From NCBI GenBank assembly GCA_963701295.1, contig OY969585.1, positions 2,496,001-2,560,000 on the forward strand: 64,000 nt of DNA, in the 5' to 3' direction. Below, one piece after another: positions 1 through 64,000 of this stretch. The position numbers were made by a program, and so were the translations under genes. This DNA comes from Ignavibacteriota bacterium. Its GTDB lineage: Bacteria > Bacteroidota > Ignavibacteria > UBA10030. Position 1 is the first letter of the stretch, and each line of letters begins with the position of its first letter. Under the pieces are notes generated by a model, which saw only the letters and a program-made list of their open reading frames with translations, was not told the DNA's origin and made no database searches.

Positions 1-1407
1 CCACGAATTGTTTGAACTATTCCACCATTTTTCCATACCTCCGCGTCCTACTGATGCGTCATTGGAATTATCTTTCTGTAATTCGAATCCGAATGGAGCA
101 TTAAAATTTGTTCCGTCAATTCCAAGAGCTGCAAGAGGAATCTTCACTTCCAAATAATAACCGCTTCCTTCTTCAGTGATGACGCCATTATTGCCTACCA
201 TATCATGATCGACCATTTTGAATTGAATACCGGTTGTATCAACAGTAGTCCCGAACGCGGTACCGATATTCCCAACTTCCTTGCCCTCTAGCCAATGAGG
301 AATAGTAAACTGGTATTGACCAGCTGCTAAGGAAGTCTCTGTCGCATGGTTATTGGATCCGTCAAAGTAGAGTTCAACAGCATCTTGGTTCCATGCGGCG
401 TTCGTCGGAACATCTACAAGAACCTGATCCACAACATCGCAAAATAGGTACATATTATTATCGTCATAAAGTGGACGAACTGTAATGAATGAACCGAACA
501 TTGGATCTGTATCTACAACCGGACTTTCTGCAGTGGGAGGATCTCCAACTCTAAACAAATTCATTGTAACAGCATTTGCTTGTTTATAGATCGGATCCAT
601 TACTCCGTCAACAGTTATAGTTGTACCGGTAGGCACTTTGCTTATTTCAAATACAGTATCTACACTTCTACTGGAAAGAATAGCGGTGCCCCAAATGCCT
701 GCATTTGCCCACGAATTGTTTGAACTACTCCACCATTTCGACATGGATTGTCGTCCAATTGTCGCGTCATCCGATTCGTCTTGTTGTAATTCCCAACCAA
801 TATTTGCATTATCCGCCGTTGTGCCATCAATGCCTAAAGCTGCAAGAGGAATCTTTACTTCAAGCATCCAGCCGGGGAAACCTAGAGTATCACCCACATC
901 GGAAATTTTGAATTGAATACCGGTTGTGTCAATAGTAGTCCCAAACGCGGTACCGATATGCCCAACTTCTTGGCCCTTTAGCCAATGAGGAATAGTAAAC
1001 TGGTATTGACCAGCTGCTAAGGAAGTCTCTGTGGCATGGTTATCGGATCCATCAATGTAGATTTCGATAGCATCTTGGTTCCAATTGGCGTTCGTCGGAA
1101 CATCTATGAGAATATCATCTATTGAGTAGAACAAAATATAAAGATTATTCGCATCCCACATTGCTTTGCTCATACCAGTAAGACCAGCACCGCTATCAGC
1201 TCCGCTCGTTGCAGTTGGAGGATCGCCAACATTGTAAATCCGCTGCATATTCCAGTCGAGAGTTTTCCATACATTGTCTTGTAGGCCGTCGATCACTGGT
1301 GCCACTGCTGTTTTAGGAATTTGATACACACTGTCATTCACTATCTTTGCTTCAACTAGACTGGCAACAAAAACCAGACAAAGAAGAAATAATAGTACAT
1401 TTTTCAT
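1..1407 (-). CDS. Secreted tandem CBM9-like (sugar-binding) domain protein, runs off the window start
   Basis: Not in the ORF track. Manual translation from ATG 1407 gives MKNVLLFLLCLVFVASLVEA (signal peptide), then APVIDG..D..W, WDANNLY, NQDAIEIYIDG, LEVKIPLAALG. The domain occurs twice with a 690-nt offset. Confidence 0.8.
   Translation of the reverse strand, partial: MKNVLLFLLCLVFVASLVEAKIVNDSVYQIPKTAVAPVIDGLQDNVWKTLDWNMQRIYNVGDPPTATSGADSGAGLTGMSKAMWDANNLYILFYSIDDILIDVPTNANWNQDAIEIYIDGSDNHATETSLAAGQYQFTIPHWLKGQEVGHIGTAFGTTIDTTGIQFKISDVGDTLGFPGWMLEVKIPLAALGIDGTTADNANIGWELQQDESDDATIGRQSMSKWWSSSNNSWANAGIWGTAILSSRSVDTVFEISKVPTGTTITVDGVMDPIYKQANAVTMNLFRVGDPPTAESPVVDTDPMFGSFITVRPLYDDNNMYLFCDVVDQVLVDVPTNAAWNQDAVELYFDGSNNHATETSLAAGQYQFTIPHWLEGKEVGNIGTAFGTTVDTTGIQFKMVDHDMVGNNGVITEEGSGYYLEVKIPLAALGIDGTNFNAPFGFELQKDNSNDASVGRGGMEKWWNSSNNSW
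220..1110. repeat. Intragenic domain duplication, offset 690 nt
   Basis: ~220-420 matches ~910-1110; 289-342 is identical to 979-1032 (54 bp). Confidence 0.9.
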
Positions 1408-1717
1408 GTTGTTTTCTCCAAAATTGTTTTTTTGAATTATTTGATCTAGCAGGTATCCAAAGATATCATTTAGATTTTTTCCCCCCATTTTAAAAACTCC
1501 TCCTTTCTTAATCGTTGGTGACCAGTTTCTTCCTTTATGTACCTCCTTTCCTCTATATATGATGACCTTCACACAACTGGATAGATAATACCTTAACTGT
1601 ACGATAATTGTTTATTATATAGAAATCACTTGTTTTTTTGAGCTAATGTGTTTCTATCATACCTCAAACGAAATCCTTTACGGTGTCCTGCCATAGTATG
1701 GTGTTCCATTTCTATCT

Positions 1718-1975
1718 AAAATCAATCCAAACCTGCTAACAAAAAAGTTCAAGAAAGCAGTTAAAAAGTCAAAGCTCAAAGATCAGCGACTTCATTTTCA
1801 TTCACTTAGGCATACTTTTGCAAGCTGGTTGGCACGAAAGGGGACAAGCATTTACGAAATTCAAAAACTTCTCGGTCACTCCGACATTAAAACCACTCAG
1901 ATATACGCCCATCTTCTTCCCAATGAACTACACAATACGGTAGCGAAGTTAGAGGGAATGGTTCCATCCTATTAA
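1718..1975 (+). pseudogene. Tyrosine integrase C-terminal remnant
   Basis: Start-less frame KINPNLLTKKFKKAVKKSKLKDQRLHFHSLRHTFASWLARKGTSIYEIQKLLGHSDIKTTQIYAH...* contains the H-x-L-R-H, LLGH and catalytic Tyr motifs. No N-terminal half is upstream. Confidence 0.9.
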
Positions 1976-2010
1976 ACAACTTGACAGCGCCAGATGTACA
2001 AACCATCTTC

Positions 2011-2039
2011 TTGTTTTCGCATTTATTGTTTTGTATTTT
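2011..2039 (+). promoter_or_regulatory. Sigma70-type promoter for the ncRNA/tRNA-Arg(UCG) leader
   Basis: TTGTTT-17 nt-TATTTT; mirrors the promoter at 7317-7345. Confidence 0.55.
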
Positions 2040-2047
2040 AGGTATGA

Positions 2048-2145
2048 CTCAATGAAGCAGCTTCCGATAGAATGAAAGAGAACTTATACCCGAAAGGTTG
2101 AAACGCCAGGTATCAAGAGACCGGAGGCTCGTTTCGCTCGGTGTT
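2048..2145 (+). ncRNA. Candidate structured RNA, copy A
   Basis: Homologous to 7215-7308 (-): identical 17-mer CCGAAAGGTTGAAACGC, GTTTCGCT end, GAAA-loop hairpin plus GAAACG/CGTTTC stem. Confidence 0.55.
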
Positions 2146-2253
2146 ACTTATTCGTGGCAGATTGAGTACTAATTTAAGCACTGTCAGAGTGAATTAAAAT
2201 CAAAGGTTCACTCAGGACGAAAAAAGAAACGCAGAATATAGATTGTTTTCAAT

Positions 2254-2327
2254 GCACCCGTAGCTCAACTGGATAGAGCATCAGCCTTCGGAGCTGAGGG
2301 TTGGGGGTTCGACTCCCTCCGGGTGTA
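2254..2327 (+). tRNA. tRNA-Arg (anticodon TCG)
   Basis: Cloverleaf: acceptor GCACCCG/CGGGTGT, anticodon arm TCAGC-CTTCGGA-GCTGA, T arm GGTTCGACTCC. Confidence 0.95.
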
Positions 2328-2341
2328 CATCGAAAGAAAAA

Positions 2342-2376
2342 AACGCCTCCTTCCATCAGGGGGCGTTGATGTTTTT
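2342..2376 (+). terminator. Probable intrinsic terminator after tRNA-Arg
   Basis: AACGCCTCCT-loop-AGGGGGCGTT followed by a T-rich tract. Confidence 0.55.
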
Positions 2377-2394
2377 AAGGGAAGTGAAAAAACA

Positions 2395-2886
2395 ATGCCT
2401 TCAGTGCATGAACAATGGATGAAAGCTGCACTTCGAGAAGCGCAATCTGCTTACGATGCTGACGAGGTGCCGGTGGGGGCTGTCATTGTGCTTGAAGGAA
2501 AAATTATTGGCCGCGGGTATAACCAAATAGAACAACTGAAGGATCCGACTGCACATGCCGAAATGATTGCAATTACCGCCGCTTCCAATCATCTGCAATC
2601 AAGACGGTTAGAACAATGCACATTGTATATTACGCTTGAACCATGTCCGATGTGTGCAGGCGCAATAGTGCTCGCACGAATTCCTACACTTGTCTTTGGA
2701 GTATTCGATCCGAAAGCGGGTGCTTGTGGTACGCTATATAATATCACAGAAGATAAACGGCTTAATCACACTGTCCATGTTATCAGCGGTATTTACGACG
2801 GGGAAAGTGAAGCTCTATTGAAAAAGTTCTTTTCGAAAGTTCGAAAGTCTTCTAAAATAAAAAAAATAAACTATCTTGGACCTTGA
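2395..2886 (+). CDS. tadA: tRNA adenosine(34) deaminase
   Basis: [33 protein letters not shown] motifs. Start moved to ATG 2395 because the track start overlaps the tRNA. Confidence 0.93.
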
Positions 2887-2901
2887 TCTGACGTAGTTTA
2901 T

Positions 2902-3972
2902 TTATGCAGTGACATTCTGAAGTTTTTCTGCATTGTCGGCGATCCGCAGCTTCTCAATTAACTCATCTAATTCACCATTAATGATGTGATCCAAACTATA
3001 AATCGTAAAACCGATGCGATGATCCGTCAGCCGGTTTTGTGGAAAATTATAAGTACGGATCTTGTCGCTTCGATCGCCGCTTTTCACCATCAATTTTCGT
3101 GTCGCTGCTGTTGACTTCGTTTGTTCTTCAAGTTTCATTTCATAGAGTTTGGCACGCAGCATCTTCATCGCCCGTTCACGGTTCTGAAATTGCGAACGTT
3201 CCTGCTGGCAGGCGACAATAATACCGCTGGGCTTATGCGTAATACGGACGGCCGTTTCTACTTTGTTCACATTCTGACCGCCTTTTCCGCCCGAACGATA
3301 AGTATCCAACTGAAGATCGGCAGGATTGATTTCCACTTCCACTTCTTCAACTTCGGGCAGCACTACGACAGACGCCGCTGAAGTATGTACGCGTCCTTGT
3401 GCTTCCGTTTCAGGAACCCGTTGAACACGATGCACACCGCTTTCATATTTCATCACACCGAATGCACCATCTCCCGAAACAGCAAACGAGATTTCCTTGA
3501 AACCTCCTTTTCCGGTTTCACTCCAATACATCAGTTCAACTTTCCAACCTTTGCGCTCAGCATATCGGGTGTACATCCGGTAAAGGTCTGCTGCAAACAA
3601 GGCTGCTTCTTCGCCGCCTGTACCGGCTCGAATTTCCATAATAAAATTTTTCGTATCGTTCGGATCAGGTGGAATCAATAACAACTTCAGCTCGTCTTCT
3701 AATTGAACTATTTGGACCTTCAACCGATCATATTCTTCTTGTGCAAGAACCTTCATATCTGGATCGCTTGTAGAATCCAGCAGTTCTTTACTGCCGTTTA
3801 AATCGTGGAAAATCTTTTTGTAGCGTAATCCGGTTTTGACGATTTGCTCCAACGAGCGAAATTCTTTCCCCAACTCACGGCTCTTTTGCTGATCAGCAAT
3901 AATAACCGGATTGCTCATCAGCGTGTTTACTTCATCGTAGCGATGGAAAATTTTTTCCAGTTTGTCAATCAT
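2902..3972 (-). CDS. prfA: Peptide chain release factor 1
   Basis: GGQ motif, [19 protein letters not shown] (PxT). Confidence 0.97.
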
Positions 3973-3979
3973 AGACTCT

Positions 3980-5056
3980 TCACATTTTGTTCGTTAAAGA
4001 TAATGTATTGATACTGCCGGAATCCGGCTGCAGAATATATTTTGAAGGATCTTCCTGACCCAAGGCACAACGGAGCGCAATCAATGCGACTTCGATTTGT
4101 GCTGTATCCGGTTCTTTGGTCGTAATCTTCTGAAGCAGTAAGCCGAGAGCGATTATAATCCTGCCCCACCATGTTGTGCTGTGCTTTGCAGAGAATTTTA
4201 TGATCTCATATGCTATGCCGCCTACAATCGGAATGAACGGCAGATGTGTGAAGAGGCGAACCGGAAGAGTAAGAGTTCCCAGCAATTTTAAAAGAAATAT
4301 ATCAAGCACGCTGAATGACAAAATCGCAACAAAAGCCACGATGAGCAGAAAACTTGTTCCGCATCGTGGATGGAAACGGCTGTATATTTTTACTGATTCA
4401 GGTACAAGCAGAGATTTTAATTCGAAAGCAAACACTGATTTATGTTCAGCACCATGGTATCGGAACAACCGCTGAACGTCTTTCATAAGCGAAATTCCGG
4501 CCAAATAGAGAAGCAGAATCGTGATACGAATAGCACCCGCCGTAAGATTGAATGCTACAGCGGTCTGCTCAATAGCAAACACTTTTGTCGTGAGATATAA
4601 TGGGACAATGAAGAATATTCCGATGCCAAGCGTGAGCGCAAAAAATAGTGTTCCAATAAGAGCAAGGTTCGATTGGGACTCGGTCTTCTTTTCAGAACCA
4701 TTTCCTTTGACATTGTTCTTCTCTTTTCCTTTTTCCGTATCAACATCAAGCATAGCAATCTCGGCTGAGAAATTGAGTGTCTTTATACCAAGGTACATCA
4801 TATCAATAAGTCCGATTGCGCCTCGTACGACAGGAACATTCAACCATGTATATTTTTCGGTGACCGATTTGTATTGTTGTTGCTGTACAATAACCTGGCC
4901 GTTTGCACGCCGTACTGCTGTTGCTACAGAACCAGGTGCACGCATCATGACGCCTTCAATGACTGCTTGACCGCCGACCTGCATAGGTTTATTAGGATCA
5001 TAATCGGGGTTTGTGGGAATCCATTCTTGTTTTTCTTTTTCCTGCACGAGCATCAC
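3980..5056 (-). CDS. DUF1385 membrane protein
   Basis: [37 protein letters not shown]; typical neighbour of prfA. Confidence 0.9.
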
Positions 5057-5137
5057 CTCATCTTTCTTATGAAATATACGGAAGTTTTTCTATGCTAACA
5101 ATTTGAGACGAAAGAGAAGTTTGGCTACATTGAATCA

Positions 5138-6982
5138 GTGAAGCAAATATCAAATATACGGCGCATAGAACTGCTCGCTCCTGCTAAAGATTTAGAAAGC
5201 GGAAAGGCCGCTATTAACCATGGTGCCGACGCAGTGTACGTCGGTGCTCCTAAGTTTGGTGCTCGTGCTGCCGCGGGAAATTCATTGAATGATATTGCTA
5301 AACTCATTCAGTATGCTCATCGTTACTGGGTGAAAGTGTACGTTGCGCTTAATACGATTCTTTTTGATGATGAATTAGATGAGGCGCAAGCAATTGTCCA
5401 ATCCCTTTTTGAAGCCGGAGCTGATGCTTTGATTATTCAGGACATGGGATTACTGGAACTTGACTTGCCGCCTATTTCCCTTTTTGCCAGCACACAGACA
5501 CATAATTATGCGCTGGAGAAAATTCAATTCCTTGAGAAAGTTGGATTTCAACGCGTCATTCTTGCACGTGAATTGTCATTAAAACAATTGATCGAAATTC
5601 GTACAAACACTACAATTGATTTGGAATTCTTTATTCATGGAGCACTCTGTGTCAGTTTCAGCGGACAATGTTACCTGAGTCAAGCGACACAAGGGAGAAG
5701 TGCCAACCGTGGAGCGTGTGCCCAGCCATGCCGCTTGCCCTATACATTGTTGGACGGCAGTGGAAAGATTCTGGCAAAAGATAAATATCTTCTTTCTCTC
5801 AAAGATCTCAATCTCTCAGAGTATCTTAAAGATTTGATCAATGCAGGTGTTTCATCGTTCAAGATTGAAGGAAGATTAAAGGATATGAATTATATAAAAA
5901 ATGTCACAGCATTCTATCGACAACGAATTGATGAGATTTTAGAAACAGATTCGTCTCTTTCGAGTGCGTCATCAGGACGGACAATGCCGGCGTTTCGACC
6001 CGATCCGTCAAAGACGTTTAATCGCGGATTCACCGATTATTTTATCCGGCGCCGGAACAAAGATATTCTTTCGTCTCACACACCAAAATCGGTTGGAGCT
6101 TGTTTAGGAAAAGCCGGAAAGGTACGGCGAGATCACTTTCTTCTCGAGACTACAGAAACATTGCATAACGGTGATGGCATATGTTTTTTCGATCAACAAG
6201 AAGTACTCTGTGGCACTCATATTAACAAAGTAGAAAGAAATAAAATTTACCCTTCTGAATTTAAAGGAATTGAAGAAGAGACAATGATCTACCGAAACTA
6301 CGATCATCAGTTCGCTAAAATACTTCAAGAAAATAAAACGAAACGTCTTATCAATGTGAAAATGCAATTTGAAGAAACTGAAAGTGGTTTTATCCTCAGT
6401 ATTGAGGATGGCGATAATGTGAAGGTCTCCGTTGTTCAAAACAATAAAAAAACTCCTGCAAAGAACCTAGGTGCAGCAGAGGAGACGGTTCGGCGTCAGC
6501 TTATGAAATTAGGAGATTCGATCTTCGTTTCAGAAAAGCTTACTATTATCTGGAGCCAGCCATATTTCATACCGGTCAGTGTTTGCAACGAATTGCGGCG
6601 TCAAGCGATTGCTCAATTGGAAGAAAAACGAAAGAAGAGATTTCCACAGCATCATTCAAGCATCCTTCCGAACAGTGAACCATATTCGACGACACGCTTA
6701 GACTATTCTGCAAATGTTGCGAACAAGAAGTCAGAGTCGTTTTATCGTAAGCACGGCGTTGAGATCATCGACCCGGCATTTGAACTTCAGCATAGGAAGA
6801 GAGCGACTGTTATGACGATGAAGCATTGTCTGCGATTTCAATACGGTCTTTGTACCGGTCAAGGTACTGCCGACGCTGATACGCTTTTCCTTCAAGATGC
6901 TAAGAATACGTATCGATTGGAATTTGATTGTGAAGTATGTCAGATGAAAATCGTGTTTGAAAAGAATGCCAGAGAGAAATGA
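5138..6982 (+). CDS. U32 family protein with C-terminal extension (RlhA/YdcP-like RNA hydroxylation factor)
   Basis: ELLAPA, GADAVY, HGALCVSFSGQCYLS, NRGACAQPCR, KIEGR; C-terminal MTMKHCLRF...C. Confidence 0.85.
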   Translation: MKQISNIRRIELLAPAKDLESGKAAINHGADAVYVGAPKFGARAAAGNSLNDIAKLIQYAHRYWVKVYVALNTILFDDELDEAQAIVQSLFEAGADALIIQDMGLLELDLPPISLFASTQTHNYALEKIQFLEKVGFQRVILARELSLKQLIEIRTNTTIDLEFFIHGALCVSFSGQCYLSQATQGRSANRGACAQPCRLPYTLLDGSGKILAKDKYLLSLKDLNLSEYLKDLINAGVSSFKIEGRLKDMNYIKNVTAFYRQRIDEILETDSSLSSASSGRTMPAFRPDPSKTFNRGFTDYFIRRRNKDILSSHTPKSVGACLGKAGKVRRDHFLLETTETLHNGDGICFFDQQEVLCGTHINKVERNKIYPSEFKGIEEETMIYRNYDHQFAKILQENKTKRLINVKMQFEETESGFILSIEDGDNVKVSVVQNNKKTPAKNLGAAEETVRRQLMKLGDSIFVSEKLTIIWSQPYFIPVSVCNELRRQAIAQLEEKRKKRFPQHHSSILPNSEPYSTTRLDYSANVANKKSESFYRKHGVEIIDPAFELQHRKRATVMTMKHCLRFQYGLCTGQGTADADTLFLQDAKNTYRLEFDCEVCQMKIVFEKNAREK

Positions 6983-7032
6983 AGAAGACTTGGTATGCAC
7001 AGGAAAGCCTGTTGTGAACGGGCTTTTAGTTG

Positions 7033-7106
7033 TGCACCCGGAGGGAGTCGAACCCCCAACCTACAGCTCCGTAGGCTGCCGCTCTATCCAATTGAGCTAC
7101 GGGTGC
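7033..7106 (-). tRNA. tRNA-Arg (anticodon ACG)
   Basis: Reverse complement gives a cloverleaf with anticodon arm GCAGC-CTACGGA-GCTGT; 67/74 identical to the tRNA at 2254. Confidence 0.95.
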
Positions 7107-7179
7107 ATTCTAATATTCGTTAATTTCTACAACTGCCTTCTTTTTGAGTGAATGGAAAAAACCTCTTTTTCACTCCGAT

Positions 7180-7199
7180 GGTAACCAATTTAGTAACTA
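7180..7199. promoter_or_regulatory. Putative integrase arm-type sites (left end)
   Basis: GGTAACCAATTTAGTAACTA; GTAAC repeated at 12-bp spacing; matches 17278-17297. Confidence 0.6.
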
Positions 7200-7214
7200 G
7201 TGCTATAAACTAAA

Positions 7215-7308
7215 AACGTTAAGCGAAACAAGGCTCCCAGGCTCTAACACTGAGCGTTTCAACCTTTCGGTTCATTTACATTCGTTTTTGGAAGTGTGTT
7301 TCTTTAAT
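7215..7308 (-). ncRNA. Candidate structured RNA, copy B
   Basis: AACC-GAAA-GGTT hairpin, then GAAACG/TGTTTC enclosing CTCAG/CTGGG. Ends 116 nt before the tRNA, as copy A does. Confidence 0.55.
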
Positions 7309-7316
7309 GAACTAAT

Positions 7317-7345
7317 AATATACCAAATGATAAAAGTGAATTCAA
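7317..7345 (-). promoter_or_regulatory. Sigma70-type promoter for the ncRNA/tRNA-Arg(ACG) leader
   Basis: Minus strand TTGAAT-17 nt-TATATT. Confidence 0.7.
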
Positions 7346-7963
7346 GTTTTTTAATCATTGCAAGAGTAAATTTTACAATAACAAGCAATCTCATTTATAA
7401 AGAAGAACTAAGGGCTAGTGCAGGAAAGATAACATAATTCAATAGTCGTTATCCAAGCACCTTCTGTAATACCACGCGCGACCATTTACCACATTCCGGT
7501 ACTCGTTTGCCATTTTTTTCTGATCCATTTGTGATCCTTTGCGACCCTTTCGCCATCCCGTCACAACGCTCTTTAGGCATCTGACGAGATGGCAAGACGA
7601 TCATATAGGACAAAAGAATATCCAGAAAAATTCTGGCTAAACCTCTTTCCATTTCGGTTTAGATTGATTTCTCTCCTATATCGAAGTTGAAACTCCTGTA
7701 AGGTTTAAAAACGGGTCCCATATTTAATAGTTCGTCATTGTAAAGCGTCCTATGGCATGTCTTGGCGGTGGCGAAGATTTCCAATATCTCAAGGATGTTG
7801 GTTCAAACAGATCCAGTTTCGTTCGTGAAATTGTCGAACAAAATAATCTGCTCATACAGAAACTCAATTCGTTGATAGGAGAGGGTATGCCATTCTAAGT
7901 CCATCCCTACCAACGCTTATCAGTAAGAAAGCGTCGTGTGCGGTTTGTTAGTTGCAGTTGCCC

Positions 7964-8125
7964 ATTACCTCGGCAATACATATTTCTTTGTCTCTATAAA
8001 AACCGCCAGCTTTCAATTGATAGAAATACACGCCATGTGCGAAATATTTGCTTCGAAAACAACCGAGTGTCCACATGGATATTGATTCTCGTCTACAAAT
8101 GTCTTGGCTAATTTTCTAAATCCGA
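7964..8125 (-). pseudogene. Degenerate T9SS type A C-terminal sorting domain remnant
   Basis: Frameshifted reading GFRKLAKTFVDENQYPCGHSVVFEAN../GVYFYQLKAGG/FIETKKYVLPR* resembles the intact CTDs elsewhere in the window. Confidence 0.65.
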
Positions 8126-8189
8126 TAATTTAAATTGATTATCACTTTTTTATGCAACAACGGTGTATTTAAATAAAAGATAAAATAAC

Positions 8190-8238
8190 TTGACTTTTTA
8201 GAAAAGCCTTCATATTTTCGACCCATAAAATCGTTTCA
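8190..8238 (+). promoter_or_regulatory. Sigma70-type promoter with a possible LacI-type operator
   Basis: TTGACT-17 nt-TATTTT (8190-8218), followed by TAAAATCGTTTCA (8226-8238). Confidence 0.5.
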
Positions 8239-8726
8239 ATAATATATGAATCAGTTCAATAGGGGAAAGTTTTTTATAAGTGTTTGGTTTCACGTGTCAC
8301 TTCAGAGAGACATGTAAGAGGCAAAATTTTTCAGAGGAGGTTCTACTCTATCAAAATGTTTCTGTGTTTTTAAAGTACGCCAAGAATATACGTATTGACA
8401 AATAGTAAGACATGAGAAAGATCGATATCTGTTCGTGGAGGATAGTGCATGATAACAAGAATCGATTAGGCTTCAGAAAGCGGGGAGAAATTAAAATTTG
8501 ATATAACTTTTTTCGAGAGCTTTTATCATCTTTTATATATGTGCTTGATTGTTGATGAGATCACATGGCTATCATGAGGTGTATATCCTTCTGAAATTAT
8601 TTACGCAATTTTGAGTTCTCATAGGGGAGGATGATAGCTTGCTGTTTTTTTCTCAGTTAGGAAACGCTGAATAACTATCGCTTAGGGATGATAATAGTAT
8701 ACTTAAACTGAAAGGAGACATCGGCT

Positions 8727-11700
8727 ATGCAGCAACTGAAAAAGGTGGCAACGATTATTCTGTTGTTACTATCATCGGTCTCGCCGTTGTGGTCAGGCAC
8801 GACCGGAAAGGTTGCCGGGAAAGTAGAGGAGAAGGGAAATGGTGAACCTGTAATAGGCGCCACTATTATAATTGCAGGAACATCTCTGGGAGCGGCAACA
8901 GACATCGATGGTCATTTTACGATATTGAATGTTCCACCAGGGACATTCAATATTCAAGTCTCATTTGTCGGTTATAGGAAGGTTATTGTAAGCAATGTTC
9001 GAGTGTTCATTGATCAGACCGCACTCCTCGATATTTCTATGGAACCCGAAGCTATCGAAGTAAATCCAATGATAGTTGTCGGCGACCGATTGACTATCAA
9101 GAAGGATGTGGCAACCAGCGTTGCATCGGTTTCGGATAAAGACGTTTCATCTCTCCCAATTGACAATGTCGTGAGTGCTGTCGGTTTGCAGGCAGGTGTT
9201 CGTGGAGGTTGGTCTTCTAATCCAGCTACCGTTGTTGCTCCCAGTTATATTTCCGGCCCAAATGGTTATGTTCGTGGAAAAGTCAGCGTTCAAGGAGATT
9301 TGACTATCCGCGGTGGAGAAGGGGATAATATTCTTTTCATGGTAGATGGCGTCACGATGCGTGATCCGAGAAATAATGAGCCGACAACTAATTTGGCACT
9401 GAGTGCTGTAAATGAAATTTCTGTTGAACGAGGTGGATTCAATGCAGAGTACGGTCAGGTACGGTCGGGAATAATTAATGTCGTGACGAAAGAAGGGAAT
9501 AAACAAAGTTACTCAGGAAGCATACAAGGAAGAATAAGTCCTCCTGCACCTAAATATTGGAATGGTGACGGCATACCCGATGTGCATGATCCGAACTCAT
9601 ATTTCATGCGCCCTTTTTTCGATCCGAATGTATGCTGGACAGGAACAGCTCATCCTGTAGATCCGACGAAGTGGGATAAATATACACTTACCAAATATCC
9701 CGTATTCTCTGGTTGGAATGCGATTTCACAACAACTTTGTTCGGATAATAATCCGAATAATAACCTGACCCCTCTAGGTTGTCAACAGGTTTTTGAATAT
9801 GAAACGCGAAAGAATTTGCCAAATAATCAGCCGGATTACGATATTGATGGCGGTTTTGGCGGACCAGTTCCATTTGTTAGTGAAGCGCTTGGAAACTTAC
9901 GATTCTTTACTTCTTTTCGAACAACGCGCACCATGCTTCTATTCCCGCTTTCACGACCTGATTATAGTGATTACAACGGGACTTTGCAATTCATTACAGA
10001 TATTACTCCAACGATGAAATTGAGGCTTTCAGGTATGGTTGGAAAAGAATATACAATAAGAGCTAACTCGGACGGCAACGGTACCTACCAGTACCTCCAG
10101 AATCCAGCAGACATTGCTGCCCAAGCTCTTGGATGGACTTCAACTGAGAATTATATTCGTTTATTTTCAGATTATGCTTTCTGTACTAGTGACATTGGAA
10201 ATCAATCTGTTTCAGCTAAGTTGACACATAACTTTGGTTCTAATTCGTATTATGAAGTATCCATCGCACAGTTCAGGCGTGATTACAATACACAACCAAT
10301 TGCATTGCGAGACACATCTCAGAAGACTGAAATTCTGCCTGGCTTTTGGGAGGATAGCAATCCATTCGGTTATTGGCCCGATCAAAGTATCCCGCAAGGT
10401 ATTATAGTATACGGCGGGCAAAATTTAGCCAAGCCTCGCGATTTTACAGTTGTGAACTCAACGACGATAAAAGCTGATTATTGCAGTCAGGTGAATTTTC
10501 AGAACCTGGTGAAAGGGGGAATCGAGTTTGTATATTATGATCTGAATTTCGACTATGGACTCATCGATCAATCTTCCGCAGGCAAGGCATATTCCAATCG
10601 TGTCCAAATGCGCACTTTTCCGATACAAGCCGCCGCCTATCTTCAAGATAAGTTGGAAGAAAAAGGGTTCACTGTGAATCTGGGTTTACGATTGGATTAC
10701 AGTAATCCCAGAACTAATTGGTGGAATGTGGATCCGTACGACATAGCTTTTTTTGAGCCTACTGGTAATGATCTCAGCAACATATCACCAACAGAGCCAC
10801 CCAAAGAACAATGGGAATTGAGTCCACGCTTAGGGATTGCCCACCCAATTTCTGAAAACTCAAAATTGTTTTTTAATTATGGTCACTTTACAGAATTGCC
10901 CCAGTATGAAAGTATGTTTCGTGTTGAACGGAACACAGTGAATCAAGTGACAAGTTTTGGAGATCCTAATCTCACGCTCGCAAAAACGACATCTTACGAA
11001 TTGGGCTTCGACAACATTTTGTTCGAAGATTACTTACTTCAAATTGCAGCATTTTATAATGATGTTACTGATCAACAAGATTTTACTCAATACATCTCGT
11101 CAAGCGGCGGGTTTAATTACTATGCATCCACGTCGAATAATTATGAGGATATTCGAGGATTTGAAATCACGCTTCGAAAGACGAATGGACGGTGGTGGTC
11201 AGGGTTTGCCAATTATACTTATCAAGTGAGTAGCAGCGGGCATTTTGGACATGCACAGCAGTTTGACAATGCCCAGTTACAACAAGAATATAACGATGAA
11301 ACAATAAATCTATACCAGGACCGGCCAATTCCCGCACCGTATGCAAGACTCAATTTTAGTCTGTATACACCGGACGATTGGGGTCCTACTGTTCTTGGAA
11401 ATAAGATATTAGGTGGTTTTAGACTCAACACCGTTTTAGACTGGCAGGCAGGGAATTGGACAACCTTTAATCCGAATAACATCGCTTCCATCGCATACAA
11501 TGTTGAGACAGTAGATTTCTTTAATACAACATTGAGAATTGAGAAAACGGTATCCTTCGGAAAATTCAGTGCAAAATTATTCGTTGACATCAATAATTTG
11601 TTCAACACGCTGAGATTATCCAATACCAGTGACCTTGACTATATGTACTCGCTTCACTTACCAGCGAGTAAAGCGTATGCCAATATTCCTGGAGATGATA

Positions 11701-12023
11701 AGGTGGGAGATTACCGAACGCCAGGTGTGGATTGGCAGCCTGAAGTGTACCAATATGAAATCCAGAAAAATGACGGCAGCTATACAGTTGCTCCTGATGA
11801 TGAACGTGCGATTTTTTACGAAGGAAAGAGCGGGAAATACTGGAGGGTGAATAAAGATCAAAACACAGGAAATACCTCATGGGCGCAGGTTGATCAAGCG
11901 ACAATCAACCAGATTAATAAAGATAAAGCATATATTAATATGCCGAGTATTTCTACCTTTTGGTTCTTAAATCCACGTCAAATCTTTTTCGGTCTAAAGG
12001 TATCATTTGATTTAGGCCAATAA
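8727..12023 (+). CDS. TonB-dependent receptor
   Basis: Signal peptide, GTTGKVAGKV carboxypeptidase-regulatory-like domain, plug motifs IRGG and GGFNAEYG..SGIINVVTK, barrel motifs SPRLG and PRQIFFGLKVSF; SD AAGGAG. Confidence 0.93.
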   Translation: MQQLKKVATIILLLLSSVSPLWSGTTGKVAGKVEEKGNGEPVIGATIIIAGTSLGAATDIDGHFTILNVPPGTFNIQVSFVGYRKVIVSNVRVFIDQTALLDISMEPEAIEVNPMIVVGDRLTIKKDVATSVASVSDKDVSSLPIDNVVSAVGLQAGVRGGWSSNPATVVAPSYISGPNGYVRGKVSVQGDLTIRGGEGDNILFMVDGVTMRDPRNNEPTTNLALSAVNEISVERGGFNAEYGQVRSGIINVVTKEGNKQSYSGSIQGRISPPAPKYWNGDGIPDVHDPNSYFMRPFFDPNVCWTGTAHPVDPTKWDKYTLTKYPVFSGWNAISQQLCSDNNPNNNLTPLGCQQVFEYETRKNLPNNQPDYDIDGGFGGPVPFVSEALGNLRFFTSFRTTRTMLLFPLSRPDYSDYNGTLQFITDITPTMKLRLSGMVGKEYTIRANSDGNGTYQYLQNPADIAAQALGWTSTENYIRLFSDYAFCTSDIGNQSVSAKLTHNFGSNSYYEVSIAQFRRDYNTQPIALRDTSQKTEILPGFWEDSNPFGYWPDQSIPQGIIVYGGQNLAKPRDFTVVNSTTIKADYCSQVNFQNLVKGGIEFVYYDLNFDYGLIDQSSAGKAYSNRVQMRTFPIQAAAYLQDKLEEKGFTVNLGLRLDYSNPRTNWWNVDPYDIAFFEPTGNDLSNISPTEPPKEQWELSPRLGIAHPISENSKLFFNYGHFTELPQYESMFRVERNTVNQVTSFGDPNLTLAKTTSYELGFDNILFEDYLLQIAAFYNDVTDQQDFTQYISSSGGFNYYASTSNNYEDIRGFEITLRKTNGRWWSGFANYTYQVSSSGHFGHAQQFDNAQLQQEYNDETINLYQDRPIPAPYARLNFSLYTPDDWGPTVLGNKILGGFRLNTVLDWQAGNWTTFNPNNIASIAYNVETVDFFNTTLRIEKTVSFGKFSAKLFVDINNLFNTLRLSNTSDLDYMYSLHLPASKAYANIPGDDKVGDYRTPGVDWQPEVYQYEIQKNDGSYTVAPDDERAIFYEGKSGKYWRVNKDQNTGNTSWAQVDQATINQINKDKAYINMPSISTFWFLNPRQIFFGLKVSFDLGQ

Positions 12024-12042
12024 AAAACAATCAGAGATAGCC

Positions 12043-14504
12043 ATGAAAAAACAAATTATAAAAACGAGAAATAAATTTTCAATACTCATCGTAGGGCTAC
12101 TGATCATGTGCTCGGTTCATAATACCTTTGCTCAACGTATCAGATGGCTCGGCATCACACAATTGCAATCGCAGATTAATGAAATCGGTGCAGAATATGA
12201 ACTGGAGTTTTCGCAAGGAAGCATTTTCGATTTTTATGCATGGCCTGTCCAATATGGCATTGGCCAGACTACCTGCCGGATGAATGCACTCTGGATTGGA
12301 TCCAGGAATTTTGACGATCCTGTCGAGGGTGACATAAAGAGTGTCAAAGTAATCGGGTCGGGTCCTCGTAATGCTCTGGATCGTGTTAACGAGATTTTTG
12401 AACAAGATTTAAAATTGTTTGGAAGAACCAAGCATCCAATGATTACCGTCGATAATAAAAATGCCAGTGCGATAGATTCATATGACAAAGTAGATGTTCT
12501 GGATCCGAATCTTGAGGCCGACCGAATGGTTCAGGTAATATTCAACACTTCTATCGGGGTTTCAGTTACGAAAAAAGTAATGGCTTTTGATTCTCCATAC
12601 CATGATAGCTACTTCATTTACGATTATGTGTTCAAGAACACAGGTATTTATGATCGAGCTGGAGATGTCAAACAACAGACACTGACGAATGTCTATTTTT
12701 ATTGGATGTATCGAAATGCACTTGCCGGTGTGTCGTGCAACGGTGCGTCATCCACATGGGGAGCTTTTGGCTCTACGTGGGGAAATAGTACACTCAATCA
12801 CGCATTCGGCGAGAATCCACTTGCTCCTGGTTTTGATATGAGGGGATTCTACTCATATTACAGCCCAGTTCCTAATCGAACGAGTACTTATGATGCAGAC
12901 TGGGGATGTCCCAACATATCCGGAGATGGGATGCTGGGTTCTTCAATGTACACTGGTTGCGCAACACTCCACGCCGATAAAAGTGCAACAGATACCACGG
13001 ATGATCTCAATCAGCCGACGACCACATGGTATATCGGCTCCGATATCAATATCATGCAGCAAAACGTCAGTCAATACAATGAAAGTTTTATGCAGGATCG
13101 ATATAATTGCATGAGTGAAGGACATCCAACGCAGCAACATGATGACATGATTTTTTCTCAGGTACAGACTATTTCGCTATAACCTATTCAGATCCGAGAA
13201 GACAAACAGGGGGAGGTGTTAGTCAGGGTCAGGGATATGGTCCTTACACGATTCCTTTTGGTGATAGCATTCATATAGTATTTGCTGAAGGAGTAAATGG
13301 GATATCATGGGAAAAAGCCCGAGAGATCGGAGCCAAGTGGCTTCAGTGGAATAATTCTGGTGCAGGTCCCACTCTTATCATGCCAGATGGAAGTACCACA
13401 ACAGATTATAATGCGTATAAAAAAACATGGTGTTTCACAGGGAAAGATTCTATGATGCAAATGTTTCATCGTGCTCTGCGAAATTATAAATTAGGCTATA
13501 AAATTCCTCATCCACCTCCTCCACCGCAACAATTTACAGTTGCTTCCGGTGGTGACCGGATTTCGCTTTCATGGTCAAATAATGCTGAAAGCTCATCTCA
13601 CTTCAATGGCTATGTGATTTACAGATCTCGAGGTAACGTGTTAGATTGGACAAGCGTTTATGAAAAAATCTTTGAATGTGACAAATCAAATGTGGTACAC
13701 AATTTTGATGATTTGACCGCGCTTCGAGGATTTGATTATTATTATTACATCCAATCGAAGGATGACGGAACACAAAATGATATCGCACCTGGTGTTCCAC
13801 TCACAAGCAGTTTGTTCTGGACGGTGACGAGCGTGCCTGCAACCCTTCAACGGCCTGCTGTTACTGCACCCCCCAAAGAACCGGTTGTAGATACTGTCAA
13901 CTGGAAACCGACAGTAGCGAAGGGTGTCTGGGATTCAACTGTGATCGGAGGCTATTATTTTGCATATAATACGGTAACCTATAATAATTCGGAATATGTT
14001 TGCCTTCGGGATAGTACGCCAGGAATGATGCCGGGAAAACCGAAAGGTACATTCTATGCGAACTTTCCGGATACTTCTGTTTCTTGGAAACCAATAATTT
14101 CTAAGGGAGCATGGGTTTTCGGATCTGCTTACAGAAAATATAGTTATGTAACAGATAAAGGTGGGGTTTATGTTTGTGTGAATGATTTAGCTGCAGGTTC
14201 TATGTTGGAACAAGTGAGGGTTGTGCCTAATCCGTATGATATCCGCTCTCGCGTGTTTCAATTTGGTGCACAATCACAGTATGACCGCATAGCTTTTTAT
14301 GGACTTCCCCCGACCTGCAAATTGATGATTTTCACTGAACGGGGAGATAAAATTTGGGTGAAAGATCATACGAATGGTACAGGTGATGAACTCTGGGATT
14401 CACAAACGTCGTCGGGACAAATAATCGCAAGCGGCATTTATATTCTCTACGTCGAAGTTCCCGGAGGTGGTTCAGTAATACGTAAATTTGTGGTCATCAG
14501 GTGA
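12043..14504 (+). pseudogene. Large secreted protein (FN3-like, two CBM5/12-like repeats, CTD/FlgD-like tail) split by a 1-nt frameshift near 13151-13158
   Basis: ORF 12043-13182 continues in the -1 frame (SGTDYFAITYSDPRRQTGGGVSQGQGYGPYTIPFGDSIHIVFAEG...) straight into ORF 13380-14504, which ends VRVVPNPY...IASGIYILYV...KFVVIR. May be an assembly error. Confidence 0.75.
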
Positions 14505-14515
14505 GGAGAAGACCA

Positions 14516-15577
14516 ATGAAGAAAATAATAGGTAGTTTCATCGTTATGTTTCTTGTGTGCTGCCTGACCATAACAATCGGGAATGCACAAGAGAATCAAA
14601 AGCTTGCACAGACCGGATTTCAATTTTTGAGCGTTGTTTCGGACGCACGAGGCGCAGCGATGGGCGAAGCGATGACAAGCCTTCAGACGACAGCCTCAAG
14701 CTCGTTGTTCTTCAATCCAGCCGGGATGACTGAGATGAAGAATTTTGTGGATGCAACAGCAAGCGTTAACGAGTGGATTGCGAATATTAAGCACTACATG
14801 TTCAGCATAGCGATCAATCCGGCTGGAGGCAATCTCGGAACGTTTGGGTTGAGTGTACAAAGCGTGGATTATGGAGATTTCTACGGGACCGTTGTTGATC
14901 AGACATCGGATCTGGGGTACCGAGATACGGAGACATTCAAGTTGAATGCGATGGCGGTCGGTATTGGGTATGCTAAGCGACTGACAGATCAGTTTAGCAT
15001 TGGAGGGCAAGTAAGATTGATTCGGCAAGATTTGGGACCGAGCGTAATTCCAGTATATGGGCAGAAAGTTATGATCGACAGCACGGGAAAACAATATACG
15101 GTATATGATACGACCTCGACAACAGTGTCGAACAAGTTGATGCCGCTGGTATTCGATTTCGGGACGCAATTCAAAACTGGCATCAAGAGCTTGGTGTTCG
15201 GGATGTCGGTGAGGAATTTTTCAAAGCAAGTGGAATATGTTCAGGAAGGATTTCAGGCGCCGCTGGTATTTAACCTGGGAATCTCGATGAATTTGTTTGA
15301 TCTTCTGACAGATGTTCCGGAAAATCAATCGCTCTACATGAGTGTGGATGCGACTCATTACGTTGATCATCCTGAACAATTAAAAGTTGGGATCGAATAC
15401 AATTTCATGAACGTACTGAAATTGCGTGGTGGTTATGTGTCGAAGTCAGATTATGATGAGAGTTCGTTTTCCTACGGATTGGGATTGGCGATCGTGGGAT
15501 TTGAATTTGATTATGCGTATACGCCGTTTGGAGTGTTCAACAAGGTTCAGCGGATGACCGCACGATTTTCATATTGA
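14516..15577 (+). CDS. PorV/PorQ-family outer-membrane beta-barrel
   Basis: KLAQTGFQFLSVVSDARGAAMGEA, FFNPAG, LRGGY, FDYAY motifs; C-terminal aromatic residue. Confidence 0.85.
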   Translation: MKKIIGSFIVMFLVCCLTITIGNAQENQKLAQTGFQFLSVVSDARGAAMGEAMTSLQTTASSSLFFNPAGMTEMKNFVDATASVNEWIANIKHYMFSIAINPAGGNLGTFGLSVQSVDYGDFYGTVVDQTSDLGYRDTETFKLNAMAVGIGYAKRLTDQFSIGGQVRLIRQDLGPSVIPVYGQKVMIDSTGKQYTVYDTTSTTVSNKLMPLVFDFGTQFKTGIKSLVFGMSVRNFSKQVEYVQEGFQAPLVFNLGISMNLFDLLTDVPENQSLYMSVDATHYVDHPEQLKVGIEYNFMNVLKLRGGYVSKSDYDESSFSYGLGLAIVGFEFDYAYTPFGVFNKVQRMTARFSY

Positions 15578-15597
15578 GATGAAGAAGGAGAAAGAGC

Positions 15598-16839
15598 ATG
15601 AAATTTAATAAATATGAAATAATTGTATCCTTGATGATCATCGCAATACTGGTTATCATTCCAGGGTGTGAGTTTAATGTCACACCGTCCCAGTGGGATC
15701 AAAGCTCCCATCAAGGGGTGATCGACAGTATCATGCAAATTGATCCTGCTCTCGAGGCAAAAGCAGGAGTTAATACAATTACGATAACTGGAAAAAATTT
15801 TGCGTCGCTGCCTGATTCAAATATCGTTTATGTTTCAAAGATGGATGGAGATAAAAGCACGGTGACTGCAGATATATTCTTTACATCTTCATCTTCCATC
15901 ACCATCTATCGTCCAAACATTGTTTCAGATTCCTGCAGGTTTGTCATAGTTTCTCCGAAATCTCTCGTTGTGGCACAATCGGGATTGTACAAAATCGATC
16001 CCGTTTTGGTGAAATATGGAGCATTCCTGGATAACAGGCCATTGGGTGTCGTTGCCGGAGATAAAGATGAAAATATTTACGTTGTTTATTCATCAGAAAA
16101 AACAATATATAAAGTTGCCTCCAATGGGCAAAAAACGCTATTAAAAACGCTGGCAATGTATCAACCGTATGGTGGTAAAATCGGGCCTGATGGAAAACTT
16201 TATTTGATGGAAAATAATAAGTCATCTCTTGATGTGATAGATGTTCAGGCAGATTCATCGTCACAATTTAATATTGGATCCAATGTTAAGTGCGGCGACT
16301 TCGATTCGCAAGGCAATCTTTTCGTTGCAGGTATTGGGAGCGATTTGGTAACAGTTGCTCCGGATCATACGGCTAAGCGCTCAGGTAATTTCCAACCTGA
16401 TGTGATTCTGGATGTTCGTGTATACAGTGATTACGTTTATGTTGTTGATAGCACGAAAAATCCCACAGCCACTAAACCTTCAAAATCTATCCAGCGTTGT
16501 AAAATCGATTATACGAATCATACGGTAGGAAGTCCGGAACTGGTGATCGATTGGACTACAACTGGGCAGTACGCATCTTGTTTGATAACAGGAATTACAT
16601 TTTCTTCAGATGGAAAAATGTATGTCGCGACTAATTCACCGGATCCGATTCTCATTGTTGATCTGAATACAAAAAACGTAAGTACTCTTTATAAAGATAT
16701 TTTGCCATCCCTATGCAAACAATTTTTTTGGGGGAATGGCACCTATCTCTATATGATAACGGGCAACACATCAAACCCGGCATTAGATTGGACACTGTAC
16801 CGAGTCGATACGGGAATCAACGGTACTCCATTCTATTAA
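15598..16839 (+). CDS. Lipoprotein with IPT/TIG-like and beta-propeller domains
   Basis: Lipobox IPGC, ITITGKNF, repeated D..GNLFV / DGKMYV blades. Confidence 0.7.
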   Translation: MKFNKYEIIVSLMIIAILVIIPGCEFNVTPSQWDQSSHQGVIDSIMQIDPALEAKAGVNTITITGKNFASLPDSNIVYVSKMDGDKSTVTADIFFTSSSSITIYRPNIVSDSCRFVIVSPKSLVVAQSGLYKIDPVLVKYGAFLDNRPLGVVAGDKDENIYVVYSSEKTIYKVASNGQKTLLKTLAMYQPYGGKIGPDGKLYLMENNKSSLDVIDVQADSSSQFNIGSNVKCGDFDSQGNLFVAGIGSDLVTVAPDHTAKRSGNFQPDVILDVRVYSDYVYVVDSTKNPTATKPSKSIQRCKIDYTNHTVGSPELVIDWTTTGQYASCLITGITFSSDGKMYVATNSPDPILIVDLNTKNVSTLYKDILPSLCKQFFWGNGTYLYMITGNTSNPALDWTLYRVDTGINGTPFY

Positions 16840-16911
16840 GAAAAAAAAGAAAATATAGTCGATCTTTCTTTTTGAAGACCGACTTTATTTCATGCGACTT
16901 CTTACTGAACA

Positions 16912-17250
16912 TCACGAGTGTCTATAAGAGGCATCGAAATGCTCAGGTGTATAATTTGCAAGCAAAAAGTTGCCAATATATTTAATGAAATTCCGAAGAG
17001 ATGCCCTGTAGATTGCTACGGTTCCTTGAGAGAAGCTTCCCTCTGCATACGAAAGGAAATCGATAAGAAATTCAGATAAAAGCTTTCGCTTTGTCTTCTG
17101 CTTTCGCTCATAATCTTCCATTTTGACAGACTGAAGAAATCGAAGTGCGGCGAATTTGTATGTGCAATAATGTAGAGACCTTTTGCTTTTTCCTCGTTTG
17201 TTATAAAACCAGATGTAATGGACACCATCGGCATGCCTGGATAGAAATAT
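16912..17250 (-). pseudogene. Tyrosine integrase N-terminal remnant
   Basis: After SD GAGG the frame starts at ATA (presumed mutated ATG): IFLSRHADGVHYIWFYNKRGKSKR...ALRFLQS...LLSEFLIDFLSYAEGSFSQGTVAIYRASLRNFIKYIG. Resembles arm-binding plus core-binding domains; truncated. Confidence 0.7.
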
Positions 17251-17277
17251 CGGAAACCTCGCTTTCTAAAGGCGAAA

Positions 17278-17297
17278 GGTAACCAACAAGGTAACTA
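17278..17297. promoter_or_regulatory. Putative integrase arm-type sites (right end)
   Basis: GGTAACCAACAAGGTAACTA; same 12-bp spacing as 7180-7199. Confidence 0.6.
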
Positions 17298-17342
17298 CTG
17301 AGGAAGAAAATACAGAAATCAGAATATATTTACGTTCGACTC

Positions 17343-17398
17343 ACAGCTTAGAAGCCAGCCGCTTTATCCAATTGAGCTATGGGTGCATTCTAATATTC
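17343..17398 (-). repeat. att site: displaced 5' fragment of tRNA-Arg(ACG) plus 12 nt of upstream flank
   Basis: GCCGCTTTATCCAATTGAGCTATGGGTGCATTCTAATATTC vs 7078-7118; ACAGCT is also aligned (17343 vs 7063). Confidence 0.9.
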
Positions 17399-17678
17399 AA
17401 TGTCATTGAGTCTTGTCAGATAAGGGCGGGATTCTGAAAATTGCATCTCCTAGTATAAAACATTCGCAGGCAATTTTCGAACTACGAGTGCAGGGAAATT
17501 TATATTAGTATAACGATAAATCTCTTTTTTTGCAATTGAAAGTTGGAAAACAATTCTTGTTCTGGCTTTGTACGATATTTTTAAAAATGTAAAAAAAGGT
17601 GAGCTTGAAAGTTCATTCTTTTCTGATTTCTTCTTATCATGATACAGCAAATATAAAACAATTGGGAACATATCCACA

Positions 17679-20588
17679 ATGAAAAAAAATCTTATCCATC
17701 GCGTTATTGGCGTAATCGTCCTATTCATTTCTGCCGTTCAGTTCATCAAAACTGCACAGGTTTCTGTCCCATTTTGGGATCCGGGCGAACTCTCTGCTGC
17801 TGCCTACTTGATGCAGGTGCCGCATCCGCCCGGCGGGCCTCTCTTTTCGATCGTGGGCAGAATATTCTACATGCTACCCATCCCTGGCGATCTTGGTTTT
17901 AGGATGAATCTCATGTCGTCTGTCGCGAGCGTCTTTACAGTTCTTTTTTTATATCTCATCGCAGTCAAAGTCATTGAACACTATAAAGGAAAACAATCCG
18001 GAAATTCGTTAGAAACATTAGGGACGTACCTCGCTGCCGCCATTGGAGCTTTAACGTTATCGTTCAGCGATACGTTTTGGTTTAATGCCGGTGAATCTAA
18101 TTATTTTGCAGTAAGCATGTTGCTCTATTCTTCTATTGTATGGTTGATGATGGTGTGGAATGAAAAAGCCGACGAACCGGGAAGTGAACGGTATCTTTTG
18201 ATGATTGCATACATAGCCGGTTTATCAGCCGGACTTCATCTGATGAGTGTTCTGACGATAATCATAGTAGGGATTATTGTGGTTCTTCGGAAGTATGTCA
18301 CTAACAATGAAGAATACTTACAATCATCATATGTCTTTCTGGGGCATATGGTTTTGTTGTTCATTGTTGCGGCTATTCTTTGGAGCGGAGAAACTGCTAC
18401 ACAACCGCCCACACAAGAGATGACCAGTGCATTCGACAAGAAATTCATCATTGCAATGGTGATAGCGAGTCTTGGAGTTCTGGTCGTCTTTAGAAAAAAA
18501 GTTCTTCGACGAAACTCCATTTATCTCGCTCTCCTTGTTGGAGGTATTGCTTTCGTTGTGATCTTTTCCGGCATTATCAGATATTTTCCTAAGTTGTTGC
18601 TCTATATTGCGGGAGATCATCTTGAAGGAGGTCTTCTCGTCCTTGTGGGAGTAATGGCAGCAGAAGGATTGGGAGTTTATTATGCCATGAAGCAAAAGCG
18701 AATGATCCTTGCCCTCTCTCTTATAGCGGCACTTATTGCGGTACTCGGTTTTACGACATACACAATGATTGTTATCCGTGCGAACGCAAACTTGCCAATG
18801 AATGAAAATCATCCGAAGTCGTTCGCACAACTTATTACGTACTTGAATCGAGAGCAGTACGGCGATTTTCCCATGTTTCAACGCCGCTGGTCGTCAGAGC
18901 CGGAAAAAGTGGGCATCTATACAAAATACAGCAGTGATCTCGATTTCTTCTTACGCTATCAAATGGACCATATGTTTCAACGTTATGTTGGATGGAATTT
19001 TATCGGGAGAATCTCACATGATCAAGATGCAGGAGTGAATTGGAAAGGATTTTTCGGTATTCCATTTTTCTTGGGCCTTTTTGGTCTGTACACGCACTTC
19101 CGAAAAGATTGGAAAATGGCATCTGTCTTTCTCTTCACATTTATTTTAATGGGATACTTAATTACCTACTATCAAAACCAGCAGGAGCCGCAGCCGAGAG
19201 ATCGTGAATATTTTTATTGCGGAGCATATTTCGTTTTTGCACTTTGGATTGCGCTTGGTATCAAAGGGTTGCTTAATCTTGTCCAGGAAAAGTTGACATC
19301 GCCATCGGCAGTGAAACCTGCATTTATTGGAGTGCTCGTGCTCAGCACGCTCTTTGTTCCTGCAAGAATGCTGCAACTTAATTATTTTACGCATGATCGT
19401 TCGAAGAATTGGGTGCCTTGGGATTTTGCATACAACATGTTACAGACATGCGAACAGGATGCAATTCTTTTCACTCAGGGTGATAATGATACATTCCCTT
19501 TGTGGTACATGCAGGATGTAGAAGGTGTCCGGCGGGATGTGAGGATTGTGAACTTGAGCTTGGTGAATACATCATGGTACATCCTCCAGATGAAGAATAC
19601 ACCAGCGTACGCAGAGGCAAAAGCAGTGCCGATGAATATGCCTGATTCATACATTAAAGATATTCAACCGATCGCTTGGGAACCGAGAAACGTCGAGTTA
19701 CCCATTTCAAAAGAAACGATCCAACACTTTCAAGAAGAGAAGGGAGTTGTCCTTGATTCATCTATTGTCAATAACGGAAAAATTACATTCCTGCTTCCTA
19801 ATACATTGCAGTTTGGCAAAACAAAAGCGCTCCGTGTCCAAGATATTGCTGTGTTCGATATCATTATGGCTAATGAATGGAAGCGGCCCATTTATTTTGC
19901 CTCTACTTGTTCACCGGACGCAAAGATTGGATTGGAAGACTATATGTGGTTCAAAGGATTGAATTGGAAGCTTGAACCAATGAAGGCCTCAGAGATAAAT
20001 TATGGATTAGATCCTATGAAGCTCGAAGCAAATCTTATGAACGAGCCCTCAGATTATTCCAAAACTCCAAAATATGGATATATATTCCGTGAATTGGCGA
20101 ATCCAAAAGTATTTTTTGATGAAAATACAATTCGCATTATTTCCAATTACCGGGCAGCATTTCGTGGACTTGCCGCATATTACATAAACGTTGAAAAAAA
20201 TCCGCAGAAGAGTATAAAGGTGTTGGACAGAATGGAATCGCTTATGCCGCATACAAAAATTCCATATGGATGGCAGAGTGCATGGCAAATGGCGAATTTC
20301 TATCATTCTCTAGGGCGTATGGATCGTGTGAAGGAAATGGCAACAGAGATTGAACCGGCTTGTCTCAGTCTTATTGAGAAAGGCGACGTGGAGATGAAAG
20401 ACTATTACAATCCGTACCGCGCACTTCTTGATCTTTATGAGATGACAAAAGAACAGGACAAGTCACTCAACATTCTCCGGAAATTAGCGGTGCTCTTTCC
20501 AAAGGATCCAAGCATCAACCAGAGGATTCAAGTGTTAGAGCAAATGAGTAAACTCTCTGCTGCACCCGTACCTGAAAAAGGAAAGTAA
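17679..20588 (+). CDS. DUF2723 (TMEM260-like) multi-pass membrane glycosyltransferase-like protein
   Basis: FWDPGEL, VPHPPG, YLNREQYG, QPRDREY, FTQGDNDTFPLWYMQDVEGVRRDVRIVNLSL. Confidence 0.88.
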   Translation: MKKNLIHRVIGVIVLFISAVQFIKTAQVSVPFWDPGELSAAAYLMQVPHPPGGPLFSIVGRIFYMLPIPGDLGFRMNLMSSVASVFTVLFLYLIAVKVIEHYKGKQSGNSLETLGTYLAAAIGALTLSFSDTFWFNAGESNYFAVSMLLYSSIVWLMMVWNEKADEPGSERYLLMIAYIAGLSAGLHLMSVLTIIIVGIIVVLRKYVTNNEEYLQSSYVFLGHMVLLFIVAAILWSGETATQPPTQEMTSAFDKKFIIAMVIASLGVLVVFRKKVLRRNSIYLALLVGGIAFVVIFSGIIRYFPKLLLYIAGDHLEGGLLVLVGVMAAEGLGVYYAMKQKRMILALSLIAALIAVLGFTTYTMIVIRANANLPMNENHPKSFAQLITYLNREQYGDFPMFQRRWSSEPEKVGIYTKYSSDLDFFLRYQMDHMFQRYVGWNFIGRISHDQDAGVNWKGFFGIPFFLGLFGLYTHFRKDWKMASVFLFTFILMGYLITYYQNQQEPQPRDREYFYCGAYFVFALWIALGIKGLLNLVQEKLTSPSAVKPAFIGVLVLSTLFVPARMLQLNYFTHDRSKNWVPWDFAYNMLQTCEQDAILFTQGDNDTFPLWYMQDVEGVRRDVRIVNLSLVNTSWYILQMKNTPAYAEAKAVPMNMPDSYIKDIQPIAWEPRNVELPISKETIQHFQEEKGVVLDSSIVNNGKITFLLPNTLQFGKTKALRVQDIAVFDIIMANEWKRPIYFASTCSPDAKIGLEDYMWFKGLNWKLEPMKASEINYGLDPMKLEANLMNEPSDYSKTPKYGYIFRELANPKVFFDENTIRIISNYRAAFRGLAAYYINVEKNPQKSIKVLDRMESLMPHTKIPYGWQSAWQMANFYHSLGRMDRVKEMATEIEPACLSLIEKGDVEMKDYYNPYRALLDLYEMTKEQDKSLNILRKLAVLFPKDPSINQRIQVLEQMSKLSAAPVPEKGK

Positions 20589-20608
20589 TTTCGTCACAAT
20601 TGAGCTCT

Positions 20609-21781
20609 ATGGCGCACGATGTCCATATAGTCGTTAATAAGCACACGCCGTATGCTGTGAAAGCGTTTGAGCGGATCGGAAAAGTAACTGCGCTCGATAC
20701 ACATGAAATTACGAAGGATACAGTCAAAGATGCCGACATCCTGATCGTTCGTTCCGAGACGAAAGTTGATCATACTTTGTTAGATGGAAGCCATGTGAAA
20801 TTTGTTGGAACGGTGACAATCGGAACCGATCATGTGGATGAAGAATATCTTGCAAAGAATGGAATTACCTTTGTCAGTGCTCCAGGTAGTAATTCACATG
20901 CGGTTGGTGAATATATCACAGCAGCATTATTGGAACTGGCATATACCAAGGGTTTCTTGCTTAACGAAAAAACCATCGGTATTGTAGGAGTCGGCAACGT
21001 TGGTAGCAAGGTTTGGCACAAAGCAGAAGCTTTGGGAATGCAGGTCCTTCTGAACGATCCACCTCTTCAGCGTGTGGGGAGAAGTTATCCATTGCATTCC
21101 TTGGAAGAGTTGATGGAGGCGGATATCATTACGCTCCATGTTCCGTTGAACCATGCAGGACCTGATGCGACATATCATCTTTTTGATGAAAATCGAATTC
21201 GCAAGATGAAACGAGGTGCCATTCTCATCAACACATCACGCGGCGGCGTTGTGGAAACAGAGGCCTTGAAACGTACATTGAGTGATGGTCATCTATCAAC
21301 TGCTGTGCTTGATGTATGGGAGAAAGAACCAAATATCAACACATCTCTCCTTGAACTCATTTCATTAGGAACACAACACATTGCAGGCCATTCGTTAGAT
21401 GGCAAGCTCAATGCGCTTCGGGCAAATTACGAAGCGGTCTGTCGTTTTCTATCAAAACCGATTGACCTGGAAATCAATGCATCTTTACTGTATCCTGTTA
21501 TTCGAGAAATTAAAATTGACACAATGCACGGTCAGATACTACACACACTTCGAGATATCGTGAAGCAGTGCTACGATATCAATGTAGATGACCGGCTTCT
21601 GCGTCAAATTATATCGTTTCCAGAAGAAGAACGTGGAAAGTATTTTTCTCTACTTCGCACAGAGTACCGCATTCGGAGAGAATTTCCCAATTCAACAGTG
21701 TCCTTGTCCAATGAAGCAGAGAATCTTGCTGATATGCTTCAACTTCTTGGTTTTAAAGTAACGAAAGAAATATTGTCATGA
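20609..21781 (+). CDS. pdxB: Erythronate-4-phosphate dehydrogenase
   Basis: [42 protein letters not shown]. Confidence 0.9.
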
Positions 21782-22248
21782 GTGAAAGATTCCAAGCACG
21801 TATTCTTAGAATCAATCCGGACCAACGGGATATTCCCTTACCTGCGTATGCAACGGAAGGGTCTGCGGGAATGGATATTTGTGCTGCAGTAGAAAGGGAC
21901 GTAGAAATTCCACCGGGTGATACAATTTTAATTCCAACAGGATTTATCATTGAATTGCCGCAGGGACATGAAGCGCAAGTGCGGCCAAGGAGCGGTCTTG
22001 CTGTCAAACACAATATTGGAATTCTCAACTCACCGGGAACAATTGATTCCGATTATCGCGGTGAAGTAAAAATCATACTCACAAATTTTGGAAAGAAGCC
22101 GTACGTTATTCGCCGCGGGGATCGCATAGCACAAATGATTGTCGCAAAGTACGAGCGCGTGCAATGGAAAGAAGTATCGTCACTTGCTGAATCTGTGCGC
22201 GGAGAAGGCGGATTTGGTCATACAGGAATCACATTAAAAGGGGATTAA
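21778..22248 (+). CDS. dut: dUTPase
   Basis: [31 protein letters not shown]. Confidence 0.97.
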
Positions 22249-22252
22249 TACA

Positions 22253-23569
22253 ATGGCTCAACAAAGAACAAGGAAGAACACATCGCGAACGAAATACATG
22301 CATCAGAACGTATCGCAGGAAATGCGCTGGGACTCGGTTTTTTCATCACTTGGCAGGATTGAGATTGTGCTGCTCATCGGAGGCGTACTTCTGTTACTTG
22401 TGCTCATCTACACTATTCACACGATTCTTTCTCCCTTTCTTGCACTTGGCTCTATTCTCTTTATTCTATTTCCATTACGTCGCTATGTGCTTGCACGGAA
22501 TCTTATGTGGTTGGCGATTATTCTCTTTACATTATGGTTTTTGGATTCCGTTTCGACAATTCTTGCGCCCTTTATTGTATCCATGATCTTTGCGTATATG
22601 CTCAACCCGGTTGTGGATCTCTTTCAAAGCTGGAAAATTCCGCGTTGGGTTAGTTCGCTCATACTTATCCTGCTCTTCATTTCAGGTATTACACTTATTC
22701 TCTTTTTTGTTCTCCCCATTGCGCTCTCACAGTTTGAAGGTGTTCTTGATTTGCTGTCGAAACTCACGAATGAATATCAAAGTACGTTTTGGAACAGCCA
22801 TCTGATTAAAATATTAGAGAATTATGGCATCTCTGTAAATGAACTTCGTAGTGCATTTGCCAGCCAATTGACGCCTCGGTTTGAAGATATTCTCAAAACG
22901 GTTATCAAGGCGCTCGGTTCGTTAATGAGCAGCATTTCAGGTTTCATTACACAAATATTTTATATCATTTTAGTACCCGTCCTAACATTTTATTTCTTGG
23001 CAGATTTCCCCAAAATCAGCCATCGCTTTTTGATGCTCTTTCCTCGCAGGAATCGCGACCGTGTAGAAAACTTTATGAACCGAGCTGATGATCTTATTGG
23101 ACATTATTTACGTGGAGCGCTTTTAGTAGCGCTTTTAGAAGGATTTATTATTTCGGTGGTCTTTTCTATTGTCGGGATAAAATATGCTTTCCTTTTGGGG
23201 CTCTTGGCATGTCTCTTCGATTTTGTTCCCTATTTCGGTCTTATTGCTATTATGGCGCTTTCTGCATTAGTTGCACTCTTCAGTGAACCGCCTGTCTTAA
23301 CAAAATTAGCTATTGCTCTCGTCTCCATTTCTATCCTTCATATGGCGGAAGTCACCTTTCTCTCGCCGAAAATAATCGGCAGTAAAGTGGGAATGCACCC
23401 GCTGCTCATTATTCTCTCTTTGCTCATCTTCATGTATTTCATGGGTTTTATTGGGCTGCTCATTGCAGTTCCGACGACAGCGCTGGTGATATTGTTTATT
23501 AGAGATTGGGAAGCACGAAGGCGCGGAGAAATTCCCATGCCAAAAGATTCCTCCAAAGCGGGTCTTTGA
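22253..23569 (+). CDS. AI-2E family transporter
   Basis: Multi-TM; AYMLNPVV, VPYFG, PKIIGSKVGMHP, GLLIAVP. Confidence 0.88.
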   Translation: MAQQRTRKNTSRTKYMHQNVSQEMRWDSVFSSLGRIEIVLLIGGVLLLLVLIYTIHTILSPFLALGSILFILFPLRRYVLARNLMWLAIILFTLWFLDSVSTILAPFIVSMIFAYMLNPVVDLFQSWKIPRWVSSLILILLFISGITLILFFVLPIALSQFEGVLDLLSKLTNEYQSTFWNSHLIKILENYGISVNELRSAFASQLTPRFEDILKTVIKALGSLMSSISGFITQIFYIILVPVLTFYFLADFPKISHRFLMLFPRRNRDRVENFMNRADDLIGHYLRGALLVALLEGFIISVVFSIVGIKYAFLLGLLACLFDFVPYFGLIAIMALSALVALFSEPPVLTKLAIALVSISILHMAEVTFLSPKIIGSKVGMHPLLIILSLLIFMYFMGFIGLLIAVPTTALVILFIRDWEARRRGEIPMPKDSSKAGL

Positions 23570-24249
23570 TGTCAGGTGCGCTTTATCTCGTTGCCACTCC
23601 TATTGGCAATTATGATGACATTACATTACGAGCGATAAAAGTGCTCAAGGAGGTAGATGTCATAGTGTGTGAAGAACGAAGTGAAGGACAGAATCTCCTT
23701 CGCCAGTATGGAATAGATAATCAAGTAGAGACACTCAATGAGCATAACGAAGCGGCTGCTGCGAGTGTCATTATCAATGTACTGAAAGAAGGGAAATCCA
23801 TCGCATTAATTTCCGATGCGGGCACACCTGTGTTTTCTGATCCCGGAAGAATATTAGTTGAAAAAGCCATTCACCAGAACATCAAGATTGTTCCTATCCC
23901 CGGTGCTTCCTCGCTCCTTCCTGCGCTCATCGTTTCAGGATTTCTCATCAAGGAATTTGTATTTGCTGGATTTCTTTCGCCCAAGCGAGAACGGCGTCTT
24001 ACCGAATTGCGCGAATTTCGGAAGGAGCGCCGCACAATTGTTTTGATGGACACGCCATACCGGCTTGTTCAGCTTTTACGGGATATGGCTGACGTCTTTG
24101 GAGAAACGAGACGCGTGTGCGTTGCCTTCGATCTGACGTTATCAACGGAAGAAATCTTCCATGGAACTGCGCCAATACTGTACAAGAAATTCCAGAAGGA
24201 AGAGAAGAAGGGGGAATTTGTAGTGGTGCTGGAGGGAACGAAGAACTAA
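23569..24249 (+). CDS. rsmI: 16S rRNA C1402 2'-O-methyltransferase
   Basis: LYLVATPIGNYDDIT, SDAGTPVFSDPG, PIPGAS, KGEFVVV; start set at ATG 23569. Confidence 0.93.
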   Translation: MSGALYLVATPIGNYDDITLRAIKVLKEVDVIVCEERSEGQNLLRQYGIDNQVETLNEHNEAAAASVIINVLKEGKSIALISDAGTPVFSDPGRILVEKAIHQNIKIVPIPGASSLLPALIVSGFLIKEFVFAGFLSPKRERRLTELREFRKERRTIVLMDTPYRLVQLLRDMADVFGETRRVCVAFDLTLSTEEIFHGTAPILYKKFQKEEKKGEFVVVLEGTKN

Positions 24250-24561
24250 GCGTTCATTTCAGGTGTAGAAAAATATAACTGCCTTCTATAACAAAAAGGA
24301 TTCCTGTCTCAGCCATACTAAATAATATGGCGGCAGTACTGCTATTCCAAAATTTCTTCAGAAATTTGTAATGATTATCGATTATTTAAAGAAATACATG
24401 TTTTTTTCAAATATCTTTATCATATTATTTCCATCAAATCCATTAGCATAGTACTATTTGATCGGCTAAGCTGCATTTTATTTTTTAGATTTTGCATTTG
24501 CTCGTATTCCCAGCCGCTCGTATAGAAAACTATATTGCATATGTTTAGATGGAGATGGTTG

Positions 24562-26970
24562 ATGCTAGGTCAGACTATTTCACACTACAAAATCCTCAAA
24601 AAACTCGGCGACGGCGGTATGGGAGCAGTCTACAAAGCCGAAGATACCAAGCTTCAACGAACTGTCGCCCTGAAATTTCTTTCCTCTGAATTGACACGAG
24701 ATCCGGAAGCAAAGGAACGTCTTATCCGCGAAGCACAAGCCGCATCTACCCTCCAGCATCATAATATCTGCACTATCCATGAGATCGGCGAAACTGATGA
24801 CGGCGAAATGTTCTTCTGTATGGATTATTATGTAGGTAAAACGCTGAAGGAAAGATTATCGCAGCTTCAGGCAAAGAATGAACTGCCTATGCCTGCTTCA
24901 GAAGCTCTTGATATCGGAATCCAGATTGCACAAGGTCTGGCGAAGGCACATGAAAAAGGAATTGTTCACAGGGATATCAAACCGGCCAATATCATGATTA
25001 CGAACGACAGCGTGGTCAAGATACTCGACTTCGGGATCGCGAAACAATCCGGAAAAAGCAAATTGACACAAACTGGGAAAACCATCGGAACAATCGCCTA
25101 TGTGTCTCCGGAACAGGCGGAGGGGAGGAATGTTGACGCCCGGACGGATATCTGGTCTCTTGGCGTCGTGATGTATGAACTGTTCACCGCGAGACTTCCA
25201 TTTGAACATGAGTACGACGCAGCGATCATCTACGCGATTCTTGACAAAACACCTGTCGCTCCTACAAAAATTGGAGCGAACATTTTGGAAGATTTGGATC
25301 ATGTCATTCTCAAGTGTTTAATGAAAAATCCCGATCATCGATATCAGTCTGCCAATGACCTGTTATCGGATTTAAACGAAGTTCGGAAAGCATTTGCTGA
25401 CGATGATTCGAAAACAGCTATACAAAAACGAAAATATTCCTTTGACAGAAAATGGACAATATGGGAAAGACGCTTTAAAAACAAAAGAAACATCCTTACT
25501 GGTATTGCGATAATAATTCTTGCACTCTTCTTTGTGTTTATCCTGCCTCAGCTTAGTCATAGAACAAAAGCCATCCAATCTATTGCCGTTTTGCCCTTGG
25601 AAAATCTTTCAAGCGACAAAGAACAGGAATATTTTGTATCAGGTATTCATGATGAATTATTAACAGATTTATCAAAGATTAAAGCATTACGTGTTATTTC
25701 AAAAACCTCGGTCATGCGATACGAGAATACAAAAAAATCTGCGTCGGAGATCGCCAGGGAGTTGAATGTGGACGCCCTTGTCGAAGGCTCGATCATGCGG
25801 GTTGGCGATCAAGTGCATATCAACGTTCAGCTGATTGAAGGATCGACGGACAACCATCTATGGGCGGAAAGTTACGACCGAGACGTACAGAACATATTGA
25901 TAATGCTGAGCGAGGTAGCGCAAGCTATCGCAGGAGAGATCAAGATTGCCGTGACAAATCAGGAAAAAGATAGGATAGCTGCCGTACATTTAGTAAAACC
26001 TGAAGCGCATGAGGAATACTTAAAAGGACGGTATTTATCTTTTCGTTATGACCCCGCGGGGTTTCCAGATGCACTGATGCATTTTCAGAGATCCATAGAA
26101 ATAGATCCTAATTTCGCTCCAGGATACGCGGGTCAGGCCACAGTTTATTTTCTCTTGGGTTATTTTGGGATAAAACCAGACCCTGAGGTCATTCCGAAAG
26201 CCAGAATGATGGCGATGAAGGCGCTTGAAGTAGATGAGGCACTCGCTGAAGCGCATACTATGTTAAGCTGGATTAAGCTATGCTATGACTGGGATTGGCA
26301 GGGTGCAGTTAAAGAGGCACAGCGGGCGTTGGATCTGAATCCCAACGATGCTCAAGCCCGACATGCATATGGAGATTATTTGATGTTCGCCATGAGGAAT
26401 GTAGATGAAGGATTGCATCAAGTTGTACTTGCCCGTGAAATTGATCCCTTTTTCCCTATATCGGTCATTCCTGCAATTTATCATCTTCAACTAGTCTATC
26501 GATACGACGAAATAATTAGTGAGTGCAGAAAACTCCTAGCGACGGATCCCAATTATCCTGATGCGCGCGGTAACCTTCGGGATGCATTATGGTTAAAAGG
26601 CAATTACGAAAAAGCCTTCGTTGAATTTCAGAAAACCTGGAATTGGAATGAAGAATTGAAGGCAGCAATGCAACGCGGCTATAGAATTTCCGGACCAAAA
26701 GGCGGAGTGGGGGAATTGGCATTAACGTTTGCGAAACAATCCGTACCCTACACGGGTTCTGTCCTCGGAGTTGCCACACTCTATGCGTTTATTAAGGAGA
26801 AAGATTCAACGATCGTATGGCTTGAGAAGGCATATCAAGAGCATTGTCCACAGCTCATCTACATTAATGGAAGTCCGACCTACGATTTTCTCCTCTCAGA
26901 TCCACGCTATCATTCATTGTTGCAAAGGATTGGTTTCCCAGAGACAAAAAAGGAAAAGCCCAATGGTTGA
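24562..26970 (+). CDS. Hanks-type Ser/Thr kinase with TM helix, TolB-N-like domain and TPRs
   Basis: GDGGMGAVY, VALK, HRDIKPAN, DFG, GTIAYVSPEQ; TM helix ILTGIAIIILALFFVFIL; SIAVLPLENLS domain; TPR repeats. Confidence 0.93.
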   Translation: MLGQTISHYKILKKLGDGGMGAVYKAEDTKLQRTVALKFLSSELTRDPEAKERLIREAQAASTLQHHNICTIHEIGETDDGEMFFCMDYYVGKTLKERLSQLQAKNELPMPASEALDIGIQIAQGLAKAHEKGIVHRDIKPANIMITNDSVVKILDFGIAKQSGKSKLTQTGKTIGTIAYVSPEQAEGRNVDARTDIWSLGVVMYELFTARLPFEHEYDAAIIYAILDKTPVAPTKIGANILEDLDHVILKCLMKNPDHRYQSANDLLSDLNEVRKAFADDDSKTAIQKRKYSFDRKWTIWERRFKNKRNILTGIAIIILALFFVFILPQLSHRTKAIQSIAVLPLENLSSDKEQEYFVSGIHDELLTDLSKIKALRVISKTSVMRYENTKKSASEIARELNVDALVEGSIMRVGDQVHINVQLIEGSTDNHLWAESYDRDVQNILIMLSEVAQAIAGEIKIAVTNQEKDRIAAVHLVKPEAHEEYLKGRYLSFRYDPAGFPDALMHFQRSIEIDPNFAPGYAGQATVYFLLGYFGIKPDPEVIPKARMMAMKALEVDEALAEAHTMLSWIKLCYDWDWQGAVKEAQRALDLNPNDAQARHAYGDYLMFAMRNVDEGLHQVVLAREIDPFFPISVIPAIYHLQLVYRYDEIISECRKLLATDPNYPDARGNLRDALWLKGNYEKAFVEFQKTWNWNEELKAAMQRGYRISGPKGGVGELALTFAKQSVPYTGSVLGVATLYAFIKEKDSTIVWLEKAYQEHCPQLIYINGSPTYDFLLSDPRYHSLLQRIGFPETKKEKPNG

Positions 26971-28465
26971 TCTGGAATCATTGTTCGAATTGGCTTCTAT
27001 TCTAGAACAACAAAACGATTTCCATGAAGTCCTGCGACTCACAATGCAAAAAGCAGCTAGCTTGATGGAAGCAGAAACCGCTTTAGTCATGATGATCAAT
27101 CCGTCGACAAGGGAGACTGTAAAAACGATTTATAGAGAAGAGCGGGGAGTAGACAATAACCGCTATCAATTTGTGCATACATATTTCAGCGGCTGGGTCT
27201 TTGATAATAGACAGCCATTGCTATCTGAGAATATCCAAAACGATTCTCGATTCAACAAAAATATCTTAAAGGATCTACCGATAACATCAGTCATGTGTGT
27301 CCCATTGATGGCCGAAGGTATAATTACAGGAAGTCTACTACTTCTTAACAAATTGAACGAAGGAGGATTTTCAAAGGGCGATTTTGAATATCTAAAAAAG
27401 TTTGCAACCATCATTTCACCCTTCGTACGAAATGCCAATAAGATCCAGCAATATTTTACGACGAAAATTCCTGATGACGCTCTATTAAAAAAATACGAAG
27501 CGTATGGGTTAATTGGCAAGAGCAAGGCATTTATTGAATTATTGAACTCTATCGAAACATCCGCCAGGTGCGATGTACGTGTTTTACTGGAAGGTGAAAG
27601 CGGTACCGGAAAAGAATTAATTGCTAAAGCCATTCATCAATGTAGCTCCAGAGTACAAAATAAGTTCATTGCCATCGATTGCGGAGCCATGCCAACAAAT
27701 CTCATCGAGAGTGAACTCTTCGGTCATGTCAAAGGAGCGTTTACAGGGGCAACCTATAATCGTAAAGGGTTGCTCGAAGAATCGAACGGCGGAACTTTAT
27801 TTATGGACGAGATTACAAATCTACCCTTGGATATGCAGTCTAAACTGTTGCGTGTACTTCAAGAAGGTGAAATTCGGCCACTAGGAAGCAACCAAATTAA
27901 CAAAGTCGATGTGCGTATAATTTCAGCATCGAGTATTTCACTACGCAAACTTGTTGAAAAAAAACAATTCCGCGAGGATTTATTCTATAGACTAAATATA
28001 TATCCAATCTCAATTCCATCATTGAATGAACGGCAAAAAGACATTCCCCTCTTGGCAGATTATTTTATTAAAAAATTCTCAGAAAAACAGAAGAAGCAGA
28101 TCGATTTATTCCATCCGGATATAGTGGATTTTATTCAACAAAGATTCTGGCCGGGGAATATACGGGAATTAGAAAATTTTGTTGAACGCCTTGTTACCTT
28201 GACCCCTCCCGAAATGAAGTCTTTTGAAGCAAACATGTTGCCATCAGAATTCCAAAAAGAATTTAAAAAAATAAAAAGGATTGAAAAGACAAAAAACACC
28301 AGCTTATTACTAGAAGAAAGCATGACCGATTATGAAGAGAAGCTCATACGGAAGGCACTCATAGAGAACGATTGGAATCAGTCAAAAGCTGCTAGAGTTT
28401 TGGGTATTTCCGAACAAACAATACGATATAAAATGCAGAAATTAAAGATTCTTAAACCAGAATAA
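26963..28465 (+). CDS. GAF-domain sigma54-dependent transcriptional activator
   Basis: GAF (SVMCVPL), Walker A GESGTGKE, GAFTGA, WPGNIRELEN, Fis HTH. Likely start ATG 26963 overlaps the kinase stop. Confidence 0.93.
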   Translation: MVDLESLFELASILEQQNDFHEVLRLTMQKAASLMEAETALVMMINPSTRETVKTIYREERGVDNNRYQFVHTYFSGWVFDNRQPLLSENIQNDSRFNKNILKDLPITSVMCVPLMAEGIITGSLLLLNKLNEGGFSKGDFEYLKKFATIISPFVRNANKIQQYFTTKIPDDALLKKYEAYGLIGKSKAFIELLNSIETSARCDVRVLLEGESGTGKELIAKAIHQCSSRVQNKFIAIDCGAMPTNLIESELFGHVKGAFTGATYNRKGLLEESNGGTLFMDEITNLPLDMQSKLLRVLQEGEIRPLGSNQINKVDVRIISASSISLRKLVEKKQFREDLFYRLNIYPISIPSLNERQKDIPLLADYFIKKFSEKQKKQIDLFHPDIVDFIQQRFWPGNIRELENFVERLVTLTPPEMKSFEANMLPSEFQKEFKKIKRIEKTKNTSLLLEESMTDYEEKLIRKALIENDWNQSKAARVLGISEQTIRYKMQKLKILKPE

Positions 28466-28629
28466 TCTCTCGCATACCAACGCTCTCCCGATTAATCATA
28501 AATATTCTCCAATAATTCCTCTCATTTTTTGCGAGAAAAATCCCAATAAATTCGGCATTTTCGCAACTCGCAAATCTATATCATAGATTTCACACACTTT
28601 TTGTATCTCTGCTCATAGTAACAAAAAGC

Positions 28630-28696
28630 TAAGTCTTTGTTATACAGCAATTTAAGCTTAAGAAATCAATAAAGATTCGGCGGCACATCATTTGAG
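28630..28696 (+). promoter_or_regulatory. Putative sigma54 promoter with an upstream IHF-like site
   Basis: CGGCACATCATTTGA (28681-28695; GG at -24, TTGA in place of TTGC). TAACAAAGACTTA on the minus strand at 28630-28642 resembles WATCAANNNNTTR. Confidence 0.55.
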
Positions 28697-28777
28697 TTGC
28701 TATGTATCGTCAAATGATTTTATCCCACAATAATTTCACCTAAAATAAAATGATAAACATTATTAAAGGAGTTTACC

Positions 28778-30244
28778 ATGAAAAAAAATACTTCATATGT
28801 TTGGATATTAATATCCCTCTTTATTCTTTTACCTTTGATAAAGCCTTATAATGCTTTTGCACAAACTGACATCCCCGCAGGAAATATCAACGGCATATGG
28901 ACGTTAGCAAACTCGCCATATCACATCAATGGTGAAGTCACGATTCCCGACAGTGAATCTCTAACGATTGAACCAGGTGTGAATGTCATTTTCACAGGCA
29001 GTTACAAATTCAATGTGCAGGGACGATTGCTGGCAGTTGGCACTCGACAGGACACAATTACATTCACGGCACAAGATACAGCAATCGGCTGGCATGGGAT
29101 TCGTTTTGTGAACACTCCTGCAACAAACGATACAAGTAAGATAATATACTGCAAGTTGCAGCATGGAAAAGCTACTGCAGGAAACTATTATGATCAAAGT
29201 GGTGGAGCAATTTGTTTCTGGACTGCTTCACCGATTTTGACAAATTGTACAATTTCGAATAATAATGGTACCACTGGAGGCGGAATAATATGTTGGACTA
29301 AAGCAAATCCAATCGTATCGAATAATATATTTGCAAATAACAGTGCCTGGGATGGAGGCGGCATTTATGTTGGTAACTCTTCAAATCCTCTTATCACGAA
29401 TAACATTATCGTTAACAATCATGCCTCTGATAATTGTGGAGGAATCCGCTGCTACTCAAATAGCAAACCAGTGATTATGAATAGCGTTATTGTTAAGAAC
29501 CAGTCCGCTTATGGAGGAGGTATTGATTGTCGTGATCATGCAGATCCAATTGTTATTAATACTATTATCTATTGGAATTCCGCTGATACGGGTAATCAAG
29601 TCCTTATCGAGACTATAGATTCAGATCCTTCGTTTCTCTATTGTGATATTGAAGGGGGCAAAAATGAGTTTATGGGTAGCGGTGCTGGAAATAACTACAC
29701 CGGTTCCTACGTAAACAATATCGAAAGTGATCCTTTGTTCGTAGATTCCGCTAAGAACGATTTTCATCTTACAGATCATTCGCCCTGTATAGGTGCAGGT
29801 GCTGACTCAGCTCAAGTATCTGGAAAGTGGTATTATGCACCTGTTCAAGATTTTGAAGGTGATCCAAGGCCCAATCCCGCAGGCTTTAATCCAGATATGG
29901 GAGCGTTCGAAAGTGTATTAGGCAATTCATCGACAGGCATAAATGGATTAACTCAACAGCTTCCAAATAGATTTCAACTATGCCAAAATTATCCGAATCC
30001 ATTTAACCCTGTGACAAACATTCAGTATTACCTGAGCAAACAAGCACGGATAACACTTAGTGTCTATGACATACTTGGCCGTGAAATATTGGTTTTAGTT
30101 AATACGGAAAAACCTGCGGGAATATATCAGGTGTCATTTGATGCAGGGAAACTGGCAAGCGGTTTTTATTTATATCGAATGCAAGCAGAATCAGAAAACG
30201 GTTACATTTTTAGCGACATAAAAAAACTGATTCTAATTAAATAA
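28778..30244 (+). CDS. Secreted right-handed beta-helix protein with T9SS type A CTD
   Basis: Signal peptide, LTIEPGV, repeated GGGI..N motifs, SPCIGAG, DMGAFE, QNYPNPFNP...KKLILIK. Confidence 0.85.
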   Translation: MKKNTSYVWILISLFILLPLIKPYNAFAQTDIPAGNINGIWTLANSPYHINGEVTIPDSESLTIEPGVNVIFTGSYKFNVQGRLLAVGTRQDTITFTAQDTAIGWHGIRFVNTPATNDTSKIIYCKLQHGKATAGNYYDQSGGAICFWTASPILTNCTISNNNGTTGGGIICWTKANPIVSNNIFANNSAWDGGGIYVGNSSNPLITNNIIVNNHASDNCGGIRCYSNSKPVIMNSVIVKNQSAYGGGIDCRDHADPIVINTIIYWNSADTGNQVLIETIDSDPSFLYCDIEGGKNEFMGSGAGNNYTGSYVNNIESDPLFVDSAKNDFHLTDHSPCIGAGADSAQVSGKWYYAPVQDFEGDPRPNPAGFNPDMGAFESVLGNSSTGINGLTQQLPNRFQLCQNYPNPFNPVTNIQYYLSKQARITLSVYDILGREILVLVNTEKPAGIYQVSFDAGKLASGFYLYRMQAESENGYIFSDIKKLILIK

Positions 30245-30271
30245 TCAAATCATTCAATAAAGGAGGTCGTT

Positions 30272-30925
30272 ATGAAAAACTTAATTGTATTTAATCTGGT
30301 TTTAATTCTGGGACTATTTATTTCCGGTTGTGATAAAAAAGGTCCGATTGAACCGGATAAGGCTCAGGGAAGTATTTCTGATCCAGCATTATCAACTGTG
30401 CCAGAATCAAGTGAAAAAGTTGAATACTCGAAAATTACAAAACTAAACTTTACCGGCACGGAAGATCTTGATGCCGTGAGCGATCCTTCTCGTCTCCTTG
30501 ATCCAGGTACTGTTGTCGTAAAAGGGGATAAAATTCACATTAGTGGTTTTACAGTTCTTGATGATTTGACAGTCACGGTTGAAGGTATGGGCACGATGGT
30601 CGGTAATACCAAAATTGTGATTAATGCTCTTTGGGATGCCCAAACATATTCCGGGCTTACATGGGGTTCTTTTGTGAAAATATTTGGCGGTAAAGAAGCC
30701 TGGAAGGGAACGTTCAGATCACATCGCGTGAAGATAAACGATTCAGAATGGATAGAATACCTCAATTTCACCGGTGACGGTGTGGGTGACAATGAGGGTA
30801 TGAAAATGATCGGTTCCAGTATACTCACCGCTGATATGCCTGTACCTTTACGTTTTTCCGGACCGATCAAGGGTGAAATTATTGTACCGCCTCACATAAA
30901 ATGCGTACATAATAATACGTTATGA
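30272..30925 (+). CDS. Hypothetical lipoprotein
   Basis: SD AGGAGG; lipobox ISGC. Confidence 0.75.
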   Translation: MKNLIVFNLVLILGLFISGCDKKGPIEPDKAQGSISDPALSTVPESSEKVEYSKITKLNFTGTEDLDAVSDPSRLLDPGTVVVKGDKIHISGFTVLDDLTVTVEGMGTMVGNTKIVINALWDAQTYSGLTWGSFVKIFGGKEAWKGTFRSHRVKINDSEWIEYLNFTGDGVGDNEGMKMIGSSILTADMPVPLRFSGPIKGEIIVPPHIKCVHNNTL

Positions 30926-30948
30926 CGTATATTTCGCCCTTTTAGAAA

Positions 30949-30985
30949 AACAGAAATGCCTTCTATATCGGAAGGCATTTCTGTT
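30949..30985. terminator. Bidirectional intrinsic terminator
   Basis: AACAGAAATGCCTTC-loop-GAAGGCATTTCTGTT between convergent genes. Confidence 0.85.
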
Positions 30986-31004
30986 TGTTGCCAATAGAAT
31001 TTGA

Positions 31005-31550
31005 TTAAGGTAATAATACTGCCACCGCAACCACAGAGGTCCATAAACCGTTCTTATCACCTTCTGCGGATTGAGTGACATTAAACGTGCGGACTATCTT
31101 ACCAGACATTTTAAAGATTTTTTCTCGTTCATCCCAGTTCGTGTTTGGATCGAATTGCACACCGAGTGTTGTCGCAAGCATCGAAGCTGCGAGGTCTTCA
31201 GCATATTCGCCAGCGCGTTCATCAGTTTCGCCGAAAGGATGGTGTTCGGAAAGATAGCCATAGACTGTATCGTCGGCTGGCTGCGCAACGCCAATCGATG
31301 ATGCAATGAGGCGATTAGGTTCATTGGTCGCATTTCGTGCCATCACACAAAATGTAATTTGCCCTGCGCTCAATTGTTTGATCCCTTCATCCTTCGGAAT
31401 GCGCTTGCAGCCCGGAGGATAAATACTCGAGACGGTTACAATGTTACATTTTTCGATGCCGGCATCTCTCAATGCAAGCTCGAACGATTGCAGGTAGTCT
31501 TTGTGACGGCCAACACCTTTCGTAAAAAATATTTTTGTGGGAGTAAACAA
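31005..31550 (-). CDS. pdaD: Pyruvoyl-dependent arginine decarboxylase
   Basis: [19 protein letters not shown] self-cleavage site, GYLSEHH. Confidence 0.9.
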
Positions 31551-31579
31551 TTTATTGCCTCCAGCTTATTGATCATAAA

Positions 31580-32785
31580 TTAATGTTTAACTTTTAAAAA
31601 TCTTCGTTTACCAACTTTAAGAATAAATTCACTTTTATCCGGCAGAAATGCATTGGGATCAGTAACACGTTCACCATCAATACTCACGCCGCCCTGATCG
31701 ACTAAACGGCGCGCTTCGCCTTTTGAAGCGGCGAGCTTTGCTTCCGCCATCAATGCGGTAATAGTCATAGGAGTGCTTATCGTAAATTCTTCAATATCAT
31801 CCGGAATACTTTTCTCTACAAATATTCTATCGAATTCTTCTTCCGCGGCGGTTGCAGCTTCCTGTGAATGATACATCTGTACAAATGTTCGTGCAAGAGT
31901 ACGCTTAATATCTCGTGGATTGGTTTTCGGATTGTCCAATGACTTTTTAATTTCCAAAAGCTCTTTCTTTGAAACATCAGTTGCCAGTTCGAAATACTGA
32001 CAGATTAATTTATCGGGAATACTGAGCGTCTTGCCATAAATATCTTTTGGCGAATCGTTGAAACCGATATAATTATCGAGAGACTTGCTCATCTTCTCGA
32101 TACCGTCTGTACCAGCAAGAATCGGCATCATTAAAGTTACTTGCGGTTCCTGGCCGAATTCCCGCTGGATATCTCTTCCAACCAGGAGGTTAAATTTTTG
32201 ATCTGTTCCACCGAGTTCAACATCTGCGTGAATAGCGACGGAGTCCATCGCTTGTGCCAGAGGATAGAGAAATTCATGTACACTGATAGGTTCGCCGGCT
32301 TTATACCGGATCGTAAAATCATCCCGCTCCAGCATTCGTGCTATAGTATATTTACTTGCAAGCCGGATTACATCGGCGAAGCTCATCTTGTCTAACCACT
32401 CGGAATTGTATTGCATGGTTACTCGTTGGGACGAAAGGATCTTCGTTGCCTGTTCGAAGTAGGACTGGCCGTTTCGGCGTGTCTCTGCAAGAGTCAGTGA
32501 AGGACGTGTTTTGCTTTTTCCCGATGGATCTCCAATCATACCGGTAAAATCGCCGATGATCAGAATAGCTTGGTGTCCAAGGTCTTGGAATTGGCGAAGT
32601 TTGCGAAGGACAACAGAATGTCCTAAATGTAAATCAGGACGGCTTGGGTCGCAACCAAGTTTGATATTGAGTGGCTTTTTTGTTCTGATGGAATGTTCAA
32701 GCTTCTTGACGAGGTCTTCTTCCGGGATAATTTCAAAGACCCCTCGCTTGATCAAATCCATTTGTTCATTGATGGGGGGGAACAA
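31580..32785 (-). CDS. tyrS: Tyrosine--tRNA ligase
   Basis: DLHLGH, GGTDQKFN, KMSKS, C-terminal S4 domain. Confidence 0.97.
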   Translation of the reverse strand: MFPPINEQMDLIKRGVFEIIPEEDLVKKLEHSIRTKKPLNIKLGCDPSRPDLHLGHSVVLRKLRQFQDLGHQAILIIGDFTGMIGDPSGKSKTRPSLTLAETRRNGQSYFEQATKILSSQRVTMQYNSEWLDKMSFADVIRLASKYTIARMLERDDFTIRYKAGEPISVHEFLYPLAQAMDSVAIHADVELGGTDQKFNLLVGRDIQREFGQEPQVTLMMPILAGTDGIEKMSKSLDNYIGFNDSPKDIYGKTLSIPDKLICQYFELATDVSKKELLEIKKSLDNPKTNPRDIKRTLARTFVQMYHSQEAATAAEEEFDRIFVEKSIPDDIEEFTISTPMTITALMAEAKLAASKGEARRLVDQGGVSIDGERVTDPNAFLPDKSEFILKVGKRRFLKVKH

Positions 32786-32788
32786 TTC

Positions 32789-33250
32789 TTACGTTCTACT
32801 CCTTTTCAGTCGTGCAATGTTTCGGTCTGATTCGCGCTTTGCAATTGCTTCACGCTTATCGTAGCTCTTTTTGCCGCGCGCGAGCGCGAGTTCAACTTTT
32901 GCATACGGTCCCTTAAAATAGACAGATAAGGGAACGAGCGTTAATCCTTTTTCTTTCAATCCACCAAGCAACTTACGGATTTGTTTCTTCTGCAGCAGCA
33001 ACTTCCGTCTCCGCCGGGGTTCATGGTTGTAAATACTGCCATGCTCGTACGGGTTGATGTGCATTCCTTCCAACCACACCTCACCGCTTCTCAATTCAGC
33101 ATAACTGTCCTGGAGATTTGCATTGCCCTGTCGCAACGACTTCACCTCAGTGCCGGTGAGAACTATGCCAGCTTCAAAAGCTTCGATGATGAAATAATCG
33201 TGCCGTGCCTTGCGGTTGCTTATTAAGATACGCTGTGGTGCTTCTGCCAT
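32789..33250 (-). CDS. smpB: SsrA-binding protein
   Basis: NRKARHDY, GTEVKSLR, RKLLL, GKKSYDKRE. Confidence 0.97.
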   Translation of the reverse strand: MAEAPQRILISNRKARHDYFIIEAFEAGIVLTGTEVKSLRQGNANLQDSYAELRSGEVWLEGMHINPYEHGSIYNHEPRRRRKLLLQKKQIRKLLGGLKEKGLTLVPLSVYFKGPYAKVELALARGKKSYDKREAIAKRESDRNIARLKRSRT

Positions 33251-33534
33251 CCGCACATTTTTGTTTTAACATACCTGAAAAGTAAAAAAGAATCAATGAG
33301 AATTCTTAATTTATTCTATGAGAAATAATTCATCAGAAAAAGCGCTATAACACTTTTGCAGGACTATTAACGTGAATGGGAAGAGCAATTTATTCATCGA
33401 ACGGGAACTTGGATGAGATGATTTATCGTTTCATAATGAGCAGGTAGAGCGAAGTATTACTGCTTTGCCTTTCGGAACACTTCTGACTATATTAAGCGGA
33501 GAAAAGCGATATTTTCTTCAATAGAAAGAATACT

Positions 33535-34929
33535 ATGGCAGAGCGGCAATATGATGTGACGGTGATCGGCGGCGGTTCGGGCGGATATGTAGCGGCAATT
33601 CGGGCTGCACAGCTTGGGATGAAAGTTGGTCTGGTGGAACGTGATAAACTTGGCGGCGTATGCCTCAACTGGGGATGCGTTCCTTCAAAAGCACTTCTCA
33701 AGAGTGCCGAATTGTATAATACGTTTAAGAAGTCGCAGGAATTTGGAATTTCTCATACCGGGCTTACGTATGACTTTTCCAAAATTATTGCAAGAAGCCG
33801 TGGAGTTGCCGATCGCATCTCCAAAGGTGTTGAGTATTTAATGAAAAAGAATAAAATTGAAATTATTTCCGGTATAGCAAAACTTACAGGGAGAAATTCT
33901 CTTGAAGTGACAAAAGCCGGCAAAGTCACAGATACAATCAAATCGAAAAGCATTATTCTTGCGACAGGCGGAAGGCCGCGCTCTGTTCCCGGTGTTACTA
34001 TTGATCGGAAGAAAATCATCACAAGTACAGAAGCAATGTCGCTGCCGGAGCAGCCGAAATCGTTGATTGTCATTGGCGGCGGAGCTATCGGAGTCGAGTT
34101 TGCGTATTTCTACAATTCATTCGGAACCAAAGTAACTATTGTGGAAATGCTGTCATCGATTCTTCCGATCGAGGACAAGGAGATTACAAAAATTCTTGAC
34201 TCCAGTCTAAAGAAATCCGGAATTGATGTTCTCACGAACACGAAGGTCGACAGTGTGAAAATCGATCATGAAGTTACGGTGATAGTTTCTGATAAAGATG
34301 GAAAGAAAGATATAAAGGCAGATCTTGCACTAATGGCAGTCGGTGTTCAAGCGAATATTGAAAATCTTGGACTTGAAGCGATCGGAGTGAAGACTGAACG
34401 CGGTTTCATCAGTGTGAATGAATTCGGAAAAACCAATATCGACGGAATCTACGCTATCGGCGATGTATCGGGTCCGCCATTATTAGCGCATGTCGCTTCG
34501 CACGAAGGAATTGTTGCTATCGACCACATTGCAGGAAAAGCGAAACACGGTATCGATAAATTAAATATTCCAAGTTGCACATATTGTCAGCCGCAGATTG
34601 CAAGCGTTGGTTTAACAGAAGAAGTGGCAGTTACCAAAGGATACAAAGTCAAGATCGGCCGTTTTCCATTTCGCCCGTTGGGCAAGGCCATGGCAATTGG
34701 CGAGACTGAAGGAATAGTGAAATTAATCTTTGATGAAAAATACGGCGAATTGCTTGGCGCTCACATTATTGGCTCGGAAGCGACGGAAATGATTGCCGAG
34801 CTTGGCATGGCGAAAGCACTAGAAACAACATGGGAAGAATTGCACAATACCATGCATGCCCATCCAACGTTGTCGGAGGCAGTGATGGAAGCCGCCGGTC
34901 AGGCGTTCGATGTCGCAATTAACATTTAA
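33535..34929 (+). CDS. lpdA: Dihydrolipoyl dehydrogenase
   Basis: GGVCLNWGCVPSK, HAHPTLSE. Confidence 0.96.
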   Translation: MAERQYDVTVIGGGSGGYVAAIRAAQLGMKVGLVERDKLGGVCLNWGCVPSKALLKSAELYNTFKKSQEFGISHTGLTYDFSKIIARSRGVADRISKGVEYLMKKNKIEIISGIAKLTGRNSLEVTKAGKVTDTIKSKSIILATGGRPRSVPGVTIDRKKIITSTEAMSLPEQPKSLIVIGGGAIGVEFAYFYNSFGTKVTIVEMLSSILPIEDKEITKILDSSLKKSGIDVLTNTKVDSVKIDHEVTVIVSDKDGKKDIKADLALMAVGVQANIENLGLEAIGVKTERGFISVNEFGKTNIDGIYAIGDVSGPPLLAHVASHEGIVAIDHIAGKAKHGIDKLNIPSCTYCQPQIASVGLTEEVAVTKGYKVKIGRFPFRPLGKAMAIGETEGIVKLIFDEKYGELLGAHIIGSEATEMIAELGMAKALETTWEELHNTMHAHPTLSEAVMEAAGQAFDVAINI

Positions 34930-34951
34930 GGATTTTGAATAGAGAAACTGA

Positions 34952-35686
34952 TTGATTCCTCTTCTCGTTTCAGACATTAGACGCACCAAATACGCAGATG
35001 CATGGATGCTTCAACAAAAGTTATTGACACTACGCCAATCCGCCGCTCTGGAAGATATTCTCCTTCTCACAGAACACGAACATGTGTATACGCTCGGCAA
35101 AGGAAGTGACCACAATCATCTCCTTGCTTCAGAGGAAGAACTGAAGGCTGGTGGTGCGGATGTTTTTCACATCGATCGCGGCGGGGATGTGACCTATCAT
35201 GGTCCAGGTCAGATTGTCGGTTATCCCATTCTCGATCTCAATAATTACTTTTTAGATGTTCATCGGTACCTGAGGAGTATCGAAGAAGTGATTATTCAGA
35301 CATTGATGAAATTTGGCATCTCAGCAGGACGTGAGAAGGAAATGACTGGTGTGTGGGTGCAGGGTGAGAAGATTGCAGCTATTGGTGTGAAAGTAAGCCG
35401 GTGGGTAACGATGCATGGATTTGCACTTAACGTGAATTCCGATTTAACAAAGTTTAATCGGATCATTCCTTGCGGCATATTTCACAAGGGAGTAACATCG
35501 ATGCAGAGGGTATTAAGCCAGGAAGTTCCATTTCAATCTGTTCAGAAAGCATTGGTTCATTCCTTTGCGAATGTGTTCGGTTGTCAGTCACGTTTGATAG
35601 ATAAAGAAGAATTGGACGCGATGATACTCAATTTGAGTACACAAGAAAAAGAGAATGAACTACCACAAAATCTTGCAATTATATGA
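34952..35686 (+). CDS. lipB: Lipoyl(octanoyl) transferase
   Basis: RGGDVTYHGPGQ, KIAAIG, HGFALN, IIPCG. Confidence 0.95.
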   Translation: MIPLLVSDIRRTKYADAWMLQQKLLTLRQSAALEDILLLTEHEHVYTLGKGSDHNHLLASEEELKAGGADVFHIDRGGDVTYHGPGQIVGYPILDLNNYFLDVHRYLRSIEEVIIQTLMKFGISAGREKEMTGVWVQGEKIAAIGVKVSRWVTMHGFALNVNSDLTKFNRIIPCGIFHKGVTSMQRVLSQEVPFQSVQKALVHSFANVFGCQSRLIDKEELDAMILNLSTQEKENELPQNLAII

Positions 35687-35815
35687 ACTTTCATTTGAGT
35701 ATATTAGAGAAGTTCGAAAGAAAGCGAGGTTTTAAATTGATTGTGCAACAGGCGGACAATTCCTGTCTCGTGTGAAATGGCAGCTTGAACATTTTGACTT
35801 TCCATCGGTGAAATA

Positions 35816-36703
35816 ATGGCTTTGGAAATTCAGGAAATACAAAAAGAAAAAACAACATTGGCTCGGCTTCAACGCCCGGAATGGTTAAAAGCAAAAATTC
35901 CCGCTGGCAAGGAATATGTTCATCTCGATGGCATTATGCGCTCCCATAAGCTGCATACGGTGTGCGAGGAAGCCCGATGTCCCAATATGGGAGAATGTTG
36001 GAATTTAGGTACTGCAACTTTCATGATTCTTGGCGATATTTGTACCAGGTCTTGTGGGTTCTGTGCGGTGAAAACAGGACGCCCGGAGTATGGATTGGAT
36101 TGGGATGAACCGAGGCGCGTTGTAGAAGCAGTTGAATTGATGAAGATTCGGCATGCTGTCATAACTTCTGTGAATCGTGATGAGCGGAAGGATGGAGGCG
36201 CACCGATATTTGCAGAAACAATACGGCTGATTCATGAACGTGTACCGGGATGTAAGGTAGAAGTGCTTATTCCTGATTTCAAAGGAAGCGAAGAAGTTCT
36301 TGAAATCGTGCTTGCGGCAAAACCGGATATTCTCAATCATAATATAGAAACAGTCCCACGTCTGTATCGGACAGTGCGACCACAGGCAAATTATCGGCAA
36401 TCATTAGAAGTGCTTGATCGGGCAAAGAAAAAAGGATTTGTGACAAAGACAGGGTTGATGCTTGGTGTGGGAGAACGGATGGAAGAAATTTTAGATGTGA
36501 TGAGGGATGCTCGTGCTATGCAGTGCGATATCCTCACACTTGGGCAATATCTCCAGCCTACAAAAGAACATCTTCCGATTGATCGATACGCCCATCCGGA
36601 TGAGTTTAAGATGTTGAAAGAAGAAGGATTGAAAATGGGATTCCGGCATATTGAATCCGGTCCATTAGTACGCAGTTCTTATCATGCCGCAGGACAGGTT
36701 TGA
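35816..36703 (+). CDS. lipA: Lipoyl synthase
   Basis: [26 protein letters not shown]. Confidence 0.97.
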
Positions 36704-36710
36704 GAGTCCT

Positions 36711-37388
36711 ATGATTACAAAGTATGGATACGATGTCTATTTCACTATTGCGGCGGTATGCGTTGTCATACTTGTACTGGCGATTCTGTTCGTTGAACCG
36801 AAATCATTGCGCTACTCGCTCATAGTAGTCTCACTTGCGTTTCTTGGTTTTACAACAAATTTTTTCCGTGACCCCGAGCGCACAACACCGAAAGGCGAAA
36901 ATCTTATTATCGCTCCTGCGGATGGTAGAGTCATTGTTCTAAAAAGAATTCACGATGATGAATTCTTCCATGCGGATGTACAGCAGATAGGTATTTTTAT
37001 GTCGCCGCTCAATGTTCATGTCAATCGCAATCCTATCACTGGAATAGTACGCCACACCCGATACGTCAAAGGGGAGTACTTTGCTGCATTCGAAGATAAG
37101 TCATCGGAAAGAAATGAGCAAATGATAGTTGGAATTGAAGGTGTGAACGGAAAAGTGATGTTCAAACAAATTGCCGGATTTATTGCTCGGCGTATTGTTT
37201 GCCAATTAAAACCGGGCGATGCGGTAAATAGGGGAGAACGGTTTGGCATGATTAAATTCGGTTCTCGTGTAGATGTGTTCTTTCCTCTGTCTGTGAATGT
37301 TCGTGCACAGATCGGGGATATCACGAAAGCCGGCGAAACAATACTGGGAGAGTATTCTCAGAACGAATCGGAGAAAAAAATAAAATGA
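36711..37388 (+). CDS. psd: Phosphatidylserine decarboxylase
   Basis: FFRDPER, APADG, HVNRNP, FGSRVD. Confidence 0.93.
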   Translation: MITKYGYDVYFTIAAVCVVILVLAILFVEPKSLRYSLIVVSLAFLGFTTNFFRDPERTTPKGENLIIAPADGRVIVLKRIHDDEFFHADVQQIGIFMSPLNVHVNRNPITGIVRHTRYVKGEYFAAFEDKSSERNEQMIVGIEGVNGKVMFKQIAGFIARRIVCQLKPGDAVNRGERFGMIKFGSRVDVFFPLSVNVRAQIGDITKAGETILGEYSQNESEKKIK

Positions 37389-38149
37389 AAATTACACGAG
37401 CAGTTGTTCCAAGTCTTTTTACAACGCTGAACATCTTTTGCGGATTTCTCTCTATTCTCAGTGTCGCTCAAGGGCATTTTCAGACGGCAGCATGGTTCAT
37501 TATTCTTGCAGCTATTTTTGATTCGCTGGATGGAGTGATGGCGCGCATTACGCGTTCATCAAGCCAGTTTGGTGTCGAACTTGATTCGCTCGCAGATGTG
37601 GTCTCATTTGGCGCGGCGCCGTCGTTTATGGTGTATCAGGCACATCTGTACACATTGGGGAATTGGGGAATCATTCTTGCGGCTTTGCCTGTTGTATTTG
37701 GGGCTATTCGTTTGGCGCGGTTTAATGTTCAGTTGGTAGGATTCGATAAAGATTACTTCAATGGATTACCGATTCCGATGCAGGCGATCACAATCTGTGC
37801 ATTCATTCTTCAATACTATGGCGACGGTTTTGGTTTGAGCGGCTGGAGTGGATCTGGATTGACAATTCTTGTTATCGTTCTCTCATTCTTGATGGTGAGC
37901 CGTGTAAAGTATGACACACTTCCAAAACTTTCGAAACGCCAGATAAAAGCACATCCGTGGAAGGTTGTCGGACTGATCATTGGAATGCTTATCATCGTAT
38001 TTTCAAAGGGGACACTTCTCTTCCTTATGCTTGCACTCTACATCCTCTTCGGATTGATCAGGTTTGCTGTGCAGGGATTGACGAAGTCATTTAAAAAAAC
38101 CGAGAATGAACTAAAAGGGGCGGAAAAATTCTCAAGCATTGATATATAG
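37385..38149 (+). CDS. pssA: CDP-diacylglycerol--serine O-phosphatidyltransferase
   Basis: DSLDGVMAR...FGVELDSLADVVSFG, RLARFN. Confidence 0.93.
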   Translation: MKITRAVVPSLFTTLNIFCGFLSILSVAQGHFQTAAWFIILAAIFDSLDGVMARITRSSSQFGVELDSLADVVSFGAAPSFMVYQAHLYTLGNWGIILAALPVVFGAIRLARFNVQLVGFDKDYFNGLPIPMQAITICAFILQYYGDGFGLSGWSGSGLTILVIVLSFLMVSRVKYDTLPKLSKRQIKAHPWKVVGLIIGMLIIVFSKGTLLFLMLALYILFGLIRFAVQGLTKSFKKTENELKGAEKFSSIDI

Positions 38150-38158
38150 GAGCTAAAC

Positions 38159-38413
38159 GTGTTTCATTCAAAAGTACTTGTAAGCTTAAAAAAATCCATC
38201 CTTGATCCGCAAGGGAAAGCTGTGGAACAAGGTATTCATTCGCTTGGCTTTGATGCCGTTGGTGATGTGCGGATCGGCAAATATATCGAGATGGACATAG
38301 ATACGAATTCACATGAAGATGCAGAACGAATGACCAAAGAGATTTCGGATAAACTCCTTGCGAATCTCATTATGGAAAGTTATTCGTTCACCATTGAACC
38401 TGTTAAAGAATAG
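38159..38413 (+). CDS. purS: FGAM synthase subunit PurS
   Basis: ILDPQGKAV, VRIGK, LLAN. Confidence 0.93.
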   Translation: MFHSKVLVSLKKSILDPQGKAVEQGIHSLGFDAVGDVRIGKYIEMDIDTNSHEDAERMTKEISDKLLANLIMESYSFTIEPVKE

Positions 38414-38424
38414 CGGGATAGAGC

Positions 38425-39168
38425 ATGGCAAAAGTAAAAATTGGTGTGATCGTTTTCCCCGGTTCAAACTGCGACCATGACTCTCATTATGTAGCTGAGA
38501 CCATCATGGGGCAGGATGTCCGGTTGATTTGGCACAAAGAGAGTTCTATCGGTGATGTGGATCTTGTTATTCTTCCGGGTGGATTTTCGTTTGGCGATTA
38601 TCTTCGGTGCGGAGCAATAGCGCGCTTTTCGCCGGTGATGCAGGATGTCGTTCGTTTTGCCCATAACGGCGGTTTCGTGATTGGAATATGCAATGGGTTT
38701 CAAGTACTCACAGAAGCCGGGTTGCTGCCGGGTGTATTACTTCGGAATAAATCTCTGCTGTTCATCTGTAAGTATTTGCATCTCCGTGTTGAGAATGCGA
38801 ACACGAAATTCACGCACGCATGCGATTCAGGCGAGGTCATCGAAATTCCGATTGCCCACGGGGAAGGAAATTACTTTACCGATCCTGATACACTCAAGCG
38901 ATTAGATGACAATCAGCAAGTAGTATTTCGTTATTGCGATCGATCGGGTAAAGTAACAGACGATGCAAATCCTAATGGTTCGTTGGATAATATTGCGGGT
39001 ATTATCAATGAGACCGGAAACGTACTGGGAATGATGCCGCATCCTGAACGTGCATCCGATCCGGTTTTAAAACATACAGATGGAAGAAAAATATTTGAAT
39101 CCATGATTCAAAGTGTTAATTCACAGTTTCAGATAATAGAAAGTATAGCTTCAGAGAGGAGCGTATAA
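38425..39168 (+). CDS. purQ: FGAM synthase glutaminase subunit
   Basis: [31 protein letters not shown]. Confidence 0.96.
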
Positions 39169-39169
39169 T

Positions 39170-39373
39170 ATGGGAAATATAGGTGGTCCAGAACTGTTTC
39201 TTATTCTCCTCATTGTTCTCATCTTCTTCGGCGCAAAAAGGTTGCCGGATTTAGCACGAGGACTAGGACAAGGAATTCGAGAATTCCGCAAAGCAGCCAA
39301 AGATGTACAGGATGAGGTCGAGAAGGAAACAAAAAAGCTCGACGAGAAGAGCGATGGGAAGCCGCAAGGCTGA
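39170..39373 (+). CDS. tatA: Twin-arginine translocase TatA
   Basis: FGAKRLPDLARGLGQGIREFRKA. Confidence 0.93.
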   Translation: MGNIGGPELFLILLIVLIFFGAKRLPDLARGLGQGIREFRKAAKDVQDEVEKETKKLDEKSDGKPQG

Positions 39374-39423
39374 TTGCTGAATCTTGAAATCCACGTCCCC
39401 ACGGCAATACATAAGCGAATTCC

Positions 39424-40836
39424 ATGAAATCATTTGATGTACTACGAGCGGAGCTTTTAGCGGGAACAACGACCTGCGAGCGCATTACATCGGAATATCT
39501 CCGTACGATCGAAGAAAAAAAGCACCTAAACGCACTTCTTTCAGTGTTTCCAGAAAAGGCACTTGAGCAAGGGAGGATTGTTGATAAGAAGGTGCAGAAT
39601 GGAACAGCCGGCTCGCTCGCAGGAATGGTGATGGTTATAAAAGATGTCATTTGCATGAAAGACGAGCGAGTGACGTGCGGATCAAAAATATTAGAAAACT
39701 TCGTTTCTCTCTACGATGCAACCGTCGTCCAGCGTTTGCGCGGTGCTGATGCTGTTATCATAGGCAAAGCCAATATGGACGAATTCGCAATGGGTTCATC
39801 CACAGAGAACTCAGCGTATGGACGAGTAAAGCTTCCGCAGGATGAGACGCGCATTCCCGGAGGATCAAGCGGCGGTTCCGCGGTTGCTATACGGGCAGGG
39901 ATGTCCACGACTTCCTTAGGATCGGATACAGGCGGTTCCATTCGCCAGCCGGCGGCGTTTTGCGGAGTAATAGGATTAAAGCCAACCTATGGGCGAGTTT
40001 CACGCTACGGGCTTGTTGCCTATGCATCCTCGTTTGATTCCATTGGCCCGTTCGCGTTGACGACAAGAGATGCAGCAAATGTTTTTCAGGTTATAGCCGG
40101 ACACGATCCCAACGATTCAACATCAGCAGAAGTACCGGTACCGGATTATCTTTCGAAATTGACCAAAAATGTGAAAGGTTTGCGTGTTGGAATTCCAATG
40201 GAGTATTTTGGCGAAGCTCTCAATGCCGAAATCCGTCAATCGATAGAGAAGAAAATTGGTATTTTGCGGAGCAATGGAGCGATTATCACGGAAGTGAACC
40301 TTCCGCACACAGAATATACAATTGCTGTATATTATATTCTTGCTACTGCAGAAGCATCATCGAATCTTGCACGGTACGATGGAGCACGGTATGGTTACAG
40401 GAAGGAAAATGTCCATGATCTTTCTGAAATGTATATCAAATCGCGGAGCGAGGGATTTGGCGCGGAGGTCAAACGGCGTATTATGCTGGGCACGTATGTC
40501 CTTTCCGCCGGTTACTACGATGCATATTATCGAAAAGGTCAAAAAGTCCGACGATTGATTCAAGAAGATTTTACAAAAGCGTTCGCGAAAGTTGATTGCC
40601 TTATCACACCGACATCGCCAAGTACTGCGTTCAAGGCTGGCGAAAAGATGAATGACCCTCTGCAAATGTATCTCTCGGATATTTATACGACGTCGGCAAA
40701 TCTTGCAGGCATTCCGGGTATTAGCGTACCATGCGGAGAGGATCATCAAGGATTACCGATAGGTTTACAGATTCTTGGCCCACATTTTGGTGAATCAACA
40801 TTATTACGAGTTGCAGATTTTTTGGAAACGGCATAG
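39424..40836 (+). CDS. gatA: Asp/Glu-tRNA amidotransferase subunit A
   Basis: [37 protein letters not shown]. Confidence 0.96.
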
Positions 40837-40872
40837 GACCACAACACATCAAAAAGAGGAATATCAATCATC

Positions 40873-41877
40873 ATGAGCATCCTCGTTGATAAAAACACAC
40901 GTCTCGTTGTGCAAGGAATTACAGGCAGCGAAGGAACATTCCATACCAGACAAATGATGGAGTATGGAACAAAAGTGGTTGCCGGTGTTACGCCGGGAAA
41001 AGGCGGAACACATTATCAAGGCAACGAAAAAGATCAGCTGCCGCGTCCAGTTCGGGTGTTCAATACTGTAAAAGAAGCAGTGGAAAGTGAACGAGCAAAC
41101 ACTTCTATCATTTTCGTTCCCGCTGCTTTTGCTGCCGATGCAATTATGGAATCTGCAGACGCCGGAGTCAAACTCATCGTGGCGATTACCGAGGGGATTC
41201 CGACAAGTGATATGGTGAAGGTGTACGAATATGTATCAAGAAAAGGAGTTCGGCTTGTCGGACCAAATTGTCCGGGTGTGATTACTCCAGGAGAAACGAA
41301 GATTGGTATTATGCCCGGCTTCATTCATAAACCAGGGCGAGTTGGAGTAGTATCGCGAAGCGGAACTTTGACGTACGAAGCAGTCTCACAGCTTACAGAG
41401 CGAAGTATCGGACAATCTACTTGTGTCGGCATCGGAGGCGATCCGATCATCGGAACACAGTTCATTGATGTGATAAAACTTTTTCATGCAGACAAGAAAA
41501 CAAATGCCATCATTATGATTGGTGAGATTGGCGGAACAGCGGAAGAGGAAGCAGCAGAGTACATCAAAAAACACGTAAAGAAACCAGTTGTTGGGTTTAT
41601 CGCAGGACGCACTGCACCTCCGGGACGCCGGATGGGACATGCAGGTGCTATTATCTCCGGTGGGAAAGGAACAGCAGACGAAAAGATGAAGGCAATGCGT
41701 AAAGCTGGAATCACTGTCGTCGATAATCCTGCTCTCATCGGTGAGACGATGGAAAAAGTTTTGATAAAATATAGTAAGGCAGTAAGTAAAAGGAAAAAAG
41801 TAAAAGAAATAAATGCAAAAAAGAAAAATATAAAAATTATTCCAAAACGAAAATTGATACGAAAAAAGAAGAAATAG
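40873..41877 (+). CDS. sucD: Succinate--CoA ligase alpha subunit with a Lys-rich tail
   Basis: [28 protein letters not shown]. Confidence 0.95.
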
Positions 41878-42036
41878 AGATGCATCGCCAAAAAGTATGT
41901 TGACGGAGGAATAAAAGTATTGATTGCAGTCGAACGAGAAGTTGCTATTCTCAAATCGGATTGTATATAAAACTTTTGAACGATTATTATAACCAGCACA
42001 TGAATCTCCTATCTCTTATCATTCTCTTTTCTTCTT

Positions 42037-42576
42037 ATGCCTCTTAAAACGTGGAAAAAAATTTCTGAAGCTGTTCTATTTAAAAATTCTTGGTGGACCT
42101 ATAAAAAAGATGAAACAGAACTGCCAAGCGGGAAACGAGGAGAATATCATTATGTCCACACGAATGGGGCAAGTATGATTGTACCGGTATTCAACGATGG
42201 AAGAATTGTTTTCGTAAATCAATACAGATATTTGAATGACCGGGAAAGCCTGGAACTTCCTTGCGGCGGCGTGAAGGATGGGCACACCTATGAAGAAACC
42301 GCAAAACATGAACTTGAAGAGGAAGCAGGGTTCATTGCACGCAATTGGTACAAGATTGGCGAATTTAATCCCTATAACGGAATAACAGATGAACTCTGCC
42401 ATGTCTTTATAGCGAAAAATCTTTCTGAAGTTCCGCCGACACCGGATGAGACGGAGGAGTTCGAAATAATATCTCTGACACCTGATGAAGTGGATGCACA
42501 TATTGCCACTGGCACGATTTGGGATGGGATGACAATAGCGGCATGGAATATAGCAAAGTCACACATTTCAAGATAG
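42037..42576 (+). CDS. NUDIX hydrolase (ADP-ribose pyrophosphatase-like)
   Basis: ELPCGG...ETAKHELEEEAG Nudix box. Confidence 0.88.
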   Translation: MPLKTWKKISEAVLFKNSWWTYKKDETELPSGKRGEYHYVHTNGASMIVPVFNDGRIVFVNQYRYLNDRESLELPCGGVKDGHTYEETAKHELEEEAGFIARNWYKIGEFNPYNGITDELCHVFIAKNLSEVPPTPDETEEFEIISLTPDEVDAHIATGTIWDGMTIAAWNIAKSHISR

Positions 42577-42701
42577 ATCGTCATTTTACTTTCTCCACTT
42601 CCTGAATTACCTATTTTTCATGGAAGTTTGTAGAAAATAGTTTTATATAAAAAAAAGGAAAAATAAAATGCTGAAAATTTGATATTTTCGCCTCTCTTTT
42701 C

Positions 42702-42718
42702 TTGGTACGAAATATGAG
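42702..42718 (+). promoter_or_regulatory. Possible sigma54 promoter upstream of the pilin-like genes
   Basis: TTGGTACGAAATATGAG; imperfect -12 element. Confidence 0.35.
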
Positions 42719-42959
42719 CTGAATTGCCAAGACGAGAGACCGGTCTCGAAGGTCGGAACGGTGATATGAGTCACATCATGGGGAAACGTTAACTCTATAT
42801 TGATGTAGCTTAATGAGGACTATAGTGCGGGGGAGATAACGTACGGATAGTGATTCGAACACTTACATAATACGCCAATTTAACACTTGAATATGAAGTC
42901 GTGATACTCTATACTAAAACAGGATTTTAAGTCTAATAATAAAAAGGCGTTGAGAGAAT

Positions 42960-43508
42960 ATGAATACCGGACAAACCATGCTTACCGTAGGCGCATTAGC
43001 ATTACTCTCTATTATATCCTTGAGATACTATGAAACTGTTTCACAAAATGGAGCAAATCTTGCACAATCGAATGCCGGGCTTACTGCTACAACTATTGCA
43101 ACATCGTACATTGAACGTGCACAAAACACAGCATTTGATGAACAATCTATCGGTCATCCAGTAGATTCGATACAAGCGAACATCAATTTACTCACTGCCC
43201 CAAATTTATTAGGGGCAGATGGGGCAAATGAGATGATGAGTATCGATAGTGTAGATGATTTTGATGATTTTGCATATTATAATCATTCGCATCCTGTAGT
43301 CTATCATCCTGGGAATATAAATGAAACATACCAGGTAGAATTTAATGTTTATTATGTCGATACGAGTGATATTATGACACAAGTTAATTATAGAACATTT
43401 GTGAAGAAAATGGATGTAAAGGTATACCGTGTTGATTCGACATCACTTCAAGCGGCGTTTGATACAGTGAGGATGAGCACAATTTTTGGATTATTTAAAT
43501 ATAATTAA
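42960..43508 (+). CDS. Pilin-like protein 1 (PilV/GspI-like)
   Basis: N-terminal hydrophobic helix (MNTGQTMLTVGALALLSII), long amphipathic helix, DDFDDF motif, terminal beta strands. Confidence 0.55.
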   Translation: MNTGQTMLTVGALALLSIISLRYYETVSQNGANLAQSNAGLTATTIATSYIERAQNTAFDEQSIGHPVDSIQANINLLTAPNLLGADGANEMMSIDSVDDFDDFAYYNHSHPVVYHPGNINETYQVEFNVYYVDTSDIMTQVNYRTFVKKMDVKVYRVDSTSLQAAFDTVRMSTIFGLFKYN

Positions 43509-43553
43509 TAGATACATATCTCTCTGGATAGATAGTATGGTTGGAGATTACTC

Positions 43554-44153
43554 ATGACCACATTAATGGATATCATCTTTGCTTCTTTTTTGGGTGGAGT
43601 CATTACTCTCCTTACTTTAAATGAAAATATGGTATTAAGAGAAACGTGGACGAGCTACAATAGCCAAGTGATAGTTCAACAAACGCTTATTTCAACAGCT
43701 CAACTCTTGGAAGGCGAATTGCGCAATATGGGTTCTGGTATACCTAATGGAGTAGAGACTATCACTGAAGCAGAAGATACTTGCATCTCATTTAAGATGA
43801 CTCTGAGGCCAGACCCTGGCCTTCTTCCCAGCGCTATAAAATATTATACAGGTTCACATAGTGAACTTGCAACAGTGGATAACCCCAACGTTCGGTACCT
43901 CTATCGTCAGCAAGATGGCGGTAATCCTCAAGTCATTGGGATGGTCACTCAATTTCTCGTTAAATATATAGATAATAATGGAGCAGTGATGACTACACCA
44001 ATAACCGATCCAAATAGTTTAATAAATATCAAACTTATAGAAATCACGATGGAAGTACAATCTCCCTTTGCTGTTATTTTAAATCCTGACCAAAAATTTG
44101 CATCGGCATTGTGGAAACAGACGCGGCTGGCATCACAAAATTTACAAAGGTAA
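43554..44153 (+). CDS. Pilin-like protein 2 (PilW/GspJ-like)
   Basis: MTTLMDIIFASFLGG helix, LEGELRNMG, IKYY, YLYR, IKLIEITMEV...NL end. Confidence 0.6.
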   Translation: MTTLMDIIFASFLGGVITLLTLNENMVLRETWTSYNSQVIVQQTLISTAQLLEGELRNMGSGIPNGVETITEAEDTCISFKMTLRPDPGLLPSAIKYYTGSHSELATVDNPNVRYLYRQQDGGNPQVIGMVTQFLVKYIDNNGAVMTTPITDPNSLINIKLIEITMEVQSPFAVILNPDQKFASALWKQTRLASQNLQR

Positions 44154-44174
44154 TAATTATCCCTGGAGGATACC

Positions 44175-45564
44175 ATGGGTGGCAGAGCTTCACTTATTAT
44201 GGTTATAGGTTTCGCAGTAATTTTCGGTTATATGAATTTTAACATAGCGAAACTTTCATCAAGATCAGCTGAAAATATGGTCGGTTATAATGAGATCGCT
44301 GTATCTCGGAATGTGGCAAGTGCTGGAGCAAATGTAGGACTTGCCGTGCTCTTATACAAGACTTTTCCTCACAATAATAGAATATTGTCGGCAAAAAATT
44401 TTACGAGCGGACCATTTGCCGGCTGTGGCTATACAGTGAGGATCGATAGCTTTTCGAATCCGACATCTTACCTCCGCTTATTAAGTGTGTCTGCTTGTAC
44501 CACATATTTATGTACAGACGCTAATCGAACACACCCCCTTGTTATATCTGATACTGTTGATGTAAGGTTCGATTACACTAAGAATATGTCCTTCTCATCT
44601 TTTGGTTGGATGTCAGTAAGTGAAAATGGCGTAGTTTTTACATCAGGAGATACTTTATGGGGACCAGGTACATTCGAACAGTACTATTAATATTGATCAA
44701 AGCCCAGTATTTTGGGGAAAAGTAACAACCAGCGGAGTGTTTAATCCCACAAATAATAGCGGAATATTTAAATCTGGTAAAGAAACAGGAGTTGCTACAA
44801 AACCATTTCCGACTGACCTCTCAGCATTATCATCGGCCGCAACGAATAAGGCCTCTACACAATCTTTAGAACTCTACGTGCAATTGAAACCGGGCGCTTC
44901 TTCTGGCGATAATAATGGTTATGCGCTTGTTAGTACAGGTGGTTTTATGGGTGCCGGCGGCACCAAAGTAGATTCTATACTATTATCAGGTAGCGCCGAT
45001 AACGTGATCTATTCGTCTCAAAATATTCATGTCAAAGGAACCCTCAATGGACGGCTCTCAATTGCAAGTAACAATAATTTGTATATAGAGGGAAATACTG
45101 TCTATGAAGCACCTCCAGATGTATATGATACCGACCCTGGTTTATCACTTACTCCCCCTAGTTTAACGCTTGCTCAAAACCAAACGACAGATATGCTCGG
45201 TCTTATTGCACAGAATAATGTAATAATTCCGAGTAGTATTCAAAGTGACATAAGTATCAATGGAGCTATTTTTGCACAAAATGGTTCTTTTGAGGCAGAC
45301 AATTGGAACGTTTCTCATAGTGGAACATGGAGAATCAACGCTATTGGTTCTATTACCCAGCAGACCCGAGGTGCAGTTGGTCAAACCACCGGTAGTGGAT
45401 TTAAGAAAAGCTACCGTTTTGATCCTCAATTCGATCAAAACTTCTCACTGGACCCCAGTAAGCATCCACCAGCATTCCCCGGATATCTTCAACCATCTAC
45501 ATTGAAGATCGCAAATTGGTGGGAAAGCCCGAGGGTGCCGTTGGACGTCACTCAATATTACTAA
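44175..45564 (+). pseudogene. PilX-like / DUF4900-like protein split by a +1 frameshift at 44667-44668
   Basis: Removing one G gives GDTLWGPVHSNSTINIDQSPVFWGKVTT, in frame with ORF 44737-45564 (MLGLIAQNNV, GSITQQTRGAVG, GFKKSYRFD, PPAFP). May be an assembly error. Confidence 0.7.
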
Positions 45565-45728
45565 GTGGGGTTTTTAAGGTAGTTATTTAGTGTCAGGTCT
45601 TCCGACTCGACATAGACGACGATCGCTGAAGAGAGAATTCATATTTTACTCCTTTGATCTATCAGGATGTCCCGCATTTATATTCCCGAAATCTTACACG
45701 CGATCTCCTAAGAGAGATTTCGGGAATA

Positions 45729-46709
45729 TTACATATACTTACCTGCACGCTTTAACACAAGCGAAACAGTTTCATCTAACCGGACGTTAGAAATGCGTGC
45801 GCCAGCAGCGTTTTTATGTCCGTTGCCGCCAAATTCTTTTGCCAATTCATTCATTGAAATATCACCTTTAGAGCGAAAGTTCACTTTTATTATTCCATCC
45901 AACTCGGAAAACATTAATCCAATCTGAACACCTTCCATGGTTAAGGTATAGGGTACAAATGCATCAGTATCCTCTTCGGTTGTTCCGGTAGTCTCAAACA
46001 TTTCATGCGTGAGAACAATGTAGGCGAGCTTTCCATCGTACAATGTCTGCAAGTTGGCAAGCGCCATTCCTAACAACCGCAAGCGTTTTACTGAAGTACG
46101 TTCATACACCTGTTCATAAATGGCAACAGGATCGGCTCCTGCTTGAAGAAGATGTGCAACGATTGTGTGAACTTCCGAATCAGTCTTCTCATATCGAAAT
46201 GAACCGGTATCGGTCATAATCGCTGTGTAGAGAGACGTCGCTGTTATGTGGTCGATCGTTCCGCCTGCCAAAGAGATAAAGTTATAAATGATCTCCCCTG
46301 TTGCAGATGATTGTTCGTCTAAAAGATAAAGATCCGCAAACTCGCCCGGCTCTGGATGGTGGTCGATGCAGACCTTTACGGCATGACTTTTCATGATGAA
46401 CGGTGTCATTGCAGCTAATCTATCCGGATGATTCGCATCGAGTAAGATAATAACTTCAGCATCCTCAACAATGTTCGCATGGTATGACGGATCGAATTGA
46501 AGGATAGGATGGAGTTGGTGAAGAAAGAGATAGTTCTCCGGTGTCGAACTGCAATTCAAAATAGAAGCTTGTTTGCCTCTTCCTTCGAGATAATGGGCGA
46601 GAGCAACTTCAGAGCCGAGGCCGTCGCCGTCAGGATTTACATGGGAAGTCAGGATAAACCGTTTATGAGAATCGATAATCGTTTTAAATGTTTCAAACTG
46701 GAGCGGCAA
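45729..46709 (-). CDS. nrnA: DHH-family oligoribonuclease/PAP phosphatase
   Basis: HVNPDGD, IDHH, TDTGSF, GGNGHKNAAG. Confidence 0.9.
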   Translation of the reverse strand: MPLQFETFKTIIDSHKRFILTSHVNPDGDGLGSEVALAHYLEGRGKQASILNCSSTPENYLFLHQLHPILQFDPSYHANIVEDAEVIILLDANHPDRLAAMTPFIMKSHAVKVCIDHHPEPGEFADLYLLDEQSSATGEIIYNFISLAGGTIDHITATSLYTAIMTDTGSFRYEKTDSEVHTIVAHLLQAGADPVAIYEQVYERTSVKRLRLLGMALANLQTLYDGKLAYIVLTHEMFETTGTTEEDTDAFVPYTLTMEGVQIGLMFSELDGIIKVNFRSKGDISMNELAKEFGGNGHKNAAGARISNVRLDETVSLVLKRAGKYM

Positions 46710-46803
46710 TGGGATTCCTTATTGTAATAGATACAGTGACAGAAAAAAAGGTGTGATCTCCTTCTCGAAACCACACCCCGCACATCAAGATATTAAAAAA
46801 TTA

Positions 46804-47802
46804 TTAAATTGTCCAAGTCTCACCGGAATTCAGAAGTTTCTCCATATTTCCTTCGCCTCGTTTCTCTTTTGCAAATTCGATCTGGCGCTGCATTTCGCTT
46901 TCGTATGTTGGGCGTTCTATGGAAAGAAACACTCCCAGCGGACGCGGCATATGAGAATGGTAGGTCATATCTGCCAGAATGAAGGAAAGTGTTGTGTCCG
47001 TTTCGTTATGTACAAGCAGGTCATTGATGGAAGCCTTGCCTTCCTTGAGCGATACAACCTCGGGGGAGAATCCATTCAGGCGAATGCCTTTGTCTTTTTC
47101 TTTGCCGAAAATGAGCGGCTTGCCATGTTCGAGATAAATCACGCTATCGTCTTTTGTCTCTTTCTCTGTGAACTGAAGGAATGCGCCGTCGTTGAACACA
47201 TTGCAGTTTTGGTAGATTTCGACGAATGAGGTTCCCTTGTGGTCATGAGCGCGTTTCAGGATCGATTGGAGATGCTTCGGATCACGATCGAGCGTACGTG
47301 CAACGAATGTTGCGCTGGCGCCGAGTGCAAGCGAGGCAGGATTGAATGGATAATCAAGAGAGCCGTACGGCGTCGATTTTGTGATCTTTCCTTTTTCGGA
47401 TGTCGGTGAGTATTGTCCTTTGGTCAATCCATAGATCTGATTATTGAATAAAAGAACATTGACATCAATATTGCGGCGCAGGAGGTGAATGAGATGATTG
47501 CCGCCTATACTCATACCGTCACCATCGCCTGTAACGACCCAAACGGAAAGATCAGGTTTCGCAAGCTTAACACCTGAGGCAATTGCCGTTGCACGTCCGT
47601 GAATTCCATGAAATCCGTACGTATCCATATAATAAGGGAAACGACTGGAACAACCAATGCCGGAGACGAAGACGATTTGATGCTTCGGGATGCCGATATC
47701 GGGCATAATGCGTTGCGCTTGTGCGAGGATGGAATAGTCGCCGCATCCCGGACACCACCGGACTTCTTGATCACTTTGGAAATCTTTTGAAGTGTATTTC
47801 AA
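46804..47802 (-). CDS. korB: 2-oxoacid:ferredoxin oxidoreductase beta subunit
   Basis: WCPGCGD, SGIGCSS, GDGD, YGLTKGQYSPT. Confidence 0.92.
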   Translation of the reverse strand: MKYTSKDFQSDQEVRWCPGCGDYSILAQAQRIMPDIGIPKHQIVFVSGIGCSSRFPYYMDTYGFHGIHGRATAIASGVKLAKPDLSVWVVTGDGDGMSIGGNHLIHLLRRNIDVNVLLFNNQIYGLTKGQYSPTSEKGKITKSTPYGSLDYPFNPASLALGASATFVARTLDRDPKHLQSILKRAHDHKGTSFVEIYQNCNVFNDGAFLQFTEKETKDDSVIYLEHGKPLIFGKEKDKGIRLNGFSPEVVSLKEGKASINDLLVHNETDTTLSFILADMTYHSHMPRPLGVFLSIERPTYESEMQRQIEFAKEKRGEGNMEKLLNSGETWTI

Positions 47803-47855
47803 GTTGCCACCTCATTGAAATTGTATGGGGATTTTTTCTATAAGATTGCTCATGG

Positions 47856-49694
47856 TCAATGTCCTTTGATAAGCTCATCGATCTTGAACTCGATCTCTTC
47901 AGCGAGGAACGGTGCTCCTTGTACTTTATTGAGTCCAACCGCAGGCACGAGGTAATTGGCACGTATGACCATGATGAGTTGACCTAAATTAAGTTCAGGA
48001 ACGAGAATCGTTTTGAACCGGGAGATGATTTCTCCAATATTCTTTTGCATTGGATTGAGATATCGCAAGTGCAAATGTGAAACATGATGTCCCTTTGCAT
48101 GGTGGCGCTGTACTGCTGTTTTAATTGCTCCGTAAGTACTTCCCCATCCGATAACCAAAACATCCCCTTGTCGGTCACCTTCAATTTCTGCCGTTGGGAT
48201 GTCGTTAGAAATTCGCTCAACTTTTTCGGATCGTAAGCGAACCATGAGTTCATGATTTGCCGCTTCATAGTTGACATTCCCTGTAAGATTTTGTTTCTCC
48301 AGGCCTCCGATACGATGTTCAAGTCCCGGAGTGCCGGGGATTGCCCAAGGACGTGCAAGGGTTATCTCATCACGTTCATATGGGAGAAATCCTTTTGGGT
48401 CGGTTCTGAAGTGAGGAAGAATATCCGGAAGTTTTTCGTACTCAGGAATCAACCACGGCTCAGAACCATTGCCGAGATAGCCGTCCGTTAGGCAGATAAC
48501 TGGAGTCATATATTTGATTGCGATGCGTGCAGATTCATAGACGACATTGAAACAATCAGAAGGTGTTGCGGCAGCAATGACCGGAATAGGCGCTTCGCCG
48601 TTGCGTCCATAGAGGGCTTGAAGTAAATCGGCTTGTTCTGTTTTCGTAGGTAAACCGGTGCTTGGGCCGCCGCGCTGAACATTGATAACGACAAGAGGCA
48701 ATTCGACCATCACCGCAAGTCCTAACGCTTCAGTTTTCAAAGAGAGCCCGGGTCCGCTTGTTGTTGTTGCACCAAGCGCTCCGGCAAAAGACGCACCAAT
48801 GGCAGACGTGATGCCTGCAATCTCGTCTTCCGCCTGAAACGTTTTTACACCAAGATTCTTGTAAAGAGAAAGTTCATGTAAAATATCACTCGCTGGCGTA
48901 ATAGGATAACTGCCAAGGAAGAGATCGATTTTTGCCTTTTGTGCTGCTGCCATCAAACCCCATGCAGTCGCTTGGTTGCCTGTAATATTTCTATATTTTC
49001 CCGGTGCAAGCCGTGCCGGTGCAACCGCATAACGCACTTTGAAGAGTTCGGTTGTCTCGCCATAATTCCATCCTGCTTTCAATACTCGTATGTTTGCTTC
49101 ACGAATATCCGGCGTGGTGGCAAACTTTTCGGCAAGCCATTTCAGTGTAGGTTCCAGAGGGCGATCATATAACCAGTACATCATACCGAGAGCAAAAAAA
49201 TTTTTTGAGCGATCAACGAGCTTGCTGGAGAGATTCATTTCTTGTAGTGACGTGATGGTTAACTTTGTAATATCCACCTCAAATACTTGATAGGTCGAGA
49301 GGGATTCGTCTTTCAGAGGATTGGAAGAATATCCTGCAAGCTTAAGGTTCTTGTCGTTAAAACCGTCGGTGTTGGCGATAATGGAACCGCCCTTGATGAG
49401 CGAGTGCAGATTGACTTTTAGTGCGGCGGCGTTCATTGCTACAAGCATATCGCATGAATCACCGGGGGTGTTGATCTCCGAGCTGCCGAAATGGATTTGG
49501 AATCCGCTGACGCCGGATGTCGTTCCTTGCGGTGCTCGAATTTCAGCAGGATAATCAGGCAGAGTGCTTAAATCGTTCCCAAGAATAGCGGTCGTGTTAG
49601 TGAATTGTGTGCCAGCGAGCTGCATTCCGTCACCGGAATCTCCGGCGAAACGAATAGTAGCTTCATCAAGATTTCTAAATTTCTTCTCTCTCAT
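47856..49694 (-). CDS. korA: 2-oxoacid:ferredoxin oxidoreductase alpha subunit
   Basis: AGDSGDG, YPITP, QAEDEIA, QRGGPSTGLPT. Confidence 0.92.
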   Translation of the reverse strand: MREKKFRNLDEATIRFAGDSGDGMQLAGTQFTNTTAILGNDLSTLPDYPAEIRAPQGTTSGVSGFQIHFGSSEINTPGDSCDMLVAMNAAALKVNLHSLIKGGSIIANTDGFNDKNLKLAGYSSNPLKDESLSTYQVFEVDITKLTITSLQEMNLSSKLVDRSKNFFALGMMYWLYDRPLEPTLKWLAEKFATTPDIREANIRVLKAGWNYGETTELFKVRYAVAPARLAPGKYRNITGNQATAWGLMAAAQKAKIDLFLGSYPITPASDILHELSLYKNLGVKTFQAEDEIAGITSAIGASFAGALGATTTSGPGLSLKTEALGLAVMVELPLVVINVQRGGPSTGLPTKTEQADLLQALYGRNGEAPIPVIAAATPSDCFNVVYESARIAIKYMTPVICLTDGYLGNGSEPWLIPEYEKLPDILPHFRTDPKGFLPYERDEITLARPWAIPGTPGLEHRIGGLEKQNLTGNVNYEAANHELMVRLRSEKVERISNDIPTAEIEGDRQGDVLVIGWGSTYGAIKTAVQRHHAKGHHVSHLHLRYLNPMQKNIGEIISRFKTILVPELNLGQLIMVIRANYLVPAVGLNKVQGAPFLAEEIEFKIDELIKGH

Positions 49695-49813
49695 AGTATT
49701 TCTTTGTCTTATGCTTTTATATCGCCATATAAAATAGCTAAAGGAAACTTAATCGATTGTTCATTCAGAACGACTGTCTATTAAACATTACTTTTAACAA
49801 AAAGAATCCCAAA

Positions 49814-49848
49814 ACAGAAAAAAAAGGCAGCGTGTGAGGCTGCCTTTT
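49814..49848 (-). terminator. Intrinsic terminator after rplI
   Basis: AAAAGGCAGC-loop-GCTGCCTTTT with a long U tract on the minus strand. Confidence 0.85.
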
Positions 49849-49884
49849 CGGTATTCTATAATGTATTCTTGTGAAACCATAAGA

Positions 49885-50328
49885 CTATTCTCTCACAATC
49901 CATACCTTAATCTTGCCCAGCACGCCACCAGCAAGTTTGACAGGTACATCATAAATGCCAAGAGCTTTGAGAGGTTCTTCCAATTCAATATGCCGTTTAT
50001 CTAAGGTGATCTCTTTTTCCACAAGTGCGTCGGCGATCATCTGAGAAGTGACGGAACCAAAAAGCTTATCTTCCTCGCCAACTTTCATTTTGATGGTGAC
50101 AGAAATTTTTTCAAGCTGTACGGCAAGGGTCTCAGCCTGTTTACGCTCTTTATCAACGAAACGAGATTGCTGTTTGCGTTCTTCCTCAAGCTGGCGTAAA
50201 CTGCCTTCTGTGGCTTCGTACGCAATGCCGCGCGGAATGAGATAATTACGTGCATATCCGTCTTTCACAGATACAACCTCACTTATACCGCCCAGTTTAT
50301 CTGAGTTTTTTCTTAATATTACTTTCAT
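49885..50328 (-). CDS. rplI: 50S ribosomal protein L9
   Basis: MKVIL, VKDGYARNYLIP, KLFGSVT. Confidence 0.97.
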   Translation of the reverse strand: MKVILRKNSDKLGGISEVVSVKDGYARNYLIPRGIAYEATEGSLRQLEEERKQQSRFVDKERKQAETLAVQLEKISVTIKMKVGEEDKLFGSVTSQMIADALVEKEITLDKRHIELEEPLKALGIYDVPVKLAGGVLGKIKVWIVRE

Positions 50329-50369
50329 AGTACATACTCCTTTTACACAAAAATCATGATGAAAATTAC

Positions 50370-50720
50370 TTAACTCACAGCGTCATTGACAAACGATAAC
50401 AATGCAAGATGCCGGGCACGTTTGATGGCGTTTACCAGTTGGCGCTGATGACGAGTGCAAGTGCCCGTAATTCGGCGAGGAATGATCTTACCTTGCTCGG
50501 ACACGAAGCGTTGAAGGCGTTTCTCATTTTTATAATCAATATAGACATCCTTTGCATCGCAGAATCTGCATGTTCGTTTCTTCCGTTGTAGTTGTTGTCG
50601 ATTTGTGGAACGCTGACCGTTCGGAGAAGCATCGCGTCGATATCCGCCGCGCTGTGGTCCTCCTGATGATCCTCCTCGTTGCGGTCCCCGTGGATTTGAT
50701 GAACGCTGTGTTATAGCCAT
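50370..50720 (-). CDS. rpsR: 30S ribosomal protein S18 (zinc-binding type, N-terminally extended)
   Basis: [26 protein letters not shown]. Confidence 0.96.
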
Positions 50721-50754
50721 AATGTATATCCTTCCTTATCTATCGTTGTGAAAA

Positions 50755-51198
50755 TCATATATTGCTTGGGGTTGAGGTTTCTGGAACCTGAGCAATGTCC
50801 TCGGTGAGAGCCACCAGAGGGGAACCACTTGTCGATGGAACAGCGGCAGGAGCTAATTGTTTCATGAGATCGCTTGCTGAGATGCGAGCCTGCAATGCCT
50901 TCTTATCCAATGCAATAATGAGAAATCGAATAATGTTTTCATCGAGTTGGAAATGGCGTTCAAGTCTTGCCACGATGTCACCGCTAGAGGTGAACTCGCA
51001 CAACACATAGAATCCATTGTTTTTCTTTTTAATTGGATACGCGAATCGCTTGCGCCCCCATTTTGCCAACTCCATAATTTCACCGCTATGCTTGACGATG
51101 AGTTCCTTTACCTTTTCGATAACGGCGTCAATCTGTGGGTCATCGAGTCCGGCGTTCACAATGAACGTCGTCTCGTAGATCTTTTGCTTCTGTGACAT
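50755..51198 (-). CDS. rpsF: 30S ribosomal protein S6
   Basis: YETTFI, WGRKRFAYPIKK, IIRFL; start at ATG 51198. Confidence 0.95.
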   Translation of the reverse strand: MSQKQKIYETTFIVNAGLDDPQIDAVIEKVKELIVKHSGEIMELAKWGRKRFAYPIKKKNNGFYVLCEFTSSGDIVARLERHFQLDENIIRFLIIALDKKALQARISASDLMKQLAPAAVPSTSGSPLVALTEDIAQVPETSTPSNI

Positions 51199-51275
51199 AG
51201 ATATGTTCCCTTTGGACTTGTGATAATGATGACCCACTCAATCGGGAGATATGTTCCGACAAGAGGGCAGGGTTA
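51199..51275 (-). promoter_or_regulatory. Probable S6:S18 ribosomal leader
   Basis: CCCTGCCC motif followed by a long hairpin directly upstream of the rpsF SD. Confidence 0.55.
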
Positions 51276-51276
51276 T

Positions 51277-51867
51277 TTAACTACTTTCTTCACTTAATGT
51301 AGTATTAAATCGGTTCATTGTCCGATCTATACCATCTTCGATATACGATATACATACGTCGCGTGCTCGTTCTACCATCAACTTCACATTCGGAAACTCA
51401 GATTCGGAAAACTGGTCAAGCACAAAATCTTTCATCTTGGTTTTTTCTGCAGGCATCATTGCAGATGCAATGCCACAGCGAAGTCTGGCAAACTGATCCG
51501 TCTGTAAATGATAAATGACAGACGATAATCCATTGTGTCCACCATCTGTTCCATTCTGCCTCAGTCGAATTGTGCCCAGGGGTAGTTGAAAGTCATCGCA
51601 CAGCACGAGTAAATTATCTAACAGAATTTCCTGTTGTTCCAGAAATTCATGAACAGCGATTCCACTGTTGTTCATGAAGGTTGCTGGTTTCAATAATGCG
51701 ACTTCTACGTTATTCAAAGAACATTGCGCAAGCCAGTATTCACCTTTGCCGGGGCGAAAGGTGACACCTGATACGGCTGCGACCTCATCGACGACCAGGA
51801 AACCCACATTGTGGCGAGTCCTTGTATATTCTCTTCCGTGATTTCCCAATCCAACGATACAATACAT
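51277..51867 (-). CDS. pth: Peptidyl-tRNA hydrolase
   Basis: IVGLGN, TRHNVG, FMNNSG, GGHNGL. Confidence 0.96.
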   Translation of the reverse strand: MYCIVGLGNHGREYTRTRHNVGFLVVDEVAAVSGVTFRPGKGEYWLAQCSLNNVEVALLKPATFMNNSGIAVHEFLEQQEILLDNLLVLCDDFQLPLGTIRLRQNGTDGGHNGLSSVIYHLQTDQFARLRCGIASAMMPAEKTKMKDFVLDQFSESEFPNVKLMVERARDVCISYIEDGIDRTMNRFNTTLSEESS

Positions 51868-51891
51868 CAAATCTCAAAGACGAATAGAAAG

Positions 51892-52620
51892 TTATTTCTT
51901 TTTCTCTTCAGGTTTCTTTTTCTCTTCAGGTTTCTTCTTTTCATCCGGTTTCTTTTTCTCGTCTGCTACTTCGGCACCTTCTTCAGGCTTTTTACCCTTT
52001 GCTATAACTTCTGGCTCAGCGAGTGCTTCAGCTGTAGGTGCAACAACAGCAGCCACTTCGGCTTCTTTCACCACTACAGGCGGAACCACAGCGACAACAG
52101 TGCTGGTTTCGTTTTCCAGGATTTTCACATCTGGAATTTTCAGATCCTTCACATGAACAGAACGGTTGATCTCCAACTCTTCTACATTAATCTCGACATG
52201 GTCCGGAATATTCTTTGGCAGGCACGAGACTTTCAGCTTATGTAAAATATGCTGCAGGATTCCACCTTCACGGACGCCTTTCGGAATGCCGCCTGTCAAC
52301 TTGACCGGTACTTCTATGGTTAGTAATTCGTTCTGATTCAAACCGAACAAATCAAAATGCACAGGTGACTCAGTCACCGGATCGAGTTGCACGTCTCTCA
52401 AGACGCACATATGGGATGAACCGTCATCCAACTTTAAATTGATGACATGCATTGCCGAAGTTGTGTATAGCGGCTTGAGCGATACTTCCGATAAAGATAC
52501 CGGAATATTCTGCTGTCCGTGTCCATAGTAGATTCCAGGTACTTTGCCTGTTCCACGAAGTGCACGTGAGCGTTTGCCAACGTCCTTTCGGATTTCCGCG
52601 GTTAATGTTATTTCAGACAT
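51892..52620 (-). CDS. rplY: 50S ribosomal protein L25 (Ctc form) with EKKKP(D/E) repeat tail
   Basis: VPGIYYG, VQLDPV, HFDL, GVREGG, CLPKNIP; 18-bp tandem repeat at ~51895-51960. Confidence 0.95.
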   Translation of the reverse strand: MSEITLTAEIRKDVGKRSRALRGTGKVPGIYYGHGQQNIPVSLSEVSLKPLYTTSAMHVINLKLDDGSSHMCVLRDVQLDPVTESPVHFDLFGLNQNELLTIEVPVKLTGGIPKGVREGGILQHILHKLKVSCLPKNIPDHVEINVEELEINRSVHVKDLKIPDVKILENETSTVVAVVPPVVVKEAEVAAVVAPTAEALAEPEVIAKGKKPEEGAEVADEKKKPDEKKKPEEKKKPEEKKK

Positions 52621-52634
52621 CGTGTATCTCCTCG

Positions 52635-53579
52635 TTAAGACTTATCTTTATCAACATCAAATAATGAACTGATGGATTCGTTCCGGTGTGTCCGGAGAAT
52701 CGCTTGAGCAAAAAGATTTGCTATTGAGCGTACTTTGATTTTCGAGCATTCCTGCTTTAATGGAAGAGTATCGGTCACAACCAGTTCCGTGACGACGGAA
52801 TCTTCGATCCGTGAATACGCTTTTCCGGATAAAATAGGATGCGTGCATGCCCCAAAAATTTCTTTTGCTCCATTCTTTTTCAATGCTTGTGCAGCGTTGA
52901 CGAACGTACCGGCTGTATCAATCAAATCGTCAACGATGAGAATGTTTTTATTATCAACAGTACCGATAATGTTTAATACTTCGGCTTCATTTGCTTTCGG
53001 CCGGCGTTTATCAATGAGAATTAAGTCGCAACCGAGCCGTCTTGCATACGAACGCGCCATTTTAATGCTCCCGACATCAGGGGAAGCGACAGCGAGATTT
53101 GAGATGTTCTTTTTTTTAAAACATTCAATTAACACTGGCGAAGAATACAGATGATCCATCGGAATATCAAAGAAACCCTGGATCTGTGCTGTATGCAAAT
53201 CCATCGTGACTACGCGATCGGCACCTGCCTTTGTGATCAAATTAGCAACAAGCTTTGCGCTGATCGATACACGCGGTTGATCTTTTCGATCCTGACGAGC
53301 ATATCCAAAATACGGAATGACTGCCGTGACACGTTTTGCTGATGCTCGTTTTGCTGCATCGAGCATAATAAGTAATTCCATCAAATTTTCAGCCGGCGGT
53401 TGTGTCGGTTGAATAATAAAGACATCATCACCGCGTATGTTTTCGACAAACTTGACCCAGAGTTCACCATCGCTAAATGTCTGGAAAGCGACTTCTCCAA
53501 GCGGGATCTTTGCTTCAGTGCAAATTTGTTTTGCCAATAGGCGATTTGATCGTCCCGAGAAAATTTTCAACTCGCTCAT
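52635..53579 (-). CDS. prs: Ribose-phosphate pyrophosphokinase
   Basis: FSDGE, PYFGYARQDRK, DLHTAQIQGFF, VDDLIDTAGT; SD AAGGAAG before ATG 53579. Confidence 0.97.
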   Translation of the reverse strand: MSELKIFSGRSNRLLAKQICTEAKIPLGEVAFQTFSDGELWVKFVENIRGDDVFIIQPTQPPAENLMELLIMLDAAKRASAKRVTAVIPYFGYARQDRKDQPRVSISAKLVANLITKAGADRVVTMDLHTAQIQGFFDIPMDHLYSSPVLIECFKKKNISNLAVASPDVGSIKMARSYARRLGCDLILIDKRRPKANEAEVLNIIGTVDNKNILIVDDLIDTAGTFVNAAQALKKNGAKEIFGACTHPILSGKAYSRIEDSVVTELVVTDTLPLKQECSKIKVRSIANLFAQAILRTHRNESISSLFDVDKDKS

Positions 53580-53663
53580 CAACTTCCTTTCGTCAGTATC
53601 CATCATTCATTTCAACTAAGAGAACACAAAAATTCAGCACCATCTTAATGATTATGCTCATTA

Positions 53664-53763
53664 CTGGTGTGCCATGATTCTTCGCTTAAAGCGGATGAGC
53701 CTTTGGCTCAGAACCCGGGAACGTCCCGCACAGCGGGATGCCTTATCGCTTGATTACACCCCC
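53664..53763 (-). pseudogene. Degenerate tRNA-Gln copy with a 30-nt double-hairpin insertion
   Basis: Aligns to the adjacent tRNA-Gln across acceptor, D and T arms. Insertion 53681-53710 lies in the T loop, and the anticodon arm is replaced. Confidence 0.8.
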
Positions 53764-53783
53764 TGAATCTCAAATTAAACTTG

Positions 53784-53855
<72 letters not shown>

Positions 53856-54001
53856 ATCATTTGGTTCATCTATCAATGATGCAGTGTCTGAGAGTGTCCC
53901 AGCAAGCGTAGTATTCTATCCACAAAAAACAGAGATAAACTCCGATTCTACCAATGAGATTATCTTAATAAAAAACCAACTCCCATTGAGTCGGAATTAA
54001 A

Positions 54002-54030
54002 ATATATCGAAAAAACGCTTGTAAGTCAAA
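54002..54030 (-). promoter_or_regulatory. Sigma70 promoter for the tRNA-Gln/prs operon
   Basis: Minus strand TTGACT-17 nt-TATATT. Confidence 0.7.
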
Positions 54031-54116
54031 CAAGAAAAGAACACTTCAAAAGTTTGATTTTCTTGCCACATTTATCTAATTTAATTTATAAATATTTAAA
54101 AACCGTGGAGACCCAT

Positions 54117-54686
54117 ATGGTCATTAAAGGGAATACTATTATAAAAGAACTTAGCTTACCGGACGAACGAGGGAGTGTGCAAGCCTTTTGGGTGATTACA
54201 TTTTCTATCCTCACAGCAATCGGCGCACAGATTGAGATACCGAATCAACCGGTTCCTTACACGTTACAAACATTTTTTGTTCTCTTGACAGGTGCTCTTC
54301 TCGGAAAACGAAACGGAGCAGCGAGCATGGGACTTTATTTGATCCTTGGTGCCATCGGCATGCCGGTCTTTTCTGTCGGATCATTTGGATTCTCGAGACT
54401 CTTAGGTCCAACAGGAGGATATCTGTTTTCATTTCCGATTGCAGCTTTCGTCGTCGGTTATCTTTCGAGGCTTCGCCGGGAATTCTGGTGGATGATGGCC
54501 TCTATGGTTATTGGCTCTTGTATCATCTTTACCATCGGTACGATTCAATTGAATATAATCTATGTGCATAACTGGGTTCATTCTGTTCAGGCGGGATTTC
54601 TCATTTTCTCTTGGTGGGATGCAGTGAAAATTATTGGTGCAGCGACAATTGCACACCATTATTTTCGAAAAGTGAATCAGCCATAG
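54117..54686 (+). CDS. bioY: Biotin transporter BioY
   Basis: PVPYTLQT, GAIGMPVF, GPTGGYL. Confidence 0.93.
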   Translation: MVIKGNTIIKELSLPDERGSVQAFWVITFSILTAIGAQIEIPNQPVPYTLQTFFVLLTGALLGKRNGAASMGLYLILGAIGMPVFSVGSFGFSRLLGPTGGYLFSFPIAAFVVGYLSRLRREFWWMMASMVIGSCIIFTIGTIQLNIIYVHNWVHSVQAGFLIFSWWDAVKIIGAATIAHHYFRKVNQP

Positions 54687-54742
54687 AAAACAAGTGAAAT
54701 GAAATCGAGAGAAAAACAATTCTTAGAAATAAGAGGCAAAGC

Positions 54743-55663
54743 ATGGACCGTAGAACTTTTTTCAAAAAGGGTTTAGGTGCATCCATCGTCGTTGGTGCAG
54801 TAGTTGCCGGTAAATATCAAAATCTTTTTGCTTCTCCGTATGAAGCCAACGATCTTCCGTTTGACTTGGTTGCAGTGAAAGGGGGTGAACCAGACGTCAT
54901 GCTGAAAAAGGGGATGGAAGCTTTTGGTGGAATTGGAAAGTTCGTAAAGAAAGGGCAGAAGGTTGTCGTCAAGCCTAATATTGGCTGGGATGTCACTCCG
55001 GAGCGTGGCGGAAATACCAATCCAAAATTAGTGGCAGAAATTGTTCGTCAGTGCCTCACTGCAGGTGCAAGTGAAGTCTATGTATTTGATCACACGTGCG
55101 ATAATTGGCAGCGGTGCTATAAGAACAGCGGTATAGAATCGGCAGTCAAAAATGCAGGTGGAAAAATTGCGCCTGCTCATACTGAAGGATATTATCATGA
55201 TATATCGATCCCCAAGGGCAAGAGCATCACAAGTGCCAAAGAGCACGAACTTCTCCTCAGTTCTGATGTTTTTATCAATGTCCCGATATTGAAACATCAT
55301 GGGGGAGCACGATTAACCATTACGATGAAAAATATGATGGGAAATGTGTGGGATAGAGGAACATGGCATCGGATTGATCTGCATCAATGTATAGCAGATT
55401 ATGCTACCTATCGCAAGCCGACCTTGAATATTGTTGATGCCTATTATGTCATGAAGCAAAATGGTCCTCGCGGAGTTTCCGTGGAAGATGTTGTGATGAT
55501 GAAATCGCTTCTCATTTCTACGGATGTGGTTGCGATTGACACTGCCTCTGCGAAACTTTTTGGCTTGAATCCCGCTGATGTGCGATATATCCAGATAGCT
55601 GCAGATCAAAAAGTCGGTAGAATGGATTTGGAAAATCTTCGCATCAAGCGGTTGACTGTATAA
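54743..55663 (+). CDS. Tat-exported DUF362 protein
   Basis: MDRRTFFK Tat motif, VVVKPNI, NTNP, INVPILKHH, MKNMMG, DVVAID. Confidence 0.88.
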   Translation: MDRRTFFKKGLGASIVVGAVVAGKYQNLFASPYEANDLPFDLVAVKGGEPDVMLKKGMEAFGGIGKFVKKGQKVVVKPNIGWDVTPERGGNTNPKLVAEIVRQCLTAGASEVYVFDHTCDNWQRCYKNSGIESAVKNAGGKIAPAHTEGYYHDISIPKGKSITSAKEHELLLSSDVFINVPILKHHGGARLTITMKNMMGNVWDRGTWHRIDLHQCIADYATYRKPTLNIVDAYYVMKQNGPRGVSVEDVVMMKSLLISTDVVAIDTASAKLFGLNPADVRYIQIAADQKVGRMDLENLRIKRLTV

Positions 55664-55672
55664 GGTGGCCGT

Positions 55673-57229
55673 TTGCAGTGGTTAAAACGAATTCGCATTG
55701 TTATCGCGATAATTTTTTTTCTTGCATTCACCCTTCTCTTTCTTGACCTCGGCAATGTAATTCCTATTGGAATACATACGTTCTTCACATCGACACAGCT
55801 CATACCATCATTCGTGCGAACATTGGTCGTATTGAGCAGTGCGTCGTTTGGACTCTTTTTTGTTTTAGTCATAACCTTTTTCTTTGGCAGAGTCTATTGT
55901 TCTACTCTCTGTCCGCTTGGGATTTTGCAGGATATTGTAATCCGTATAGCAAAACGAATGAATAGGCGCCGTCGGTTTAGGTACAAAGAACAGTATTATA
56001 TTTTACATTACTCCTTATTTGTTCTTACGGGAATTCTTGCGTTCTCTGGAAGTATGATTTTGCTGAATTTATTTGAGCCGTTTAGTAATTACGGTCGTAT
56101 CCTTTCTAACCTGACGAGTCCTTTTATTGTGTTAGTAAATAATATGTTCGGATATATTCTTGGACTCTTCGGTTTTATGTTTCTCTTTCAAATTCCAATT
56201 TTTCATGTCAACCTTGTTTCCGTAATCGCCTCTTTCAGTATTTTAGCGTTAGTGGCTTATCTCTCGTATAACCATGGAAGATTGTTTTGCAATCTGCTTT
56301 GTCCAGCGGGAGCATTGCTTGGAATTATTTCAAGATTATCAATATTCAAGATAATAATAGATGAAAATAATTGTAAAGAATGTGGTTTATGTGAAAGAGT
56401 ATGTAAAGCAAGCTGCATCAATAGTGATTCAATGGAAATTGATTTCGCTGCCTGCATAGGTTGTTTCAATTGCATTGCTGCTTGTCCGACTGTGGGAATG
56501 AGTTACAAGGGAAGATGGAAAAAAACTTCAAACATTTTGCCGATTGTAAATGAAGGACGGCGAAATGTATTAAAAACATCCGTTTTGCCTGCAATTGGTT
56601 TGCTGGTGCCTGTCATGGGAGTTGAGACCGTTGCAGGGAAAAGTCAAAATGGATTTAGCGAAAATCGTAAACATCCGATATCGCCGCCAGGTTCTTTGAG
56701 CGTGGGGAGATTCTCCAGTCTTTGTACAGCTTGCCATCTGTGCATCAGTTCATGTCCGACGCAAGTGTTGCTCCCGTCCTTCTTTGAATATGGAATTGCT
56801 GGCGTCTTTCAGCCTAAAATGAATTATGATGCCAGCTACTGCAACTTCGATTGTGTTCTTTGCAGTCAGGTATGCCCGACCGGCGCAATTCTACCCCTTG
56901 ATGTATCCTTAAAAAAAGAAGTACAGATCGGAAGAGCGCAGTTTATCAAAGATGATTGTGTCGTTGTTTCAAAGAAAAAGGATTGCGGTGCATGCTCTGA
57001 GCATTGTCCGACAAAAGCGGTAACCATGGTACCATATGAAAAAAACCTTATGGTTCCTGAGGTCAATAATGAAGTTTGTGTTGGGTGTGGAGCTTGTGAA
57101 CATGCTTGTCCTGTTCGACCAAGCAAAGCTATCTATGTGAGTGCCAATCAAATCCATAAGAAGGCAAAGAAGCTGCAGTCAAAAAAGGCAGATTCATCTT
57201 TCGATAGCTCTCAAGAATTTCCTTTTTAA
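55673..57229 (+). CDS. Membrane polyferredoxin (NapH/MauN-like plus NapF-like 4Fe-4S domains)
   Basis: GRVYCSTLCPLG, GRLFCNLLCPAG and six CxxCxxCxxxC clusters. Confidence 0.88.
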   Translation: MQWLKRIRIVIAIIFFLAFTLLFLDLGNVIPIGIHTFFTSTQLIPSFVRTLVVLSSASFGLFFVLVITFFFGRVYCSTLCPLGILQDIVIRIAKRMNRRRRFRYKEQYYILHYSLFVLTGILAFSGSMILLNLFEPFSNYGRILSNLTSPFIVLVNNMFGYILGLFGFMFLFQIPIFHVNLVSVIASFSILALVAYLSYNHGRLFCNLLCPAGALLGIISRLSIFKIIIDENNCKECGLCERVCKASCINSDSMEIDFAACIGCFNCIAACPTVGMSYKGRWKKTSNILPIVNEGRRNVLKTSVLPAIGLLVPVMGVETVAGKSQNGFSENRKHPISPPGSLSVGRFSSLCTACHLCISSCPTQVLLPSFFEYGIAGVFQPKMNYDASYCNFDCVLCSQVCPTGAILPLDVSLKKEVQIGRAQFIKDDCVVVSKKKDCGACSEHCPTKAVTMVPYEKNLMVPEVNNEVCVGCGACEHACPVRPSKAIYVSANQIHKKAKKLQSKKADSSFDSSQEFPF

Positions 57230-57346
57230 AGCAAGCCTGACAGCGGAAAAGATACATATCTTTTTGTAACAGAAATGGAGGGAACTTCCTTTTCTTCTCA
57301 ACCGTTCTGTGTCAGAGAAAAAAATATTTGATTATTTTGTATAACT

Positions 57347-58108
57347 ATGAAGAACGACCAAAGTCCGAAACAATTTTATGATTCGCTTGCGAATGAATAC
57401 GATGAATTTACAGGATTCGCGGAGCGCTTCGATAAAGAGCGTTCGATATTTCGGAGGCTTGTTCAAAAATACGATATGAAGATTGTCCTCGATGCGGGAT
57501 GTGGAACGGGGTTTCATTCAATTCTGCTTGCTCAGCTCGGACTGCACGTGACAGCCACAGATATATCGGCGCAAATGCTCCGGCAAGCGAAACGAAATGC
57601 AGAAAACATGAACGTTCAGGTTGACACAATTCAAACGTCTTTTCAAAGAATGGATGAGTCTATACATAATAAATTCGATGCGGTCTTCTGTCTTGGCAAT
57701 ACACTTCCGCATATAGTAACAGAGGAAGAAATTTTTCAGTCATTCAAGAGTTTTCACGAACTATTGAAATCCGGTGGACGAGTATTCCTGCAATTGTTGA
57801 ATTACGACCGGATCCTTAATTCCCGAGAACGAATCCTCAATGTCAAGGAAGTGAATAATAAAATATTCGTTCGGTTTTATGATTACGAAGGAGAGAGCAT
57901 CGTGTTTAATATCTTGACCATACAAAAGAGCGGCGGACAGATGGAACATTCTCTGAATTCTGTTCGGCTCTTTCCTTGGCGGTCAGCGGATATCGTTCGC
58001 AGTTTAAAAGGTACCGGATTTCATAACGAAGAATTATTCGGAACGATGGCACTGAATGTTTATGATGAGTGTTCATCGAAGGATTTGGTTGTCATAGCAC
58101 AATTTTAG
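57347..58108 (+). CDS. Class I SAM-dependent methyltransferase
   Basis: VLDAGCGTG, FDAVFCLGNTLPH. Confidence 0.88.
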   Translation: MKNDQSPKQFYDSLANEYDEFTGFAERFDKERSIFRRLVQKYDMKIVLDAGCGTGFHSILLAQLGLHVTATDISAQMLRQAKRNAENMNVQVDTIQTSFQRMDESIHNKFDAVFCLGNTLPHIVTEEEIFQSFKSFHELLKSGGRVFLQLLNYDRILNSRERILNVKEVNNKIFVRFYDYEGESIVFNILTIQKSGGQMEHSLNSVRLFPWRSADIVRSLKGTGFHNEELFGTMALNVYDECSSKDLVVIAQF

Positions 58109-58179
58109 AGATCAGCTTTAAAGAGAATGATCCCGCAAGAGGATCAGCACGCAAAATAAGCAAGAATATGTCATAAAAA

Positions 58180-58296
58180 TTCAAGTGGTCGTGTGTTTTT
58201 GGTGATACGATCTTCGCGCTTGGTGCTCTTGCCCTAGTGCTATTTGTTCTTGGATTAATAACGGGATATTCTTTGAAGAAGGCGAAGACAAAATAA
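58180..58296 (+). pseudogene. Probable C-terminal remnant of quinol-type nitric oxide reductase
   Basis: Start-less frame FKWSCVFGDTIFALGALALVLFVLGLITGYSLKKAKTK* resembles the final qNor helix (W.R..GDTIF..G). Confidence 0.6.
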
Positions 58297-58647
58297 ATTA
58301 GAAAAATGGGTAAGAGTCGTTATGGATAAACGGAAATAGAGATTACACCAAAGAGCTAACACAATATGAAAGAGAGACGCGAAAAAGGAAGGGGAAAAGA
58401 GAGCATTCTCTCATCAATAAGCGTGGAAGGACGAATAATCGTTGGATTGTGGAATAAAGCTTGACATAGAAGGATCAGAGACATATTTTATGTGCATGGT
58501 GTGTTGACCGCATTCTTATTTGCGGTACATATTTTCTAAGGTTTGGGTTATCTCTGATCGTTAGCCTTCGATTATGTGATATGCCTTCGGATTTGAGACA
58601 AGAAAATGGTGTTCAGCGTTGAAGAATAACCAAAGGAATATGGGGTA

Positions 58648-59028
58648 TTGAAGCAATACGATACAGTCCTTGTTGTTGAAGATGATGATAGTCTGCGGGA
58701 TCTTCTGAAAACGATGCTTGAAGCAAATGATTTTAAAGTGCTTACAGCAACTGATGGTTTAGATGCCATAGAAGTATTCACAAAGAACAAAGGGAGTATT
58801 GGGGTCGTCCTTTCCGATCTCGGGTTGCCCTACCTTGGCGGTTGGGATGCGTTTCTCAGAATGAAGAAGATTAATCCAGAATTGAAAGGAATTCTTGCGA
58901 GTGGGTATTTTCACCCGGGGGTAAAAGAAGAAATCATTAAATCTGGAGCAGAGACTTTTATCCAGAAACCGTACAATACTCCGGAAATTGTCGCGATGCT
59001 TCATAGAATGCTTGACGAGGAAGAATAG
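58648..59028 (+). CDS. Stand-alone response regulator receiver domain
   Basis: VLVVEDD, VLSDLGLP, ASG, FIQKPY. Confidence 0.88.
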   Translation: MKQYDTVLVVEDDDSLRDLLKTMLEANDFKVLTATDGLDAIEVFTKNKGSIGVVLSDLGLPYLGGWDAFLRMKKINPELKGILASGYFHPGVKEEIIKSGAETFIQKPYNTPEIVAMLHRMLDEEE

Positions 59029-59192
59029 AAAATTCCTTTTCATAAAAAAGACCGACAAAATTTTTAAATAGAACTACTCGTAAGCCTCTTATCATAACTG
59101 AGGCTGGGCGCCCTCATCAGACGAAAAAAAAGTCAAGTCTCCCACGGTGTGTGAGAAACGCATTGAAAAACACAAATGCCGATTGTGTTGGC

Positions 59193-60989
59193 CTATTTAA
59201 GCAAAATGAATTTCTTTGTTTGAGTAAAGGAACCAGCTTGCAAGCGATAGAAGTACACACCAGACGGCATATTTGCCGCGTTCCAATGCACTTGATAGGA
59301 ACCCGCAGGTTCCTTTTCGTTCACGAGCGTTGCCACTTCTCTTCCAATTAAATCAAAAACTTTGAGTGTGACAAATGATTTGGATGGCAGACTAAATGAA
59401 ATTGTCGTTGTTGGATTAAATGGATTTGGATAATTCTGTGCCAAGAAGAACTTGGTCGGAAGTGGAGATTGTTGCTCCACTCCAGTGAGAGTTAAGGTAA
59501 ATGCTCTTTTTGGGCTAAACGACCCCCACCCATATTCATTTTTCGCTTTCACCCTCCACCAGTACGTTCCCGCCCCAGACAACCCGGTGACTACCTTTGT
59601 GGTGTCCGTCAGTGTCGAATCGATCGTTTGAAAAGTGAAGAGCGAATCGGTAGCCATATTAAACGCGTATCCGGTTGGATTGCCCGTTGGTTTATCCCAG
59701 ACAAATGGGATCACCGTTGATACAACCGTTGCCTGGTCTGCAGGATAGACCAACGAAACTTGACCCACTGGGACTGTGAATATCCAAGCCGCACCTGTTT
59801 CACTATTATCACCATACCCACCGACGATTGCTGTATTCCCATCAGAGGAAAGAGAGACCGTATAACCTTGATACGCAAGCCCCACAGCACCGACGCCAAC
59901 GAGTTTGCTCCCCTGCTGAGTCCACACTCCGATGCTCCGTCTGAATACCCATGAAGCACCACAACCACTATTGAAAAAGTTGTCACGATACCCACCCACA
60001 ATTGCCGTATTCCCATCGGAGGAAAGAGAGACTGACCATCCTTGGTACGCAACACCCACAGCACCGGAACCCACGAGTTTGCTCCCCTGCTGAGTCCACA
60101 CTCCGCCGCTCCGTGTGAATACCCATGCTGCACCTGCAAGACTATTGTCACCATACCCGCCCACGAGTGCCGTATTCCCGTCGGAAGATAGAGAGACAGA
60201 AATGCCTTGATTTGCAGTACCCACAGCACCGCTGCCCACGAGTTTGCTCCCCTGCTGAATCCACGCTCCACCGCTCCGTGTGAATACCCATGCCGCACCT
60301 GCACCACTGCTGTCATTCGCCCCACTCACGAGTGCCGTGTTTCCATCGGAGGAAAGAGAGACTGAATAGCCTTGCCTTGCACTACCCACAGCACCGCTGC
60401 CCACGAGTTTGCTCCCCTGCTGAGTCCACACTCCGCCGCTTCGTGTGAACACCCATGCCGCACCTGCTCTACTATCGTCATTCAGCCCACCGACGATTGC
60501 CGTATTCCCGTCGGAAGATAGAGAGACAGAAATGCCTTGATTTGCAGCACCCACAGCACCGGTGCCGACGAGTTTGCTCCCCTGTTGAGTCCATGCTCCG
60601 CCGCTCCGTGTGAACACCCATGCCGCACCTGCCGAACCATTGTCATACAACCCACCCACGATTGCCGTATTCCCATCGGAGGAGAGAGAGACTGAATAGC
60701 CTTGACCTGCTGTACCCACAGCACCGGTGCCGACGAGTTTGCTCCCCTGCTGAGTCCACAATCCGCTGCTCCGTGTGAATACCCATGCCGCACCTACCGA
60801 ACTATTGTCAGAATACCCACCCACAATTGCCGTATTCCCATCGGAGGAAAGAGAGACTGACCATCCTTGATACGCAACACCCACAGCACCGGAACCCACG
60901 AGTTTGCTCCCCTGCTGGAGAAACTGTGCATCGGTATTTTCTATCAATGCAGCATAAAACAGTACAACAAAAACCAATGTGTTTTTCAT
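59193..60989 (-). CDS. Secreted 7-repeat (FG-GAP-like) beta-propeller protein with FN3-like domain and T9SS CTD
   Basis: Signal peptide after SD AAGGAG, seven ~55-aa repeats, YWWRVKA, QNYPNPFNP...KKFILLK. Confidence 0.88.
   Translation of the reverse strand: MKNTLVFVVLFYAALIENTDAQFLQQGSKLVGSGAVGVAYQGWSVSLSSDGNTAIVGGYSDNSSVGAAWVFTRSSGLWTQQGSKLVGTGAVGTAGQGYSVSLSSDGNTAIVGGLYDNGSAGAAWVFTRSGGAWTQQGSKLVGTGAVGAANQGISVSLSSDGNTAIVGGLNDDSRAGAAWVFTRSGGVWTQQGSKLVGSGAVGSARQGYSVSLSSDGNTALVSGANDSSGAGAAWVFTRSGGAWIQQGSKLVGSGAVGTANQGISVSLSSDGNTALVGGYGDNSLAGAAWVFTRSGGVWTQQGSKLVGSGAVGVAYQGWSVSLSSDGNTAIVGGYRDNFFNSGCGASWVFRRSIGVWTQQGSKLVGVGAVGLAYQGYTVSLSSDGNTAIVGGYGDNSETGAAWIFTVPVGQVSLVYPADQATVVSTVIPFVWDKPTGNPTGYAFNMATDSLFTFQTIDSTLTDTTKVVTGLSGAGTYWWRVKAKNEYGWGSFSPKRAFTLTLTGVEQQSPLPTKFFLAQNYPNPFNPTTTISFSLPSKSFVTLKVFDLIGREVATLVNEKEPAGSYQVHWNAANMPSGVYFYRLQAGSFTQTKKFILLK
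59775..60918 (-). repeat. Seven tandem ~165-bp coding repeats
   Basis: QQGSKLVG.GAVG.A.QG.SVSLSSDGNTA.V.G..D....GAAWVFTRS repeated 7 times with high DNA identity. Confidence 0.95.
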
Positions 60990-61030
60990 TATGTTGCTCC
61001 TTTTATTATGAATATAGAGAAACACTACTG

Positions 61031-63202
61031 TCATTTGATCAACAACATCTTTTTCTGATCTGTGTTGCGCCCAACAACCAACCTACAAAAGTACACTCCA
61101 CTCGATAAACTGCTCGCGTCGAAAGTAACTACGTGGCTTCCTGCAGATTGGAGTTCGTTCACCAATGATTTTACTTCTCTTCCTATTACATCATATACTT
61201 TCAAGGTGACAAAACTGTTCATTGGTATTTGATAATTGATCACCGTTGTCGGGTTGAAGGGATTCGGATAGTTTTGGAATAGCTGATATGTGTACGCAGT
61301 AAGCATTCCAAAGTGCTCTTGGTTAACACCGGTGGTACCGATACTCGGATCAAACGCGTACATCGTATCCGATCTGACAACAAGGGCGGTCCTATCGCCG
61401 ACATCAAACATGAGACCTGAGGATGGAAGCTCAACCCAACTATCGTGCAGGCCATTGAACGCGTAGAATTTGTGATTTACAATACCACCATTTTGTGTCG
61501 AGATGAGACCTATGCACCCTTTTACTCCTAGCCAGTATGCTGGTTCATCCATTGTAACGCTCGTCCATTTCTTGGAAAGACCACTGTATCCATGGATCGT
61601 ATTGTCATCTTCATAGTAGACAGCCACTGTATCTCCCACAGAAATATGAGAGTTATCTGCACTGATATTATGAATGATGCCTGACTGCGCATCGAATAGG
61701 TATGTTTTGTTCAAGGAGAGTGCGCGTGCAAATATCCCTTTCGCATCTACCTCTACCAGATCCCCTGGTGAAAATGTTGCTGTGGTGAAGGAATTTGTGA
61801 TGGAGGAATAAAACAGTGCGAAGGGATTCGCAACAGGAAACGGCATGGCATAAGCAGCGTCAGAAGCAATGACGCCGGATAAAGCGATGCTCTTTGGCAA
61901 CGGAACATTTATCCATGCATTTGTCGATCGATTATAGAATTGCATCACCATCGAATCGGAGGTGGCATTCCATTCGCTGAACGAACAATAATCTTCCCCA
62001 ATGAAACAATTACCGGCGTTATCATGACTGATGCTTGTTGCACAACCCCGACCATTGAGAACATCCCATGCGAGCACACTGCTGTTGCCGCCTTCCATAA
62101 AGATTGTGCTTCCATCGGAGGATATGCTAGGACTCTGATTGATAAAAAGCGTGAAAGGTATCGTCGTGAACTGACCGGTCTGTCCGAAGTAAGTTGTTAT
62201 ACCTTCTGTGTATGCTGGAGGAAAAGTGTACGAACCAAATCGAATAAAGTGATCACCTCCACGCGGACTTCCTACTTCTGTCCCACTATTTGCGTCGTAG
62301 TGGTATGTTGCCGTGTCGAGACTCCAAATCCCAAGTCTGGTATCGTAACAGTGCAGTTCGAAGGAATGTGTGCCGTCATTTACGGACCGGTCGCAATGTA
62401 CGCCCCAGGAGGTCGCATGTTCAGATCCATAGGTCACGTCATTAACATCGTTCAATGTAAGGATAGAAAAATTGTTGGAGGCAGCGCAGTATCCGAGGTA
62501 CTCGTCCTGGCTACCCGTCACCTGGCCCATTCCTACGTAGCCATGATCGTAATTGAATATTGCAGCGTAGCTATCGATTTGGTTGAAGGATTTAGTAATT
62601 TGACTGTACACGGTGTGCTGGAGGAGGCTACCAAGTGGACGGGCAAGCACCATAGCCGCGTAATCATTTTTTATAATAAGTGTTCCTCTAGTATCATAGT
62701 TTGAAGGAAGACCATAATTATAGCTCTTCCATTTCCCCATCTCTCCGTCGAAAATGTACAGCCGCTGTGTAGTAACAAACATCGCCATGGTGGAACTGCA
62801 TGCGTAGTTGGGTGGTTGAGCGGAGTTAGGAAGCGGTGTGCCTAAGTATCTCACGGTGTCCCAAGCGGAAACAAGGGCACTGTATGCGATAAGAAACGAA
62901 TCGGTATATGCAAAAATAATATTTCCGGGAGCGATCAAATCATGAAAAGTCTGCGCCGAGCTAAGCTCAACTTTAGTCCACTGCGATGTGCCGATATCGT
63001 AAAAGAAAATACTTGAGTCATTTTGATGAGCATATCCGAGACAGCGATCGCCGCACTTTGCTAGGAATCCGCCGTACACGGTTGGAACTGCATGCGAAAT
63101 CCACGCGCCGTGCTGGGCCGCGGCACTCCCTGCAACAAAAACGATAACGGCAGAAAGAAAGGTTGCGCGCAGAAAGAAGCGAAAACATATTGTAGTTTTC
63201 AT
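61031..63202 (-). CDS. Secreted protein with T9SS type A CTD and degenerate beta-rich repeats
   Basis: Signal peptide, recurring Y/F-S/D-x-x-x-x-x-W motifs, QNYPNPFNP...KKMLLIK. Confidence 0.8.
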   Translation of the reverse strand: MKTTICFRFFLRATFLSAVIVFVAGSAAAQHGAWISHAVPTVYGGFLAKCGDRCLGYAHQNDSSIFFYDIGTSQWTKVELSSAQTFHDLIAPGNIIFAYTDSFLIAYSALVSAWDTVRYLGTPLPNSAQPPNYACSSTMAMFVTTQRLYIFDGEMGKWKSYNYGLPSNYDTRGTLIIKNDYAAMVLARPLGSLLQHTVYSQITKSFNQIDSYAAIFNYDHGYVGMGQVTGSQDEYLGYCAASNNFSILTLNDVNDVTYGSEHATSWGVHCDRSVNDGTHSFELHCYDTRLGIWSLDTATYHYDANSGTEVGSPRGGDHFIRFGSYTFPPAYTEGITTYFGQTGQFTTIPFTLFINQSPSISSDGSTIFMEGGNSSVLAWDVLNGRGCATSISHDNAGNCFIGEDYCSFSEWNATSDSMVMQFYNRSTNAWINVPLPKSIALSGVIASDAAYAMPFPVANPFALFYSSITNSFTTATFSPGDLVEVDAKGIFARALSLNKTYLFDAQSGIIHNISADNSHISVGDTVAVYYEDDNTIHGYSGLSKKWTSVTMDEPAYWLGVKGCIGLISTQNGGIVNHKFYAFNGLHDSWVELPSSGLMFDVGDRTALVVRSDTMYAFDPSIGTTGVNQEHFGMLTAYTYQLFQNYPNPFNPTTVINYQIPMNSFVTLKVYDVIGREVKSLVNELQSAGSHVVTFDASSLSSGVYFCRLVVGRNTDQKKMLLIK

Positions 63203-63570
63203 TGTGCACCTCGCTAATTGATAAGATAATAAGGAACAAATGGAAATGGAAAGAACAGGGTTTGTCTGTTCAATTTCATTGTCATAGTGTTTATGGAGCA
63301 GGTTTCACTCGAGCACATCACACCTTGCAAGCAACTAAGCCGAGTATCTAATAATAGTTTTTACAGAACTCTCCTGCATACTATTGATGAAAAGGGCAAT
63401 TTCAATTAACGTGGCGCATAAAAAAAACATCGCAAAGTAAGGTATGATAAACTAATTTAGCGCACGAAACAATGCATCCGATAGCGAAATATCTGATTTC
63501 AATATAGTCAATTTACGATTCATTTTTATGTGTGGTCGGCGACGCTTCCAGCCTTGCATATATTCCCACA

Positions 63571-64000
63571 TCAAAATTTCACCTTTTTGTAAAAAATCGT
63601 CTTTGCCACTTCCGCTGTGATGATGTAAAACAATACAACGATCCCGATGAGCAAAAGGAACGAAAATGGCAGCGGGCTGAATCCAAAAATCTCGGCAAAT
63701 GGCGTAAAGGGCACAATCATCGTTATAACAACAATCGACAGAGTTGCAATGAAGAGATATTTCCCCGGCCGACTTTTGAAGGAAGGTTTCCGGCTTCGAA
63801 TAACGAGCACAATCAATGACGCTGAGACAACGGATTCCAGAAACCAGCCGGTTCTGAATTGAACCTGAGTAGCATGAAGGACAAGCAACAGACCGGCAAA
63901 TGTGAGATAATCAAACATCGAACTCACAATACCGAATGTAATCATGAATTTGCGGATTGCCTTAATGTCCCATCGCCGCGGATAGTCAATCATTTCTTTA
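63571..64000 (-). CDS. mgtA: Magnesium-translocating P-type ATPase, C-terminal part
   Basis: PRRWDI..IRKFMITFG.VSS.FD, FRTGWFLES, VIRS, PSFKSRP; the gene starts beyond the window. Confidence 0.88.
   Translation of the reverse strand, partial: KEMIDYPRRWDIKAIRKFMITFGIVSSMFDYLTFAGLLLVLHATQVQFRTGWFLESVVSASLIVLVIRSRKPSFKSRPGKYLFIATLSIVVITMIVPFTPFAEIFGFSPLPFSFLLLIGIVVLFYIITAEVAKTIFYKKVKF

Follow-up and report, generated by a model that had tools for sequence, protein, structure and literature searches.

A conserved putative promoter and a predicted, covarying leader RNA at the tRNA-proximal end of elements that appear to integrate on the 5' side of tRNA genes

Two tRNA-Arg genes within the 64-kb stretch of DNA analyzed here (the window) are each preceded by a long leader, and the two leaders (A and B; Table 1) are homologous. 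What such a leader is doing ahead of a tRNA gene, whether it belongs to the host or to mobile DNA, and whether it acts as DNA or as RNA are the questions raised by this locus. An earlier sequence-only reading had proposed a noncoding RNA that is encoded by an integrative element, is co-transcribed with the tRNA, and could regulate the integrase or immunity. Much of its description is accurate. The identical 17-mer CCGAAAGGTTGAAACGC is found at 2090-2106 (+) and 7254-7270 (-); the GTTTCGCT end lies 116 nt ahead of each tRNA (2131-2138 to 2254, and 7222-7229 to 7106); the hairpin with the GAAA loop is present; and an integrase 3' end does precede copy A, as a C-terminal fragment (Pfam PF00589, 6.6e-21) that ends at 1975. 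The homology, however, had been drawn too narrowly. It had been limited to 2048-2145 and 7215-7308, starting past the promoter, when in fact the pairwise homology spans the region from the -35 box to the tRNA.

Both copies had also been credited with a sigma70 promoter of 17-bp spacing. A promoter scan calls the candidate of copy B, which has nine of 12 consensus matches plus the TG; TTGTTT-17-TATTTT of copy A falls below the threshold of the same scan. The promoter family consensus is cTTGCCTTC-17-tgTATATT, and its hexamers are kept across 14 aligned leaders. Throughout the family, the promoter is followed by a core of ~112 nt, two repeats spaced by 11 nt, a hairpin, and then the tRNA. The AGAGTGAA hairpin is conserved in many of the 14 aligned leaders, with one variant, AGATTGAA/TTCAATCT, preserving the pairing. 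Because the leader lies upstream of the tRNA and no second conserved promoter was seen between the core and the tRNA upon inspection by eye, leader and tRNA are likely to be co-transcribed.

Table 1. Features of leaders A and B, of island B, and of the related TCT element (positions in the window unless a contig is named)
Feature	Position	Strand	Remarks
Tyrosine integrase C-terminal fragment	1697-1975	+	92 codons plus stop; PF00589, 6.6e-21; relic of the element behind leader A
Leader A	2011-2253	+	Upstream of tRNA-Arg(TCG)
Leader A promoter	2011-2039	+	-35 TTGTTT at 2011-2016, 17-nt spacer, TG-extended -10 TATTTT at 2034-2039; by alignment with the family consensus
Leader A structured core (model R1)	2047-2158	+	Covariance-model score 91.6 bits
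Leader A core, 5' block	2054-2066	+	
Leader A core, P1 GAAA hairpin	about 2088-2099	+	
Leader A P2	2101-2110 with 2137-2145	+	Then U-rich tract to 2152
Leader A P3	2117-2119 with 2128-2130	+	
Leader A direct repeat TTGAGTACT / TTTAAGCACT	2162-2182	+	11-nt period; read as integrase arm-type sites
Leader A hairpin AGAGTGAA...TTCACTC	2186-2213	+	Common in the 14-leader alignment
tRNA-Arg(TCG)	2254-2328	+	ARAGORN; the genome's sole gene with a TCG anticodon
tRNA-Arg(ACG)	7032-7106	-	ARAGORN; sole ACG-anticodon gene; functional junction (attR) of island B
Leader B	7107-7345	-	Upstream of tRNA-Arg(ACG)
Leader B hairpin	7146-7176	-	
Leader B arm-type repeats TAGTTACT / TGGTTACC	7180-7199	-	
Leader B structured core (model R1)	7202-7309	-	Covariance-model score 88.4 bits
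Leader B promoter	7317-7345	-	TTGAAT-17-TATATT with TG; called by promoter scan
Island B	7107-17478	-	10.4 kb; absent from the closest relative, G010
TonB-receptor-like gene of island B	8727-12023		Pfam; plus four island ORFs without a Pfam family
Island B integrase remnant	16930-17250	-	About 107 codons; 64% identity to residues 1-107 of the TCT-element integrase
Island B far arm	17251-17297	-	Arm repeats 17277-17297, 5'-UTR hairpin, CGAGGTTTCCG at 17251-17261 complementary to the leader B loop
Decayed tRNA 5' copy (attL scar of island B)	17343-17398	-	56 nt; 88% identity to leader/tRNA query positions 3-58
Displaced native promoter TTGCAA-17-TATACT	17478-17535	-	With 14-nt tRNA 5'-end remnant (17478-17491)
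65-nt repeat copies of the TCT element	G000:C1:2198038 and 2205846		

The leader is neither limited to two copies nor specific for tRNA-Arg, as had been assumed. Of the 46 tRNA genes in the genome, five encode tRNA-Arg, and a third copy of the leader (G000:C1:2205614-2205764, in this genome; 74% identity, E 2.5e-13) precedes tRNA-Arg(TCT); the CCG and CCT genes of this genome lack it. Searches with blastn of 41 genomes, including that of the window, detected the leader in seven. A covariance model, R1, built from 14 leaders, then gave 26 matches in 12 of 86 genomes of the family: this genome, six of 15 others of its genus, all three of a second genus, and two genomes elsewhere in which the matches are weak. 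An intact tRNA follows 23 of the 26 matches, with six isotypes represented: tRNA-Arg with five anticodons (15), tRNA-Thr(CGT) (three), tRNA-Pro(TGG) (two), and tRNA-Leu(TAA), tRNA-Val(CAC), and tRNA-Asp(GTC) (one each). Two further matches precede broken pieces of tRNA-Arg, and one runs into a contig end with no gene. The idea of a tRNA-Arg-specific leader was dropped because of the Pro, Thr, Leu, Val, and Asp genes.

When one genome per species was scanned with a pattern, eight loci were obtained, all in assemblies labelled Ignavibacteriota or Bacteroidota/Bacteroidetes, and the same kind of scan gave no matches in viral contigs. In metagenomes it found 50 loci, six of which match R1; the remaining 44 look like chance matches of an A+T-rich pattern. 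At the gathering threshold, Rfam 15 returns tRNA alone for the whole window, and with E<=10 on 1980-2340 only chance-level matches far below thresholds appear, with no C4 RNA and no riboswitch among them. This agrees with the earlier reading, in which the leader had not been recognized as a known family.

The origin of leader B is indicated by the closest relative, G010. In this relative, whose flanks are 90-91% identical, window positions 5152-7106 and 17479-22529 are contiguous and constitute an empty site. Here tRNA-Arg(ACG) has no such leader and is preceded at about 15 nt by a native promoter, TTGCAA-17-TATACT; leaders of about 15 nt are found for native tRNA promoters in these genomes. 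The same promoter now lies at the far side of island B, and consequently 10.4 kb have been inserted between the native promoter and tRNA-Arg(ACG), with leader B forming the tRNA-proximal end of the insert. The proposal of an element-borne leader is supported by this finding, and the counter-case named in the earlier reading, the same leader before tRNA-Arg in relatives that have no island, does not hold for G010. The start codon of the island B integrase has decayed to ATA.

The TCT element is intact. It is 7.8 kb long and is bounded by a 65-nt exact repeat of nt 1-65 of tRNA-Arg(TCT). At the far end, the tRNA copy has the native promoter ahead of it and is missing the last ~9 nt of the tRNA; starting about 80 nt past this truncated copy lies the gene for a 356-aa tyrosine integrase (PF00589, 3.1e-35). 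Between the two ends are genes for a DnaB-like helicase and a Rep_O-like protein, along with six ORFs that match no Pfam family. The near end carries the R1 promoter, then the leader, and then the entire tRNA, whose first 65 nt are part of the element. R1-bearing genomes (G000, that of the window, and G002, G012, G019, and G054) are the only ones with integrases at least 64% identical to that of the TCT element; in G012 (three elements), G019, and G002, the integrase gene is located 6-12 kb upstream of a leader. The G002 gene is broken by stop codons, and within the window only integrase remnants are found. The tRNA-5' direct-repeat copies in G012 measure 55 nt and 47 nt. In addition, mobile-element genes (Rep_O, AAA_25, DnaB_C, an integrase fragment, RelB, transposases) lie ahead of many of 25 scanned leaders.

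Thus, a repeat of the tRNA 5' part, an adjoining tyrosine recombinase, and an empty site, as expected of an integrative element that targets the 5' side of a tRNA, have all been found. The G010 empty site, together with the 65-nt repeat and the far-end integrase of the TCT element, argues for insertion of these elements on the 5' side of tRNA genes, to which they apparently bring a promoter of their own. The native promoter is left 7.8-10.4 kb away from the tRNA. Both the 5'-side insertion and the replacement of the tRNA promoter had been missed by the sequence-only reading.

For about half of the leader, namely the 116 nt that adjoin the tRNA, a role as DNA carrying integrase arm-type sites is the better explanation. 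The words of the 11-nt-spaced repeats differ among elements and match the other arm of the same element in 7/7 cases; in island B, for example, TAGTTACT/TGGTTACC in the near arm correspond to TAGTTACC/GGTTACC in the far arm (17277-17297). Such repeats are best read as integrase arm-type sites, with a presumed function at the level of DNA.

The core behaves differently. Its structure was analyzed with 33 aligned leaders, 30 of them distinct, and the dataset used for structure and pairing (30 distinct leaders and seven element pairs) comes entirely from one bacterial family. Five helices are 91.6% paired, with double changes in 17 of 29 pairs, distributed as 5/5 pairs in P1, 5/9 in P2, 2/3 in P3, 3/7 in P0a, and 2/5 in P0b. 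In a shuffle test of the five helices, the pair count was reached once in 500 and the percentage paired or the covariation score never (0/500). RNAalifold returned P1, P2, and P3 from the same alignment, which had been fitted to the model structure and so favours these helices. The covarying helices are not the stems of the sequence-only reading. Across the 30 distinct homologues, its outer stem GAAACG/YGUUUC is 77% paired, a level reached by 417 of 500 shuffles, and its inner stem, said to differ in sequence and still pair, lacks covariation (308/500 shuffles); both were rejected because their covariation counts are no better than those of shuffles. Single-sequence folding z-scores (-1.07 for A, -0.26 for B) are uninformative.

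The kinds of mismatch tolerated in these helices bear on whether the core is RNA. P1 and P2 together contain 41 G-U cells versus 12 A-C cells, an excess that points to RNA on this strand. P0 and P3 together have 18 G-U and 17 A-C cells and thus no such excess, which makes the alternative P0 pairing, and with it a two-fold switch, weak. As judged from the aligned leaders, the first half of the leader is a covarying RNA for which P1 and P2 are strongly supported; support is weaker for P0, a possible alternative fold that pairs the 5' block with the loop region of P3. The P0+P1 and P1+P2+P3 folds lie within about 3 kcal/mol of each other in nine of 29 scored leaders, including five of the seven that are integrase-linked. 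An H-type pseudoknot of P0 with P2 was judged unlikely by reasoning, as the linker would be 1 nt. P2 itself is a covarying stem with a 27-nt interior and is followed by the U-rich UUUCUUAUU. It resembles a terminator with an unusually large interior, and perhaps a leaky one; a terminator scan with a loop of 3-8 makes no call. If P2 were an efficient terminator, single-copy tRNAs would starve.

What might such an RNA do? At the far end of the elements, the integrase gene is preceded by the hairpin GCCUCAGAAAnnGrGGC and then by UUCCG-AUG. The P3 loop plus 3' strand of the leader (CGGAAGCCUCG) is the reverse complement of integrase positions -11 to -1, and this is true of all seven elements for which both ends are available. 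All 77 positions pair (63 Watson-Crick, 14 G-U, and no A-C), and two compensated changes, U-A to C-G and C-G to U-A, are seen in the duplex, both in G012 elements. The seven elements are related, and perhaps 6-7 independent substitutions are represented. Furthermore, the target stretch contains GAGG, which is Shine-Dalgarno-like; motifs of this kind precede 417 of 1144 starts in this genome versus 95 of 1144 control windows. These results suggest that the leader may exert antisense control over the integrase, and the earlier guess of integrase regulation thereby gains concrete support from the element ends.

There are limits to this argument. Genome-wide, 11-nt complements to some part of the 112-nt core are found at 537 sites versus about 177 expected, so that complementarity of this length is not discriminating and the antisense case rests on position and conservation. 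Whole-leader duplex energies are moderately unusual in six elements (z -1.6 to -4.6) and not at all unusual for island B (0.0). In addition, P1 and P2 are kept in twelve other leaders for which neither an integrase nor the target motif is present in the 7.9-20 kb of upstream sequence covered, which makes some integrase-independent function likely. Hfq (PF17209) was not found in the 99.3%-complete genome in a search whose controls were positive, so the leader RNA would not be an Hfq-dependent sRNA.

The integrase that adjoins leader A is a truncated fragment; over 74 aa, it shares 59% identity with the C-terminal end of the intact integrase from the TCT element, and leader A is consequently regarded as a relic of an element of this integrase clade. 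Its loop, CCGGAGGCUCG (2121-2131), is a degraded form of the integrase-complementary seed from which one base has been lost. With the integrase truncated and the seed damaged, only the promoter role would remain. In G010, ahead of tRNA-Arg(TCG), the R1 promoter has been kept and the structured core lost, and thus the core is not needed for supply of the tRNA. In G010 and G008, the 5' end of the tRNA is also repeated in tandem between tRNA-Arg(TCG) and the remnants of leaders; these repeats are scars of successive insertions.

Taken together, these findings have led to the following hypothesis, which we consider on balance probable. The leader is the tRNA-proximal end of a family of small elements that lie on the 5' side of tRNA genes, separating each tRNA from its native promoter; its own promoter is predicted to drive the tRNA, and the transcript would likely act as an antisense RNA on the integrase start. 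The element promoter would transcribe the leader plus the tRNA, from which RNase P would release the leader, and the core would fold as P1 plus P2, with the U-rich tract behind P2 giving it the look of a leaky terminator. The CGGAAGCCUCG stretch would then pair with integrase mRNA at -11 to -1, including the GAGG, and keep the integrase from being translated for as long as the element stays in the chromosome. The integrase of the integrated element lies behind the native tRNA promoter; in the excised circle, the same element promoter would face the integrase gene. One objection is that cis pairing in the circle would repress the integrase just when its activity is required. As to transcripts, the runs obtained in a search of sequencing runs share only 5-9% of sampled words. 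Among four metatranscriptome contig sets (85% likeness), three cover the tRNA alone and the fourth also 1984-2046 over the promoter; the core is uncovered.

The excised circle suggests another emphasis, namely a circle-specific integrase promoter like Pcirc of ICEclc, which after excision would transcribe leader, attP, and integrase; the core would then form the 5' UTR of the integrase, and expression of the tRNA would be a by-product. The integrase lies about 100 nt past the far tRNA copy and in the same orientation, so joining of the ends would place it behind the promoter, and the account of ICEclc in PMC5812530 provides a precedent. However, the integrase of the integrated element is already downstream of the native tRNA promoter, and a circular junction was observed in none of the data sets. 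This idea is compatible with antisense control of the integrase; in its own right it is possible, if on the unlikely side.

A more elaborate version of antisense control, which we regard as speculative and rather unlikely, makes the leader bistable, one promoter giving two products. Folding of P2 would free an antisense RNA of ~120 nt, with the seed exposed in a loop, and silence the integrase; when the 5' block instead masked the seed and prevented P2, read-through would supply the single-copy tRNA. If this were true, the element would tie its own stability to the tRNA supply of the cell, and after decay of the far end, the host would depend on a foreign promoter for essential arginine tRNAs.

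It could also be argued that the whole stretch is purely attP DNA, a P arm bound by integrase, excisionase, or a bending protein, in which the inverted match is a pair of protein sites and transcription matters only as the tRNA promoter. The second half of the leader does carry arm-type repeats common to both arms, the seed and its complement do form an inverted repeat flanking the core, and P0 and P3 have no G-U excess. Such a reading is nevertheless difficult to reconcile with the strand-specific covariation of P1 and P2 (41 G-U versus 12 A-C). Moreover, all 14 of the non-Watson-Crick positions in the seed duplex are G-U and none A-C, which would not be expected of drifting DNA half-sites, and protein sites should conserve sequence rather than complementarity. 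We consider it improbable.

Similarly improbable is a cis-acting leader that serves the tRNA alone, an attenuator or processing platform in which competition between the P2/U-tract terminator and P0 sets tRNA output and which has no role in the life cycle of the element. The conserved U-rich tract behind P2, the near-equal energies of the two folds (within about 3 kcal/mol in 9/29 leaders, including 5/7 integrase-linked ones), and the retention of P1 and P2 by orphan leaders without an integrase would all fit. However, at tRNA-Arg(TCG) of G010 the promoter is retained although the core is gone, leaders of about 15 nt suffice for native tRNA promoters of these genomes, and no riboswitch is matched in Rfam; the same core ahead of six isotypes cannot sense one amino acid. 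Finally, an ancestral host leader kept through tRNA-Arg gene duplication, to which the position of all three copies here before tRNA-Arg and the twelve leaders without a nearby integrase might point, is very improbable, being already contradicted by the G010 empty site with its native promoter and no leader at tRNA-Arg(ACG) and by the TCT element with its 65-nt tRNA repeat and integrase, and sitting poorly with six downstream isotypes and with presence in only 12 of 86 family genomes.

The predicted logic of antisense control has parallels in known systems. The C4 RNAs of phages P1 and P7 and the CI RNA of P4 are small RNAs encoded by these elements; they are cut by RNase P from a longer transcript and pair with ribosome-binding regions or complementary sites of their own genes, much as the leader is complementary to the integrase start of its own element. 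However, no match to them in sequence or structure is seen (Rfam cmscan, E<=10, 1980-2340), their target is an antirepressor or immunity gene rather than the integrase predicted here, and they are not, as here, the 5' leader of a real host tRNA. Thus, the leader is not a member of the C4 family but may act like one. IS10 likewise has an antisense RNA, RNA-OUT, whose seed is displayed by a hairpin loop and which covers the start region of a recombinase gene. Unlike the present case, RNA-OUT is encoded opposite its target as a perfect cis-antisense, whereas the partners here lie at opposite ends of the element and share 11-13 nt. A narrow full-text literature search for antisense control of the integrase in genomic islands turned up nothing of this kind by title or abstract.

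The mode of integration also has precedents. Zhao and Williams reportedly described in 2002 (J Bacteriol 184:859) elements whose recombination target is the 5'-distal part of a tRNA gene, a "reversed target orientation." As here, such an element lies upstream of the functional tRNA and the repeat is the 5' part of the gene; since the repeat is the tRNA 5' part, the element must supply the upstream sequence. In the present family, a conserved promoter and a structured RNA of ~112 nt are common to elements that target six isotypes. SXT, in work by Hochhut and Waldor in 1999, is said to supply a new 5' end and promoter to prfC, and we know of no structured leader RNA in SXT/R391. The likeness lies in insertion at the 5' extremity of an essential-type host gene; the differences are that the SXT/R391 target is a protein gene and that the element is conjugative and 100 kb long, whereas the elements here are 6-12 kb. 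The relevant section of PMC5812530 places SXT/R391 at the 5' extremity of prfC. It further describes Pcirc of ICEclc as an outward promoter at one end of the element that lies ahead of the integrase gene after excision; ICEclc differs in using the 3' end of a tRNA-Gly, which is not driven by the element, and no antisense element is described in that section (PMC5812530). According to PMC6563490, which refers to Zhao and Williams 2002, elements integrate considerably less often into the 5'-distal than into the 3'-distal part of tRNA genes.

Integration on the 5' side is thus already known; what is new is the combination of this rare mode with a conserved promoter, a structured RNA not filed in any family, and a specific link to the integrase. 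A mode described as rare is used here by a whole family of elements, across six isotypes. For annotation, the case is a warning that a conserved "tRNA leader" can be in part an attachment-site arm (DNA) and in part RNA. If confirmed, the precursor leader of a tRNA would here serve a recombinase as regulator as well, which would make a compact, testable case. For the host, promoters that came with mobile elements appear to drive three of the five arginine tRNA genes, each of them the sole gene with its anticodon; such dependence on foreign DNA is unusual.

Besides the R1 leader (the structured element end that precedes tRNA genes), another repeated segment, attttcagaatcccgc...gaatattagaat, has been found between tRNA 5'-end scars. 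In two of the other genomes compared, G019 and G055, this segment is part of an insert of about 170 nt, which has the R1 leader on one side and a truncated tRNA-Arg(ACG) on the other. The segment is probably the end of another element type having a shorter leader. Furthermore, the ccgataaacaacatcgcggtttcgcttcgtgtgctgac segment of G010 (the closest relative) and G008, about 38 nt long, is similar to the R1 core at its 3' part, from which it may have arisen by deletion. A sequence similar to ccgataaacaacatcgcggtttcgcttcgtgtgctgac also precedes an identical tRNA on a metatranscriptome contig of run X19.

Features located in the window, in extracted loci (L) and on contig C1 of the window's genome (G000)
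Feature	Position	Strand	Remark
CBM9-domain gene, large	window 1-1407	-	two long internal repeats
...attttcagaatcccgc...gaatattagaat	window 17399-17477	-	between tRNA 5'-end scars
...attttcagaatcccgc...gaatattagaat	L071 11400-11470	-	between tRNA 5'-end scars
...attttcagaatcccgc...gaatattagaat	L044 and L041		downstream of leader
ccgataaacaacatcgcggtttcgcttcgtgtgctgac, ~38 nt	L071 11305-11345 and L010	- (L071)	immediately upstream of tRNA-Arg(TCG) in G010, G008
Island B cargo	window 8727-16839	+	TonB-dependent-receptor-like protein, 1098 aa, then four ORFs
Deaminase gene (cytidine/adenosine), TadA-like	window 2396-2886	+	MafB19-deam and dCMP_cyt_deam_1 domains
Additional integrase pseudogene and isolated tRNA-Arg 5'-end copies	G000:C1:333711-334727, 2838139-2839323, 2884866, 3172358

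Several elements show a second complementarity of the leader core to the integrase: AGUGUUUUGAG of the core is complementary to integrase positions +10 to +20 (CUCAAAACAUU; codons 3-7) in G012 and G019 elements. This complementarity is absent from the intact G000 element at tRNA-Arg(TCT).

The deaminase gene lies downstream of tRNA-Arg(TCG), a neighbourhood also conserved in G008 and G055. tRNA-Arg(ACG) is the editing substrate of TadA, and its gene is 4.7 kb distant in the same window. Within island B, a Pfam search of the four cargo ORFs (358-413 aa) returned no family. At the window start, the repeats of the CBM9-domain gene (about 1-700 vs 710-1400) are near-identical, and this gene lacks synteny in G010, G001 and G009.

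Elsewhere in G000, an additional integrase pseudogene (3 stops, 64% identical) is present, and tRNA-Arg 5' ends also occur as isolated copies. Taken together, these remnants suggest that the genome holds more decayed elements of the R1-leader kind.
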